Source: Torpedo marmorata
Lineage: Eukaryota
Length of the DNA: 64,000 nt
Assembly (NCBI GenBank): GCA_977017645.1
Contig: OZ360226.1
Coordinates: 146,754,001 to 146,818,000, forward strand
Direction of reading: 5' to 3'
Program-made: the position numbers and the translations under genes
Shown: one piece after another, positions 1 to 64,000 of the stretch
How the letters are laid out: each line of letters opens with the position of its first letter
How positions within the stretch are numbered: the stretch's first letter is position 1
Notes under the pieces: generated by a model
The model's input: only the letters and a program-made list of their open reading frames with translations
The model's database searches: none
What the model was told of the DNA's origin: nothing

Positions 1-1455
1 TTTATGGAAAGGAAAGTTAGTAAGAGTAGGTATGGAAAAATTAACTTGGAATTATGAAATGGGTGGCTTACAACTTCCTAATTTTCAAAATTATTATAAA
101 GCAGCTCAATTGAAATTTGTTAATGATTTTTTTGATTCAACTAAATTTCCTGCTTGGATTAAAATAGAATTAAATAATATAGGTGATGATTCCAAAGAAG
201 AAATTATTTATAAATGGGATTCTAAATTAATATCAACAAAAAAGAAAAATTCGCCTATTTTTAAACATCTGTTAGAAATATGGAATAAGACGAATAAGGA
301 AATAGGAGGAAAAGGATTGATTTCTTCAAAGATGCCTTTATATCAAAATGGACTTATTCCATTTACTATTAATAATCAATTATTTAAAATTTGGTTTCAA
401 AAGGAATTAAGAAGATTAATGATTGTTTTGAAGCTGGGAAATTTATTACGTTTCAAAGAATGATAATACACTTTTTGCTTATCAAATTAGAGCTTTTTTG
501 ATTCGAATTATTAGTTACTAATGGAGATGTTAATAAATTTATTTCTCAAATATATAAATTGTTTCAGAGGAAAATGCCTAAAGTAGGTTTGCATAAATCA
601 AGATTAAAATGGGAATTAGATTTGAATGTAAGAATAGATGAAAATCACTGGAAAGAATTATGTAAATTAAGTATGACGAAGATTATTAATGTTAGATATA
701 GACTAGTACAATATAATTTTTTTCATCAATTATATTTAACTCCTAAAAAATTAAAGAAATTTAATCCGACATTATCAGGTTTATGTTTTAGATGTAATAA
801 AGAGGAAGGTTCCTTTGTACATTCTACATGGTTTTGTCCAAAAGTTTATGATTTTTGGTTGAAAGTTAAAAAATTTTTAGATAAAGTATTTAAGATTACA
901 ATTCCAATGGATCCTATGATATTTTTGTTTGGAGATATTAGAAAGTTTAGCATTAAGAAGAAATTAAATATGTATCAAGTAGAATTTTTGCGAATTGCTT
1001 TAGCTGTTTCAAAAAAATGCATTGCTATTACTTGGAAATCTGATTTAGATTTAGGATTAGAAAGATGGCATGCAGAACTTCGTTCGTGTATACCACTTGA
1101 AAAAATTACCTATAATTTACGTAATAAATACCATTTTTTCTTAAAAATTTGGAGCCCATATATGAAAGCTGTGGGTTTAAAGATTTGATGATCTCTGGAT
1201 ATCGGATCTACTGGCATGCTTGACCTCCACAATAGAATTAGTTTATAGATGGCATACCCTTACTCTATCCTTTTCTTTCTTTTTTCTATTTTTACTTTTT
1301 TATTTTTTATATTTTTATTAGATTAGTGGGGTTGGGGGGGTTGGGGAGGGGAGGGAGGGAGAGGGGGTAAAAATGTATCACATGTATTTTGATAATTTTA
1401 TATTTTACCTTATGTATTTTGTGATTTAAAAATTTAAATAAAATATTAAAAAAAA
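1..1455 (+). mobile_element. L1 LINE, 3' part of ORF2 plus 3' UTR and poly(A); continues left of the window
   Basis: ORFs 32-463 and 559-1188 encode the L1 ORF2 C-terminus (GGLQLPNFQNYY; CFRC...HSTWFC zinc knuckle), broken by small deletions. G-rich 3' UTR tract, AATAAA and A-tail ending at 1455. Very similar to the L1 at 33366-38639. Confidence 0.95.
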
Positions 1456-1611
1456 GAAAGATAGTTAAGTTATTGAAGATTGCTACAAGTCATCGTGTGT
1501 TAATAAATCTTTTGAACTTATTGGACTTGGTAGTAAATTAATTGAAACGCGTCACGAACAAGTGTCTCACCTAGCCTCCAAGCGGCTATTAATTGGATCG
1601 AATTCACTACA
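1456..1611 (+). repeat. 3' part of the 5' LTR of a BEL/Pao element, interrupted upstream by the L1
   Basis: AATAAA at 1502, ends ...CACTACA at 1611, followed by a leader and a BEL-type gag. Confidence 0.55.
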
Positions 1612-2063
1612 ATTTAGTCAACGAAAAATTTTATTGTTTGGAACAGAAAATTGTAGGATAGAAGATAGAAAATAATCTCTGTTCTTTGGATTGATATTTA
1701 AAATAAAATGGTGGCCATCTTGGAAATGCCTCGAGTTAGGGGCAGTTTGTAATCCACATCCATCTGCCATGAGTAACGGCCAGATAGGGATTCAGAGCTT
1801 CTAATCTTATAGTAAAGTGTCCTTTAAACACGTTGGTGGAGCCATTTCTTGAAAATCAGCGATATTATTGACGGATGCTGTGGTGGAAACTCGTTTGTTA
1901 ATAGCAGCACATTACAGCCATCTGAAGTGGTAGGCATAAGTCTGTGGACTCCTTCTGTGTATCTTTGGCAAGTGTGAACACAGTTTGGATTTTGCTGCCG
2001 CTAGTCCATTGGGGACTGTTGATTTGGCTTGTGTTGTGCATGCTCGACGGACGGTGGAACAAG

Positions 2064-3522
2064 ATGAGTAAAATGGCCGCAGCAGCTGCTGACGTTGCTG
2101 TTGAGGATCAACGTATTGAAGACGTGAAGGTTGCGGATCTCAAAGAAGAATTGAGGCGACGGAAACTAGATACGTGGAAATAAAAGTGTTCTTATTGCAA
2201 GACTGAAACTGGCAGTGGAAGAAGCCATGACTTCGGTTGATGGGAATGAAGACATTGCAAAACCAGTGCAGAAGACAACGACTGAACTTGAAGACAGCAA
2301 CGTGGAAATGGCTGAAGATATGTCACCAAATGGTGATGAAGAAAATGGTGATGAAGAAAACGAAGAGGATGAAGATGCAAAGGATGTACAATTTGAATTG
2401 GAGAAAGAGTCAAGTAAGAAGTCAACATCTGACCTGCAGGGCGAAATACAATCAAGTGACAGTGTGTCAAATGTTGAAAGCAGGAGAAGCAAACAAAGTT
2501 CTTCTGGTTTAAGCTCCAGAGTTTCTCGTACTTCAAGTTGTGCATCGTCACATACAATGACTAAAGCTGAATTGGCCACTCTTCTTGCGTGACAAAAATC
2601 GCTTAAGGATAAACATGTTTTAGAAGAACTGGAGGAGCAGCTAAGGCAGAGGGAGGAGCAGCTAAGGCAGAGGGAGGAGCAGCTAAGGCAGAGGGAGGAG
2701 CAGCTAAGGCAGAGGGAGGAGCAGCTAAGGCAGAGGGAGGAGCAGCTAAGGCAGAGAAAAGAGCAGCAGGAGCTGGAAGCAAACATTGCTATTACTAGGG
2801 CCAGAATGAAGGTACCAGAAGGCTCAATGGTATCTGGTGTTCAGAGTAAATTATCTGAAGTGTATGATGATAAGAAGTCATCTTTTAAAAAAGAGCCACA
2901 GGAAAGGAAACCAGCCCAAAGGGTAGATATTTTAATACCACGGGTACAAGACATGCAAATACAAGGACAAATCCTCCCAGAGCATGGTGTTATCAAGTCA
3001 CATGTACCAGTGGTAACATCCGAAGACAAAGCTGCGGCTTGGGTTTGGTTAAACGCTGTAGCTCTCTTGGCATTCGAGTCAAGCATCAGAAATATAGAAC
3101 CTACAACAGTGAGGTTTCCAGATACATTACCTGTTACAAGAGGTGGTGAACAGAGTAACGTACTATCACCCATTTGAAGACAAAATGAAGTTGCTGCATC
3201 ATTGATTCAGCTACAGTCTCTTTCTTCTTTGCCCAAGAAAGCGATACAAGCTTTTGATGGTGACCCACTTCAGTACCAAGCGTTCATGAGATCTTTTAGA
3301 TGCAATATTGAAAATAAGTGTCAAGACGCTGAAGAATGTCTTTATTATTTGGAAATGTTCACAAAAGGACAGTCAAGGGAATTTGTAAAGAGTTGTCAAC
3401 ATATGTCCTTGAATAGAGGATGAGACAGAGCTAAGTCTTTACTAAAACAGCATTTTGGCAACAAGCATCAAATTGCTTTAGCTTATATAGATAAAGCACT
3501 TAAATGGTCATCAATAAAACCG
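2064..3522 (+). pseudogene. gag: BEL/Pao retrotransposon gag (disrupted, 3'-truncated) with N-terminal SAP-like domain
   Basis: Fragments read KVADLKEELRRRKLDT/GNKSVLIARL (SAP), SDSVSNV...AELATLLA*QKSLKDKHVLEE (fish BEL coiled coil) and LPKKAIQAFDGDPLQYQAFMRSF...LYYLEMFTKGQSREFVKSCQHM (DUF1759-type BEL gag). One frameshift near 2175 and in-frame stops at 2590, 3175 and 3421. Confidence 0.85.
2632..2757 (+). repeat. 21-bp tandem repeat x6 (GAGGAGCAGCTAAGGCAGAGG = EEQLRQR heptad)
   Basis: Units start at 2632, 2653, 2674, 2695, 2716 and 2737. Confidence 0.97.
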
Positions 3523-4351
3523 AATTTTTGCTAATAAGAATGAAATGAATGATGCAGACGTTGTTGACATCATTGCATTTTGAATGGCACGGGGTAATCT
3601 TAGATGAATGTACGTTCTGATTTCTGCCAGAAATGTTCACTTATCTGATTTTAATAAAGGATCACTGCTTCTCGCCATTATTTTGGCAAACTCAAAAGAC
3701 ACAATAGGCTTCAGTTTCTTGGCAATAAACTCAGTCTTAATTAGGTGGAACATTGGTCTAAACATATATTTTGGACTAATATTGCCTTTATATTAAAAAA
3801 AAGTGTTGTGAAATGGAACAAATCAAAAGAAGTATTTTGCAGAACCTTGCAAAAATGTGTTAGTTTATTAGATAGATTAGGACTTCAGCTCATCAACTAT
3901 TCCTGGAGTGGTTGAGAAATAGTTCTGCTTAGTGTTATGATGATTATGGTAGTGGAATCAGTCCTGTATCATCAAACACTACCCTTGCTTTGTTGTAAAA
4001 TAATCGCTGGTCATTAATGTCTCTACCAATCTAATTGTTTTCTTATTTACAAACATCAATACATTTCCCACAGTATTTAAATCCATAAAAAGCAAAATGC
4101 TATGGAAGCTGAAACCTGAAAACCCAAACAATGCTGAATTGCTCAGCAGGTCAGGCAGCCGATGTGGTAAGAGTAATAGAACTGATGACCCAGGGTTTGC
4201 TGGTTGGGCCTTGTTTCCCATTGCTCCAGACTTACCTGGATTTAAATCAAAGGCTAAACTTACTAACTGATATATTCTGCACTAGAATGCTTGTGCTTGT
4301 ATGTTTCTTGTATGTTTCTTGTATGTTTCTTGCTGTAAAAGCAGTTATCCA

Positions 4352-4520
4352 GAACATAGAACATTACAACACAGTACAGGCCCTTCGACCCACGATGTTG
4401 TGCCTGCCTATGTAAACCTAATCCACAACAATCTAATATTTTTCCTACCTCACGCTCTTAACCCTCTATTTTTCGTACATCCATGTACCTATTTGAATTT
4501 TTTGAATGTCCCTGTTGTAC
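4352..4520 (-). mobile_element. Short CR1 3'-end fragment
   Basis: AGAACATAGAACATTACAACACAGTACAGGCCCTTCG matches the CR1 3' UTR/tail seen at 59661. Confidence 0.65.
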
Positions 4521-5789
4521 CACTTTTATATCTTTCAGAAAAGAATTTAAACAAAAATTTGTGTTGATTTAAATACAGGCTATCAACATAGGGAAAAAAA
4601 TGGAATATTTTGGATACCTGCTTATGTTGTTAACAATCACATCTCAATGTTATCTTGCATCAGATTAAAGGAGATGGTTACTGAAGGCATCAGCCTTGAT
4701 TTACAGACAAATGTGAATGATTTTGATATGTTAATCCCAACTATATTGGAATTACAGTATTAAAATACACCTCCAAATTCTTGAAGGAAAATTCAACGCA
4801 TTGCTTTGTGAATTACAGTAATTGTAACATTGCTTCAATTTAATGATCATTTGTCTTATCATTAACGACTGGCCTTATTCTTTCAAAGCCATCAAATTTG
4901 CAATTGATCTAATCTGTTCTTTCTGGTAAAAGGTCAGAAAAGGAGTATGTGCTGGGATAATTTAAAGAAATTCAATCAGCCATATGTGGTCTTGTTTAAG
5001 TATAGTTTGTCCAAGTAGTTAGAAATCATTGGCAGAGCTCTGCGATTAAGTTTGGAATTTGCGCAGCAGTTAAGATGACAAATGCTGGCTGTTCAATGTG
5101 GAACTGTTGACAAAATCCAGTAAAATCTGAGGCACTTTGAAGGTATCTTTTAATAATAAAAGAATTTGAATTCAGCAGAATAAACTTAAATTCAGCATAA
5201 TCACCTCCTTATTATCCAGCGAAATGTCTCGATTTTAACAGAAAATTGTACTCGAGTATTCTAATATAAAATTGTTTTTTAAACAGTACCACATGATTTT
5301 TTTATTAGTTTCACAAGATTTTAGATTGTCATAGAATCTAAGATTAGGACAACTATAAAATGGCAATACCATAATTCATTTACCATTTGTTTAGTTTACT
5401 TGTAAGAATGGAAACATCTGCTAGCAGCCAAGAACAAACATGGCTTACTAGTTGAGCAAATGGAAAACATGCACTGGTAATGGGGGAGAAAGCTAGGAGA
5501 CAGCACTTCTAATGCACAACAAATTCCATCATTTATACAACCCAATTTAAAAAAAAAAAAAAAAAAAAAACTTTTTTCATTTTAAGATGTTTTTACTATT
5601 GACCAATGACAATCACCATAGGGATCAGATTGTACTATGCTAATGAGATTTATAATAATTTGGAATGAAGTATTTCACCGCCTCTTTTAGATGCAGTAGA
5701 AAATATGATGAATATTTTGCTCTTATTTGTACTTTGGTAAGAAATTTCACACAAAAAGAAACCAGATCAGAATAGAGCAAGTGGAAACA

Positions 5790-6193
5790 GGAGACAGCTA
5801 TGATTCCTGTTCGTTTTACTTTGGAGAGGGACATGGAAGTTGGAGTTCAGTGGAGTATTTTACATTTATGAAGGAGATGTGAGAGGTCCTGAAACATATA
5901 AAGGTGGATAAATCCATGGAGCTTGTCCAGCTATATCCTAAGACAATATGGGAAGCAAGGAGGAGATTACTGAGTACTTACCCCATTTGTGGCCAACACA
6001 GTCACAAAAGGCTATCAGAAGACTGGAGGATAGCTTGTGTGTACCTTTAAGTGCAGCTGGAATAAGCCACAGGTCAATGAGGTCTGCATTGTGGTGGGAA
6101 GGTTATTGAAATGTAGGATTTATTTGCATTTAGAAAGGTAAGAACTGATTTGCTATCGACACTATTGGCTTTGTGTGTGGAAAATCAGATCTC
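5790..6193 (+). mobile_element. Old CR1 ORF2 remnant (left half, split by the L1)
   Basis: Degenerate similarity to the CR1 KVDKSPGPD/EDWR region; resumes after the L1 TSD at 12206. Confidence 0.6.
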
Positions 6194-6476
6194 TTTTTTT
6201 TTTTTTTTTTTTATTATTTTATTTAAATTTTTAAAATCACATAATACATAATTCAGAATCCAAAATATATAATTTCAAAATACAGTGATATAAATTTCCT
6301 CCCCCCACTCCCTCCCACCCCTCCCCAACCCCCCAGTCCCACTATACTAAAAATAAAATAGATAAAGAAAAAAAAAGAGAAAAAGAGAAAGAGATTAATA
6401 ATGAGGAGAGAGCCATCTAAAAACTAATTCTAATCTGGAGGTTAAACTCGCCAATAGACCTAGTTCCCAAAAAATT

Positions 6477-9400
6477 TCAAATCCTCAAACCCATAACCCT
6501 CATGTATGGGCTCCAAATTTTTAAAAATAAATGATATTTATTCCGTAAATTATAGGTAATTTTTTCCAAAGGAATACATGAACGAAGTTCTGCATGCCAT
6601 CTATCTAAATTCAGATCTAAATCTGATTTCCAAGTAATAGCAATACATTTTTTTGAAACCGCTAAAACAATACGTAAAAACTCTACCTGATACATATTCA
6701 ATCTGTTCCTAATACTAAATTTTCTAATATCTCCAAATAAAAATAACATAGGGTCCAATAAAAACCTAACATTGAAAACTCTTTCTAAAAAATCCTTAAC
6801 TTTAAACCAAAAATCTTGAATCTTAGGACATGACCATGTAGAATGAACAAAAGAACCTACTTCATTCTTACATCTAAAACACAAATCTGACAATGCCGGG
6901 TTAAATTTCTTTAATTTTTTTGGTGTTAAGTATAATTGATGAAAAAAATTATATTGTACCAATCTATACCTAACATTAATAACTTTAGTCATACTTAACT
7001 TACATAAATCCTCCCAATGTTTTTGATCTATACTAATATTTAAATCTAATTCCCATCTTAATCTTGATTTATGTAACCCTACTTTAGGCATTTTTTTCTG
7101 AAGTAATTTATACATTTGAGAAATAAACTTATTAATATTTGTTTTAGTAATTAATAATTCCAACTCATTATATCTTGGAGTAATTAAATTATCTCCTAAT
7201 TTCTCAACTAGAAAAGCTTTAATCTGATAATAGACTAACCATGTATTATCTAATATATCAAATTTTTCTTTCAGTCTTTGAAATGTAACAAATCTTCCAG
7301 CTTCAAAACAATCTTTAAAATTTTTAATACCTTTTTGAAACCATATTTTTAATAATTGATTATTCATAGAAAACGGTAAAAGTGGATTTTGATATATTGG
7401 CATATTTAATGAAATCTTACCTTTCCCACCTATTCTTTTATCTACCTCTGTCCATATATCCAATAAATGTTTAATAATCGGTGAATTCTTCTTTTTAACT
7501 GATAATAATTTAGAATTCCACTTATAAATAATATCCTCCTTATAATTTTCTCCGATATTATTTAATTCTATATTAATCCAAGCAGAAGTTTTAACTAAAT
7601 CAAAAAATTCATTAACAAATTTTAATTGAGCTGCATTATAATAATATTGAAAATTAGGGAGTTGCATACCTCCCATCTCATAATTCCATGTTAACTTCTC
7701 CATACTCACTCTTGCTAACTTCCCTTTCCATAAAAATTTCCTAACTATAAATTTTAAATCTTTAAAAAACTTTTTTGGAATTCCAAAAGGAATTGATTGG
7801 AAAAGATATTGAATTCTTGGAAAAATATTCATCTTAATACAGTTTACTCTCCCCATTAAAGTTATAGGTAAATCTTTCCAATTCTCCAAATCTTTCTTTA
7901 TTTTTGTAAGTAAGGGTACATAATTTAATTTATATAAATTCTCTAATTTTGTATCTACTTTTACTCCCAAATATTTAATTCCTTCTTTTGCCCATTTAAA
8001 TTCCGTAACTTCTTTACATCTAGTATAATCACCTTGAGATAAAGCCATTATTTCACTTTTATCCGCATTAATTTTATATCCAGAAATTTCACCATATTCT
8101 GTTAATATAATAGCTAAATGTTGAAGTGATGAAACTGATTTTGTCATATATATTAATACATCATCTGCAAACAAACTAATCTTATGCTCTTCTATACCAA
8201 CTTTAATCCCCACTATATTAGGATCTGTCCTAATCAATTCAGCTACAGGTTCTATTGCCAAAACAAATAAAGCTGGTGATAAGGGACAACCCTGTCTTGT
8301 AGAACGCGTTAAAGAAAATTTTGACGATATTTGTCCATTTGTAATTACTTTAGCTGTAGGTTCCTTATATATAGTTTTAATCCAATTTATAAAAGTATTC
8401 CCAAAACCAAATTTTTCTAATACCTTAAATAAAAAATTCCATTCTAATCTATCAAAAGCCTTTTCTGCATCCAACGTAATCACCAATGGTAAATCTTGTT
8501 TCTTTTTATGAAAATTAATTAAACTTAATAATCTAGCTATATTATCTTTAGAATATCTATTTTTAATAAAACCAGCTTGATCTGAATGTATCAAATTTGG
8601 CAAATATTTAGCTATTCTATTAGCCAAAATTTTTGCCATAATCTTATAATCTACATTTAATAAAGAAATAGGTCTATATGATTCAGTTTTTAATACATCT
8701 CTATCTTTTTTTGGTATAACTGTAATAATAGCATTTAAAAAAGTTTTTGGTAATAAATGAGTTTCCGTAATCTGACTTAATACCTCCATATATAAAGGTA
8801 TCAATAAATCTTTAAATTCTTTATAAAATTCTACTGGAAATCCATCATCACCAGGGGATTTACCACTTTTTAACGTCGATAGTGCTTCATTTACTTCTCT
8901 CATCGTAAAAGGTAAGTCCAAAAATTTTTTATTTTGAACATTCAATTTAGGTAAAGTAATTCTAGATAGAAATCCATTAATTTTTAAATCATCCTGAACT
9001 ACCTGAGATCTATATAAATTCTGATAATAATCTTTAAAAGAATCGTTTATTTCTTTAGGTTTATAAGTTATTTCACCAGTATTTTTTTTTTTTATAGCAT
9101 TTATAGTTTTAGAAACCTGTCCCTTTTTCAATTGCCATGCTAAAACTTTATGAGCCTTTTCTCCTAATTCATAGTATCTTTGTTTCATTTTTTCTATTAA
9201 TTTTTCCGTTTTATACGTTTGTAATAAATTATAATGTAATTTTTTCCTCACCAAACTATTTCTCTTACGAATTGATTTATTCTTCTGTAAATCTTTTTCC
9301 ATAATCTCAATCTCTTTCTCTAAATCTTCTGCTTCTTTCAAATAATCTTGCTTAATTTTTGCCGAATAACTTATTATCAAACCTCTAAGATAAGCCTTTA

Positions 9401-10268
9401 AAGTTTCCCAGATTATAAATTTATCATTAACTGATTGATCATTTATCCTCAAAAATTCTTGAATTTCCTTTCTCATATATTCACAAAAATCTTTCCTTTT
9501 CAATAAAGATGAATCAAATCTCCAATTAAATACAGTTTTCTCTTTTTCCGGAATTGCACATGTCATCAACAAAGGTGAATGATCCGAAATTAATCTTGCT
9601 TTATATGATACCTGTGATATTCTATCTTGAATTTGCGAAGATATCAAAAACAAATCTATCCTAGAATATGAATCATGTCTAAAAGAATAAAAAGAATAAT
9701 CTTTCTCTCTAGGATTCAATTTCCTCCAAATATCTATTAAATTCAAATCTTTCATCAAATTTATAATTCTTTTAACTATTTTAGGCCTAACTGAAGATCT
9801 AGAAGTCCTATCCATTATTGAATCCAGACAACAATTGAAATCCCCCCCAATTAAAATATTATCTTTAGCGTCTGATAAATGTAAAAATACATCTTGAATA
9901 AATTGTTCATCATCTGGATTTGAAACATATACATTCAAAAGTGTCCAAAATTCTGAATAAATCTGACAATTAACTAAAACATATCTACCTGCCACATCTA
10001 TTACTACCGACTGTATTTTAAAAGGTAGTTTTTTATTAACCAAAATTGCAACTCCTCTAGCTTTAGAATTAAATGTTGAAGCTACAACATGTCCAACCCA
10101 GTCTCTTTTTAATTTCTGATGCTCAACCTCTGTTAAATGAGTTTCCTGTAGAAAAGCTATATCTACTTTCAACTTTTTCATGTATGCCAAAGTTCTTTTC
10201 CGCTTTATTGGATTATTAAGCCCATTTATATTCAAACTTACTAAATTTATACTTTTAGAATCCATCAT
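6477..10268 (-). CDS. L1 ORF2p: APE endonuclease, reverse transcriptase, C-terminal CCHC
   Basis: Motifs SLNINGL, FLQETH, GGDFN, SRIDLF, SDHSP (EN); KSPGDDG, YRPISLLN, LDAEKAFD, RQGCPLSP, FADD, YLG (RT); CFRC-H-C. No stops over about 1263 codons; first ATG at 10268. Confidence 0.97.
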   Translation of the reverse strand: MMDSKSINLVSLNINGLNNPIKRKRTLAYMKKLKVDIAFLQETHLTEVEHQKLKRDWVGHVVASTFNSKARGVAILVNKKLPFKIQSVVIDVAGRYVLVNCQIYSEFWTLLNVYVSNPDDEQFIQDVFLHLSDAKDNILIGGDFNCCLDSIMDRTSRSSVRPKIVKRIINLMKDLNLIDIWRKLNPREKDYSFYSFRHDSYSRIDLFLISSQIQDRISQVSYKARLISDHSPLLMTCAIPEKEKTVFNWRFDSSLLKRKDFCEYMRKEIQEFLRINDQSVNDKFIIWETLKAYLRGLIISYSAKIKQDYLKEAEDLEKEIEIMEKDLQKNKSIRKRNSLVRKKLHYNLLQTYKTEKLIEKMKQRYYELGEKAHKVLAWQLKKGQVSKTINAIKKKNTGEITYKPKEINDSFKDYYQNLYRSQVVQDDLKINGFLSRITLPKLNVQNKKFLDLPFTMREVNEALSTLKSGKSPGDDGFPVEFYKEFKDLLIPLYMEVLSQITETHLLPKTFLNAIITVIPKKDRDVLKTESYRPISLLNVDYKIMAKILANRIAKYLPNLIHSDQAGFIKNRYSKDNIARLLSLINFHKKKQDLPLVITLDAEKAFDRLEWNFLFKVLEKFGFGNTFINWIKTIYKEPTAKVITNGQISSKFSLTRSTRQGCPLSPALFVLAIEPVAELIRTDPNIVGIKVGIEEHKISLFADDVLIYMTKSVSSLQHLAIILTEYGEISGYKINADKSEIMALSQGDYTRCKEVTEFKWAKEGIKYLGVKVDTKLENLYKLNYVPLLTKIKKDLENWKDLPITLMGRVNCIKMNIFPRIQYLFQSIPFGIPKKFFKDLKFIVRKFLWKGKLARVSMEKLTWNYEMGGMQLPNFQYYYNAAQLKFVNEFFDLVKTSAWINIELNNIGENYKEDIIYKWNSKLLSVKKKNSPIIKHLLDIWTEVDKRIGGKGKISLNMPIYQNPLLPFSMNNQLLKIWFQKGIKNFKDCFEAGRFVTFQRLKEKFDILDNTWLVYYQIKAFLVEKLGDNLITPRYNELELLITKTNINKFISQMYKLLQKKMPKVGLHKSRLRWELDLNISIDQKHWEDLCKLSMTKVINVRYRLVQYNFFHQLYLTPKKLKKFNPALSDLCFRCKNEVGSFVHSTWSCPKIQDFWFKVKDFLERVFNVRFLLDPMLFLFGDIRKFSIRNRLNMYQVEFLRIVLAVSKKCIAITWKSDLDLNLDRWHAELRSCIPLEKITYNLRNKYHLFLKIWSPYMRVMGLRI

Positions 10269-10516
10269 AACCACATTGTAGTCCTTGTCTATCTATCATG
10301 TCTATTAGCGATTCCCTCCTAAATTGTATCTTAACTATTCTCTCCTCAAATAAAACAGAAAAAAGAAAAAGAAATAGAAAAAACCCTTTAAGAAAAAACA
10401 CAGTTAACACAGTGTTACCCCCCTCCATTGTTCGAGTAGCAGCTCCTGCCGCTAAGGTGGTGATTGGTTTGGAAGAAGTACCAATATCCCCACCCCCCCC
10501 CAATAGATCAATATAA

Positions 10517-10866
10517 ACCATACAATATAAATTCAATTAACTCCTCCCAAATCCAGTTCATCTTGTTCTCCTTCAAGTTGAACCAAAACGTTTTCTTCTC
10601 CTGACGCAACCATCGGTGGCACCACTTGTCCTTCTTGGTTTTGATCTTGTCGTCGTAAATTCAAATTATAACTTCCAGGCAGACGAGGAAGACCATACAA
10701 TATAAATTCAATTAACTCCTCCCAAATCCAGTTCATCTTGTTCTCCTTCAAGTTGAACCAAAACATTTTCTTCTCCTGACGCAACCATCGGTGGCACCAC
10801 TTGTCCTTCTTGGTTTTGATCTTGTCGTCGTAAATTCAGATTATAACTTCCAGGCAGACGAGGAAG
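10517..10866. repeat. 175-bp tandem duplication of the ORF1 3' end and stop codon
   Basis: Copies 10517-10691 and 10692-10866, two mismatches seen. Confidence 0.93.
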
Positions 10867-12072
10867 ACTTCTCGCATGAATAAGTGCTTGCTGGGGATCC
10901 ATAAATACAATAGCTTTATCTCCATTATTTTGAATCCTCAGAGCCGCAGGAAATTTGAATGAAAACTTATAACCTTTCTGCCATAATATTTGCTTCGCAA
11001 GATTAAACTCCTTCCGCTTATTAACCACAGCCGAGCTTAAATCTGGATAAAAAAGCACTCTATTACCATCAATCAACAATGGAGTCCCACTTTCTCTTGA
11101 CTTTCGAATCGCCATTCTTATTATCATTTCTTTATCTTGATATTTAAGACATTTCAACAAAACTGGACGAGGTCTCCGATCTATCTGATCTCGTCTTCCA
11201 ATTCTGTGAGCTCTCTCCAACTCTACTGGTTTATCCAAATTAAATATTTGCATAAGCCAATCTTGAAAAAACTGAGTTGGATCTTGCGGCTCCATACCTT
11301 CAGGTAATCCCAATATTTTGACATTACTTCTTCGACTTTGGTTTTCCAGCTGATCTATCTTCTGTAACATCTGATCTCTTTGTAATTCCCAGCCAGTAAA
11401 TGAGTCATCTAATTTATCCACTCTTTCTCTATAATCCATAAAATCATCATAATTAATTTTAGCATCATCTTCCATCTTTTGCATTCTCACCTCCAATTTA
11501 TCCATAGCTGTTTCCATTTTCTTCATATTATTTCTTGATTCTTTAAATTCACTTTGCATGTGCTGTTCCAACCTGGTAATAGCTTGTAAAATCCTTTGTT
11601 GAGTACTCTTTATAGAACCAATATCTTTTATAACCTCATCTGGATAAGGTTCGTATTCTTCACTTCCTACTTCCTCAAACTGTTGAGCCTCCCTCTCTCT
11701 GGTCTCCGATTCTGACGATGTTTCCAGCTCTCCCAGCTGTAGCACAGTCTGGGGAGCGTCTTTTGCTCTAACAAACTCCTGTAGCGAAGGTCGCTGTTCT
11801 TCACGCGTTCTTCCGGGTTCGCGCATGCGCGTCACTACTGACGCTACTTTTGTAGTTTTGGGTCGGGCGCCGGCGCCATCTTCCGCAGCTCCCTGCAGAG
11901 ACAGCGCCGACGCTACCGACTCAGCAGACAATCTTCCGCGTTGCGTTCTGGGCAGCTTCAGTACTACAATCCCAGGTTCCATCTGAGAGGTAGGCCTTTT
12001 TTCTTCTTGTGTTAGAGTTGATTGTATGAGAGGTTTCTTAACTTTTTGTTCCTTCACTCTTCTAGCAGCCAT
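10708..12072 (-). CDS. L1 ORF1p (coiled coil, RRM, CTD; Transposase_22-like)
   Basis: LENQSRRSNVKILGLPEG, ERAHR, PRPVLLK, FYPDLS, FPAAL motifs; 454 aa. Confidence 0.95.
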   Translation of the reverse strand: MAARRVKEQKVKKPLIQSTLTQEEKRPTSQMEPGIVVLKLPRTQRGRLSAESVASALSLQGAAEDGAGARPKTTKVASVVTRMREPGRTREEQRPSLQEFVRAKDAPQTVLQLGELETSSESETREREAQQFEEVGSEEYEPYPDEVIKDIGSIKSTQQRILQAITRLEQHMQSEFKESRNNMKKMETAMDKLEVRMQKMEDDAKINYDDFMDYRERVDKLDDSFTGWELQRDQMLQKIDQLENQSRRSNVKILGLPEGMEPQDPTQFFQDWLMQIFNLDKPVELERAHRIGRRDQIDRRPRPVLLKCLKYQDKEMIIRMAIRKSRESGTPLLIDGNRVLFYPDLSSAVVNKRKEFNLAKQILWQKGYKFSFKFPAALRIQNNGDKAIVFMDPQQALIHARSLPRLPGSYNLNLRRQDQNQEGQVVPPMVASGEENVLVQLEGEQDELDLGGVN

Positions 12073-12205
12073 TCTTGAATTGTTTATAATACTTTTTAAA
12101 ATACTTTAAAAATTTTTTGAGTTAATTAAACTGTCTTCGTAACTTGATCTATGGGGAGAGGTGTTCCTTTGCGTCTTCTTCCTACGCCATCACGCCACGC
12201 CCCCC

Positions 12206-12560
12206 GAAAATCAGATCTCTTGAATTGAAATTTTTGAACAGGTGACCAAGAGGATTGATGAGGGTAGGGTGGTAGACATTATCTTTATGGAATTTAGCAA
12301 GATCTTTGATGTCCCATATGGAAGGCTGGTCAGGAAGGTTAAAATGAATGGGATACAAGGTGAATTATCCAATTGGATACAAAATTGGCTTGGTGGTAGG
12401 AGACAGAGTGGAGGGGGGGGGGGGGGAAAGAGTTGTTTTTCATATTGGAGGCATATGGCCTGTGATGTGCTGCACGGATCAGTGCTGGGTCCACTGTTGA
12501 TTGTCATTGCATATTACTGATTTGGATGAGAATATAGGTGGCATACATAGTTAGTAGGTT
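12206..12560 (+). mobile_element. Old CR1 RT remnant (right half)
   Basis: ORF 12242-12520 TKRIDEGRVVDIIFMEFSKIFDVP...GSVLGPLL is a degenerate CR1 RT. Confidence 0.8.
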
Positions 12561-13087
12561 GTTGAGAGCTATTAGTAAAGAATGCATGGAAAAAATTGAG
12601 ATAATCAGACAAAAGTCTATCTTCAAAAAATCTTTGCAAATATAGCATGTTATGGATAAAAGCAGTGTATGTGCTATATTTAGATTTCCAGAAGGCATTT
12701 GATAAGATGCCACATCAGTATATTGCAGAAAATAAAACAAATCATGGTGTCGGAGGTAACAATGGAATAGGAGTGGCTGCCCAACAAAAGGAGAGGATTT
12801 TTTTTTTTGGTTGATAAGATGTAGTGCATGGTTACTATGGGGATTGGAGCCTTGGCATCAAGTTTTTTTTTTTTACCAACTTGGGTGAAGGAATCTAATT
12901 AGTTGCCAGATTTGCTGATGACATAAAGATGGGCAGGAAAGTTAGGGCAACACTGCTCAATGTTTGTTCAGTGGGGAGGAAATCACCTCTGTGTTTCTGC
13001 TGAAAGCTGGAGGTACGCAGCTGGTCAGAGGGGAAGGAACAGACAATGGTGTTGAATGACAATCTAAGATGTGACACTGATTAGCAA

Positions 13088-13448
13088 AAGAGACTGTAGA
13101 AGCTGGAACAAAACATAGGATACTGGAAGAGCCGAGCAGGTCAAGCAGCATCTGTGGATGCAAAAGGTGTAGGTTGTTATTTTGGGTTGAGAACCTCCAG
13201 CAGCACTGAGGGGGAGGAGGAAAATTAACAGTGTCGGGGGGAATAGGATAAAGGCTGGTAGGTGAGATGGGGAGGGAATGATGGGCAGATGAGGGAGGGA
13301 ATAGGAGGGATGAACCAAGCAAGATGAAAACTTGATAGACAGGTGAGTGTGCATGGAAGGAGGGCACTGAGGATGTGTCATCTGAAATTGGAGTATTTGG
13401 TTTGTGCCAATGGGTTGTAAGCTATACGAGTGCAATATGAGATGTTCT
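13088..13448 (-). mobile_element. Penelope-like element, 3' terminal part (left of the Gypsy insertion)
   Basis: Resembles the terminal region at 22834-23105; continues across the Gypsy TSD into 17959-19063. Confidence 0.55.
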
Positions 13449-13699
13449 TGATAGGCCTATCAATAAACACTCGAAGGCTATGAGCGTGAGTGAACCATAG
13501 GCTTTTATTACCTTAGAACTATGCAGTGCTTTCCAGCAGATCTGACCCGGACTGGAGGAGTGGCCGAGATACAGTGGCCTTTATTCAGGTGAGGAAAGGG
13601 GAGGGATTACCTGGACACCCAAGGGAGGGGAGGGAGTAGACATCGGGACAGCCTGCAATACACACCTACACCACAATACATAAACAGTGGTTTACCACA
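13449..13699 (-). repeat. 3' LTR of the Gypsy at 13449-17958
   Basis: Direct repeat of 17708-17958; preceded on the minus strand by PPT AAAAGGAGGGGTGAA. Confidence 0.97.
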
Positions 13700-13788
13700 T
13701 TCACCCCTCCTTTTAAAAGAGTCCAGCGGGGTGACGTGACCACTCTAATTAAATACACAATAAAAGAAATATATGTACAAGTCCTTTT

Positions 13789-16700
13789 TCACAGGTCAAG
13801 GCGATCCGGCGGCCGAATTTGCCGCTGTGACCTGCGTGGTGGCGGGGCGGGTTGTGGTGATGGGGGAGATGGTAGTGATGGGGAAGATGGTAGTGATGAG
13901 GAAGATGGTAAGGTCGTCTGCGCCGTCGCCTCCTGCCTGGCCTCTTGGAATGCCTGTGGTCCCGTCGAGGGGGCTGAGTCTGACACATTGGGTGGGGAGT
14001 TAGAGAGGGGTTGCAGCAATTGGTCTTGCCCGTCGGAGTGTTCTTCCGGTGCCCCATCGGGCGCCAGGTCCCGAATCGAGACCGTGTCCTCACATCCATC
14101 AGGGAAGACCGCGTATGCATATTGGGGGTTGGCGTGTGCCAACTGCACCCTCTGAACTGTCGGCTCATATTTGCTGCTCCGAAGGTGATTGCGGAGCAGC
14201 ACTGGTCCCGGGGACATCAGCCAGGCAGGTAGGGCGGTCCCGGTGGTCGACTTCCTGGGGAAGGAAAAAAATCGTTCATGAGGGGTTGCGTTGGTGGATG
14301 TGCACAGCAGAGACCGGATAGAGTGGAGGGCTTCGGGGAGAACATCCTGCCAGCGGGAGACCGGCCATCCCTTGGACTTGAGAGCCAGGAGCGCGGCCTT
14401 CCATACAGTAGCGTTCTCCCTCTCCACCTGCCCATTTCCCCGGGGGTTGTATCCGGTGGTCCTGCTAGTGGCGATGCCTCGGGCCTGCAGGTACCGTCGC
14501 AGCTCCTCACTCATGAAAGCTGCTCCCCGGTCGCTATGTATGTAGTTTGGGAAACCAAACAGCGCGAATACCTGGTGGAGAGCTTTTATGGTTGAGGTAG
14601 CTGAGGTGTCGGGACAGGGGATGGCAAAGGGGAACCGCGAGTACTCATCAATGATGTTTAAGAAGTACACGTTGCGGTTCGTGGAGGGAAGGGGCCCCTT
14701 GAAGTCAATACTGAGACGTTCAAAGGGGCGAGTGGCTTTGATCAGCTGTGCCCTGTCGGGGCGGTAGAACTGAGGTTTGCACTCCGCGCAAACCCGGCAG
14801 CCTCTGATCAATGTCCTGACCTCTTCCAGGGAGTATGGCAGGTTCTGTGACTTCACGAAGTGAAAGAGCCTGGTAATCCCTGGGTGGCAGAGGACGTCGT
14901 GTAGGGCATGTAATCGGTCGACCTGCGCGCTGGCGCGTGATCCCCGGGATAGAGCGTCCGAGGGCTCATTGAGCTTCCCGGGCCGGTAGAGGATGTCGTA
15001 GTTGTAGGTGGAGAGTTCTATTCTCCACCTCATGATCTTGTCGTTTTTGATCTTACCCCGCTGCTGGTTGTTGAACATAAATGCCACCGAGCGTTGGTCG
15101 GTCAGCAGGGTAAAATGCTTGCCGGCGAGATAGTGCCTGATTGCTTCCACTATGGCCTGGGCTTCTTTCTCTACCGCGGAGTGCCGAATTTCGGGGCCTT
15201 GAAGGGTCCGTGAGAAAAACGCCACCGGCCTTCCCGCCTGGTTGAGGGTAGCAGCCAGCGCGAAGTCCGATGCGTCGCTCTCTACCTGAAAAGGTGTCTC
15301 TTCATCCACTGCGTGCATTGTTGCTCGAGCAATGTCCCCTTTTATAAGGTCAAAGGCCTTACGTGCCTCCGAATCAAGGGGAAATGCGGTGGATTTCACC
15401 AGGGGTCGGGCCTTATCAGCATAATTTGGTACCCACTGCGCATAATATGAGAAGAACCCGAGGCATCGTTTGAGTGCTTTGGGGGTGGGAGGAAGTGGAA
15501 GTTCCAGTAGGGGCCGCATGCGGTCGGGGTCGGGCCCAATCACCCCGTTCTCTACCACATACCCCAAAATAGCGAGGCGTGTGGTACCAAACACACATTT
15601 TTCTTTATTATATGTCAGGTTTAGTGCTTTTGCCGCCTGCAGGAACTTCCGGAGGTTGTTATCGTGATCCTGACGATCCAGCCCACAGATGGTGATATCG
15701 TCCAGGTACGGGAAAGTGGCCTTAAGTCTATACTGGTCCACAATCCTATCCATCTCCCGCTGAAACACAGAAACTCCATTAGTAACCCCGAACGGAACCC
15801 GTAGGAAATGGAACAGTCTCCCATCTGCCTCGAACGCAGTGTACTGTCGGTCTTCCCGTCGGATAGGGAGCTGATGATATGCGGATTTCAGGTCGATAGT
15901 GGAAAAGACCCTGTATTGGGCGATCTGATTAACGATATCCGCTATTCGTGGTAGCGGATATGCGTCCAACTGTGTGAACCGATTAATCGTCTGACTGTAA
16001 TCCACCACCATCCTACTCTTGGCCCCTTTTACTACGACTACCTGTGCCCTCCAGGGACTATTACTCCTCTCAATAATCCCCTCCTGTAATAATCTCTGCA
16101 CCTCCGTCTTGATAAACGCCCTGTCCCCCGAACTGTATCGCCTGCTCTTGGTTGCCACAGGCTTACAGTCAGGGGTCAGGTTGGCGAATAGCGACGGCGG
16201 CGAGATCTTAAGAGTGGAGAGGCCACAGGTAGTTTGGGGCGTATTATTCAGGAACTGGTGGTTTACTACAGTGATCGCAGGGTGGGGACCGTCATAACGC
16301 ATAGTGACACTACGTAAGTGGCTCTGAAAATCGAGTCCTAATAAAACAGGTGCACACAACTGATTCATAATAAATAACGAAAATTGTCGATACTCAGTCC
16401 CTTGTACAACAATATTTGCCACACAAGCCCCCCGGATGTCTGTTGTGTGAGCCCCAGACGCCATGGCCACCCTCTGGCTTACCGGTATGGTAGTGAGGCC
16501 ACAGCGCTGGACAGTGTCCGGGTGGATGAAACTCTCCGTACTGCCCGTATCGAAGAGGCAGGTGGTTTTGTGCCCCTCCACCAGAATGTCCATCATGGAT
16601 TTCGATAGCTGGTGGGGAACACTCTGGTCAAGGGTGACTGATGCAAGTGTTGAGATGTAGTCATCTTGATCCTCTGCTGTTGTCAAAGATAGCCGCTCCC

Positions 16701-16872
16701 GTAGATCGCACATGTCGCTGCTGCTCGCGTTGCAAGATGGCGGCGGTAGTAAGGCCGGAAGTACCGACGCGGACGGTGGCGCCGGAAGTGCCAGCATCAA
16801 AGATGGCCGCCTCCATTCTTCGCACGAGGTCGACGCCGGAAGCGGCAGCAGGTAAGATGGCCGCCCCCGCAG
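13789..16872 (-). CDS. pol: Gypsy pol (protease, RT, RNase H, integrase); same frame as gag, beyond a single TAG
   Basis: LFDTGS (PR), SPWRAQ...YLDD (RT), ESDASD...EKEAQA (RH), H-H-C-C then IDFKGP, HSDRG, GQVEREN (IN). The frame is open from 16872 to the stop at 13789. Confidence 0.93.
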   Translation of the reverse strand: MRGRPSYLLPLPASTSCEEWRRPSLMLALPAPPSASVLPALLPPPSCNASSSDMCDLRERLSLTTAEDQDDYISTLASVTLDQSVPHQLSKSMMDILVEGHKTTCLFDTGSTESFIHPDTVQRCGLTTIPVSQRVAMASGAHTTDIRGACVANIVVQGTEYRQFSLFIMNQLCAPVLLGLDFQSHLRSVTMRYDGPHPAITVVNHQFLNNTPQTTCGLSTLKISPPSLFANLTPDCKPVATKSRRYSSGDRAFIKTEVQRLLQEGIIERSNSPWRAQVVVVKGAKSRMVVDYSQTINRFTQLDAYPLPRIADIVNQIAQYRVFSTIDLKSAYHQLPIRREDRQYTAFEADGRLFHFLRVPFGVTNGVSVFQREMDRIVDQYRLKATFPYLDDITICGLDRQDHDNNLRKFLQAAKALNLTYNKEKCVFGTTRLAILGYVVENGVIGPDPDRMRPLLELPLPPTPKALKRCLGFFSYYAQWVPNYADKARPLVKSTAFPLDSEARKAFDLIKGDIARATMHAVDEETPFQVESDASDFALAATLNQAGRPVAFFSRTLQGPEIRHSAVEKEAQAIVEAIRHYLAGKHFTLLTDQRSVAFMFNNQQRGKIKNDKIMRWRIELSTYNYDILYRPGKLNEPSDALSRGSRASAQVDRLHALHDVLCHPGITRLFHFVKSQNLPYSLEEVRTLIRGCRVCAECKPQFYRPDRAQLIKATRPFERLSIDFKGPLPSTNRNVYFLNIIDEYSRFPFAIPCPDTSATSTIKALHQVFALFGFPNYIHSDRGAAFMSEELRRYLQARGIATSRTTGYNPRGNGQVERENATVWKAALLALKSKGWPVSRWQDVLPEALHSIRSLLCTSTNATPHERFFSFPRKSTTGTALPAWLMSPGPVLLRNHLRSSKYEPTVQRVQLAHANPQYAYAVFPDGCEDTVSIRDLAPDGAPEEHSDGQDQLLQPLSNSPPNVSDSAPSTGPQAFQEARQEATAQTTLPSSSSLPSSPSLPSPPSPQPAPPPRRSQRQIRPPDRLDL

Positions 16873-17683
16873 CTAGCATGCGGCACTGCTCGGGCCCGGG
16901 CGCGACTTGGAGTGGCAGGCCTTCACATAATGGCCTTTCTTGCCGCATCCGGAACAAGTCGCGTCGCGGGCTGGGCAGCGTTTCCTCGGGTGTTTATCGA
17001 GCCCGCAGAAGTAACACTTCTCGGGCTCGCGGTTGACGGCAACGGCGGTGAGGATCGCGGTAGCGATCGGATCACTACCGGCGGCGGCGGCAGTCAGTTC
17101 GTTGGCAGGGCTGGGGGATGGGGATGACCACGTTGCGGGCTGGGGGTCGCGTACCTGCATTGCATCGGAGTTCCGCTGCGCGGACTCCAGCGTGTGGACC
17201 ATCGCTACTGCCCCACGAAAGTCCAGATCGGCGTGCTCCAACAGTCTCTGGCGCACATATACCGACCTGATCCCCATGATGAATGCATCTCTCTCCACCA
17301 CTCCAACGTGTTCCTCAGCCGTTAGGGCTTTACAGTCGCACGCTCGAGCCAGCGACTGTATGTCCCTGACGTACTCCACGGTCGACTCCCCGGCTCGCTG
17401 CTTTCGCGAAAAGAGTCGGTACCTCGCGTAGACCGCGTTGACAGGCGACAATTAAATCTTTTTCAACGCATCCATGGCCTCCGTGTAGGTTCTACAGTCT
17501 CTCACTGTTGTGAAAACCCGAGAGCTCACCCTGGAGATGAGGACTCAGTTGCTGCTCCTCACTATCGGCTTGGACGGTGATCATAAACGATTCCAGACAT
17601 CGTAGCCAGTGTTCGAAGGAGTTACTGGCATCAGGAGCTAGGTGATCGATGTCCAGGCGGTCCGGTCTTAGGGCTCCTTCCAT
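16873..17683 (-). pseudogene. gag: Gypsy gag with two zinc knuckles; one frameshift and two stops
   Basis: ATG at 17683; frameshift near 17545; TAA 17452-17454; CYFCGLDKHPRKRCPARDATCSGCGKKGHYVKAC; TAG 16873-16875. Confidence 0.88.
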
Positions 17684-17707
17684 CAGATTTTACTAAGGTA
17701 ATAAAAT

Positions 17708-17958
17708 TGATAGGCCTATCAATAAACACTCGAAGGCTATGAGCGTGAGTGAACCATAGGCTTTTATTACCTTAGAACTATGCAGTGCTTTCCAGCAGAA
17801 CTGACCCGGACTGGAGGAGTGGCCGAGATACAGTGGCCTTTATTCAGGTGAGGAAAGGGGAGGGATTACCTGGACACCCAAGGGAGGGGAGGGAGTAGAC
17901 ATCGGGACAGCCTGCAATACACACCTACACCACAATACATAAACAGTGGTTTACCACA
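17708..17958 (-). repeat. 5' LTR of the Gypsy at 13449-17958
   Basis: TGTGG...TATCA; followed by ATTTTATTACCTTAG rather than a TGG-type PBS. Confidence 0.97.
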
Positions 17959-19063
17959 GTTCTTAAAGTAGGTGTTTGATGATTCTTTAGCAATAGAAAA
18001 GGCAGAAGGCAAACAGGTTGGTATGGGAGTGAAAAGGGGAATTAAAATGACTTTAAACAGGAAGCTCAAGATAGATGTGATGGAACACAGTTGTTCTGTA
18101 AAACGGCTGCCTAGTCTATGGTTGGTCTAGCCGATGTAGAGGAGGCAACAGTGAGAGCACCAAATGCAGTAGACCAGGTTGGAGGAGATGCAGATAAACC
18201 TTGGCTTCACTGAGGAAGGGTATTTAGGTCTCCAGATGGTGATGAGAGATGGGTATTACACACCTTTGATTGCAGGGGAAAGTGCCTGGAGATGGGGAGG
18301 AGTGGATGAGGAGGTACAAGTAGACCAGGAAGTCCCAAAGAGAGGAGTTCCTATGGAAAGCAAAAAGTGGGATAGAGGGGAAGATCTGACAAGTTGTGAG
18401 ATTGTTGCAGCTGGCATAAATGGTGGTGGTGGAAGAGTGTTGGATGTGGAGGCTGGTGGGTGAAAGGTGAGGACCAAGAAAACTCTACTGCTGTTCTGCC
18501 TTACTGCCTAGGGAATGATGTGGGGGCGGGTGTCCAGAGCAGACATAAGGGAAATGGACAAAATATGTGACGGTTTCATCAGCTATGGCAGAGGGAAAGT
18601 CAGGCTTCTGGAAGGAGGTCTTTATAGAAAGAATGGAATGAAAGGCCTCCTCATGAGAGCAGATGTTGAGGTAAAGGAATTGTATCTTTACAGGAGGCAG
18701 GCTGGGTGGATGTATAGTCAAGTACCTGTGGATGTCAGTGGGTTTATAGAAGATACCAGTGGCAAGTCTATCCTCAGAGATGGAGACTGATCCACTAATG
18801 GAAGAGGTATTGGGGATGGACCAGTGAACTTGAGGACAGGGTGGACAGTGGTGGTGAAATTGATGTTAAGCACAAGTGCAGAGCTGGTGGGAGGATGTGG
18901 TTGACACAACGGGCTTGGAACTTGGACAGTTCCATGTAGCCAACAAAATGACTGGCATTTGCAACAAAAAGACAGGTGTAGCTAAGGCCCACGTGAGATG
19001 CGAGAGCTATGGCTTACCTGTTTGATCTATAGAAAATGGAAGGAATTGAAAAGATTGTTGAGA
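17959..19063 (-). mobile_element. Degenerate Penelope-like element (RT and GIY-YIG remnants)
   Basis: Minus strand shows remnants of LNNFSF..HFLQ...MGPSYACLFVGY, VHPVLKFT and LVYCIWCS...YIG; homologous to 21327-21955. Confidence 0.75.
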
Positions 19064-19639
19064 GCACATACATTATGTTGTCATGTGATACATTATTAGA
19101 AGGTGGCAAAAGTGATTTATACAGGAATGTGGGCTGCTGGCGCTGTGCACTCTTGAAATTGACAAGTGACTTACATGATGAGGTCCCAATCCCACATGAT
19201 TGAACTTCGACCTGTTCTTTTCTGGCTGAGCCCTGGTTGGAAAACCATTTGGTCTGGGAGTTGTGGCGGCAGACTGCAATCACGGAAATGGTCTCCAGGA
19301 GTAAGAAGTAAAAGCAATTTGTTTTTTCTCCTTTCAAGAAATTTAAAACTTAGCAAAAAGTTGCTGACTATTGCAGTTACACTCAGTGGTCTGACTCTGC
19401 AACAACATCCAGTCTGAGACTTTCCTTCTTAATGCATGTTTGAGCTGCAGTTATTTGAACAAACGGTGCTATGCCTTGAATATTGAAGGTTCCTTTTCAG
19501 TTAAATGCTGAAATCTATATGGAGTATTGAACCTGATTACCAATTTGGACCAGGTAGCAATCATTATGCAGAGTAGGCAATGGAAACAATCTTTCTTATC
19601 AGTTTGTTCAGATACTGTTCAGTGAACAGTTCTTCATAA

Positions 19640-20090
19640 GCATTAGCTGGAGATGAAGAATGACTTGCTTCCACGCTTGTTTTTTGGGTTTTGAGATGGC
19701 TGATTAAGCCAATGTGGGAACTACAAACTTCCCCATTCTTGGGGCATGTATCTGGTTTGAGAATCTGGTGTTGGACATGCAAAGAATATGGCCTGTCTGA
19801 CGTAGCTAACTGTGTGTAACTGGAGCCTCAGTATTGGTGTGGGAAAGGACCTTGGTTTGTTTATCCTTCCAATGTCAATGAATTGGATCATTTTTCAGAG
19901 ATGGCATTGGATGTGTTTTTCCAGTGCTTTGAGATGCCTGTTGTGGGTAGTCCAGGTGTCAGAAGTACATTGGAGAGTAGGGTTCCCCACTCCCTGTAGG
20001 GAATGAGTTTCTGAAGTCTTGATATTTAAATACACTTTAGTCGACCAAGGGCTCTACTGGTGGACCGAAGTGCTGGTGAGCTTCAAAATT
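19640..20090 (-). mobile_element. RTE-type LINE 3' remnant
   Basis: C-terminal CPKNGEVCSSHIGLISHLKT zinc-finger-like end (ORF 19564-19782); a further remnant (YLPFLGS) lies at about 20966-21150. Confidence 0.55.
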
Positions 20091-20107
20091 GTTGTCTGAC
20101 TTTATTT

Positions 20108-20965
20108 TGTTACAAAATCAAACCAGCAATGACAGAAGACGCAATGCAAAAGGGGTAAAATTGAAATTTATATTTATTAAAGACAATTAAACATATAATT
20201 TCACAACAATTAACCCCACTATAAACGTCTGTAAACACTATTCTTATCTAAAAGGTGTGTGTGTGTAAAGCCCAGACCATTACAGTCTGTGCCCAACCCT
20301 TATGTAAAAATGGAAAAACTTTCCCCAAAAACCCCAGGTCCGTCATAAAAAACAAGTCAGTCAAAAAAAAGAATAATACAGTCCACAAAATTCACTCTCT
20401 AAGTTCAGGCTTCAAATTCAGCTCTGTGTCTGGTAGAAGTACTTCTGAATGAACGTTGGAGAGAGACAATGACTGTTTATGCTTACAAATACTTGTTTTT
20501 CTTCTCTGATGACGTTCCCTTCTTGTGTTTTCATAAGGATTGCGAGTTCAGATCAGTATACCACTGATTAAGGCGTGTCCTTGGATCTCACAGCTAGTCT
20601 CGCTGATCTCACGCCTGTTCTCCACAGAAGTTGCTTGACCTCAGAATTTCTCTGAGACAGGAGGCCATGAGCTATCCTGCCAGTCTTTTCTCTGGGATGC
20701 ACAAGCCTGGATTTGGCTGTGTTCTCTAGCCTTTGCAACTCCCAACTGTCTGCTTTTTGCAGAGGTCTGCACCTGCTTTTTCCAAAAGTGCAACAATGTA
20801 TCTTTTCCACAGTCTGTCTCTCTCTGCTCTCTCTCTCTCTCTCTGGGTACACCAAGTCCTGGGCAAGTTAACTCTTTCAGTACCTGGTCCCAGTGTGTAC
20901 TCCAAAACACTTCATCCTTCCTGCTGACCATCCGCAGTCCAAATGGTCAGTCATGGTCCATAACA
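20108..20965 (-). repeat. Solo LTR, copy A (about 860 bp)
   Basis: TGTTA...TAACA termini; reverse complement of 21956-22833; no matching TSD. Confidence 0.8.
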
Positions 20966-21596
20966 GTTGAAAAGTTGCTCCCAAGGAATGGCAAGTAGTT
21001 TGCATTTTCCAGGGTATCACCTTGAATCTTTATTGTCAGAGAGCAGTGAGATGCTTGATGGAGAACCTTTTGCCTGTGGATGTTGAGAGCAAGCAGGGCC
21101 GGTGCCAGACTATTTTGCGCCCAAGGCAAGGCCAACTACTTGCACCCACTAAAAAAAATTTGCCAACTTCGATTTTGAAAAACAGATGCTTTGTAGAAAA
21201 AATGAAAAGCACAAAACTTGAAGCTGCTAAATTTATTTTAAATTGCAAGAATAAGTAATACATCAATCTTTGATTATCTTTCTCAAATACAAAAGAAAAT
21301 ATTTTGGCACACAAATCATTTTGAACTAAAGGGCACTCGGTAGAATACCCTTTATCCAACACATTATCTCCCGGAATTTCTGGCACTTACTACAGGATCC
21401 CACCACCAGACACATTTTTCCTTCTCCTCCCCTCTCGACTTTCCGCAGGGACCGCTCCCTCCGCGATTCCCTCGTGCACTCATCCCTCACCACCCATCGC
21501 ACCCCCGGCACCTTCCCCTGTGCCTGCAGGAGGTGCAACACTTGAGCCCACACCTCCCCCCTCACCACAGTCCGGGGCCCCAAACAGGCCTTTCAA

Positions 21597-21920
21597 GTGA
21601 AGCAACACTTCACTTGTACATCCAGAGAACTTATTTACTGCATCCGATGCTCCCTTTGTGGCATTCTCTACATCGGAGAGACGGATCGTAGATTGGGAGA
21701 TCGCTTCGCTGAGCACCTCTTCTCCGTCCGCAACAACAGCGACCTCCCAGTAGCCAACCATTTCAATTCTGAGTCACACTCCCACACTCACATGTCTGTC
21801 CATGGCCTTATGTACTATCCCACCCAGACTACCCGCAAATTGGAGGAACAACATCTTTTATTCCGTCTGGGCACTTTCCAGCCAGATGGCATTAACATTG
21901 ACTTTTCTGCTTTCCACTAA
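21597..21920 (+). CDS. Penelope GIY-YIG endonuclease domain (fragment)
   Basis: FTCTSRELIYCIRCSLCGILYIGETDRRLGDRFAEHL...VANHF...EQHLLFRLGTFQPDGIN. Confidence 0.85.
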   Translation: MKQHFTCTSRELIYCIRCSLCGILYIGETDRRLGDRFAEHLFSVRNNSDLPVANHFNSESHSHTHMSVHGLMYYPTQTTRKLEEQHLLFRLGTFQPDGINIDFSAFH

Positions 21921-21955
21921 ACCTGCTTGTCGTTTCCTTCCCCTCCCCCCCCCCC

Positions 21956-22833
21956 TGTTATGGACCATGACTGACCATTTGGACTGCGGACGGTCAGCAG
22001 GAAGAATGAAGTCTTTTGGAGTACACACTGGGACCAAGTACTGAAATAGTTAACTTGCCCAGGACTTGGTGTACCCAGAGAGAGAGAGAGAGAGAGAGAC
22101 AGGCTGTGGAAAATATACTTTGTTGCACTTTTGCAAAAGCAGGTGCAGACCTCTGCAAAAAGCAGGCAGTTTGGAGTTGCAAAGGCTAGAGAACACAGCA
22201 AAATCCAGGCTTGTGCATCCCAGAGGAAAAGGCTGGAAGGATAGCACATGGCCTCCTGTCTCAGAGAAATCCTGAGTTAAAGCAACTTTTGTGGAGAACA
22301 GGCGTGAGATCAGCGAGACCAGCTGTGAGATCCAAGCACACGCCTCAATCAGTGGTATACTGATTTGGAGTCGCAATCCTCGTGAATCTCTACCAAAAGG
22401 GAAAGTCATCAGAGAAGAAAAACAAGCCAAGTATTCGTAAGCATAAACAGTCATTGTCTCTCTCCAACGTTCATTGAGAAGTCCTTCTACCAGCACACAG
22501 AGCTGAATTTGGAACCTGAACTTAGAGAGTGAATTTTTTTTTGTGGACTATTTTTATTTTTTTTGGACTGACTTGTTTTTATGACTGACCTGGGGTTTTT
22601 GGGGAAAGTTTTTGCATTTTTACATGAGGGTTGGGCACAGACTGTAATGGTCTGGGCTTTATACACACACACACACACACACACACCTTTTAGATAAGAA
22701 TAGTGTTTATAGATGTTTATAGTGGGGTTAATTGTTGTGAAATTATATGTTTAATTGACTTTAATAAATATAAATTTCAATTTTACCCCTTTTGCATTGC
22801 GTCTTCTGTCGTTGCTGGTTTGATTTTGTAACA
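21956..22833 (+). repeat. Solo LTR, copy B (878 bp)
   Basis: TGTTA...TAACA termini, AATAAA near 22763, inserted in a C-run (CCCCC on both sides); internal (GA)n and (CA)n. Confidence 0.85.
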
Positions 22834-23690
22834 CCCCCCTTACCTGTCCTTCCAGTTTTTTCCACCCACCGAGCCATCCCTCCTCTCCCTCTTTGCTGCT
22901 GTCCCCTCCCTACTTTCTCCACTTATCATCTCCTGCCTTTGCCACCCCCCCCTTCCCCCCTCACTCTTTTGTTCGGACGCCTGCCAGCATTTTCTCATAC
23001 TTTGATGAAGGGTTCAAGCCTGAAGTGTCAGTTATGTATTTCTACCTTTGCTACATAAAAGACACTGTTTGACCTGCTGAGATTCTCCAGCATTTGTGTT
23101 TTTTACGGTAGAATGCATACCTCCGTCAAGGGCAACACAACATTAAAACCTTTTACTTCACACACCTTTAAATCTATATACCTTCCAGTGTCCATTTTTT
23201 CCCACAAGAATGATGCAGTATGAAAATGCCCCTTTTGGCCCATCAAGTTTGCTCTGACTTTCCCGTAACCATTTTTACAAATCTATGCTATTCCCTTTTT
23301 TTATTTTCCCACATTTCTATCATTTCCCCCTCAGATTCTACAACTCACTTACACACTACAGCAATGGCCAGTAATCTACCTGCCCACATCTTTGAGATTC
23401 GAGAGGAAATTGAAGCATCCAGAGGAAGCTCCCATGGTCACAGGGAGAATGGCAAACTGCACACAGACAGTGGCAGAGTTCAGGGCAGAAGCCAGATCGC
23501 TGGAGTTGTGAGGTAGTAGCTCTATTACCGGTAACTGCACCACTGTGAGATAGCATCAACTATAGCAATAATAAAGTTGATTACATGTCTCTTTAAGAAC
23601 TGCCTGGAAGGATAGTATCTCCATATTACACAACAGCAACTGTGAGAATTTGCAATACATTGATAGAGAACCCTGAGCAAAATGTAACTA

Positions 23691-25573
23691 CCGTATATTT
23701 CGGCGTATAAGTCGACTCGCAGATAAGTCGACCCCCCCTTTTTCAGCCTCAATGGTTTTATTGTATATCCGGCGTATAAGTCGACCCCCAAAAAATCGAG
23801 ATGCTGAGCGTTGACTGGCGTATAAGTCGACCCCCAAAAATCGCGATGATTGAGCTGCTGGGCATTGACCAGCGTATAGGTCAACCCACAACGATCGCGA
23901 TGATTGAGCTGCTGGGCGTTGGCTGGAGGTGATTGTTATCATGGAGGCTCAATTGAAACGACGAAAGTATGAGGCGAGTTTTAAATTAAAAGTGATAGAA
24001 ATGGCCAAGAAAACCAACAACTGTGCTGCTGTTAGAAAATTTGATATATATGAGAAGTTGGTAAGAGATTGGAGGAAGAAAGAGATACTTTAAGAAAAAT
24101 ACCAAAAAGGCAATGTTCGATGAGAAGAGGAATCATTCGTTGGCCAGAGTTGGAAAATCATGTTGCAGCATGGGTACGTGAACAGAGGCAAGATTGCTAC
24201 ATAGTCACCCGAAATAAAATAAGAACATTTGCACTGAAGTGGGCAAAGTCGCACCCAGAACTCAGTAATGATTTTGAAACTACAGTAGGCTGGTGCAACC
24301 GTTTCATGAACAGGAAAAATCTGGTATTACGACAAAAAACAAAAATTGCTCAGAAACTACCAAAAGATCTTGATCATAAAGTTATAAGTTTTCACCAGTT
24401 TATTTTACGTAACTGGCAGAAACACAATTTTGCATTGGCAAATATTGGAAACATGGACGAAACCCCCATGAATTTTGACATGATAGGCAATAGAACAGTG
24501 GAATGTAAAGGTGTGAAAACTGTCCAAACCATGAGTACAGGCCATGAAAGGACCAGGTTTACCGTGGTGTTATCGTGCATGGCCAACGGGACAAAGTTAA
24601 GACCCATGGTAATCTTCAAACGTAAATTTAAACCTAAAATAAAATTCCCTGCGGGTATTTTTGTACATTTTCATGAAAAAGGATGGATGGATGAAAATGG
24701 TGTAAAACTATGGATGGACAATGTGTGGAACAGGCGACCAGGCGGTTTACGCAAGGAACGGAGTTTGCTGGTCTGGGATATGTTTCGTAGCCACTTAACT
24801 GAGAACACTAAAAGTAGATTAGCACAACATAATACTTACGTGGCGGTTATCCCGGGTGGTTTGACGTCTATATTGCAACCTCTCGATGTCTGCTTGAACA
24901 AGCCATTCAAAGACCATGTGCGTGAAGAGTGGAATACATGGATGTCGAGTGCAGAAAATCATTTACAAAAGGCGGGGCAATGCGTGCTGCATCGCTTGAT
25001 GTGCTGTGTTACTTCATGCTCAAGGCATGGGACAAAGTGAAAGTAGAGACTATAATAAAATTGTTTAAAAAGTGCGGTATCTCTTGTGCAATTGATGGTA
25101 CGGAAGATGATTTATTATGGGACACTGACGACGAAGCTGAAGCCGCCTCATCAGATACAGACTGCGACCCGTACGATGACTGTTTAAACAGTGAGACCCC
25201 GGATGTGCTTGCCAAGATCTTTGCCTCAGACGATGATAGCGAATGTGATTTTGAAGGGTTCTAAATGTCTTGTTGTTTTCAATAAAAATGTCAATGAAAA
25301 TTTGTTGCAGTCGGATTTTTTTTGGTTTGTCAAGGGTCGACTTATACGCCGAATCGGGTTTTCAAGGGTCGACTTATGCGCCAAATCGGGTTTTCAAGGG
25401 CCGACTTATACGCCGAATCGGGTTTTCAAGGGTCGACATACGCCGAATCGGCGTGGACTGGTTTTTGAGCTGATTTTAAGGTCTAAAAAGTATATCCGGC
25501 GTATAAGTCGACCCCCGTTTTTTGAGAGATTTTTGAGGGTTTCAAGACTCGACTTATACGCCGAAATATACAG
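23691..25573 (+). mobile_element. pogo-family (DD35D, POGK/Passer-like) DNA transposon, full length
   Basis: TIR CCGTATATTTCGGCGTATAAGTCGA and its complement; TA on both sides; repeated subterminal GCGTATAAGTCGAC motifs. Confidence 0.95.
23941..25264 (+). pseudogene. pogo transposase (Brinker-type DBD, CENP-B HTH, DDE_1), two frameshifts
   Basis: MEAQLKRRKYEASFKLKVI...VRDWRK; GWCNRFMNR; NMDET, VWDMF and QPLDV with 35 residues between the 2nd and 3rd D; frameshifts near 24080 and 24957. Confidence 0.92.
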
Positions 25574-25759
25574 TATATAATTTCAGCATGGCTTTACACA
25601 CGGAAATTCAAGAGTGCTTTTCTGTTAGTCTGCCTTTTGAAGTTCTCATGTTTTATGAAACTTTGACAACTTGGATAAACAAAATCATTAATATAACGAC
25701 AAAAAATTCTGCTATTAGAAACCAGCTTGTACCTGTCCTGAGCTATCCTTAACGAGATA

Positions 25760-26175
25760 CAGGGCTGGACGGGAGCTCCGGTGTAGGCCGAGTGGAGGGT
25801 TCGGAGTCGGGACTTGAGCGTCGGGAGCTCCGGTGTAGGCTGAGGTGAGGGTCCGGAGCTCCCGACGCCCGACTCCGAAGGCCAAACCCTCCCCTCAGCA
25901 GTCGGCCTATTGGCGCACACCGGAGCTCCCGACGCCGACTCCGAACCCTCCCCTCGGCCTACCTGAACTGTGGGGCACAATTTGCAAATCAATTCAGTTT
26001 TTAAAATAAAACAAACATTTTACTCACATTTTACTCCCCCTGCACCCCCCCCCCCCTCCAGCCACGCCACTGATGCAGAGGTGACAGAGCTGTTGGAATC
26101 TCTCTTCAACACCGCCCCTCTGAGGTCTGTGCCCCAGGCGGCTGCCTAGTTGGCCTAATGGTAGCGCCGGCCCTG
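25760..26175. mobile_element. GC-rich hAT-like non-autonomous remnant with internal inverted repeats
   Basis: Ends GGCCTAATGGTAGCGCCGGCCCTG (CAGGG-type terminus) and starts CAGGGCTGG; no 8-bp TSD found. Confidence 0.4.
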
Positions 26176-26289
26176 AGAGTAAGGCCCATCCTCTTGTGTG
26201 CTTCAATGAAAATATCAGTGGTGGCTTGGAGCTTGACCTTTGAACGTGAGCAAACATAATCATCATCTGTTCACTGCTGCTCAACTACA

Positions 26290-26530
26290 GAGGTTTAGGA
26301 ATTTGGTCTCGGAGTGTGATTGCTGAAGGTTGAGCTGCCTCCATTAGTTCTGAAGATTAGCTGCACTCCTGCAGGATATCCTTTGGATGTGAGATTCAAC
26401 ATTGCAGCAAGCAAGATTGAGAAAAATGAGGCCATAATGCAGCCTTGATTGACACTAGTCTTTACCAAGAATGGGACTGTTATTGACCTATTATGTAATG
26501 TCACACTTGCCTGACAAGAAGCAGCAAGCA
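26290..26530 (-). mobile_element. RTE-type RT remnant
   Basis: VKTSVNQGCIMASFFSILLAAML...GVQLIFRTNG. Confidence 0.55.
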
Positions 26531-27594
26531 TAAGGTCGAGATAAATTTTTAAACTTTCAGTCATTATCATTCCACGCAATTCCATCTTAGATCATAAGTT
26601 GTATTAATTTGCATAGGATGTACTGCCATTCTTTTATCACCAAATTGCATGACTGCAGCTCCTGGTCATCTGCATGCAGTGTGCATTTAAACCACTTGTT
26701 AGAAATGATAAATTAAGCTCAGGGTAATTGCAGGCTTTATTTAACAGGCAAAGAATGGAATGTGACCTTCAAATAATGAAAAAAAAATAAAATATGTTCC
26801 CAGCACCAGTCCATTACTATTTTCTACAGGACCCTTGAACACAAAAGAAAAATAATAATTGAAATTTCTTCCATCAAAAAGGATTTTTTTTAAAAAATCG
26901 CAAATACATTATCATCTAAACACTTTGGCTTTTTCAAACAGGCCACCAACTGATTTAACCCCATAGCAGAAGCAGACACTAATTGAAATGTACAGATGAA
27001 AAGCTTTATCACTGGAAAGAAAGCTTTGCAATTATATTGTCCTTTTTAGTTGTTGTTGTACATGAGAAATAATCCAGCGAGTTCCCAAAATAGCAATTGC
27101 ATAAATGACCACAGAATAAAATTTAATGAATTTTAACTTGGTATATAATTTGACAAGGATATCTCCATGTTCCATGGGATTGTTAAAGTCCATCTGGTAG
27201 AGAAGGCTTTGCCAATGGGATGCAGCATTTTAAATCCTGCAGCTGTGTCAATTTAAATTATTTGCTGAAATCATTGGAACAAACACAAATCTTCACTCAG
27301 GGAAGTTCTACTCCTAAGCTGTGATTGACATCTATAAATAACATGTACCCTTGTGTATTTACTTGTACTTTTTACGGATCTTTCATTTTTAGAAAATGGG
27401 ACTCTTTAGAAGGGCAACTTGACTCTGTGTTATAATAATGATTAAACTCCCTCAGGGTTAACCAGTCTTGAAGAACTGTCCATGTAGATTCTGATAAATA
27501 AAAGACCAAGCATAGTTTCTCAGGGGAAAGTATTTTTCCAATAAAATGTCTTCCAGTATTGAAGTGTTTATTTCATTCAATGAGTTTTTAAAAA

Positions 27595-27841
27595 ATAATT
27601 TAGACATACAGCACGGTAACAGGCCATTTCGGCCCACAAGTTCATGCCGCCCAATTTACACCCAATTAACCTACACCCCCAGTATGTTTTGAGTGGTGGG
27701 AGGAAACCGGAGACCACGGGAGAAACCCACGCAGACACGGAGAACGTATACTCCTTACAGACAGCGCGGGATTCGAACCCAAGTCCCGATCGCTGGCGCT
27801 GTAAAGATGTTGCGCTAACCACTACGCTAACTGTGCCGCCC
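27595..27841 (-). mobile_element. tRNA-derived V-domain SINE (HE1-like)
   Basis: A-box TAGCGTAGTGG, B-box GGTTCGAATCC, V-domain-like GTTCTCCGTGTCTGCGTGGGTTTC, CR1-like 3' tail GGCCTGTTACCGTGCTGT. Confidence 0.85.
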
Positions 27842-27959
27842 TAGTAAGTAGGATAAAGTATTTGGCTCACACCAAAAATTACCAATTCAATTTCCCACAT
27901 TGTACTTGATTTGTATCTTTTCCCACTCTTGTCTTTATATTACGTTTGTTAAATGGTTG

Positions 27960-28480
27960 AGAACACAAAGACATTCAAGAAAGTGTACCAGCGCCTCTAA
28001 GATGCATGAGGAAATATGGCATGTCACCAGCATCTGTCAACAATTTCTACAGGTACAATATTAAATGCATACTGATAGATGCATCACTTGCAAGGTACAT
28101 GAACTACTCTCCTCAAGATCGTAAGAAACTGCAGGCGGTAGTGACACCATCTATAACTCGTTGGAAATGCAGGCAAAGTATTAAAAAAAACTTATCCAAC
28201 CCTGGCCATGCTTTCTTCACCCCCTCCCATTAGGAAGGAAATTCACAAGTATGAGATCATGTTCCTCTAGATTCAAGGACTATTTATTTCCTGCTGTTAT
28301 CAGACTCCTGAATGAACCTCAAAATAGTAAAATTACATTGTCTTTGGTCTGTATCAACTGATCTCTCTTTATCACTGCACTTTTGTCATGTGTCTTGCTT
28401 ATTGTATTATGCAAGAGATGTCTACTGCAATACAACCTCTATATCTGCATCTTGGTACATTTGACAATAAACCTGAACTT
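27960..28480 (+). mobile_element. Rex1/Babar LINE 3' remnant
   Basis: MRKYGMSPASVNNFYRYNIKCIL...QDRKKLQAVV...PGHAFF; ends AATAAACCTGAACTTGA. Confidence 0.65.
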
Positions 28481-29277
28481 GATCTCAAACAATATCGAGT
28501 TGTGGTGCTGAAGGTGATGGAAGAGTGCTCAGGATGAAGATGAGTAAGTTGATGTTTCAGTTGAGTGGGTTAGCTCAAACTGAACTTTTAAACTCCATCT
28601 TAATGAGAAAAATGGCACACCTTCATACAATGTTAAATCATTAGACTCAAATGCACCTCTGAGTCTTGTACATCTATGTTTGCCTCCAATGCAAAGTGAA
28701 TATAAACCAAAAAAATCAGGGCTCCAGCAATAGCCAATCGCCAAGGGTACTTCTCCATCTCTTTGCCCCACACTCCTCCTGAAAGATGCTCTTTGTTCAA
28801 ATTTTTGGTCATCTCCCCAACCAGAAGTGGCAATAATTGAACAACTTCTGATGTGCCCAGATAACCAATCCTGAAAAATCTGCCTTAAACAATCAGACAT
28901 TGAGTCGCAGGAAGAAGTTGTGTACCGACGACTTGCTTTCCTGTCAAAACCATCCTTACTGCTATTATTTCAGTAATGTTGTGGTGCGGGAAAGGACTTA
29001 ATTTGCTAGCCTTCAACTCAACCATGGTAAAATCCAAAAGGTAGATTAAAATTGTTTTCAAAGAAGATTTTTATCTTGAGGAGAGGATGAAAATGAATCG
29101 ATGATCAATTCAAGTCACGCTGTCTTTGTCGAACACCTGAAAAATAGTTAAATTTGTTCTCTCTTGGTCTGATACAGTGATAGATCATGAGGAAGAGAAG
29201 AAAATATATTTAGATTTTTTTGCTGTAATGAAAGATGGAAGATATGAGCTTAAAGTTGGATTACAATTGTGCCTGGC

Positions 29278-29501
29278 TGTGGTGGAACGCGGTACTGCGG
29301 GCATGTCCTCACTGGCTCACTGGGCTAACCTGTAGCCCCTCCCCATCACATTCCCTAATAAAGGCTGAGAGCCCTAGTCTCCTCCCCTATACCTGCCTTG
29401 GACGTGAGCCAGCAGCATGTAGAGGCATGCTCGAACTTTCAGGTTAATAAAGCATTTGATCACTTTCTTCGTGTCTGTGAGTGGTCATTGATCGCGCTAC
29501 A
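29278..29501 (+). repeat. 5' LTR of the Gypsy at 29278-39079
   Basis: TGTGG...CTACA; repeated at 38886 with indels. Confidence 0.93.
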
Positions 29502-29528
29502 ATTTATTAATCCGAATTTTAAAGTGCC

Positions 29529-32500
29529 ATGGAGAAGGCAATCAGACTGGAGAAGCTGGAGATCGATCCGAAGGAACCAGAGGCCTCCGTAAAGTTCGAT
29601 ATATGGCTACACTGCTTGAAGGCCTACCTGAGGCGCCACAACATCACAACCAATCCTGATAAGTACGATCTGCTCTTCGCAGCGGTGGGCCACCGAGCGT
29701 ACCAAATAATTCGAGACTGTACTGAATACGAAGGGGCAATGGCCCTACTCAGACAGCAATATGGAGCCCCGATGAACGCCATGTATGCGCGCTTCCAGCT
29801 GGGCTCCCGACGCCAGGGCCCCGGTGAGTCGGTAGACGAGTTCGTGAGGGCCATGCGGGAGCTGGGACGTGAATGCGGCGCTCTACCAGGAGGAGCTCCC
29901 AGCACATAAGGGAACGACTCCTGGAGGAAAGAGATCGGTCCCTATAGGTAGTGGTGCAGATGGCCCGAGCGATGGAGACAACCCAAAAGAATACGGAGGC
30001 CAACTAAGTGGGCCATGCGGCCACCAGGTGGGGAGAACGGGCGGCGCCATCTTGGGACTCGGGGCCCCTGACTGCAGCTGCCACCGCTGACCACATGAGG
30101 TGCAACTACTGCGGCCAAAGTAAACACCCGCGGAAGTACTGTCCGGCCCGTAGTGCGACCTGCTCAAACTGCCAGAGGAAAGGACACTATGGCAGGGTAT
30201 GTCGCTCCAAGCCCCACTCCAGCAGTGCCGCATGCGGACCGTGACTCTCGTCGCCATCTTGAGCCCACCCACTTCCGCCGTCATTTCCGGTTACCGAGAA
30301 CCGAACTTCCGGACCAGGGGCGCAGTGACAAGGACTGATGTCACTTCTTGCTTCTTCTGCTTGAGATCCATGGGGGCGGCCATCTTCACGATCTTCCGGG
30401 CGGCCATCTTGGCGGCAGCCGATCCGACATAGCAGCAGCGACTCGGACAGTGAGCTGACGCTGGCGTCCATCGTGCTGGACCAAGGTAGACCACAACAGC
30501 TGGGGCGATCGATGATGGACGTTGAGGTAAACGGTCACTCCACTGGCTGCCTGTTCGACACGGGAAGCACTGAGAGCTTCATACACCCAGGCACGGCCGA
30601 GCGTTATTCCCTGACTGTATCCCCAGCCAAAGGAAAGGTAGCACTCGCCTCCAAATCCCTCTTTGCGGAAATCTGCGGAAGCTGTACCGTAACCCTAACC
30701 GTGAGGGGCACGAATTATAAGAGCTTTAAACTGCTGGTAATGCCCCATCTCTGTGCACCCGTCATATTGGGGCTAGATTTCCAGTGCCAGTTTAAAGGAG
30801 TGCTGATGCAGTTTGACGGGCCCCACCCCCCACTCACCGTCAATAATAACCAGAAAATTCACTAAAATGGAGGTGGAGCGGCTGCGGGTGGAGGGCATTA
30901 TAGAACTAAGTAATAGTCCCTGGAGGGCGCAAATAGTGGTGGTGAAGAGTGGGGAGAAACATCGGATGGTCATTGATTACAGTCAGACCATCAACCGGTT
31001 CACCTTACTGGATGCCTACCCTTTGCCCCCCCATTCCCCAGAGCAGACCCAATCACACGATTGAAAGCCGGGCTGGCCAATCGACCTGCGGACTAACCAC
31101 CCTCCGGGTCCCTCCGCCCCCACTGTTCCAAAACCTCACCCCGGACTGTAAACCAATTGCCAATAAGAGCAGGCGATACAGCCCCGGGGACAGAAAATTC
31201 ACTAAAATGGAGGTGGAGCGGCTGCGGGAGGAGGGCATTATAGAACCAAGTAATAGTCCCTGGAGGGCGCAAATAGTGGTGGTGAAGAGTGGGGAGAAAC
31301 ATCGGATGGTCATTGATTACAGTCAGACCATCAACCGGTTCACCTTACTGGATGCCTACCCTTTGCCCCGCATATCGGATATGGTGAATGAGATCGCCAA
31401 GTATAGGGTCTTCTCTACCATACACCTAAAAACGGCGTACCACCAAATCCCGATTCGCCCAAAAGGCATTTGAGGCCAACGGCCGACTCTACCATTTCCT
31501 GCGGGTCCCATTCGGCCTTACGCATGGGGTGTCAATGTTCCAAAGGGAAATGGACCGCATGGTGGATGACAAACTAAAGGCGATGTTTCCATACCTGGAC
31601 AATGTCACCATCTGCGGCCATGACTAGAAGGAACATGACGAGAACCTGCAGAGGTTCCAGGCCACCGCAAAGGCACTCAATCTCACATACAATGTGAAAA
31701 AATGTGTCTTTAGCACCAAGAGGCTGGCAATCCTGGGGTACGAGGTGGAGCATGGGGCTATCGCCCCCAACCCCGAGCGCATACGCTCCCTTCTGGAATT
31801 ACCCCTACCACAGAACCCCAAGGCTTTAAAAAGGTGCCAGGGGCTCTTCTCCTATTATGCCCAGTGGATCCCTAACTATGCAGACAAGGCCCAAACTCTA
31901 GTGAAAACCACTACCTTTCCCCCATCGGCAGAGGCCCGTAAGGCCTTCGAGGGCATCAGAGGCGAGATTGCCAAGGCGGGAATGCACGCCGTTGATGAAT
32001 TCGTCTCCTTCCAAGTGGAAAGTGATGCCTCCGACTTCGCCCTGGCCGCCACACTGAACCAAGCAGGCAGGCCAGTGGCATTTTTTTCCTGCACTCTCCA
32101 AGGCCCCGAACGCAGACACTCCGCCATCGAAAAGGAAGCACATGCCATCGTGGAGGCACTACTTGGCCGGCAGACCATTCACCCTGCTGACGGACCAGAG
32201 AGCCATCGCTTTTATGTTTAACAATAAGCAGCGGGGTAAAATCAAAAATGACAAAATCATGAGGTGGAGAATTGAGCTGTCCACCTACAATTATGAAATA
32301 TGGTACCAGCTGGGTAAATTCAACGAGCCACCCGATGCCCTGTCCAGAGGAACCTGCGCCAGGGTGCAAGTTGATCGCCTCCAGGCCCTCCACGATAGCC
32401 TCTGCCACCCAGGGGCACTAGGCTCTACCATTTTGTGAGAGCGCGTAACCTCCCCTACTCAGTGGAGGAAGTCAGAAAGCTGACTCGCAATTACCTGGTC

Positions 32501-33350
32501 TGTGCAGAATGCAAACAGACCGGAGAGAGCCCAACTCATCAAAGCCACTCGCCCCTTCGAACGTCTCAGCATGGACTTCAAGGAGCCCCTCCCGTCCACG
32601 AATCGGAACTCCTACTTCCTGAACATCGTGGACGAGTACTCAAGTTTCCCGTTCGCCATCCCCTGCCCGGATATGACCACATCCACGGTCATTAAAACAC
32701 TCCGCACAGTATTCACTCTGTTCGGATACCCCAGTTACGTTCATAGTGACTGGGGATCTGCCTTCATAAGTGAGGAGTTGCGGCAATACTTCCTTTCAAG
32801 GGACATAGCTACGAGCAGAACCACCAGCTACAACCCCCGCGGGAACGGGAAGGTGGAAAGGGAGAATGGTACGATCTGGAGGGCAGTCCTTTTGGCCCTC
32901 AAGTCGAAAGGAATGTCCGTATCCCAGTGGCAAGAGGTCCTCCCAGAAGCGCTGCATGCCACCAGGTCCCTACTCTTCACGGCCACGAATGCTACGCCCC
33001 ATGAAAAATTGTTCTCCTTCCCTAGGAGGTCGGCGTCGGGAACCACGCTGCCGGTCTGGCTGACGACCCCAGGGCCGGTGCTTCTCCGGAAGCATGTTAG
33101 GACGCATAAGGCGGACCCACTGGTCGAGTAAGTGCATCTTTTGCACGCGAACCCCCAGTATGCGCTGGTCAGGTACCCGGACGACGGGACGATACAGTGT
33201 CCATCTGGGTCCTGGAGCGAGCGGGGGCCCCGGCACAGGAGGTGCACCCGATATCCCCAGTCGGCCCCAGGGATCACTCTGACAAATGAAGTAGGGATCC
33301 CACCCCTAAGATGGCCCCCCAAGTGTCCCCCCCACTTGTGTGTTCCCTGC
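29529..33350 (+). pseudogene. Gypsy gag-pol, multiply frameshifted (C-terminal tail resumes at about 38640-38823)
   Basis: MEKAIRLEKLEIDP..., CNYCGQSKHPRKYCPARSATCSNCQRKGHYGRVC, LFDTGS, SPWRAQ, ESDASD, HSDWG, GKVEREN; tail LRRSQRQIKPPEQLNL* matches the other copies. Confidence 0.9.
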
Positions 33351-33365
33351 ACTTTTTAAAAAAAA

Positions 33366-36300
33366 TAATATTTTATTTAAAATTTTTAAATCACAAAATA
33401 CATAAATTAAAATATGAAATTATCAAAATATTTGTGATACATTTTCACCCCCCTCCCCCCTCCCCAACCCTCCCAACCCCACTAATCTAATAAAAATAAA
33501 AATATAAAATAAAAATAGAAAAAGAAGAAGAAAAAGAAAGAAAAAGATAGAGTAAGGAGAATGCCAATCTAAAAAAAAACATACATCTATAAACTAATTA
33601 TATTATGGAGGTCAAGTATGCCAGTAGATCCGATATCCAGAGATCTTCAAATCCTTAAACCAACAACTTTCATATATGGGCTCCAAATTTTTAAGAAAAA
33701 ATGATACTTGTTACTTAAATTATAAGTAATTTTTTCAAGTGGTATACACGAACGAAGTTCTGCATGCCATCTTTCTAATCCTAAATCTAAATCAGATTTC
33801 CAAGTAATAGCAATACATTTCTTTGAAACAGCTAAAGCAATTCGCAAAAATTCTATTTGATACATGTTTAATTTCATCTTGATACTAAATTTTCTAATAT
33901 CTCCGAACAAAAATATCATAGGATCCATTGGAAATGTAATCTTAAATACTTTATCTAAAAAATTTTTAACTTTCAACCAAAAATCATAAACTTTTGGACA
34001 AAACCATGTAGAATGTACAAAAGAACCTTCCTCTTTATTACATCTAAAACATAAACCTGATAATGTCGGATTAAATTTCTTTAGTTTTTTAGGTGTTAAA
34101 TATAATTGATGAAAAAAATTGTATTGTACTAATCTATATCTAACATTAATAATCTTCGTCATACTTAATTTACATAATTCTTTCCAATGATTTTCATCTA
34201 TTATTACATTCAAATCTAATTCCCATTTTAATCTTGATTTATGAATTCCTACTTTAGGAATTTTCCTCTGAAACAATTTATACATTTGAGAAATAAATTT
34301 ATTGACGTCTCCTTTAGTAACTAATAATTCTAATTCATTCTGTCTTGGTAAAATCAAAGCATAACCTAATTTCTCAATCAGAAAAGCTCTAATTTGATAA
34401 TAAGCAAAAAGTGTATTATCTAATATATTAAATTTATCTTTCATTCTTTAAAAAGTAATAAATTTCCCAGCTTCAAAACAATCATTTATTTTCTTAATTC
34501 CCTTTTGAAACCAAATTTTAAATAATTGATTATTAATAGTAAATGGAATAAGTCCATTTTGATATAAAGGCATCCTTGAAGAAATCAATCCTTTTCCTCT
34601 TATTTCCTTATCCGTCTTATTCCATATTTCTAACAAATGTTTAAGAATAGGAGAATTTTTCTTTCTTGTTGATATTAGTTTAGAATCCCATTTATAAATA
34701 ACTTCTTCTTTGGAATCTTCTCCTATATTATTTTAATCCAAGCAGAAGATTTAGTTGAATCAAAAAATTCATTAACAAATTTTAACTGAGCTGCTTTATA
34801 ATAATTTTGGAAATTAGGAAGTTGTAAATCACCCATTTCATAATTCCAAGTTAATTTTTCCATACCTACTCTTGCTAACTTTCCTTTCCATAAAAATTTT
34901 CTAATAATTGAATTCAAATCTTTAAAAAAATTTTGAGGAATTTCATAAGGAATTGATTGAAAAAGATATTGAATTCTTGGAAAAACATTCATTTTAATAC
35001 AATTTACTCTTCCCATTAAAGTTATAGGTAAATCTTTCCAATTTTCTAAATCTTTCTTTATTTTCACAAATAATGGTAAATAATTTAATTTATATAAATT
35101 AGCCAATTTTGTGTCAACCCTTATTCCCAAATATTTAATTCCTTCCTTTGCCCATTTAAATTGTGTAATTTCTTTACATCTACTATAATCCCCTTGTGAT
35201 AATGCCATAATTTCACTTTTATCAGAATTAATTTTATATCCAGATCTTTCCCCATATTCTCTCAATAACACAGACAATTGTACTAAAGATGTAGTAGATT
35301 TTGTCATATATATCAATACATCATCTGCAAATAAACTAATTTTATGTTCTTCCATTCCAACTTTAATACCAACTATTTTAGGATCTTTTCTAACTAATTC
35401 TGCCAAAGGTTCTATCGCCAAAATAAATAATGCTGGTGACAAAGGACATCCTTGTCTAGTAGATCGAGTCAAAGGAAATTTTGAAGAAATTTGTCCATTT
35501 GTAACTACTTTAGCAGATGGTTCTTTATATATAGTTTTAATCCAATTAATAAATGTACTTCCAAAACCAAATTTCTCCAATACCTTAAATAAAAAATTCC
35601 ACTCTAATCTATCAAAAGCCTTTTCGGCGTCTAAAGTTAAAACTAATGGTAAATCTTCCTTCTATTTATGTAGATTAATTAAACTAATTAATCTAGCTAT
35701 ATTATCTTTTGAATATCTATTTTTAATAAATCCAGCTTGATCTACATTATAATCTACATTTAATAATGAAATAGGTCTATAACCATATAACCATATAACC
35801 ATATAACAATTACAGCACGGAAACAGGCCATTAGGCCCTTCCAGTCCGCACCGAACCAAACATTCCTATCTAGTCCCACCTACCTGCACCCTGCCCATAA
35901 CCCTCCACTTCCTTCTCATCCATATACTTGTCCAACTTTTTCTTAAATAATAAAATTGACTCTGCCGCCACTACTTCTCCCGGAAGCTCATTCCACACCG
36001 CTACCACTCTCTGAGTAAAGAAGTTCCCCCTCATGTTACCTCTAAACCTCTGCCCCTTAATTCTTAGCTCATGTCCTCTTGTTTCAATCTCTCCTGTTCT
36101 TAATGGAAATAGTCTATCCACATCCACTCTGTCTATCCCCTTCATAATTTTAAATACCTCTATCAAATCCCCTCTCAACCTTCTATGCTCCAAAGAATAA
36201 AGACCTAATCTGCTCAATCTCTCCTTGTACTCTAGATTCTTAAACCCAGGCAACATTCTAGTAAACCTTCTCTGCACTCTCTCCACCTTGTTGATATCCT

Positions 36301-38639
36301 TCCTATAATTTGGCGACCAGAACTGCACACAGAACTCTAAATTAGGCCGCACCAAAGCCTTATATAATCTCAACATCACTTCCCAACTCCTATATTCTAT
36401 GCAATGATTGATAAAGGCCAGCATACTAAAAGCCTTCTTCACCACCCTGTTCACATGAGTTTCCACCTTCAGGGAACGATGCACCGTTATTCCTAAATCT
36501 TTCTGCTCTTCTGTATTCATCAATGCTCTCCCATTTACTACATATGTCCTGTTCTGATTCTTCCTACCAAAATGAAGCACCTCACACTTATCAGCATTAA
36601 ACTCCATCTGCCATTTTTCAGCCCACTTTTCTAAGCAGCCCAAATCCCTCTGCAATCCTTGAAAACCTTCTTCATTATCCACTATTCCACCTATCTTAGT
36701 ATCATCTGCATATTTACTAATCCAGTTTACCACCCCATCATCTAGATCATTGATATATATAACGAACAACAACGGGCCCAATACAGATCCCTGAGGCACA
36801 CCGCTGGTCACCGGTCTCCAACCTGACAGACAATTATCCACTACCACTCTCTGGCCTCTCCCTTCCAGCCAATGTTCAATCCATTTGACTATCTCAGAAT
36901 TTATACCTAAAGACTGCACCTTCCTAACTAACCTTCCATGCGGAACCTTATCGAAGGCCTTACTGAAGTCCATATAGACAACATCCACCGCGCTACCCTC
37001 ATCCACATTCCTAGTCACCTCTTCAAAAATTCAATCAGATTGGTCAAACAGGACCTTCCGCTCACAAATCCGTGTTGAGAGTTCCTGATCAGACCCTGTC
37101 TATCCAGATATTTATAAGTACTATCTCTGAGAACTTTCTCCATTAATTTACCTACCACAGACGTCAAACTTACAGGCCGATAATTGCCAGGCTTCCTCCT
37201 TGAACCCTTTTTAAATAGCGGAACCACATGCGCAATACGCCAATCCTCCGGCACTATCCCCATCTCTAATGACATTTGGAAAATCACCGTCAGAGCCTCT
37301 GCTATTTCTTCGCTTACTTCTCTCAAGGGCCTGGGGAAGATCCCGTCGGGTCCCGGAGACTTATCCACCTTTATATGCCTCAAAAGCCCTAACACTACAT
37401 CTTTCGTAATCCCTATATTCTCCATATTTACCCAATTTGCTTTTTTTATCTGGCATATCTCAATATCCTTCTCCTTGGTGAATACCGAAGAAAAGAAACT
37501 GTTCAATATCTCCCCCATTTCTCTAGGCTCCACACACAGTTTTCCGCTCTGATTCTCTAAGGGACCAATTTTGTCCCTCGCTTTCCTTTTACCATTAACG
37601 TATTTGTAAAAACCTTTTGAATTAATTTTCACCCTGCTTGCTATAGTCTCTTCATACCTTCTTTTAGCTTTCCTAATTCCTCTCTTAAGATTCTTTTTAC
37701 ATTCAATGTATTTTTCAAACATCTCCTTTCCATGCTTCTTATACTTAATGTACGCCTCCCTTTTTTTTCGAACCAAGTTTCCAATATTCCTCGAAAAACC
37801 ACGGCTCTCTCAAACCTTTTGCCCCTCCTTTTAACCTAACAGGAACATAAAGCTTTTGCACTCTCAAAATCTGATCTTTAAAAGACTTCCATCTCTCTAC
37901 TACATCCTGCCCATAAAACAAAGATTCAGTTTTCAATACATCTCTATCTTTCTTTGGTATAACTGTAATTATTGCATTTAAGAAAGTATCTGGTAATGAG
38001 TGGGTTTTCGAAATTTGATTCAATACATCCATATATGGAGGTATTAATAAATCTTTAAACTCTTTGTAAAATTCTGATGGAAATCCATCTTCACCTGGAG
38101 ATTTACCACTCTTTAAAGAAGTAAGAACTTCATTAACTTCCCTCATTGAGAAAGGTAAATCTAAAGATTCTCTACTTTGAGTATTCAATTTAGGTAATAT
38201 AATTTTAGATAAAAATCTAGTAATTTTAGAATCATCTTGATCAATCTGAGATTTATATAAATTCAAATAATAATCTTTAAAAGAATCATTTATTTCTCGA
38301 GGTTTATAAGTTATTTCTCTAGAGTTCTTTTTCCTTATAGCATTTATAGTTCTAGAAGTTTGATCTTTTTTTAATTGCCATGCCAAAACTTTATGAGCTC
38401 TTTCCCCTAACTCATAGTATCTTTGTTTAGTTCTTTCAATTAATTTTTCCATTTTATATGTTTGTAATAAATTGTAATGTAATTTCTTCCCAATTAAATT
38501 GTTCCTTTTTTGAACTGATCTGTTTTTTTGTAAATCTTTTTCCAAACACTCAATCTCCTTCTCTAAATTTTCTACTTCCCTAAGATAATCTTTCTTAATT
38601 TTTGCTGAATAACTTATTATTTGTCCTCTTAAATAAGCT
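33366..38639 (-). mobile_element. 5'-truncated L1 (ORF2 pseudogene) inserted in the Gypsy integrase tail
   Basis: ORFs 33647-34444, 34723-35580 and 37745-38671 match L1 ORF2; 3' UTR matches 1190-1450. Confidence 0.93.
35779..37921 (-). mobile_element. 5'-truncated CR1 LINE inserted in the L1
   Basis: RT ORFs 37015-37776 and 35870-37018 (KSPGPDG, MDFSKAFDKV, GVPQGSVLGP, YADD); (TATATGGT)n tail; splits the L1 at KTES/YRPIS. Confidence 0.95.
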
Positions 38640-38885
38640 GTTCCCCCCACTCTTACAAACAAATTCACCACCCCCTATGGACCCGGGACACACTGAAACA
38701 GTTCAGCCCTCCAACAGCCAGCAGGTCGAACACAACACCGCTCAGCTAGTTCCAAAGATACAGCCAGTAGTACTTCGGAGATCTCAGCGCCAAATAAAAC
38801 CACCGGAGCAGCTGAACCTATGAACTGTATGGACATTGCCCTGCTTCACCCCGCCGGACTTCATTAAAAAAAAAGGAGGGGTGAA

Positions 38886-39079
38886 TGTGGTGGAACAACG
38901 GTACTGCGGGCATGTCTGGGCATGTCCTCACTGGCTCACTGGGCTAACCTGTAGCCCCTCCCCATCACATCCCCTAATAAAGGCTGAGAGCCCTAGTCTC
39001 CTCCTTGCTTGGACTTTCAGATTAATAAAGCCTTTGATTACTTTCTTCGTGTCTGTGAGTGGTTATTGATAGCGCTACA
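38886..39079 (+). repeat. 3' LTR of the Gypsy at 29278-39079
   Basis: Matches the 5' LTR apart from a 10-bp duplication and a deletion of about 40 bp. Confidence 0.92.
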
Positions 39080-39835
39080 ATGGCATGATCCGATTAATTT
39101 GAGCAAGGGCATAATAGAATTAACTGGTGCTTTTAAAGTATGTTCTGACAGGCAATATTAGTTCATTAGGCCTTTACTATTACTGCGTCCATCACAATCC
39201 ACTTGCAGGAGTCACTTCCCATTTTATCAGTGAGACTTCAAATGAAGTTGAAACACTGATTCTTACAGGGCATGTCTGCAGCTCTACAGATGAGTGGTCG
39301 ATCATATTGACGCAGACTGGGAAATGTTAAGTCGGGATCAAATTACCTGTTCAGAGGAGTTGACCACTTTGTCTTTGCGTTTTTTAAAAAAAAGAATCTA
39401 CATGTCATGCAAATTTCTCCTTTTTTTAAAAAAAATCCAGGGAAGTGTGAAATTGGTTGCTGAGACTCTCAATGGCCCTGTGGGAATTTGTCTTTCAGGT
39501 TTTAAAACCAAGTCAGTGAGTGAGAAAGCTAATGGTCGATCTGATCATCTCAGGTTTCGGTGGGAGAGTTAGATAAAAAGTGCAGCCACCTTATCAAAAT
39601 TACAATGGTTTGCATCATTTTACAGGTTAGTAGTGGAATAGTAACTGAAAGATGATATGTTTTGCGTCAAATTATTTTTCTACAAGTTGCACTGCATTTT
39701 AAAGCACAAAGAAACATCCAAAATTTTCAATATAATTTCAATATGTGACTTGGTGATGGCACACTGCAATCTCAGAGAATCTTCCTAAAAGCGTCAGAGA
39801 TGGTGTTTGGCAAATCAAAACCTGTAACGGACTTT

Positions 39836-40226
39836 ATTATTAAATATTTTATTTAAAATTTTTAAATCACACAGTACATAGTATAAATGCAAAATTATCA
39901 AAATACATGTGATACATTTTCACGCCCCCCCTCCCTCCCTCCCTCCCCTCCCTAACCCTCCCGAAAAGAAAGAAAGAAAAAGATAGAATAAGGAGAATGT
40001 CAATCTAAAAAAGAACAACCTTTAACTAATTTTATTGTGGAACACAGGTTCGCCAGTCGGATCTGATATCCAGAGATCTTCAAATCCTTAAATCGACAGT
40101 TTTTATATATGGGCTTCATATTTTCAAAAAGAAATTATATTTATTACGTAAATTATAAGTAATTTTTTCAAGTGGTATGCATGAACGAAGTTCTGCATGC
40201 CATCTTTCTAACCCTAAATCTACATC
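39836..40226 (-). mobile_element. Short 5'-truncated L1 with 17-bp TSD
   Basis: DLGLERWHAELRSCIPLEKITY plus 3' UTR; TSD AACCTGTAACGGACTTT at 39819-39835 and 40227-40243. Confidence 0.93.
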
Positions 40227-40312
40227 AACCTGTAACGGACTTTGATGAAATGTTAACTCTGTCTCTCTCCACAGATGCTCTCTGACTTGCTGAATATTTC
40301 CAGTATATTCTA

Positions 40313-41052
40313 CAGGTGCTCCTCCACGTACGAAGGGGTTACGCTCCGGCAAACCCATCGTAAGTCGAAAAAATAGTAAGTCGAAAAAGAATACAGGTAT
40401 ACTTTGTATAGCACCGACAGCGCTGTATCAGTCCCCACACTGATCCCACTGCCCCACTCTCTCCCCACAGCCCTTTATCATTCCCAACACTGATCCCCCT
40501 GTCCTGCTCTCCTCCGACAGCGCTGTATTAGTCCCCACACTGATCCCGCTGCCCAGCTCTCCCCCGACAGCCCTTTATCATTCCCAACACTGATCCCGCT
40601 GCCCCGCTCTCCCCCGACAGTGCTGTATCAGTCCCCACACTGATCCCGCTGCCCCGCTCTCTCCCGACAGCGCTGTATCAGTCCCCACACTGATCCCACT
40701 GCCCCACTCTCTCCCCACAGCCCTTTATCATTCCCAACACTGATCCCACTGCCCAGCTCTCCCCTGACAGTGCTGTATCAGTCCCCACACTGATCCCGCT
40801 GCCCCGCTCTCTCCTGACAGCCCTGTGTCAGTCCCTGCAAGCTTTCTGACTGAACTAAAAGAAATGATTGACCAAGGAGGCTCAAAGAATTCACCTTAGA
40901 GGAATTATCAACGTTTATTGGAAAAATCAACGATGCTTGTGATTACCATACTTTAACGTATTACATGAAAGTAAATAACGACAGTCACGCTATTGTACCA
41001 TCGTAACTTCGAAAAATCGTAAGTCGGACCATCGTAAGTAGGGGAGCACCTG
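40313..41052. mobile_element. Tigger/pogo-like MITE containing a 50-bp minisatellite
   Basis: TIR CAGGTGCTCC / GGAGCACCTG, TA on both sides, subterminal ATCGTAAGTCG repeats. Confidence 0.85.
40417..40836. repeat. 50-bp minisatellite, about 8.4 copies, two variants
   Basis: ACAG-initiated units every 50 bp from 40417. Confidence 0.92.
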
Positions 41053-41239
41053 TATTATTATTTTAAGACTGGCAATATTGGTCTACCAATACCATCACAA
41101 AGCAGAATGTTGCTTAATTTGCAAGATTTCAGATGGCAGAACATAAGACCATATGAAGTAAGAGTAGGCCACGGCCCCTGGAGTTGTTACGCCATTCAAG
41201 AAGATCATAAATTATCTGATTGGAACCTTGACACTGTTT

Positions 41240-41622
41240 CCCTCCAGTAACCTTGTTTTTACTTTGTTCTCCCTCTCTTCCCCATCCCTCTGTCTTCTTT
41301 CCTCCAGCTCTCTAGCCCCTTCCCTCTCCATTCACAGAGCTATCTCCCCCTCCCCCTGTTTGCTGGTGTTCCCTCCCTCCCTTATCCACCTATTACCTCC
41401 TGCTTGTGGGACCGTGCTCCTTCCCCTGTCCTTCCTTCCCCCACCCCCCCACCATTTTGTTTGGGATTCTGCCTGCATTTTGTTCATGCCTTGATGAAGA
41501 GCACAGGCCTGAAACGTTGGTTATGTATCTTTATCTTTGCTGTATAAAGTACAGTGTTTGACCTGCTGAGTTTCTCCAGCATTACTTCAATCATGGTGTC
41601 TGCAGACTTTCGTGTTTTACTA
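41240..41622 (+). repeat. Penelope-associated terminal repeat (similar copies near 49020-49245, 58560-58920 and 59165-59420)
   Basis: Shares TGATGAAG...GAAACGTTGG...GACCTGCTGAGTTTCTCCAGCA with 22834-23105. Confidence 0.6.
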
Positions 41623-41794
41623 CTAACCTTGTTACCTTGCTCATCGAGAATTTTTCTATTCCACCATAAAGTATTCAAAGACTCTACTTTCAACGTTATT
41701 TTCAGGAACAGTGCACCCTTGACTTGATTGGAGTGGGGGTGGGGGGGGGGTAAGAATTCTTCCAGCAGTTTCTGTTTTGCTCTAGATTTCAGTA

Positions 41795-42418
41795 CAGGTA
41801 CAGAATCTTTTATCCAAAACCCTTGGGATCAGACACTTTTCGGAATTTTTCGGATAATAGAATAATAGTAACGGCTGTATGTTAAGTAATTGCGCTGATT
41901 TCAGATTCGCGCAAAACAAAGGCACACTCCAACTAGAAGGGTCTCTGGACACGGGGGGTGGTGGCGGCGGCACTGGATGGGGTGGGGGGGGTGGTGGCGC
42001 TGGACGGGGTGGGGGGTTGGCGACGGCGCTGGACGGGATGGGGGGCGGTTGTAAATGAAGTGAGATAAAAATAGACCATAAAATTACTAGCGTACTTTTT
42101 ATTTTTAAGTAAAACCTACAGTAAAATTTCAAACATAAACCGGCTCAAACTAAGCTAAACACCTGAAAATATACTATACATGCAGTAAAAGCACATTCCA
42201 ACAATGTTATCATCGTTGTTATGGTGACCATCGTCTTCAGGTTGGAGTCTTTTTAAAGACTTCTTCCAGTGTCATCTGTTTCATTAACAGAGGTCGCGTG
42301 GGTCGCATTGGGTTATGTTTGGCGCCAAATGCGAGCTTTGGTGTGCAGACGACATCCATGGAAAAAATGTTCGGTTTTCGGAGGTTTTCAGAATTTCGGA
42401 TAAAAGATTTCGTACCTG
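41795..42418. mobile_element. Tc1/mariner-superfamily MITE
   Basis: TIR CAGGTACAGAATCTTTTATCC / GGATAAAAGATTTCGTACCTG; left TA, right TT. Confidence 0.75.
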
Positions 42419-43900
42419 TTTCTTATGTCTGTGTAATTTTACAGTAGTTGCTAAGATTTAGCTTGGGCGTTTCTTAATTTAATCTGTTTTTTTGATTGTG
42501 TTTTGTTCCTAAAGGTTCCCCAGCCACCTGCAAGGGAAAGAGTAGCTGAGGTAGACTCCCATTGTGTTTATCATGAGGTTATTTTATTGATTCACCATGG
42601 GATGTGACATTGCTGTCAAGGCCATGATTTCCTATCCTGCCACCTTTGGTACCTTTAGTACAAGCTGTTTTGACTGGTAGATAAACGACAATTGCTTGGT
42701 CAAGTCCAGAGGCACAAATAATACAGACCAGATATATATCTGCAATTAACTGGTAGTTTTCATGTCATTTTTATTACAGACTATTTAATTGAATCTGTAA
42801 ATCTAAATTTCACCAAAGCCAACCAGCGTGGTGGGATTTAGTTTCATATCTTTGGATTGCCAGTTAAAGGACTGTCTGGCTTCATAGATCAGAATAATTG
42901 AAGGTCTCTTGCATTTGTTAACAACTTGCAGTTTAGACAAGTGATCAATCACCAGTGATACCTCCACCAAGACAGCACAGTCTTCCAGATGAACTAAGTG
43001 TAAAATTCATGGCAGTTGCTTGAAAATTGTTTTAGTGTATTAAATTACACTGTAAATCCAAAGGAAACATCGGAGTTAAATTGTGCTATCCATTCAAACA
43101 GATTATGAACTCTATGAACATTTCTAACTGCAGACATAAAACTGTACCCGGTTACACTGTGCATGAATAGCGAAATGAATGAGCATAAGAAAATAGGAGT
43201 AGGCCTCATGGCACCACCAGTCTTTCCTGCCATTGAATGTGATCATGGTTGATATGCCACCAGGCCAAAATACAATCTGAGCCATCAGGAGGAAATTTAC
43301 TGGAAAGTACCTCAGTCATTGGCTCTGTGATGAGATTCAAGAAGAGGTAAATATGCAAATAAGTTCTACAGTATGCACTGCAAGCACTCTCCTCTCATTA
43401 ATATAATGAAAATCTCTAGTGAGATTATTCCATGATCTATGCGACTTTCGGAGCTGTCACTTCATATAGTTATTTGTCTGTAAAGCTTTAGAAATTTCTA
43501 ATGCTGTATGCCCACTTGTCCTCTAAGGTAACACTCTATTCTTTCACACAGAATAATGTGTATAAGCATATTGCAGCAGTGTCCCCAAAGAGGTGGAGGG
43601 TGGAAAATGTGCTGTTGTTGAAATCAAAGTTAATCAATGTTGCTACAGGTAACATTGAAGGTACTTCCAATGGTAGACCAAGAGTCTTATACCATTTTTA
43701 CACTGAGGTAACGGAATTTTCCCGTCACCAATATGCATACTTACCCTCCGGAGTGGCCATTTACACAGGATGGAGGTTTACACTGACCTCCGGCGTGTTG
43801 GTGATTCCGGAGGGTGGACGTGGGTCGACGTCGATTCGGACGTTCAGCTACGTCCGACGCACAGCGTCAATACGTCGACGTCAATGAAGTCATTAAAACC

Positions 43901-44210
43901 TGCACAGGCAAAGGAGAGGGGGGGTGCACAGGGAGAGGAGAGAGGGGGTGCACAGGGAAAGGAGAGAGGAGGTGAATGGAAAGGAGAGAGGGGGTGCACA
44001 GGGAAAGGAGAGGGGGGCACAGGGAAAAGAGGGGGGCGCACAGGGAAAGGAGAGAGGGGGTGCACAGGGAAAGGAGAGGGGAGCTCAGGGAAAGGAGGGG
44101 GGGCGCACAGGGAAAGGAGAGGGGGCGCACAGGGAAAGGAGAGGGGGGCACAGGGAAAGGAGAGAGGGGGTGCACAGGGAAAGGAGAGAGGGGGTGGGGA
44201 GGAGAGGGGG
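43901..44210. repeat. Purine-rich minisatellite (GCACAGGGAAAGGAGAGAGGGGGT-like, about 20-24 bp units)
   Basis: About a dozen degenerate CACAGGGAAAGGAGAG units. Confidence 0.9.
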
Positions 44211-44930
44211 CGTTGTGACTGAGGAGGGAACGAGAAGGTGGGTTGAGGGAGCGGGAGGCACGGCAGATTGAATCCCCTGGAGAGAATATAGTCGCCCCGT
44301 GCAGGTTGGCGGCGAAGTCCTGAATGTGGGGTACAGGGTAGCGGTCGGGAGTGGTGGCTTCATTAAGCCTGTGGTAGTCACCGCATGGCCTCCACCCGCC
44401 GAATGCTTTGGGCACCATGTGCTGTGGGCTTGCCCAGGGACTATCGGATTAGCCCTAAGGCCTCCATCCTGCTAAACTCCTCTTTGGCTAGTCGGAGTTT
44501 ATCCGGGGGTAAGCAGCGAGCGCTGGCATGGAGCGGTGGGCCCTGGGTGGTGATGTGGTGCCTGACGCCATGCGTGGGCATATCTGCCGTGAACGTGGTC
44601 GGAAGTCGACGAGAAATCAGCAAGCAAGCGGGTGAAATCGTCCTCTGGCTGCGCTACAGAGCTTAGCTAGGTGGAGTGGTGATTGGATTTTTGCAGGGCA
44701 AAGGATTGGAAGGTCCGTGTGTGGACCAGCCGCTTACCCTGCAGGTCTACCAGTAAGCTGTGTGCCCTGAGGAAGTTGGCCCCTAGGATGGGCATCCAGA
44801 CGCTTGCGAGAGTGAACTCCCACGAGAAATGGCTGTCGCCGAACCGGAGGTATGCCATCCTCGGGCCAAATGTCGGAATGGAGCTGCCGTTGGCGGCCCG
44901 CAGTGCGTGTCCCTGTGACCGGGTCCTGGT

Positions 44931-45746
44931 TTAGTACGGTGTCGGGGGATTAATGCTGATTTCGGCTCCTGTGTCCATGAGGAACCGCCGTCCGGAATTC
45001 TTGTCCCTGACGTACAGTAGGCTGTCTCTGTGGCCAGCCGTCGTAGCCACTAGCGACGGCTGGCCTTGTCGTTTCCTGGACTTGCAGGGGAACCTGCACC
45101 GGCGGCCCTTCGAGCCCCAACGACGGTGGTAGAAACACCAATCGAGGTTGGCGTCGTCGCTGCTGCTACCGTGAGCTGTGCGTTCGGTGGGACGAGGAGG
45201 GTTGGGGTGTTGGGTTTTTGGTTTGACCACTTGATCAACCATTGTTTGACTCACCTTTCCTGCTTCCCAGAGAGTGTCCACTCGAGTTGCCACCGTCCTG
45301 GGCGTGGAGAAATCCGCCTCTGCGAGTGCCAGGCGCACGTTGAGTGGCATCATCTCTAAGAAAACCTGCTCGATGAAAAGGCGTGTGTGGCCTCCTGTGA
45401 GGACCAGCATCTCGTCCATGAGCTGTGAGGGCGATCTGTCTCCCAGCCCATTTAGCCACAACAAGCGGGCACCCCGCTCCCGTCGCGAAAGCCCGAAAGT
45501 GTTCATCAACAGGGCTTTGAAAGCGGGGTATTTACCCTCCTCCGGTGGTCGGTGCAGGAAATCTTCCACCCGTGCGGCTGCGTCCTCTCCGAGTGAGCTG
45601 ACCACATGGTTGTACTTGGTGGCATCTCCGGTGATGCTGTGGAGTGCAAATTGTGCTTCTGCCTGATCGAACCACACATGGGGTCTGTGGGTCCAGAAGG
45701 TCGGCAGCTTGACGGCGACTGCGCTGATGGCCGTGGAGTCGGTCAT
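44931..45746 (-). CDS. gag: CsRN1-type gag running into the protease frame, then a premature stop
   Basis: MTDSTAISAVAVKLPTFWTHRPHVWFDQAEAQF...; CHCC motif; RRFLMDTGAEIS. Confidence 0.8.
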   Translation of the reverse strand: MTDSTAISAVAVKLPTFWTHRPHVWFDQAEAQFALHSITGDATKYNHVVSSLGEDAAARVEDFLHRPPEEGKYPAFKALLMNTFGLSRRERGARLLWLNGLGDRSPSQLMDEMLVLTGGHTRLFIEQVFLEMMPLNVRLALAEADFSTPRTVATRVDTLWEAGKVSQTMVDQVVKPKTQHPNPPRPTERTAHGSSSDDANLDWCFYHRRWGSKGRRCRFPCKSRKRQGQPSLVATTAGHRDSLLYVRDKNSGRRFLMDTGAEISINPPTPY

Positions 45747-45768
45747 TGTAGGTCCAAATTTGGACTTT

Positions 45769-45780
45769 TCGGGGTCACCA
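45769..45780 (-). promoter_or_regulatory. Primer-binding site for tRNA-Trp
   Basis: TGGTGACCCCGA, 1 nt after the LTR; matches the first 12 nt of the avian retroviral tRNA-Trp PBS. Confidence 0.88.
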
Positions 45781-48089
45781 ATGTAGCGTGAGCTGCACAG
45801 AATTCTGAAGAACAACACACAGTCAGTGGGTTGCAAGCAAGACTGTTTAATCGGGTCTCGCAGCCCTGGCTTTTAAGCAGGGCTGCGAGCTTTATTGTTG
45901 TCGTTTACATGACCATTGCTGCTTAATCGCTGTCGTCTACGTGACAATGGGAGCTGTACATTACATTGGGAACTTTCCCATGTCTCCTGTCCTCCTTCTC
46001 CTGGTTGAAGAAGGAGGGGGGTCGGTGCCATCTTTGCGCCGGCCCCTGCTGTTGCCACGTGTACTTGCACGGCTGCCATTGCGGGCACCGGTTCACTTGC
46101 CCAGAACGGGTACCGCTACATAAATACCAAACCAACTCCAGTCTCTGCCACAAACACCATTGTCAAGCCAGCAGCTCCATCCGTCCCCATGGCAACTCTC
46201 AAAAATTAATCCTGTTTCATCATAGCATTGCTATCATAATTGACCTGGAGATCATCAAGACTACCTGCTGCCATCTATCATATTCAGTCTGCTACAGCCG
46301 AAACACCCATCCATGCTATTTTTTTGGTATCTCTAAATGCATGTAACAAGCATCCTCAATTTTTTGCTTTTCAAACATGGGCTGGATACTACCTTGTCCT
46401 CTGCTGTTGTGTAGAGCTTGCACATTCTAGCAGTTACTCCAGTTTCCTATATTCCAAAGATGGGCTGATTTGGTAAGTTAATTGGCAGCTGAAATTGATC
46501 CTGAGTGTAGGTGAGAAGTGAGAGAATGGAGGAAAGTAAGAAAGATAAGGTTACATGGAGAATGACTGATACAATTGAGAGCTGGCATAAACTTAATGAG
46601 AAGAATGGTAAAGGTAAAGGTTCCATTATTGTCACGTAATACTACATTTAGAATGTAACATACATGAAATTCTTTAATTTTTGTCTACTGTAAGGCAGAC
46701 AGCCTTGTATGTCATAAAAAATGAGAACAAAACTCTGGCCGCTATCTCCCTTGTGTTTTTAAAATTCTCTGCCTCCATTTCAAAGTCTCACTCCTTCCTT
46801 CCATAGTCATCAGTTCAAACCTCTCGATCATCCCTCAATTTAATATCATGGCATTGCTTTGGCTGCAAAAACTCTAAGCTCTGGAATTCCCTTCCTCAAC
46901 TTGTACCTCTGTCATTCTTTCCTAATTTAAGATGCTGCTTAAGATCTCCCTCATTGCCTTAATATTTCGTACAAGTACTGATATCCAATTTATTTGGTAA
47001 GTCTCTGATGAATAGCCTTCGGACCTCTTTGCTTGGTAAAATGTGACATAAGTGGTTGCAATCTATTTGAGTCACCAGTATTCTTCAGAGAGAAAAACGT
47101 CAAAGACACAACTCAGAACATTTCGTGGAACTTTACAGCTAATTAAGTACTTCAAGATTGTGCAACAGTTTTTTTCCCCCAAGCCATCAGGCTCCTCAAT
47201 TTTTAGATATATATGTGTATTAGCATGTTATAGTTTTTTTTTATTGTATTATGATATTTAAGTACGTCTGTCCATGGTCCTGGAGAAACGCTATCTCGTC
47301 TTACTGTGTATATGGTAATGAACGACAAATAAAGGTGACTTGACTTGACTTCTTAGTAGTCACTGCTCTTATTATGTAAGAAATGTAGAGGAAGCTTGTA
47401 CACAGCAAGCTGTGACAAATGGCCTTGAAGTTTATCCATTTTAGTGACATTTATTGAGGAATAAATAATAGTGGGAGCACTGAGGAGAAGTCTGTCACTC
47501 CTCTGCAAAATGATAACTTCCGATCTTTTTGTGCTTAATGTGTGTGAGCTTCATTTTTTAATAACTTCTCCATTTGGTCATGGAGCCAGCCAGTGGCTGG
47601 AGTAATGGGGAGTTGACCACCATAAACTTAATGGTAGAGCAGCAGAAACCTCGGGAATCTCTTGTATATGGCAGTCATTCAGTAGAAGTCAACAATGGTC
47701 AATCCTTTCTCTTCAACTTAATTTCCTGCAAAATTGCATCTATGTGGATTTAAGCAGAGGAAGCAGTTTATTCCAAAACTTGCTGTGGTTGGGTAACATT
47801 ATTTTAAAATATAGACATTGATCAGGAATGAAGGGGAGCAAACTCTGTTTTTAAGCACGTCTAGTTTTTAACTTTAAAACATTAAAATTGAGAAAAAAAA
47901 CACTCTTTCATAGCTCACTTGTATCTCATTATGTTTTTATCTAATGAAGATAAATCTCTGCCCAACATGTCTAATTTAGATGAATGTGCCTTCGTGCATG
48001 TGCATCCAAGTCTTGCATATTAATGTAATCTACATAATTGACAGAAGATAGCATGTTTGTACACTCAATATTTTAAGAATTTAGTGAAA

Positions 48090-49020
48090 TAAACTGGAGG
48101 CCATCCAGCAACCAATGACTAAATTAATTCCAATACCTAGGAGATTTACAATACCAAGGTTTTGAGAAGTATTTTAAGATGATGTCTTTCATGAAAATCA
48201 AGAAAAGATGAGTTCCTGGATGATACCAACGGATTAGAATACTGCAAATGTGGCTCCATCATTCAAGAAAGGAAGAAGATTTAAAAAGTGGGGAATTATA
48301 GGCCTCTTGTCTTGCCATCTGTTGTCAAGATACTGGAGACTACAATCAAGGAAGAAATAATCATTTAGAGAAGTTTAATGTAATCAAACCAAGTGAATGT
48401 GGTTGAAGAAAAGTAAATCCTGTTTGACAAAATTGTGAGAGTTCTTCTGTTACAGATTTGAGAGAGGAAAACCTGTTGATGCAGTATTTAGCTTTTCAGA
48501 AGACATTTGACAAGATGCCACATAAAAGGCTGTAACAAGATGTGAGCATATGGTATAAGAGGAAGTATGTTGGCATGGATTGAAGATTGTTTATTGCATA
48601 GAAGACAGAGTCAGAATAAATGGGTCTTTTCCAGACTGCAAGGGTGTAACTAGTGGAATGCCCAAAGATCACTACTTGGCCTTTAGATATTTATGATTGA
48701 TATCATTAAGCTGGAGGAGGGAGCTGGAGTATATGTAGCAACATTTATTCATAACACAAAAGTGGGTGGGAAGGCATGTTTACAGATGATATTTGGAGTC
48801 TGCAATATGATATAGATTAAGCAAGTGTGCACAAACTTGGCAAATGGAGTTTAATATCTGAAAGCATTCACTTTGGAAAGAGGAATCTAAAGTCAGGCTA
48901 CTAGCTAGATGCAGAATGATTGCAGAAGAGCAAGTGCAGGGGAATCTTGTGCATAAGTCACAAAACGTGTGCAAGCAGTTGCAGCAAGTGGTTAAGCAAA
49001 TAGCAAATTGGTCTTATTAG
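48090..49020 (+). mobile_element. Highly degenerate CR1 RT remnant
   Basis: Remnants of NYRP, FQKTFDKMPH, VTSGMP and WQMEFN. Confidence 0.6.
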
Positions 49021-49764
49021 CAGTAAAAACACAAAAATGCTGGAGTAACTCAGCAGGTCTTGCAGCGTCCATGGGGGGTAAACATTCATAACCAATGTTT
49101 CAGGCCTAACCTTGAAGAAGGGCTCAGGCCCGAAATGTTGGTTATATATCTTTACCTTCTGTGGGCCCTGTGAAACCTGCAGAGTTCCTCCAGCATTTTT
49201 GTGTTTCTACTACAATCAGTGTATGTGGACTTTCATGTTTTACTCTCTTGTCTTTTTTGCAAGAGGGTTGGTGTTTTGGAAATTAGGAGGTGTTGCTACA
49301 ATTGTACAGGGTACTGGTGAGATCACACTGGAGTATTGTAAGTTTTGTCCCTTTCTTTAAGAATGATATACTGGCATGGAGGCAGTCCCAAAATAAAACT
49401 TAACTACGCTAACTTCAGGGGTTGAGGCTGATCCCATCGTGAGTGACAAAAGAAATAATGTCTACTTTCTCTGTAGTTCAGATGAAAGAAGTGTGATGTT
49501 GAGCTGAGCTGAGTGGCCTACTCTGCTATTTTCTTGTGTTCTTGTACATCAGAAGATGTAGTGATTTATGTGCAAGGCAGAACCCTTAGGCTATATACAA
49601 GTATTTCTGCTTGCACACTTGTGAGCATCTTCTAATCAGTGTTGTCTTTTACATTGTTACGTAGTACACACGTAGCATGACTTCCCTGAACAATAGGATC
49701 ATAGTGTGTCCTTGCATGTTGGATACACAACATTGCTGATTGTTGTTTCCAGTGGTTTGCTCAC

Positions 49765-49839
49765 CATGGAGTTCACACTTGACTGTCTTGTGGATTTTTG
49801 AATAAGATGATGGAATTCTGCATTCCTCTTGGATCACTC
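49765..49839 (-). other. Putative host exon (75 nt)
   Basis: Acceptor CCTCCTTGTATGCATAG and donor ATG|GTGAGC in non-repeat DNA; product not recognised. Confidence 0.3.
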
Positions 49840-50353
49840 CTATGCATACAAGGAGGATTAGATGACCAATACCTTCATTATCTTAACCCTTGCTTTTCTC
49901 AGTAACCTTGGAAGCATCCGTCTGGACTGGGTCGTATCCATTTTAAGTTTTTATAGTCTTTTGAGTATCTCCTCTTTGCCTGTCTATTATCTCAAGAATT
50001 CTGGATGAAGGGTTTTCTGCCCAAAATGTCAACTACTGTTTTCCATGGATGTTGCCTCTAAATGTTTTGATTTCTAATCTGTTTTAAGCTTTCTCTAACA
50101 AATTGCTTCTTTTTTATAGGAGGGTTTTGGTTTCTTCTTGTGCTGGTTGCTGATCTATTGTCGTATTCTCTTTTTTCCTTTTCAACTTCCTTCCCTGATT
50201 TTTCTGATGGGCTAACATTCAGACAATCACTGCCATTTGTCTGGGCTGCAACCTGCAAAGGAAGTGCATTCACTTTCCGTTGAAGTGAAAGTCACAATTC
50301 CAAGAAGAGAATGTTTTGACATTAATCAGATGTTGGAAGTGTTGCCAGGTTAC

Positions 50354-50409
50354 CTGCAAGGACCCTGTAACCATTACTATCCTTGGGCTATAATAAAACA
50401 CCACACATC
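50354..50409 (-). other. Putative host exon (56 nt), followed by a 101-nt intron and an acceptor at 50252
   Basis: TTTCTGTCTACATTTCAG|G ... CAG|GTAACC ... CTTCCTTTGCAG|GTT; joins in frame to ORF 50058-50252. Confidence 0.35.
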
Positions 50410-51479
50410 CTGAAATGTAGACAGAAAGATAAGGATTGATTGATGGTAAAAGAATGACCTAAAGCACAGCAAGAAGCCAATGCTCATCCAGTGCTTGAAG
50501 GCATATGACACCAGATGAAAGGTGATTCTGACTTTGAATATTTTAAGAAAGGCTGCAGGCAGGTAGCTCAAATTCTGTTCTATACCTTTCACAATTGCAA
50601 ATGCCATTTATTGTTCCATGAATCAAAAACTTGCCATGCAGGTTGCTAGTGATGACCCTTTCCAGTTATTATCCAGGAAGGTATTTGATACAGAAACATT
50701 AAATTGTTCAAAAGCAGTTTAAATAAGTTGCCTCCATTCTAGTTGTATTGTATATCCTGTTCATTCAAATCACACTGTTTACAGCATCGAACCTGTTCAA
50801 TCAAGCAAGCAATACAACTCTGAAGAAGTATTTTAATGGTGTGGAAAATAATACTAGAGTGGCATTTTGACTCATTTGCAGGCATTGCAATTTCCATCTT
50901 TGACATTTAAGTGTTTAGAGATCAGAGCAACTCATGCTCACTTAAATTTTAAACTATTGGAGACTTCCAGCATCAGTCAGACCTCTCTTCTAACCAGGAT
51001 AATTAAGATTCCATTTTAATGTTCTTTTTTGGAATGTTAATAAAATTGGGAAACAAAAGGAATCTATTTGTTTTCATATAAAAAGGGAAAGCAAAAGTTG
51101 AAGTTGGTCTTTGGTAACAGAAATTGGCAAAAGTGAGCAAGCAGATAATTTTGTATTCATTTATTTCCACGAGGACATTAAGAATTTTAAGAAAGAACTG
51201 ATGGAAGACTTTTCTTCCATAATAAAGCCGAGTTAATGTCAAAATATCTACATCGCCAGCACACCACTGCAAGATTCTTTCATTTACCAGTTGGTGCAAT
51301 AAAATTGACACTGTGAAATCCCATATCAGAAGCCTTAATAATGAGTGATTTGTTTCAAACGAACAATGAAAAGTGAAATCTTTCTGTATTATTTCCTGAC
51401 TCAGATGTGCAGAAGTCTGTAATATACATTAATGAATGAAAAGAACCTGGGGTGAATTTTTAGTGGTCACATTATCATT

Positions 51480-53190
51480 ATAAAATGGGTTGGTTGCAGG
51501 AAGGGCAGGTCTCGCAGCTCAGTGTTCCAAGGTTCCATTTATTTAGATGTGCTAGAGAGGGAGGGATGAAATGGAAAGGGGCGGTGTTGCCACTCAGGGA
51601 AAATGTCACGGCAGTGCTCAGACAGGACACACTAGGGGGTCGTCTACTGAGGCTATATGGGTGGCACTGAGGAATGAGAAAAGGATGACAACATTAATGG
51701 GATAATGTTATAGACCTCCCAATAGCAGATATTGTGGGAGCAAATCTGCCGAGAGATAGCAGATAGTTGCACGTGACACCAGATTCTGATAGAAGGTGAT
51801 TTTAACTTTCCACACATTGACTGGGATTCCCATACTATAAAGGGGCTGGATATGTTAGAGTTTGCCAAATGTTTTCAGGAAAGTTTCCGAAATCAATATT
51901 TAGAGGTCCTAACTAGAGAGAGGGCAATACTGGATCTCCTATTAGGAAATGAGACCGGGCAGGTGATGGAAGTATGTGTAAGGGAACATTTTGGGTCCAG
52001 TGATAATGATGCCATTAAAGTCAAGATAATTATGGAAAGGGCTAGGTCTAGTACTTGGGTTGAGATTCTAAATTGGAGAAAGGACAGCTTTGATGGTATC
52101 AGAAAGGAGCTGGCAATTGTGGATTAGTACAGGTTGTTTTCTGGTAAGCGTGAGGCCTTCTAAAGTGAAATTCTGAGAATATAGTTTGTTTGTTTCTGTC
52201 AGAATTAAAGGTCAGACTAACAGGTATAAGGAACCTTGGTTTTCAAGAGATATTGAGGCCCTGGTTAAGAAGAAGAAGGAGGAGGTACATAGCAGGTATT
52301 AAATTAAATTTTTAAGTTTAGACATACAGCACAGTAACAGGCCCTTCCAGCCCATGAGCCCGTGTCTTCCAAATACCCCAATTAACCTACAACTCCCGTA
52401 TGTTTTGAAGGGTGGAAGGAACATGGAGAACCTGGAGGAAACCCACGCAGACATGGGGAGAACGTACAAACTCCTTACAGACAGCGCTGGATTTGAACCC
52501 AGGTCGCTGGTGTTGTAATAGTGTTGCGCTAACCGTGTGGGCCCAGCATGGTAACAGGCCCTTCCTGCCCACGAGCCCGTGCCACCCAATTAACCTACAA
52601 CCCCTGTACGTTTTTGTTCATTTAGGCAGCAACAAACAAACAAGGTACTTAAGAAGTATAAGAAATGCAAGAAAACACTTAAGAAGGAAATCAGAAGGGC
52701 TAAAAGAAGGCATGAGGTTTCTCTGGCAGACCAGGTGAAAGAAAATCCCAAAGACATCTGCAGAAATTTAGGAGCAAAAGGATAGCAAGGGACAAAATTG
52801 TACAGAGTGTTTAGCTATGTATGGAGCCAAAATAGATGGGGGAGATCTTAAATGTTTTTATTTGCATCTGTATTTACTCAGATGATGAACATTAAGTCTA
52901 TAGAAGTGAAGCAAAACAGCAGTGTGGTCAGGGACCTGATTCAGATTACAGAGGAGGAGGTGGTTGCTGTCTTGAGGCAAATAAAGGTGGGTAAATTCCA
53001 GGGGTCTGACATGATATTACCTCTGACCTTGAGGGAGATTTGTGCAGAAATTGTAGGGGGTCTTGCAGAGGTATTTGAAATGTCCCTAGCCATGGGTGAG
53101 GTGCTAATAGATTGGAGAATACCTAATATTTTTCTGTTGTTTAAGAAAGGCTCTAAGAATAATCTGGGAAATAATAGGCCAATGAGCCTG
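51480..53190 (+). mobile_element. Old CR1 ORF2 (EN-to-RT region), interrupted by a SINE
   Basis: GDFNFPHIDW, RERAILDLLLGNETGQV, FASVFT, DWRIPNI...NNRPMSLT. Confidence 0.8.
52305..52610 (-). mobile_element. V-domain tRNA-SINE plus a partial second 3' end
   Basis: Homologous to 27595-27841 (B-box GGTTCAAATCC). Confidence 0.8.
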
Positions 53191-53325
53191 ACTTTGAAGC
53201 ACATTGGTACCACGGCACTGGTCAGGGAGATGTTAAAGATGTCTGTGAGAACATCAGCCAGCTGGGCCGCACATCCCCTGAGCACTCTGCCGGGAATGTT
53301 ATCTGGCCCAGCAGCTTTCTGTGAC
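53191..53325 (-). mobile_element. Rex1/Babar RT fragment
   Basis: [42 protein letters not shown]. Confidence 0.7.
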
Positions 53326-53329
53326 AAAC

Positions 53330-54782
53330 GTTCAGGGGATATTTATGTGAAGTTATGAATAGGTATGTTCCAATGAGACAGGGAAGTTATGGTAGGGTAC
53401 AGGAACCATGGTATACAAAGGCTGTGAAAAGGCTAGTGAAGAAGAAAGAAAGGCTTACAAAAGGTTAAGAGGGATAGGTAGTGTTAGAGAACGAGAAGAA
53501 TATAAGACTAGCAGGAGAGAGCTTAAAAAGGAAATTAGGAGAGCAAGAAGGGGCCATGAGAAGGCCTTGGCAGGCAGAATTAAGGAAAACCCAAAGGCAT
53601 TCTACAAGTATGTGAAGAGTAAGAGGATTAAATGTGAGAAGATAGGACCTATTAAGTGTGACAGTGGGAAGGTGTGATGGAACCGGAGGAAATAGCGGAG
53701 GTACTTAATGAATACTTTGCTTCAGTATTCAGTATTGAAAAGGATCTAGGGGATTGTAGTAATGACTTACAGCAGACTGAAAAGATTGAGAATGTAGATA
53801 TTAAGAGAAAAGATGTGTTGGAGCTTTTGGAAAGCATCAAGTTGGATAAGTCACCGGGACAGGATGAGATGTACCCTAGGCTGCTGTGGGAGGCAAGGGA
53901 AGAAATTGCTGAACCTCTGGCGCTGATATTTGAATCATCATTGGGGAAGGGAGAGGTGCTGGAGGACTGGAGAGTTGCAAAAGCTGTTCCTTTGTTTAAG
54001 AAGGGGAGTAAAGATAGCCCAGGAAATTATAGACCGGTAAGTCTTACTTCGGTGGTTGGAAAATTGATGGAGAGGATCTTGAGAGACAGGATTTATGAGC
54101 ATTTAGAGACTTATAATAGGATTAGGAATAGTCAACATGGCTTTGTTAAGGGCAGGTTGTGCCTTACGAACCTGATTGAATTTTTTGAAGATGTGACCAA
54201 ACACATTGACGAAGGAGAAGCAGTGGATGTAGTGTATATGGATTTCAGCAAAGCATTTGATTAGGTACCATATGCAAGGCTAATTGAGAAGGTAAGGAGG
54301 CATGGGATCCATGGGGATGTTGCTTTGTGGATCCAGAACTGGCTTGACAACAGAAGGCAAAGAGTGGTTGTGGATGGGTCATATTCTTCATGGAGGTCAG
54401 TCACTAGTGGTGTTCCTCAGGGATCTGTCCTGGGGCGTCTACTATTCATGATTTTTATAGATGACTTGGATGAGGAAGTGGAGGGATGGGTTAGTAAATT
54501 TGCTGTTGACACTAAAGTTGGGGGTGTTGTTAATAATGTGGAGGGCTGTCAGAAGTTACAGAGGGATATTGATAGAATGCAAAACTGGGCTGAGAAGTGG
54601 CAGATGGAGTTTAACCTGGACAAGTATGAAGTGGTTCATTTTGGTAGGTCAAATAGGATGGCAGAATATAGTATTAATGATAAGACTATTGGCAGCGTGG
54701 AAGTTCAAAGGGATCTTGGGGTTCAAGTACATAGAACACTCAAACCAACTGCACAGGTTGAGTCAGTGGTTAAGAAGGCATA
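53330..54782 (+). mobile_element. CR1 ORF2 fragment (RT), truncated at both ends
   Basis: ORFs 53408-53677, 53674-54264 and the first half of 54325-55431. Confidence 0.9.
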
Positions 54783-55140
54783 CGGCCCACAAAGTTGTGC
54801 CGAACATGTCACTACTCTAGGAATTGATAGACTTACTTATATCCCTCTACCTATCCAAAAGTCTCTTAAAAGTCCCTATAGAATCCGCCTCCACCACCGT
54901 TGCCGGCAACTCATTCCACGCACCCACCACTCTCTGCGTAAAAAACGTACCTCTGACATTTCCTCTGTACCTTCTTCCCAACACCTTAAACCTGTGTCGC
55001 CTTGTAGCAACCATTTCGACCCTGGAAAAAAGCCTCTGACTGTCTACATGATCAAAGCCCCTTATCATCTTAAACACCTTAATCGTGTCCCCTCTCATCC
55101 TCCTTTGTTCCAAGGAGAAAAGGCCAAGTTCCCTCAACCT
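54783..55140 (-). mobile_element. CR1 3'-end fragment
   Basis: RLRELGLFSLEQRRMRGD...FFTQRVVGAWNELP. Confidence 0.85.
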
Positions 55141-55310
55141 GTTAATTCTGCTAAAGGTTCTATTGCTAAAGTAAACAATGCTGGCGACAAAGGGCATCCT
55201 TGTCTAGTTGACCTAGTCAACAAAAATTTTGAAGAAGTTCGTCCATTAGTTTTAATCCAATTAATAAATGTATTTCCAAAACCAAATTTTTATAATACTT
55301 TAAATAAGTA

Positions 55311-56207
55311 CCGTATATTTCGGCGTATAAGTCGACCGGCAGATAAGTCGACCCCCCTTTTTCAGCCTCAATTTAATGGTTTTATGGTATATCTGGCGTA
55401 TAAGTCGACCCCCAAAAATCGCGATGCCTGAGATGTTGCGCATTGACCGGCGTATAAGTCGACCCCCAATTTTCAGGCTGTCTGGGCCTCCCAGCAACAA
55501 CCCAAAATTCATTACAACATCCCAATCGCCAAGGAACAAAGCTGTAAATTAAGCAAGTACCGGTAAGTAAAAAAAACAGTAAAAAAAACCTTTGCTTCTG
55601 GCCGGGAAGATGCAGGTGCGGCGACGTCATTCTCCCAGGCAGGAGCGGGGAGCTCGTTCTCCCGAGCAGGAGCGGGGAGCTCGTTCTCCCGAGCAGGAGC
55701 GTGGAGCTCGTTCTCCCGAGCAGGAGCGGGGAGCTCGTTCTCCCGAGCACGAGCGGGGAGCTCGTTCTCCCGAGCAGGAGCGGGGAGCTCGTTCTCCCGA
55801 GCAGGAGCGGGGAGCTCGTTCTCCCGAGCAGGAGCAGGGAGCTCGTTCACCCGGGTAGGAGCGGGGAGCTCGTTCTCCTGGGTAGGAGCAGGGACCTCGG
55901 GCTCTACAATTGTAGAATGTCTGGGTGGTTTATGGCGGCGCCCGGCGGTGGGGAGGTGTCGTGGAGAGGCGGCGCCGGCGGTGGGGAGGCGCTTCCATGT
56001 TCGACCTATACGCTGAATCGTGTTTTCAGGGGTCGACTTATATGCCGAATCGTGTTTTCAGGGGTCGACTTATACGCCGAATCGGCGTGAACTCGATTTT
56101 GAGCTGATTTTAAGGTCTCAAAAGTATATCCGGCGTATAAGTCGACCCCCGTTTTTTGAGACATTTTTGAGGGTTTCAAGGGTCGACTTATACACCGAAA
56201 TATACGG
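55311..56207 (+). mobile_element. Non-autonomous derivative of the pogo at 23691-25573
   Basis: Same TIRs and subterminal repeats, TA on both sides, no transposase. Confidence 0.93.
55630..55893. repeat. 27-bp minisatellite (GAGCAGGAGCGGGGAGCTCGTTCTCCC), about 9-10 copies
   Basis: Seen directly; explains the repetitive PARENELPA / ARSPEQERG ORFs. Confidence 0.93.
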
Positions 56208-58110
56208 TAATTCCATTCTAATCTATCAAAAGCCTTTTCGGCATCTAACTAGTGCTTATTCGTCTTTCTTTTGTGCCACATTTATTAAACTAATCAATCT
56301 AGCAATATTATCTTTTGAATATCTATTCTTAATAAAACCCGCTTGATCTGCATGAATTAAATCTGGTAAATATTTAGCCACTCTATTTGCTAAAATTTTC
56401 GCCATTATCTTATTATCCACATTTAACAATGAAATTGCTCTATATGATTCTGTTTTCAACAAATCTCTATCTTTTTTAGGTATAACTGTTATTATTGCAT
56501 TTGAAAATGTTTCCGGGAGAGAATGAGCTTCCGTTATTTATTTTAACACCTCCATATATGGAGGTATCAATAAATCCTTAAATTCCTTATAAAATTCTGA
56601 TGGGAAACCATCCTCCCCCGGAGACTTTCCACTTGTTAAAGAACTAAGAACATCGTTAACTTCTCTCATCGTAAACGATGTATCTAAAAGTTTTTTACTT
56701 TGAATATTTAATCTCGGTAACTTAATTATTCATTAATTTTAGAATCATCTTTATCAGTTTGAGACTTATATAAATTTAAATAAAATTCCTTAAATGAATC
56801 ATTTATTTCTCGAGGTTTATATGTTTTTTTCTTTGAATTCTTTTTTATAGCACTTATAGTTCTAGAAGTTTGTTCTTTCTTTAATTGCCATGCTAACACT
56901 TTATGAGCTCTTTCTCCCAGTTCGTAATATCTTTGCTTAGTTCTTTCAATTAATTTTTCCATTTTATATGTTTTTAACATATTATAATATAATTTTTTTC
57001 AGTTAAATTTTTTCTCTTTTCTTCTGTTCCTTTTTTTGCAAATCCTTCTCCAAAAACTCAATCTCCCTCTCCAGATTATTCAATTCCTGAATATATTCCT
57101 TCTTAACTTTTGCTGAATAACTTATTATTTGACCTCTTAAATAAGCCTTTAAAACTACCCAAATAATAAATTTATTGTTAATCAAATTAGAATTAATCTG
57201 TAAAAATTCTTGAATTTCTCTGATATAGTTACAAAAATCCATTCTTTTCAATAAAGAAGAATTAAATCTCCTTCTATATATTATTTTTTCTTTTTCTGGA
57301 ATTATACATGACATTAATAGAGGTGAGTGATCAAAAATTATTCTAGCTTTATATTGCGCTTGAGTCACCCTATCTTATAATTGTGATGACAATAAAAACA
57401 TATCTATTGTAGAATAAGAATCATGTCTAAAAGTATAAAAGGAATAATCTTTTTCTTTTGGATTCAACTTCCTCCAAATATCTATTAAATTCAAATCTTT
57501 CATCAAAGTAAGAATTCTTTTAGCAGTTTTAGTTCTAATAATTGATTTCGATGTTTTATCCATTATTGGATCTAAACAACAATTAAAATCCCCACCAATT
57601 AAAATATTATCATTTGCTTCTGACAAGTGCATAAACGAATCTTGAATAAATTGTTCATCTTCCATGTTTGGCACATATATATTCATAAGTGTCCACATTT
57701 CTGAATATATTTGACAATTTATTAAAACATATCTTCCTGCAACATCTATAACCACAGATTGTATTTTAAAAGGTAACTTTTTATTAATTAATATAACAAC
57801 TCTTTTTGCTTTAGAATTAAATGAAGACGCTACCACTTGACCAACCCATTCTCTTTTCAACTTCTGATGTTCTATTTCTGTCAAATGTGTCTCTTGTAAA
57901 AAAAAAAGAAGCTATATCAACTTTTAACTTTTTAATATATGCTTAAATTTTCTTCCTTTTAATCGGATTATTTAGCCCATTTATATTGATACTTACTACA
58001 TTTATTGATTTACTATCCGCCATTTCTAATATTTAATAACTCTCTCTCCATCAGACTTACAGGTTCCCACTTCCACATTTGTAATATATTTGACATCTCC
58101 TTAGAAAATC

Positions 58111-58537
58111 ATTGGCTGGTACGGAGGTGCCAACGTTCAGGACAAGAAAAAGCTCCAGAGGGTTGTTACCTCAGCCTGCGACATCACAGGCACCAGACCT
58201 CACTCCAACGAGGACATCTACATGAGGCGGTGTCTTAAAAAAGCAGCCTCTATCCTCAGGGATCCCCACCACCCAGGCCATGCCCTCTTCACTCTGTTAC
58301 CATCGGTAAAAATGTACAGGAGCCTAAAAAAAAGCACTCAACGGCACAAGGACAGCTTCTTCCCCGCTGCCATCAGATTCCTGAATGATCAATGAACCAC
58401 AGACACTGCCTTACTTTGACTTTTCGTGCACTATTTTTATTTATTGTTGTAAGGTGGTTTATATGAATGTTTGCACTGTGATGCTGCCGCAAAACAATGA
58501 ATTTCGTGACTTGTTCATGACAATAAATTCTGATTCT
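58111..58537 (+). mobile_element. Rex1/Babar LINE 3' end
   Basis: WYGGANVQDKKKLQRVV...DPHHPGHALFTLLPSVK...DSFFPAAIRFLN; tail AATAAATTCTGATTCTGA. Confidence 0.8.
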
Positions 58538-59660
58538 GAGATGGCTTCAAAATTAGTAACCCCCCCTCCCCCCTTGTTTGCTCCAACAACACCCTCCCCT
58601 TGCTTTCCTCATGTCTCTGACCCTATTTCTCCTCCTCCTTTTCTTCTCTTTACCTGCCCACTACCCACACCTTCCCTCTTCCTATCAGAGTGCATTGTCA
58701 TGTCCTCAGCCTTCTGCCTCTTTCATTTTTTGCCCCCTCACCTGTATCCACCTATCACCTGCCAACCTGTGCTCCTCTCACTCCCCCACCCTTCCATTCT
58801 GGCATCTGCTCATTTCTTGCTAATCCTGGTGAAGAGTTTCGGCCCAAAACATTGACTGTCTATTGCCTTCCATGGATGATGCCTGACTTGCTGAGTTCCT
58901 CCAGTATTTTGTGTGTAGTCTACATTTTGTCTTTCTCTTCCTCAGAGCAATAATAATTATTTTATAATTTTATTTGTCATGCTTTGAGCCATATAAATAT
59001 TGCTGATCTAAAACAATTGTCCTTCCTGCACAGATATTGTTTGCAGGTTACATTGATTTAAATTTCCTAGCTAAATCTAGATAGTTTCTCATTAATGTTA
59101 TTTCTAGAAATGTTCTCATTGACCTTGTCCTATTATCTTGCGAGGTTCTCACTCACATTTGGAGTGAAACATGAAAGTCTGCAGATGCTGTGACTGTAGT
59201 AAAAACTCAGCAGGCCACACAGCATACTTTATGTAGTAAAGGTAAAGATACATATCCAACGTTTAGGGCCTGATCAATATGCAGGCACGTGCCTGAATAA
59301 AATGGTGGGGGGAGGAGCACAGGTCCACAGGCACGAGGTCGTAGGTGGAGATGGGAGGGAGGACATAAGAGCGAGATTATTGGGGGGGACTGGGTCAGGG
59401 GGGTAGGGGAAGTTGGGGGGGGGGGAGAGTGGTTTTCTTACTTGATCAGGGACTGCAGAAACAGATTTCAGGAGCTTCCCCATAAATGCCAGACTAAAAA
59501 AGGTATAATACAGCTTTAAATCAAGGTTTATCCAATTTCATGCGGCAAAAATAACTGATACAGAGTGATTGTGAGAAATGGTTCAGGTGGGTCAATAAAA
59601 ATTGCTCAGATATTGAACAAATTGAATTGTGGAGTGCAATCTAACAACATTAATAAATTC

Positions 59661-62385
59661 AATAGAACAATAGAACAATACAGCACAGTACAGGCCCTTC
59701 GGCCCTCGATGTTGTGCCGACCTATATATTCCTTCCTAAAAATATAAAAAAAGTACTAAACCCTCCCTACCCCGTAACCCTCTATTTTCCTTTCATCCAT
59801 GTGTCTGTCTAAGAGTCTCTTAAATGCCCCCAATGTTTCAGCCTCCACCACCATCCCCAACAAGGCATTCCAGGCACCCACAACTCTCTGTGTAAAAAAA
59901 CTTACCCTGATGTCTCCCCTAAACTTCCCTCCCTTAACTTTGTACTTATGTCCTCTGGTGTTTGCTGATCCTGCCCTGGGAAACAGGTGCTGGCTGTCCA
60001 CCCTATCTATGCCTCTCATAATTTTGTAGACCTCTATCAAGTCTCCTCTCATCCTTCTACGCACCAAAGAGAAAAGTCCCAGCTCTTCTAACCTTGCCTC
60101 ATAAGACTTATTTTCCAATCCAGGCAACATCCTGGTAAATCTCCTCTGCACCCTCTCCATAGCTTCCACATCCTTCCTATAATGAGGTGACCAGAACTGA
60201 ACACAATACTTTAAGTGTGGTCTTACCAGAGATTTGTAGAGTTGTTACATGACCTGAACTCAATCCCCCTATTAATGAAGCCCAGCATCCCATAGGCCTT
60301 CTTAACTATCCTATCAACCTGTGCGGCGACCTTGAGGGATATATGGATTTGAACCCCAAGGTCCATCTGTTCATCCACACTCTTAAGTAACTGACCATTA
60401 ACCCTGTACTCAGCCTTCTGGTTTTTCCTTCCAAAATGTATCACCTCACACTTATCCGGATTGAAATCCATCTGCCACTTTTCTGCCCAACTCTGCATCC
60501 TGTCTATATCCTCTTGTAACCTTCGACAACATTCAGCTCCATCCACAACTCCTCCAACCTTCGTGTCATCCACAAACTTACTGACCCATCCTTCCGCCTC
60601 TTCATCCAGGTCGTTTATAAAAATCACAAAGAGCAGGGGTCCCAGAACAGATCCTTGCGGCACTCCACTAGTCACTGACCTCCAGGTAGAATACTTTCCT
60701 TCCACTACTACTCTCTGCTTTCTCCCTACAAGCCCATTTTTTATCCACACAGCCAAGGTTTCACTGATCCCGTGCCTCATGACTTTCTGGATGAATCTCT
60801 CGTGGGGGACCTTGTCAAATGCCTTGCTAAAATCCATGTGGACCACATCTACCACCCTACCCTCATCAATTTCTTTTGTTACCTCCTCAAAAAACTCAAT
60901 TAGTCTCGTGAGGCATGACCTTCCCTTCACAAAGCCATACTGACTATCTTTGAGTAGACTGTACTTCTTCAAATGCTCATAGATCCTATCCTTAAGAATT
61001 CTCTCCATTAGTTTGCACACCACTGAATTAAGACTCGCCGGTCTATAATTCGCAGGATTCTCCCTATTACCTTTTTTAAACAAGGGGACTACATTTTCCA
61101 TTCTCCAATCCTCTGGCACCTTCCCTGCAGCCAAAGAGGATTCAAAGATCATAGCTATTGACCCAGTTATCTCTTCTCTCACTTCCCACAGCAGCCTGGG
61201 GTATATCGTGTCTGGCCCTGGGGACTTATCAATCTTGATGTTTTTAAGAAGATCCAACACTTCCACTTCCTTAATCTCCACATTGTCCAGCACACAGGCC
61301 TGTTCAATTTCGACCTCACCGTGATCAATATCCTTTTCTCTTGTGAATACTGATGCAAAGTATTCATTTAGGAACTCCCCAACCTCCTCTGCCTCCAGGC
61401 ACATGTTGCCTCCTTTATACTTTAGCAGCCCCATCTTCATTCTCGTCATCCTTCTGTTCTTCACATACGCATAGAATGCCTTGGGGTTCTCCTTAATTTA
61501 ACATGCCAAGGCCTTCTCATGCCCCCTTCAAGCTCTCCTAAGTCCTTTCTTAAGCTCCTTCCTGGCTACCATATATTTCTCATGAGCCCTTCCTGTTTCC
61601 TGCTTCCTATATCTAATGTATGCTTCCATCTTCCTCTTGACCAGTTGCCTCACCTGTTTCATCAGCCATGGTTCCCCTTTCCTACCATCTTTTCCTTGTC
61701 CCAGTGGGAAAAACCTATCTTGAACCCCGCACGTGGTCCCTAAACCTCCTCCAAATTACTTCTGTGCTTTTACCCTTAAACATCTGTTTCCAATTTACTT
61801 TCGCTAGTTCCTGCCTCATCCCTTCATAATAAGCCCTTCCCCAGTTAAGCACTTTCCCATTTTGACTGTTTTTATCCTTTTGCATAGCTATGTTGAAGCT
61901 AAGGGAGTTGTGGTCATTCTCACCAAAATGCTCCCCCACCAAGAGGTCCGCCACCTGACCAGGTTCAGTATGGCCTCCTCTCGTCGGCCGGTCCACATAC
62001 TGGGTCAGGAATCCTTCTTGAACACACCTGACAAATTCAGCCCCATCTATCCCTCTTGCAGTCAGTAGGTGCCAGTCAATATTAGGGAAGTTGAAATCAC
62101 CTATAACTACAACCCTGTATTTCCCGCACCATTTCAAAATCTGACTGCTTATCTGCTCCTCGGTGTCCCGAGGGCTATTTGGGGGCCTATAGATTACTCC
62201 CAGCACAGTGATAGCTCTCTTCCCATTTCTGACTTCCACCCACACCGACTCAGTGGATACTCCCTCTGCAGCGTCCTCCCTTTCTATAGCCGTGATACTA
62301 TCCCTGACCAGTAATCCTACTCCCCCCCATCCCTTTTCTACCTCCCATCCTATTCTTTTTAAAACACCTAAACCCCGGTACCTGA
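59661..62385 (-). mobile_element. 5'-truncated CR1 LINE (EN and RT, frameshifted)
   Basis: ORFs 61715-62245 (YRPPNS, GDFNFP), 60223-61464 (RT) and 59756-60169; (TTCTATTG)n tail. Confidence 0.93.
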
Positions 62386-62866
62386 AATTCTAAGTAATAA
62401 GGAATTTGATTCAATCTCTCTGAAACAGTAACGCAGTTAGAAATCTTTGATTCAGAGTTTCTTTTGAAGTGTATGTTTTTTTGTCAGCTTTAAAAGACCA
62501 TTTTTTTAAAAAAATTGTTTTATTTGTATTAGTGTAAGTTAAAGAAATATTGGACAAAGCTTCATATCTAAATTCTAAAATATGTATTGCTATTAAGTTT
62601 GAAGTGTCAGAATTGTGGAGATTGTGGCAAATTTTTCAAAACAAGCATTTTCTGTTAGCAAATCCTCCATGCTCACAGTTTTGTACTACTTTAAAGCATC
62701 CTTCCTGTCGATATCCTTCAATCAATAGAAGGGACATTGGTTGTCAAAAGCCAGGGAATCTTGTTTTATACATTGAGTTAATTTTGCACGTACAGCTTTG
62801 ATTCTCCTCACCAGCATTGTTAGCTGGTTTTGTAACTGCCTTCTGTCAATTCCACCCCCCACCCCC

Positions 62867-64000
62867 TGATATGCCTATCAATTAGCACTCAAGAGACTAT
62901 GAGAGGGTTAATGAACCATAGGCTTTAATACACATAAAACAGACCAACAGTAGACCTGCAGATCTCGACCGGACTGTGGGCGGAGCAGTGGCACACAGGC
63001 CTTTATTCAGTTGAGAAAAGGGGAGGGATTATCTGGACACCCAAAGGAGGGGAGAGGAGTCGCCGGGACAGACAGCAGTACATACAATACACAAACAGTG
63101 GTTTACCACATTCACCCTCCTTTTAAAAGAGTCCAGCGGGGTGAAGTGGCCACAATACAATCGCTACAGGAATTCAAAATATTTACAATCATAATCTACA
63201 GGTCAAGGCGATCCGGTGGTTTGGCTCGCCTTTGTGACCTGCGCAGTACCCTGGGTGCGGGTTGTGGTGCAGAGGGTACCCTGGGTGCGGGTTGTGGTGC
63301 AGGGGAAGATGGCAAGGCCGTCGCCTCCTCCTGTGGTGCTGGGTGAGATGGCAGGATTGTGGGTTCCATCGAGGGTGCCTGGTCTGACGTTGTAGAAGAG
63401 GGAATAGGGAGAGGCCGCAGCGAGTGGTCTTGCCGGTCGAGAGTTTCCTCCGGCGCTCCCGCGAGCGCCAGGTCCCGAATTGAGACCGTGTCCTCTCTCC
63501 CATCCGGGAAGACCACGTAGGCGTACTGCGGGTTAGCGTGCGCTAACTGCACCCTCTGGACCGCGGGCTCATATTTGCTGCTCCGGAGGTGGTTGCGGAG
63601 CAGCACCGGCCCCGGAGACGTCAGCCAGGCAGGCAGGGCGGTTCCGGTGTTCGACCTCCTGGAGAAGGAGAAAAATCTCTCATGGGGCGTTACATTGGTG
63701 GCTGTGCACAGTAAGGACCGTATCGAATGGAGGGCTTCGGGGAGAACATCTTGCCAGCGGGAAACCGGCAGTCCCCTGGACTTGAGAGCCAGGAGCGCCG
63801 CCTTCCAGACAGTGGCGTTCTCCCTTTCCACCTGTCCATTACCTCGGGGGTTGTATGCGGTGGTCCTACTAGTGGCGATGCCCCGGGTCAGCAGGAACTG
63901 GCGCAGCTCCTCACTCATAAAAGCTGATCCCCGGTCGCTATGAATGTAGTTCGGGAAGCCGAACAGCGTAAATACCTGGCGAAGAGCTTTTATGGTTGAG
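62867..64000 (-). mobile_element. Ty3/Gypsy element related to 13449-17958: 3' LTR (62867-63110), PPT and integrase; continues beyond the window
   Basis: LTR clearly homologous to 13449-13699; integrase HSDRG, GQVEREN, RRSQRRAKPPDRLDL*. Confidence 0.93.
63196..64000 (-). CDS. pol: Gypsy integrase C-terminal part (5'-partial)
   Basis: ORF 63196-63918 aligns by eye with the end of the pol ORF at 13789-16800; a 30-bp tandem duplication lies at 63246-63305. Confidence 0.9.
   Translation of the reverse strand, partial: STIKALRQVFTLFGFPNYIHSDRGSAFMSEELRQFLLTRGIATSRTTAYNPRGNGQVERENATVWKAALLALKSRGLPVSRWQDVLPEALHSIRSLLCTATNVTPHERFFSFSRRSNTGTALPAWLTSPGPVLLRNHLRSSKYEPAVQRVQLAHANPQYAYVVFPDGREDTVSIRDLALAGAPEETLDRQDHSLRPLPIPSSTTSDQAPSMEPTILPSHPAPQEEATALPSSPAPQPAPRVPSAPQPAPRVLRRSQRRAKPPDRLDL

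Follow-up and report, generated by a model that had tools for sequence, protein, structure and literature searches.

Candidate long self-primers ending at the poly(A) signal in a clade of animal Gypsy retrotransposons outside the chromoviruses

The start of minus-strand DNA in LTR retrotransposons is set by the base that follows the LTR end, and the primer must anneal there. Self-priming has been proven for Tf1 and is treated as a mark of the Tf1/sushi elements; non-chromoviral Gypsy elements are described as tRNA-primed. The articles cited here by accession number are represented by excerpts, and these describe the Tf1 primer as the 11 bases at the start of the element's RNA, released by RNase H (PMC7175516). 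In plants, self-primers have been predicted for Tcn1 (gypsy) and TAR (copia) from at least 10 bp of complementarity located 0-5 nt after the 5' LTR, and the same excerpt lists non-chromoviruses with tRNA primers (PMC6317226). Mosquito Mag elements are reported with primer-binding sites for tRNA-Leu, tRNA-Ser or tRNA-Arg (PMC3286476), and the Cigr-1 clade is named in its excerpt without sequence features (PMC6238403); further literature on the known systems was consulted in the same form (PMC4600332, PMC5341516, PMC2864245, PMC6934838, PMC2774666, PMC5443660). Among the full-text articles covered by our search, a scope outside which subscription journals and Repbase lie, we found neither a description of self-priming in an animal non-chromoviral Gypsy clade nor one of a primer that ends at a poly(A) signal. 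Notes in Repbase are said to mention self-primed Gypsy families in aquatic animals.

Here we analyze a Gypsy element, referred to as family 2, that lies in a window of 64,000 nt (the whole stretch of DNA studied) of the 6.2-Gb Torpedo marmorata genome. The element possesses the hallmarks of Ty3/Gypsy retrotransposons (LTRs of the TG..CA type, a polypurine tract, and the order protease, RT, RNase H, integrase; Table 1), and its best solved relative is Ty3 Gag-Pol (E 3e-64). It is flanked by a 5-bp target duplication with one mismatch (CTGGC at 29273-29277 and ATGGC at 39080-39084). A family-1 element with LTRs at 17708-17958 and 13449-13699 is present on the minus strand, and its arm and leader likewise pair, in letters unlike those of family 2. 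Since the pol segments of the two families are 53-78% identical and their gag sequences 42-44%, they can be regarded as divergent members of one clade. The family-1 element (13449-17958) is young, with LTRs that are 99.6% identical and the target duplication AGAAC; it possesses an open pol frame of 1,027 codons, yet several stops in gag. A third clade member, represented by its 3' LTR and integrase end, occupies positions 62867-64000 of the minus strand, and its arm reads ...TATTAAAGCC. Other residents of the window are a transposase ORF of the Tc5/pogo type (24054-25040, plus strand; DDE_1, HTH_Tnp_Tc5), an open LINE ORF2 of 1,271 codons encoding endonuclease and RT (6477-10292, minus strand), to which copies within the family-2 element and around 55,000-57,500 are related, and two arrays of one 32-bp unit that are 30.6 kb apart (25298-25453 and 55962-56117). 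No tRNA gene was found in the window, and an Rfam search returned one chance match (E 0.45).

Table 1. Features of the family-2 element and of the family-1 pairing partners, in window coordinates (a slash marks the predicted cut)
Feature	Position	Strand	Remark
5' LTR of family-2 Gypsy element	29278..29501	+	224 nt, TG..CA
TATA-like box AATAAAGG, predicted promoter	29357..29364	+	about 32 nt ahead of the initiator-like motif in fish families
Initiator-like motif CTATACC	29387..29393	+	RNA start predicted at A 29389, 63 nt ahead of the end of the arm
Arm, proposed primer's annealing 3' end	29438..29451	+	ends with poly(A) hexamer AATAAA, 29446-29451
Predicted cut site AATAAA/GC	29451..29452	+	from aberrant junctions; ..AA/RC kept in most relatives
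51-nt loop: remaining R, U5 and 1-nt spacer	29452..29502	+	predicted length of minus strong-stop DNA
Spacer A	29502	+	between LTR end and leader
Leader TTTATTAATCCGAA	29503..29516	+	primer-binding-site slot, complementary to arm
gag start	29529..29909	+	broken copy; 126 codons until the frame ends
Fragmented pol: protease, RT, RNase H, integrase	30431..33182	+	53-78% identity to family-1 pol by segment
LINE nested inside family-2 element	33584..38674, approximate ends	-	repeats common with the endonuclease-RT ORF at 6477-10292
Polypurine tract	38866..38881	+	
3' LTR of family-2 element	38886..39079	+	without 41 nt around initiator; arm at 39016-39029
Family-1 arm CTAAGGTAATAAAA	17762..17775	-	in 5' LTR 17708-17958; 14/14 Watson-Crick
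Family-1 leader TTTTATTACCTTAG	17693..17706	-	behind 1-nt spacer

The first-pass annotation of this DNA had described the leader (29503-29516) as pairing at 13 of 14 positions with the segment 29438-29451 of the 5' LTR, and our analysis bears out both the coordinates and the count: 12 Watson-Crick pairs, one G-U pair and one A-C mismatch. With the arm of the 3' LTR, for which pairing had also been proposed, the leader forms 13 Watson-Crick pairs and one A-C mismatch. A shuffle estimate of the chance of such a match had been suggested; when the LTR was dinucleotide-shuffled 20,000 times, 13 of 14 pairs (at any position, G-U allowed) turned up in 28 shuffles and 12 Watson-Crick pairs in 2. The A-C mismatch proved to be copy-specific, for C is found at that leader position only in the window copy among 116 family copies; its G-U pair is equally private to it. 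A perfect TTCAGATT/AATCTGAA pair is present in 14 of the 28 nearest copies parsed. Nor does the family consensus carry a primer-binding site of the TGG type, which would have spoken against the annotation: the LTR end is followed by TGGCA, the one 5-mer used for this comparison, at three places genome-wide (one of them the window element's own 3' flank) versus 2,401 TTTATT junctions. By contrast, the near-palindrome noted at the end of U5 (ATTGATAGCGCTACAAT) is present in the 3' LTR but is a variant of this copy; most family-2 copies read ATTGATCGCGCTACAAT, a weaker hairpin. The predicted fold of the window copy is no better than that of shuffled sequences (z -0.48), and six other copies gave z-scores of -1.3 to -3.6. 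Two positions of the pairing covary between family-2 subfamilies (116 copies), one of them being T-A in 57 copies, C-G in 39, C-A in 10, T-G in 6 and other in 4, and the second T-A in 80, A-T in 23, A-A in 5, T-T in 5 and other in 3.

The pairing extends well beyond this family. The family-2 junction pattern matches 2,401 places in the genome and a pattern for the sister families 33,804, with no match to the reversed control in either case. The stem is mostly 12-14 bp long and ends sharply (50 junctions). Positions 7-12 from its inner end had been left free by the search pattern; in 36 distinct arm/leader types, a set from which L043, L093 and L103 were left out (not a 5' junction, or arm or leader deleted), these positions comprise 210 Watson-Crick pairs, 1 G-U pair and 5 mismatches (216 pairs), compared to a mean of 120 and a maximum of 142 Watson-Crick pairs in 2,000 permutations of the leaders. 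Metagenomes yielded 80 loci that were found by protein and not by pattern, and 27 of these, the subset with a gag start and upstream DNA (2 of 29 were dropped for too little of the latter), were inspected; some of them repeat one family or sample series (L109/L111/L116, L159/L161, L160/L162). A perfect stem of 10-18 bp that starts at most 2 nt from a CA is present in 20 of the 27, and a TTT leader of this kind recurs in most of the other seven, together with a mutation or an absent arm. Over positions 7-12, 12 metagenome loci gave 70 Watson-Crick pairs out of 72 versus a permuted mean of 45. The arm ends in a poly(A) hexamer in all 36 fish arm types; at least five relatives (L105, L108, L110, L179, L184) keep the stem and the AAA/RC junction with an arm that contains neither AATAAA nor ATTAAA. 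The closest named proteins over the RT-RNase H region come from rays and sharks (80-85%), followed by those of a nematode, cnidarians and a damselfly (59-66%). The pairing marks a large Gypsy clade without chromodomain; it is real and general, and very likely has a function.

In the sister families (L055-L104), the LTR end forms a hairpin of 7-9 bp that overlaps the spacer and the base that opens the leader (the sequence ATTGATAGGCCTATCAAT is perfectly palindromic); this hairpin competes with a helix using the GCCT that follows the predicted cut and might be a switch between the states before and after cutting. A looser junction pattern (32,171 matches) was discarded, as most of the matches listed belong to an unrelated palindromic repeat. 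This very abundant near-palindrome of about 79 bp (AATAAATTGT...ACAATTTATT; e.g., L031-L033, L035) resembles a MITE or one end of a DNA transposon.

Since the slot behind the LTR end reads TTT instead of TGG and differs between families in step with the arm, no one tRNA fits it, and as it is filled by the complement of the arm, priming by any tRNA should be precluded. We consider it likely that the leader is the primer-binding site and that this Gypsy clade primes itself with about the first 63 bases of its RNA, only the last 14 of which would be annealed. The fish families possess the TATA-like sequence about 32 nt before an initiator-like motif, which is mostly YCAGTY (CTATACC in family 2), and this spacing is constant while the distance to the arm's end ranges from 53 to about 75 nt. 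The RNA of the window copy is predicted to start at 29389, and the arm is predicted to lie 40-60 nt inside the transcript. A fall in depth after 29458 in X1, one of three contig sets compared and one whose RNA origin is a guess, was not counted as evidence. In the mechanism that we propose, the arm would anneal to the leader in cis across the loop; this complementarity is observed, and a second helix within the loop (29452..29502) that adjoins the cut is suggested by fold prediction. A cut after AATAAA, placed there by the aberrant junctions considered below, would free a 3'-OH, and the cutting enzyme may be the RNase H of the element, as in Tf1. The 51-nt minus strong-stop DNA would then be transferred via an R remnant of about 19-20 nt, if the single copy that carries an A tail (19 nt after the hexamer, the one match of a search for poly(A)-tailed copies) marks the poly(A) site. 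When the primer's last 14 bases are copied during plus-strand synthesis, the leader would be regenerated together with any arm mutations, and overshoots of such copying are seen. Hiding of the 5' poly(A) signal may come as an additional advantage.

These considerations bear on the earlier proposal that structure, and not sequence, is under selection. The pairing is indeed conserved, far beyond the two families that had been compared, but selection probably accounts for this only in part. With the arm as primer, the leader would be recopied from it in each cycle and compensation would be partly mechanical; the near-absence of G-U pairs (1 of 216) fits such templated recopying, and the strict Watson-Crick covariation would then require no repeated selection for compensatory changes. 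Compensatory change is thus probably templated rather than purely selected. The linkage between arm and leader in family 2 (r 0.71-0.76) is no higher than that between arm and gag, and rare arm variants were mirrored in the leader in 1 of 10 cases, at a site picked after inspection.

The position of the primer ends may be read from aberrant integrated copies. The logic of the fossil INTERMEDIATES is that occasional plus-strand overcopying of the primer should leave the LTR end followed by A and the complement of the arm and of upstream R. A pattern search detected 76 family-2 copies in which the LTR end and A are followed by the reverse complement of the arm and upstream R, and a search with the mirror pattern gave 0 matches. 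Inspection of all 76 revealed that the inverted copy reaches the first base of the LTR in 39, with four extending into the polypurine tract. The 37 partial copies, most of which then jump into plus-sense internal sequence, end at 18-42 nt (22 copies), 43-56 nt (none), 57-65 nt (8 copies) or within the next 119 nt (7 copies); the start of 63 nt had been predicted before these ends were counted. A second pattern, for families with a start predicted at 53 nt, gave 94 matches, 70 of which were inspected, and true partial copies number 20 in this hand-curated set, 8 of them stopping at 48-55 nt (11 of 31 apparent partial ends were dropped because the copy runs past a truncated yardstick). The cluster of ends moves with the predicted start between the two family sets, as assessed with hand-set windows and uniform nulls. 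Because the 39 full-length inverted copies contain U3, which is absent from a primer that starts at 29389, an extra hop to a template in a 3' LTR would be needed for them, as well as selection for integrase-ready ends.

At 37 family-2 loci, the plus-sense U5 piece borders on sequence unrelated to it, for the most part inverted internal sequence. Ten of the 35 independent junctions (two duplicates were dropped) lie within -1..+2 of AATAAA/GCC, and none near the predicted RNA start (p ~3e-7 for this pile-up versus a uniform null, with a hand-set window). The signal is weaker in the second set, which has 7 of 31 junctions within -1..+4, comprising 2 mis-scored inversions, 3 with AAAA microhomology and 2 that are unambiguous. 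The pile-up at AATAAA/GCC is the expected end of strong-stop DNA, should the RNA be cut at this boundary or the arm itself act as primer. At L340, one of the partial inverted copies, the whole 51-nt extra copy is inserted directly ahead of the normal post-leader sequence. Flipping of host DNA between inverted arms was dismissed as the chief origin of the aberrant copies, its mirror product being absent; only L292 is flip-like. About half of the aberrant copies (L275-L351) are integrated with an inverted LTR, the U3 end serving as right-hand end. In the locus pairs L320/L321, L330/L331 and L327/L328 the aberrant junction occurs twice, 2.5-4 kb apart, as if recopied, and at least six copies (L289, L299, L327, L328, L339, L342) share the same short-homology jump from an over-long primer copy into gag.

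Part of these data could also be accommodated if the primer were the 3' copy of the arm, either at the genomic RNA's own 3' end or on a second packaged RNA, and not the capped 5' end. All of U3 would then be available to the 39 full-length inverted copies and to the four that continue into the polypurine tract, the 7 partial copies ending beyond the predicted start would be accounted for, and alleles of arm and leader are mixed both ways (16 of 112, 10 of 113). Such priming nevertheless seems unlikely to us, given that two sets of different spacing each have their ends concentrated at the predicted RNA start and that the strong-stop junctions pile up at the boundary of the arm instead of the RNA start, which points to the template's own arm as the primer. 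Even less probable is that the RNA begins at the first base of the arm, as in a classical Tf1-type arrangement with a primer of just 12-14 nt. The sharp stop of the pairing at 12-14 bp would suit this arrangement, and many families display an initiator-like YCATTC or TAGTT just upstream of the arm; however, there is no TATA-like box 30 nt before the arm, whereas one lies 32 nt before the upstream initiator, and the aberrant copies pass the arm and stop at that initiator. We regard this arrangement as very improbable.

The stem might instead serve only to hide the 5' poly(A) signal, with another primer in use and the aberrant copies arising as fold-back errors on the hairpin. The leader exists only after the 5' LTR, the hexamer ends the arm in every fish type, and the tailed copy makes a working signal likely, all of which would be in keeping with masking. 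The beginning of the arm's complement 1 nt past the LTR end leaves no site for another primer, though, and the retention of stem and AAA/RC junction in at least five relatives whose arm is devoid of a canonical hexamer argues against masking as the core purpose. Moreover, G-U pairs would be expected in a selected RNA stem (1 of 216 here), and fold-back of DNA should also yield the mirror product, for which there was no match, and would have no reason to stop at the RNA start. We therefore give masking as the sole function very little credence. The reading that we prefer remains priming by a long 5' segment of the element's own RNA.

We are inclined to think, with some reservation, that an animal Gypsy clade unrelated to the chromoviruses has come to self-priming independently, with a long capped primer that would be cut exactly at the poly(A) signal. 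Were this true, it would represent a separate route to self-priming with a different geometry, in a clade that has over 30,000 junction copies within a single vertebrate genome and to which annotated proteins of rays, sharks, cnidarians, an insect and a nematode are related. Cutting once would then yield the primer and at the same time rid the template of its 5' poly(A) signal, and failed intermediates of reverse transcription, fixed in the genome, would indicate to the base where the RNA starts, where it is cut and how long the strong-stop DNA is. Self-primed elements would presumably evade silencing by tRNA fragments, and annotation that relies on tRNAs would miss them; other predicted self-primers can be tested in the same way, by primer ends read from aberrant integrated copies.

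The poly(A) hairpin of HIV-1 holds AAUAAA in a stem near the 5' end of an RNA that is primed by tRNA, within the R region present at both ends. The hexamer of the elements studied here likewise lies in a stem near the 5' end, but unlike in HIV-1 its stem partner is the primer site. The short element, the 5-bp target duplication and, in relatives, one continuous gag-pol ORF (about 1,200 aa) resemble the Mag lineage, CsRN1 and Cigr-1, and size and knuckle recall Cigr-1 of Ciona; a double CCHC knuckle in gag is present in 71 of 82 relatives. The CsRN1 clade is marked by a CHCC gag motif, which occurs in 0 of 82 relatives. The LTR start TGTGGT resembles the motif TGTGGYG given for CsRN1 in the excerpt consulted (PMC3601003). 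In place of a Mag-type site for tRNA-Leu, tRNA-Ser or tRNA-Arg, the leader starts with TTT and varies with the arm. Tcn1 and TAR share with this clade a predicted LTR-complementary slot, in other lineages and other hosts (PMC6317226, in excerpt). The primer site is complementary to the element's own LTR, as in Tf1 and Tf2 of Schizosaccharomyces pombe and the Tf1/sushi chromoviruses, and Tf1 also provides the precedent for cutting at the annealed part's 3' end and for a second helix beside the central duplex, both of which are predictions in our case (PMC7175516 and PMC10085805, as excerpted). Like the Tf1/sushi elements, this clade has a primer site matching its own LTR and no tRNA site. Of the three duplexes of the Tf1 'pretzel', most folds contain the central duplex and one adjoining helix, and none a duplex between U5 and the sequence behind the primer site. 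Unlike in Tf1, the annealed part is predicted 40-60 nt inside R and ends at the poly(A) hexamer, with a primer of 53-75 nt; the annealed bases would not be the first of the RNA, as its start is placed 53-63 nt before the arm's end. A chromodomain was found in 0 of 25 relatives and GP[YF] within the last 200 aa in 0 of 82, which also sets them apart from Tf1/sushi. By its predicted primer, the clade would function like Tf1 but falls outside the Tf1/sushi group on the chromodomain and, indirectly, on the position of the primer.
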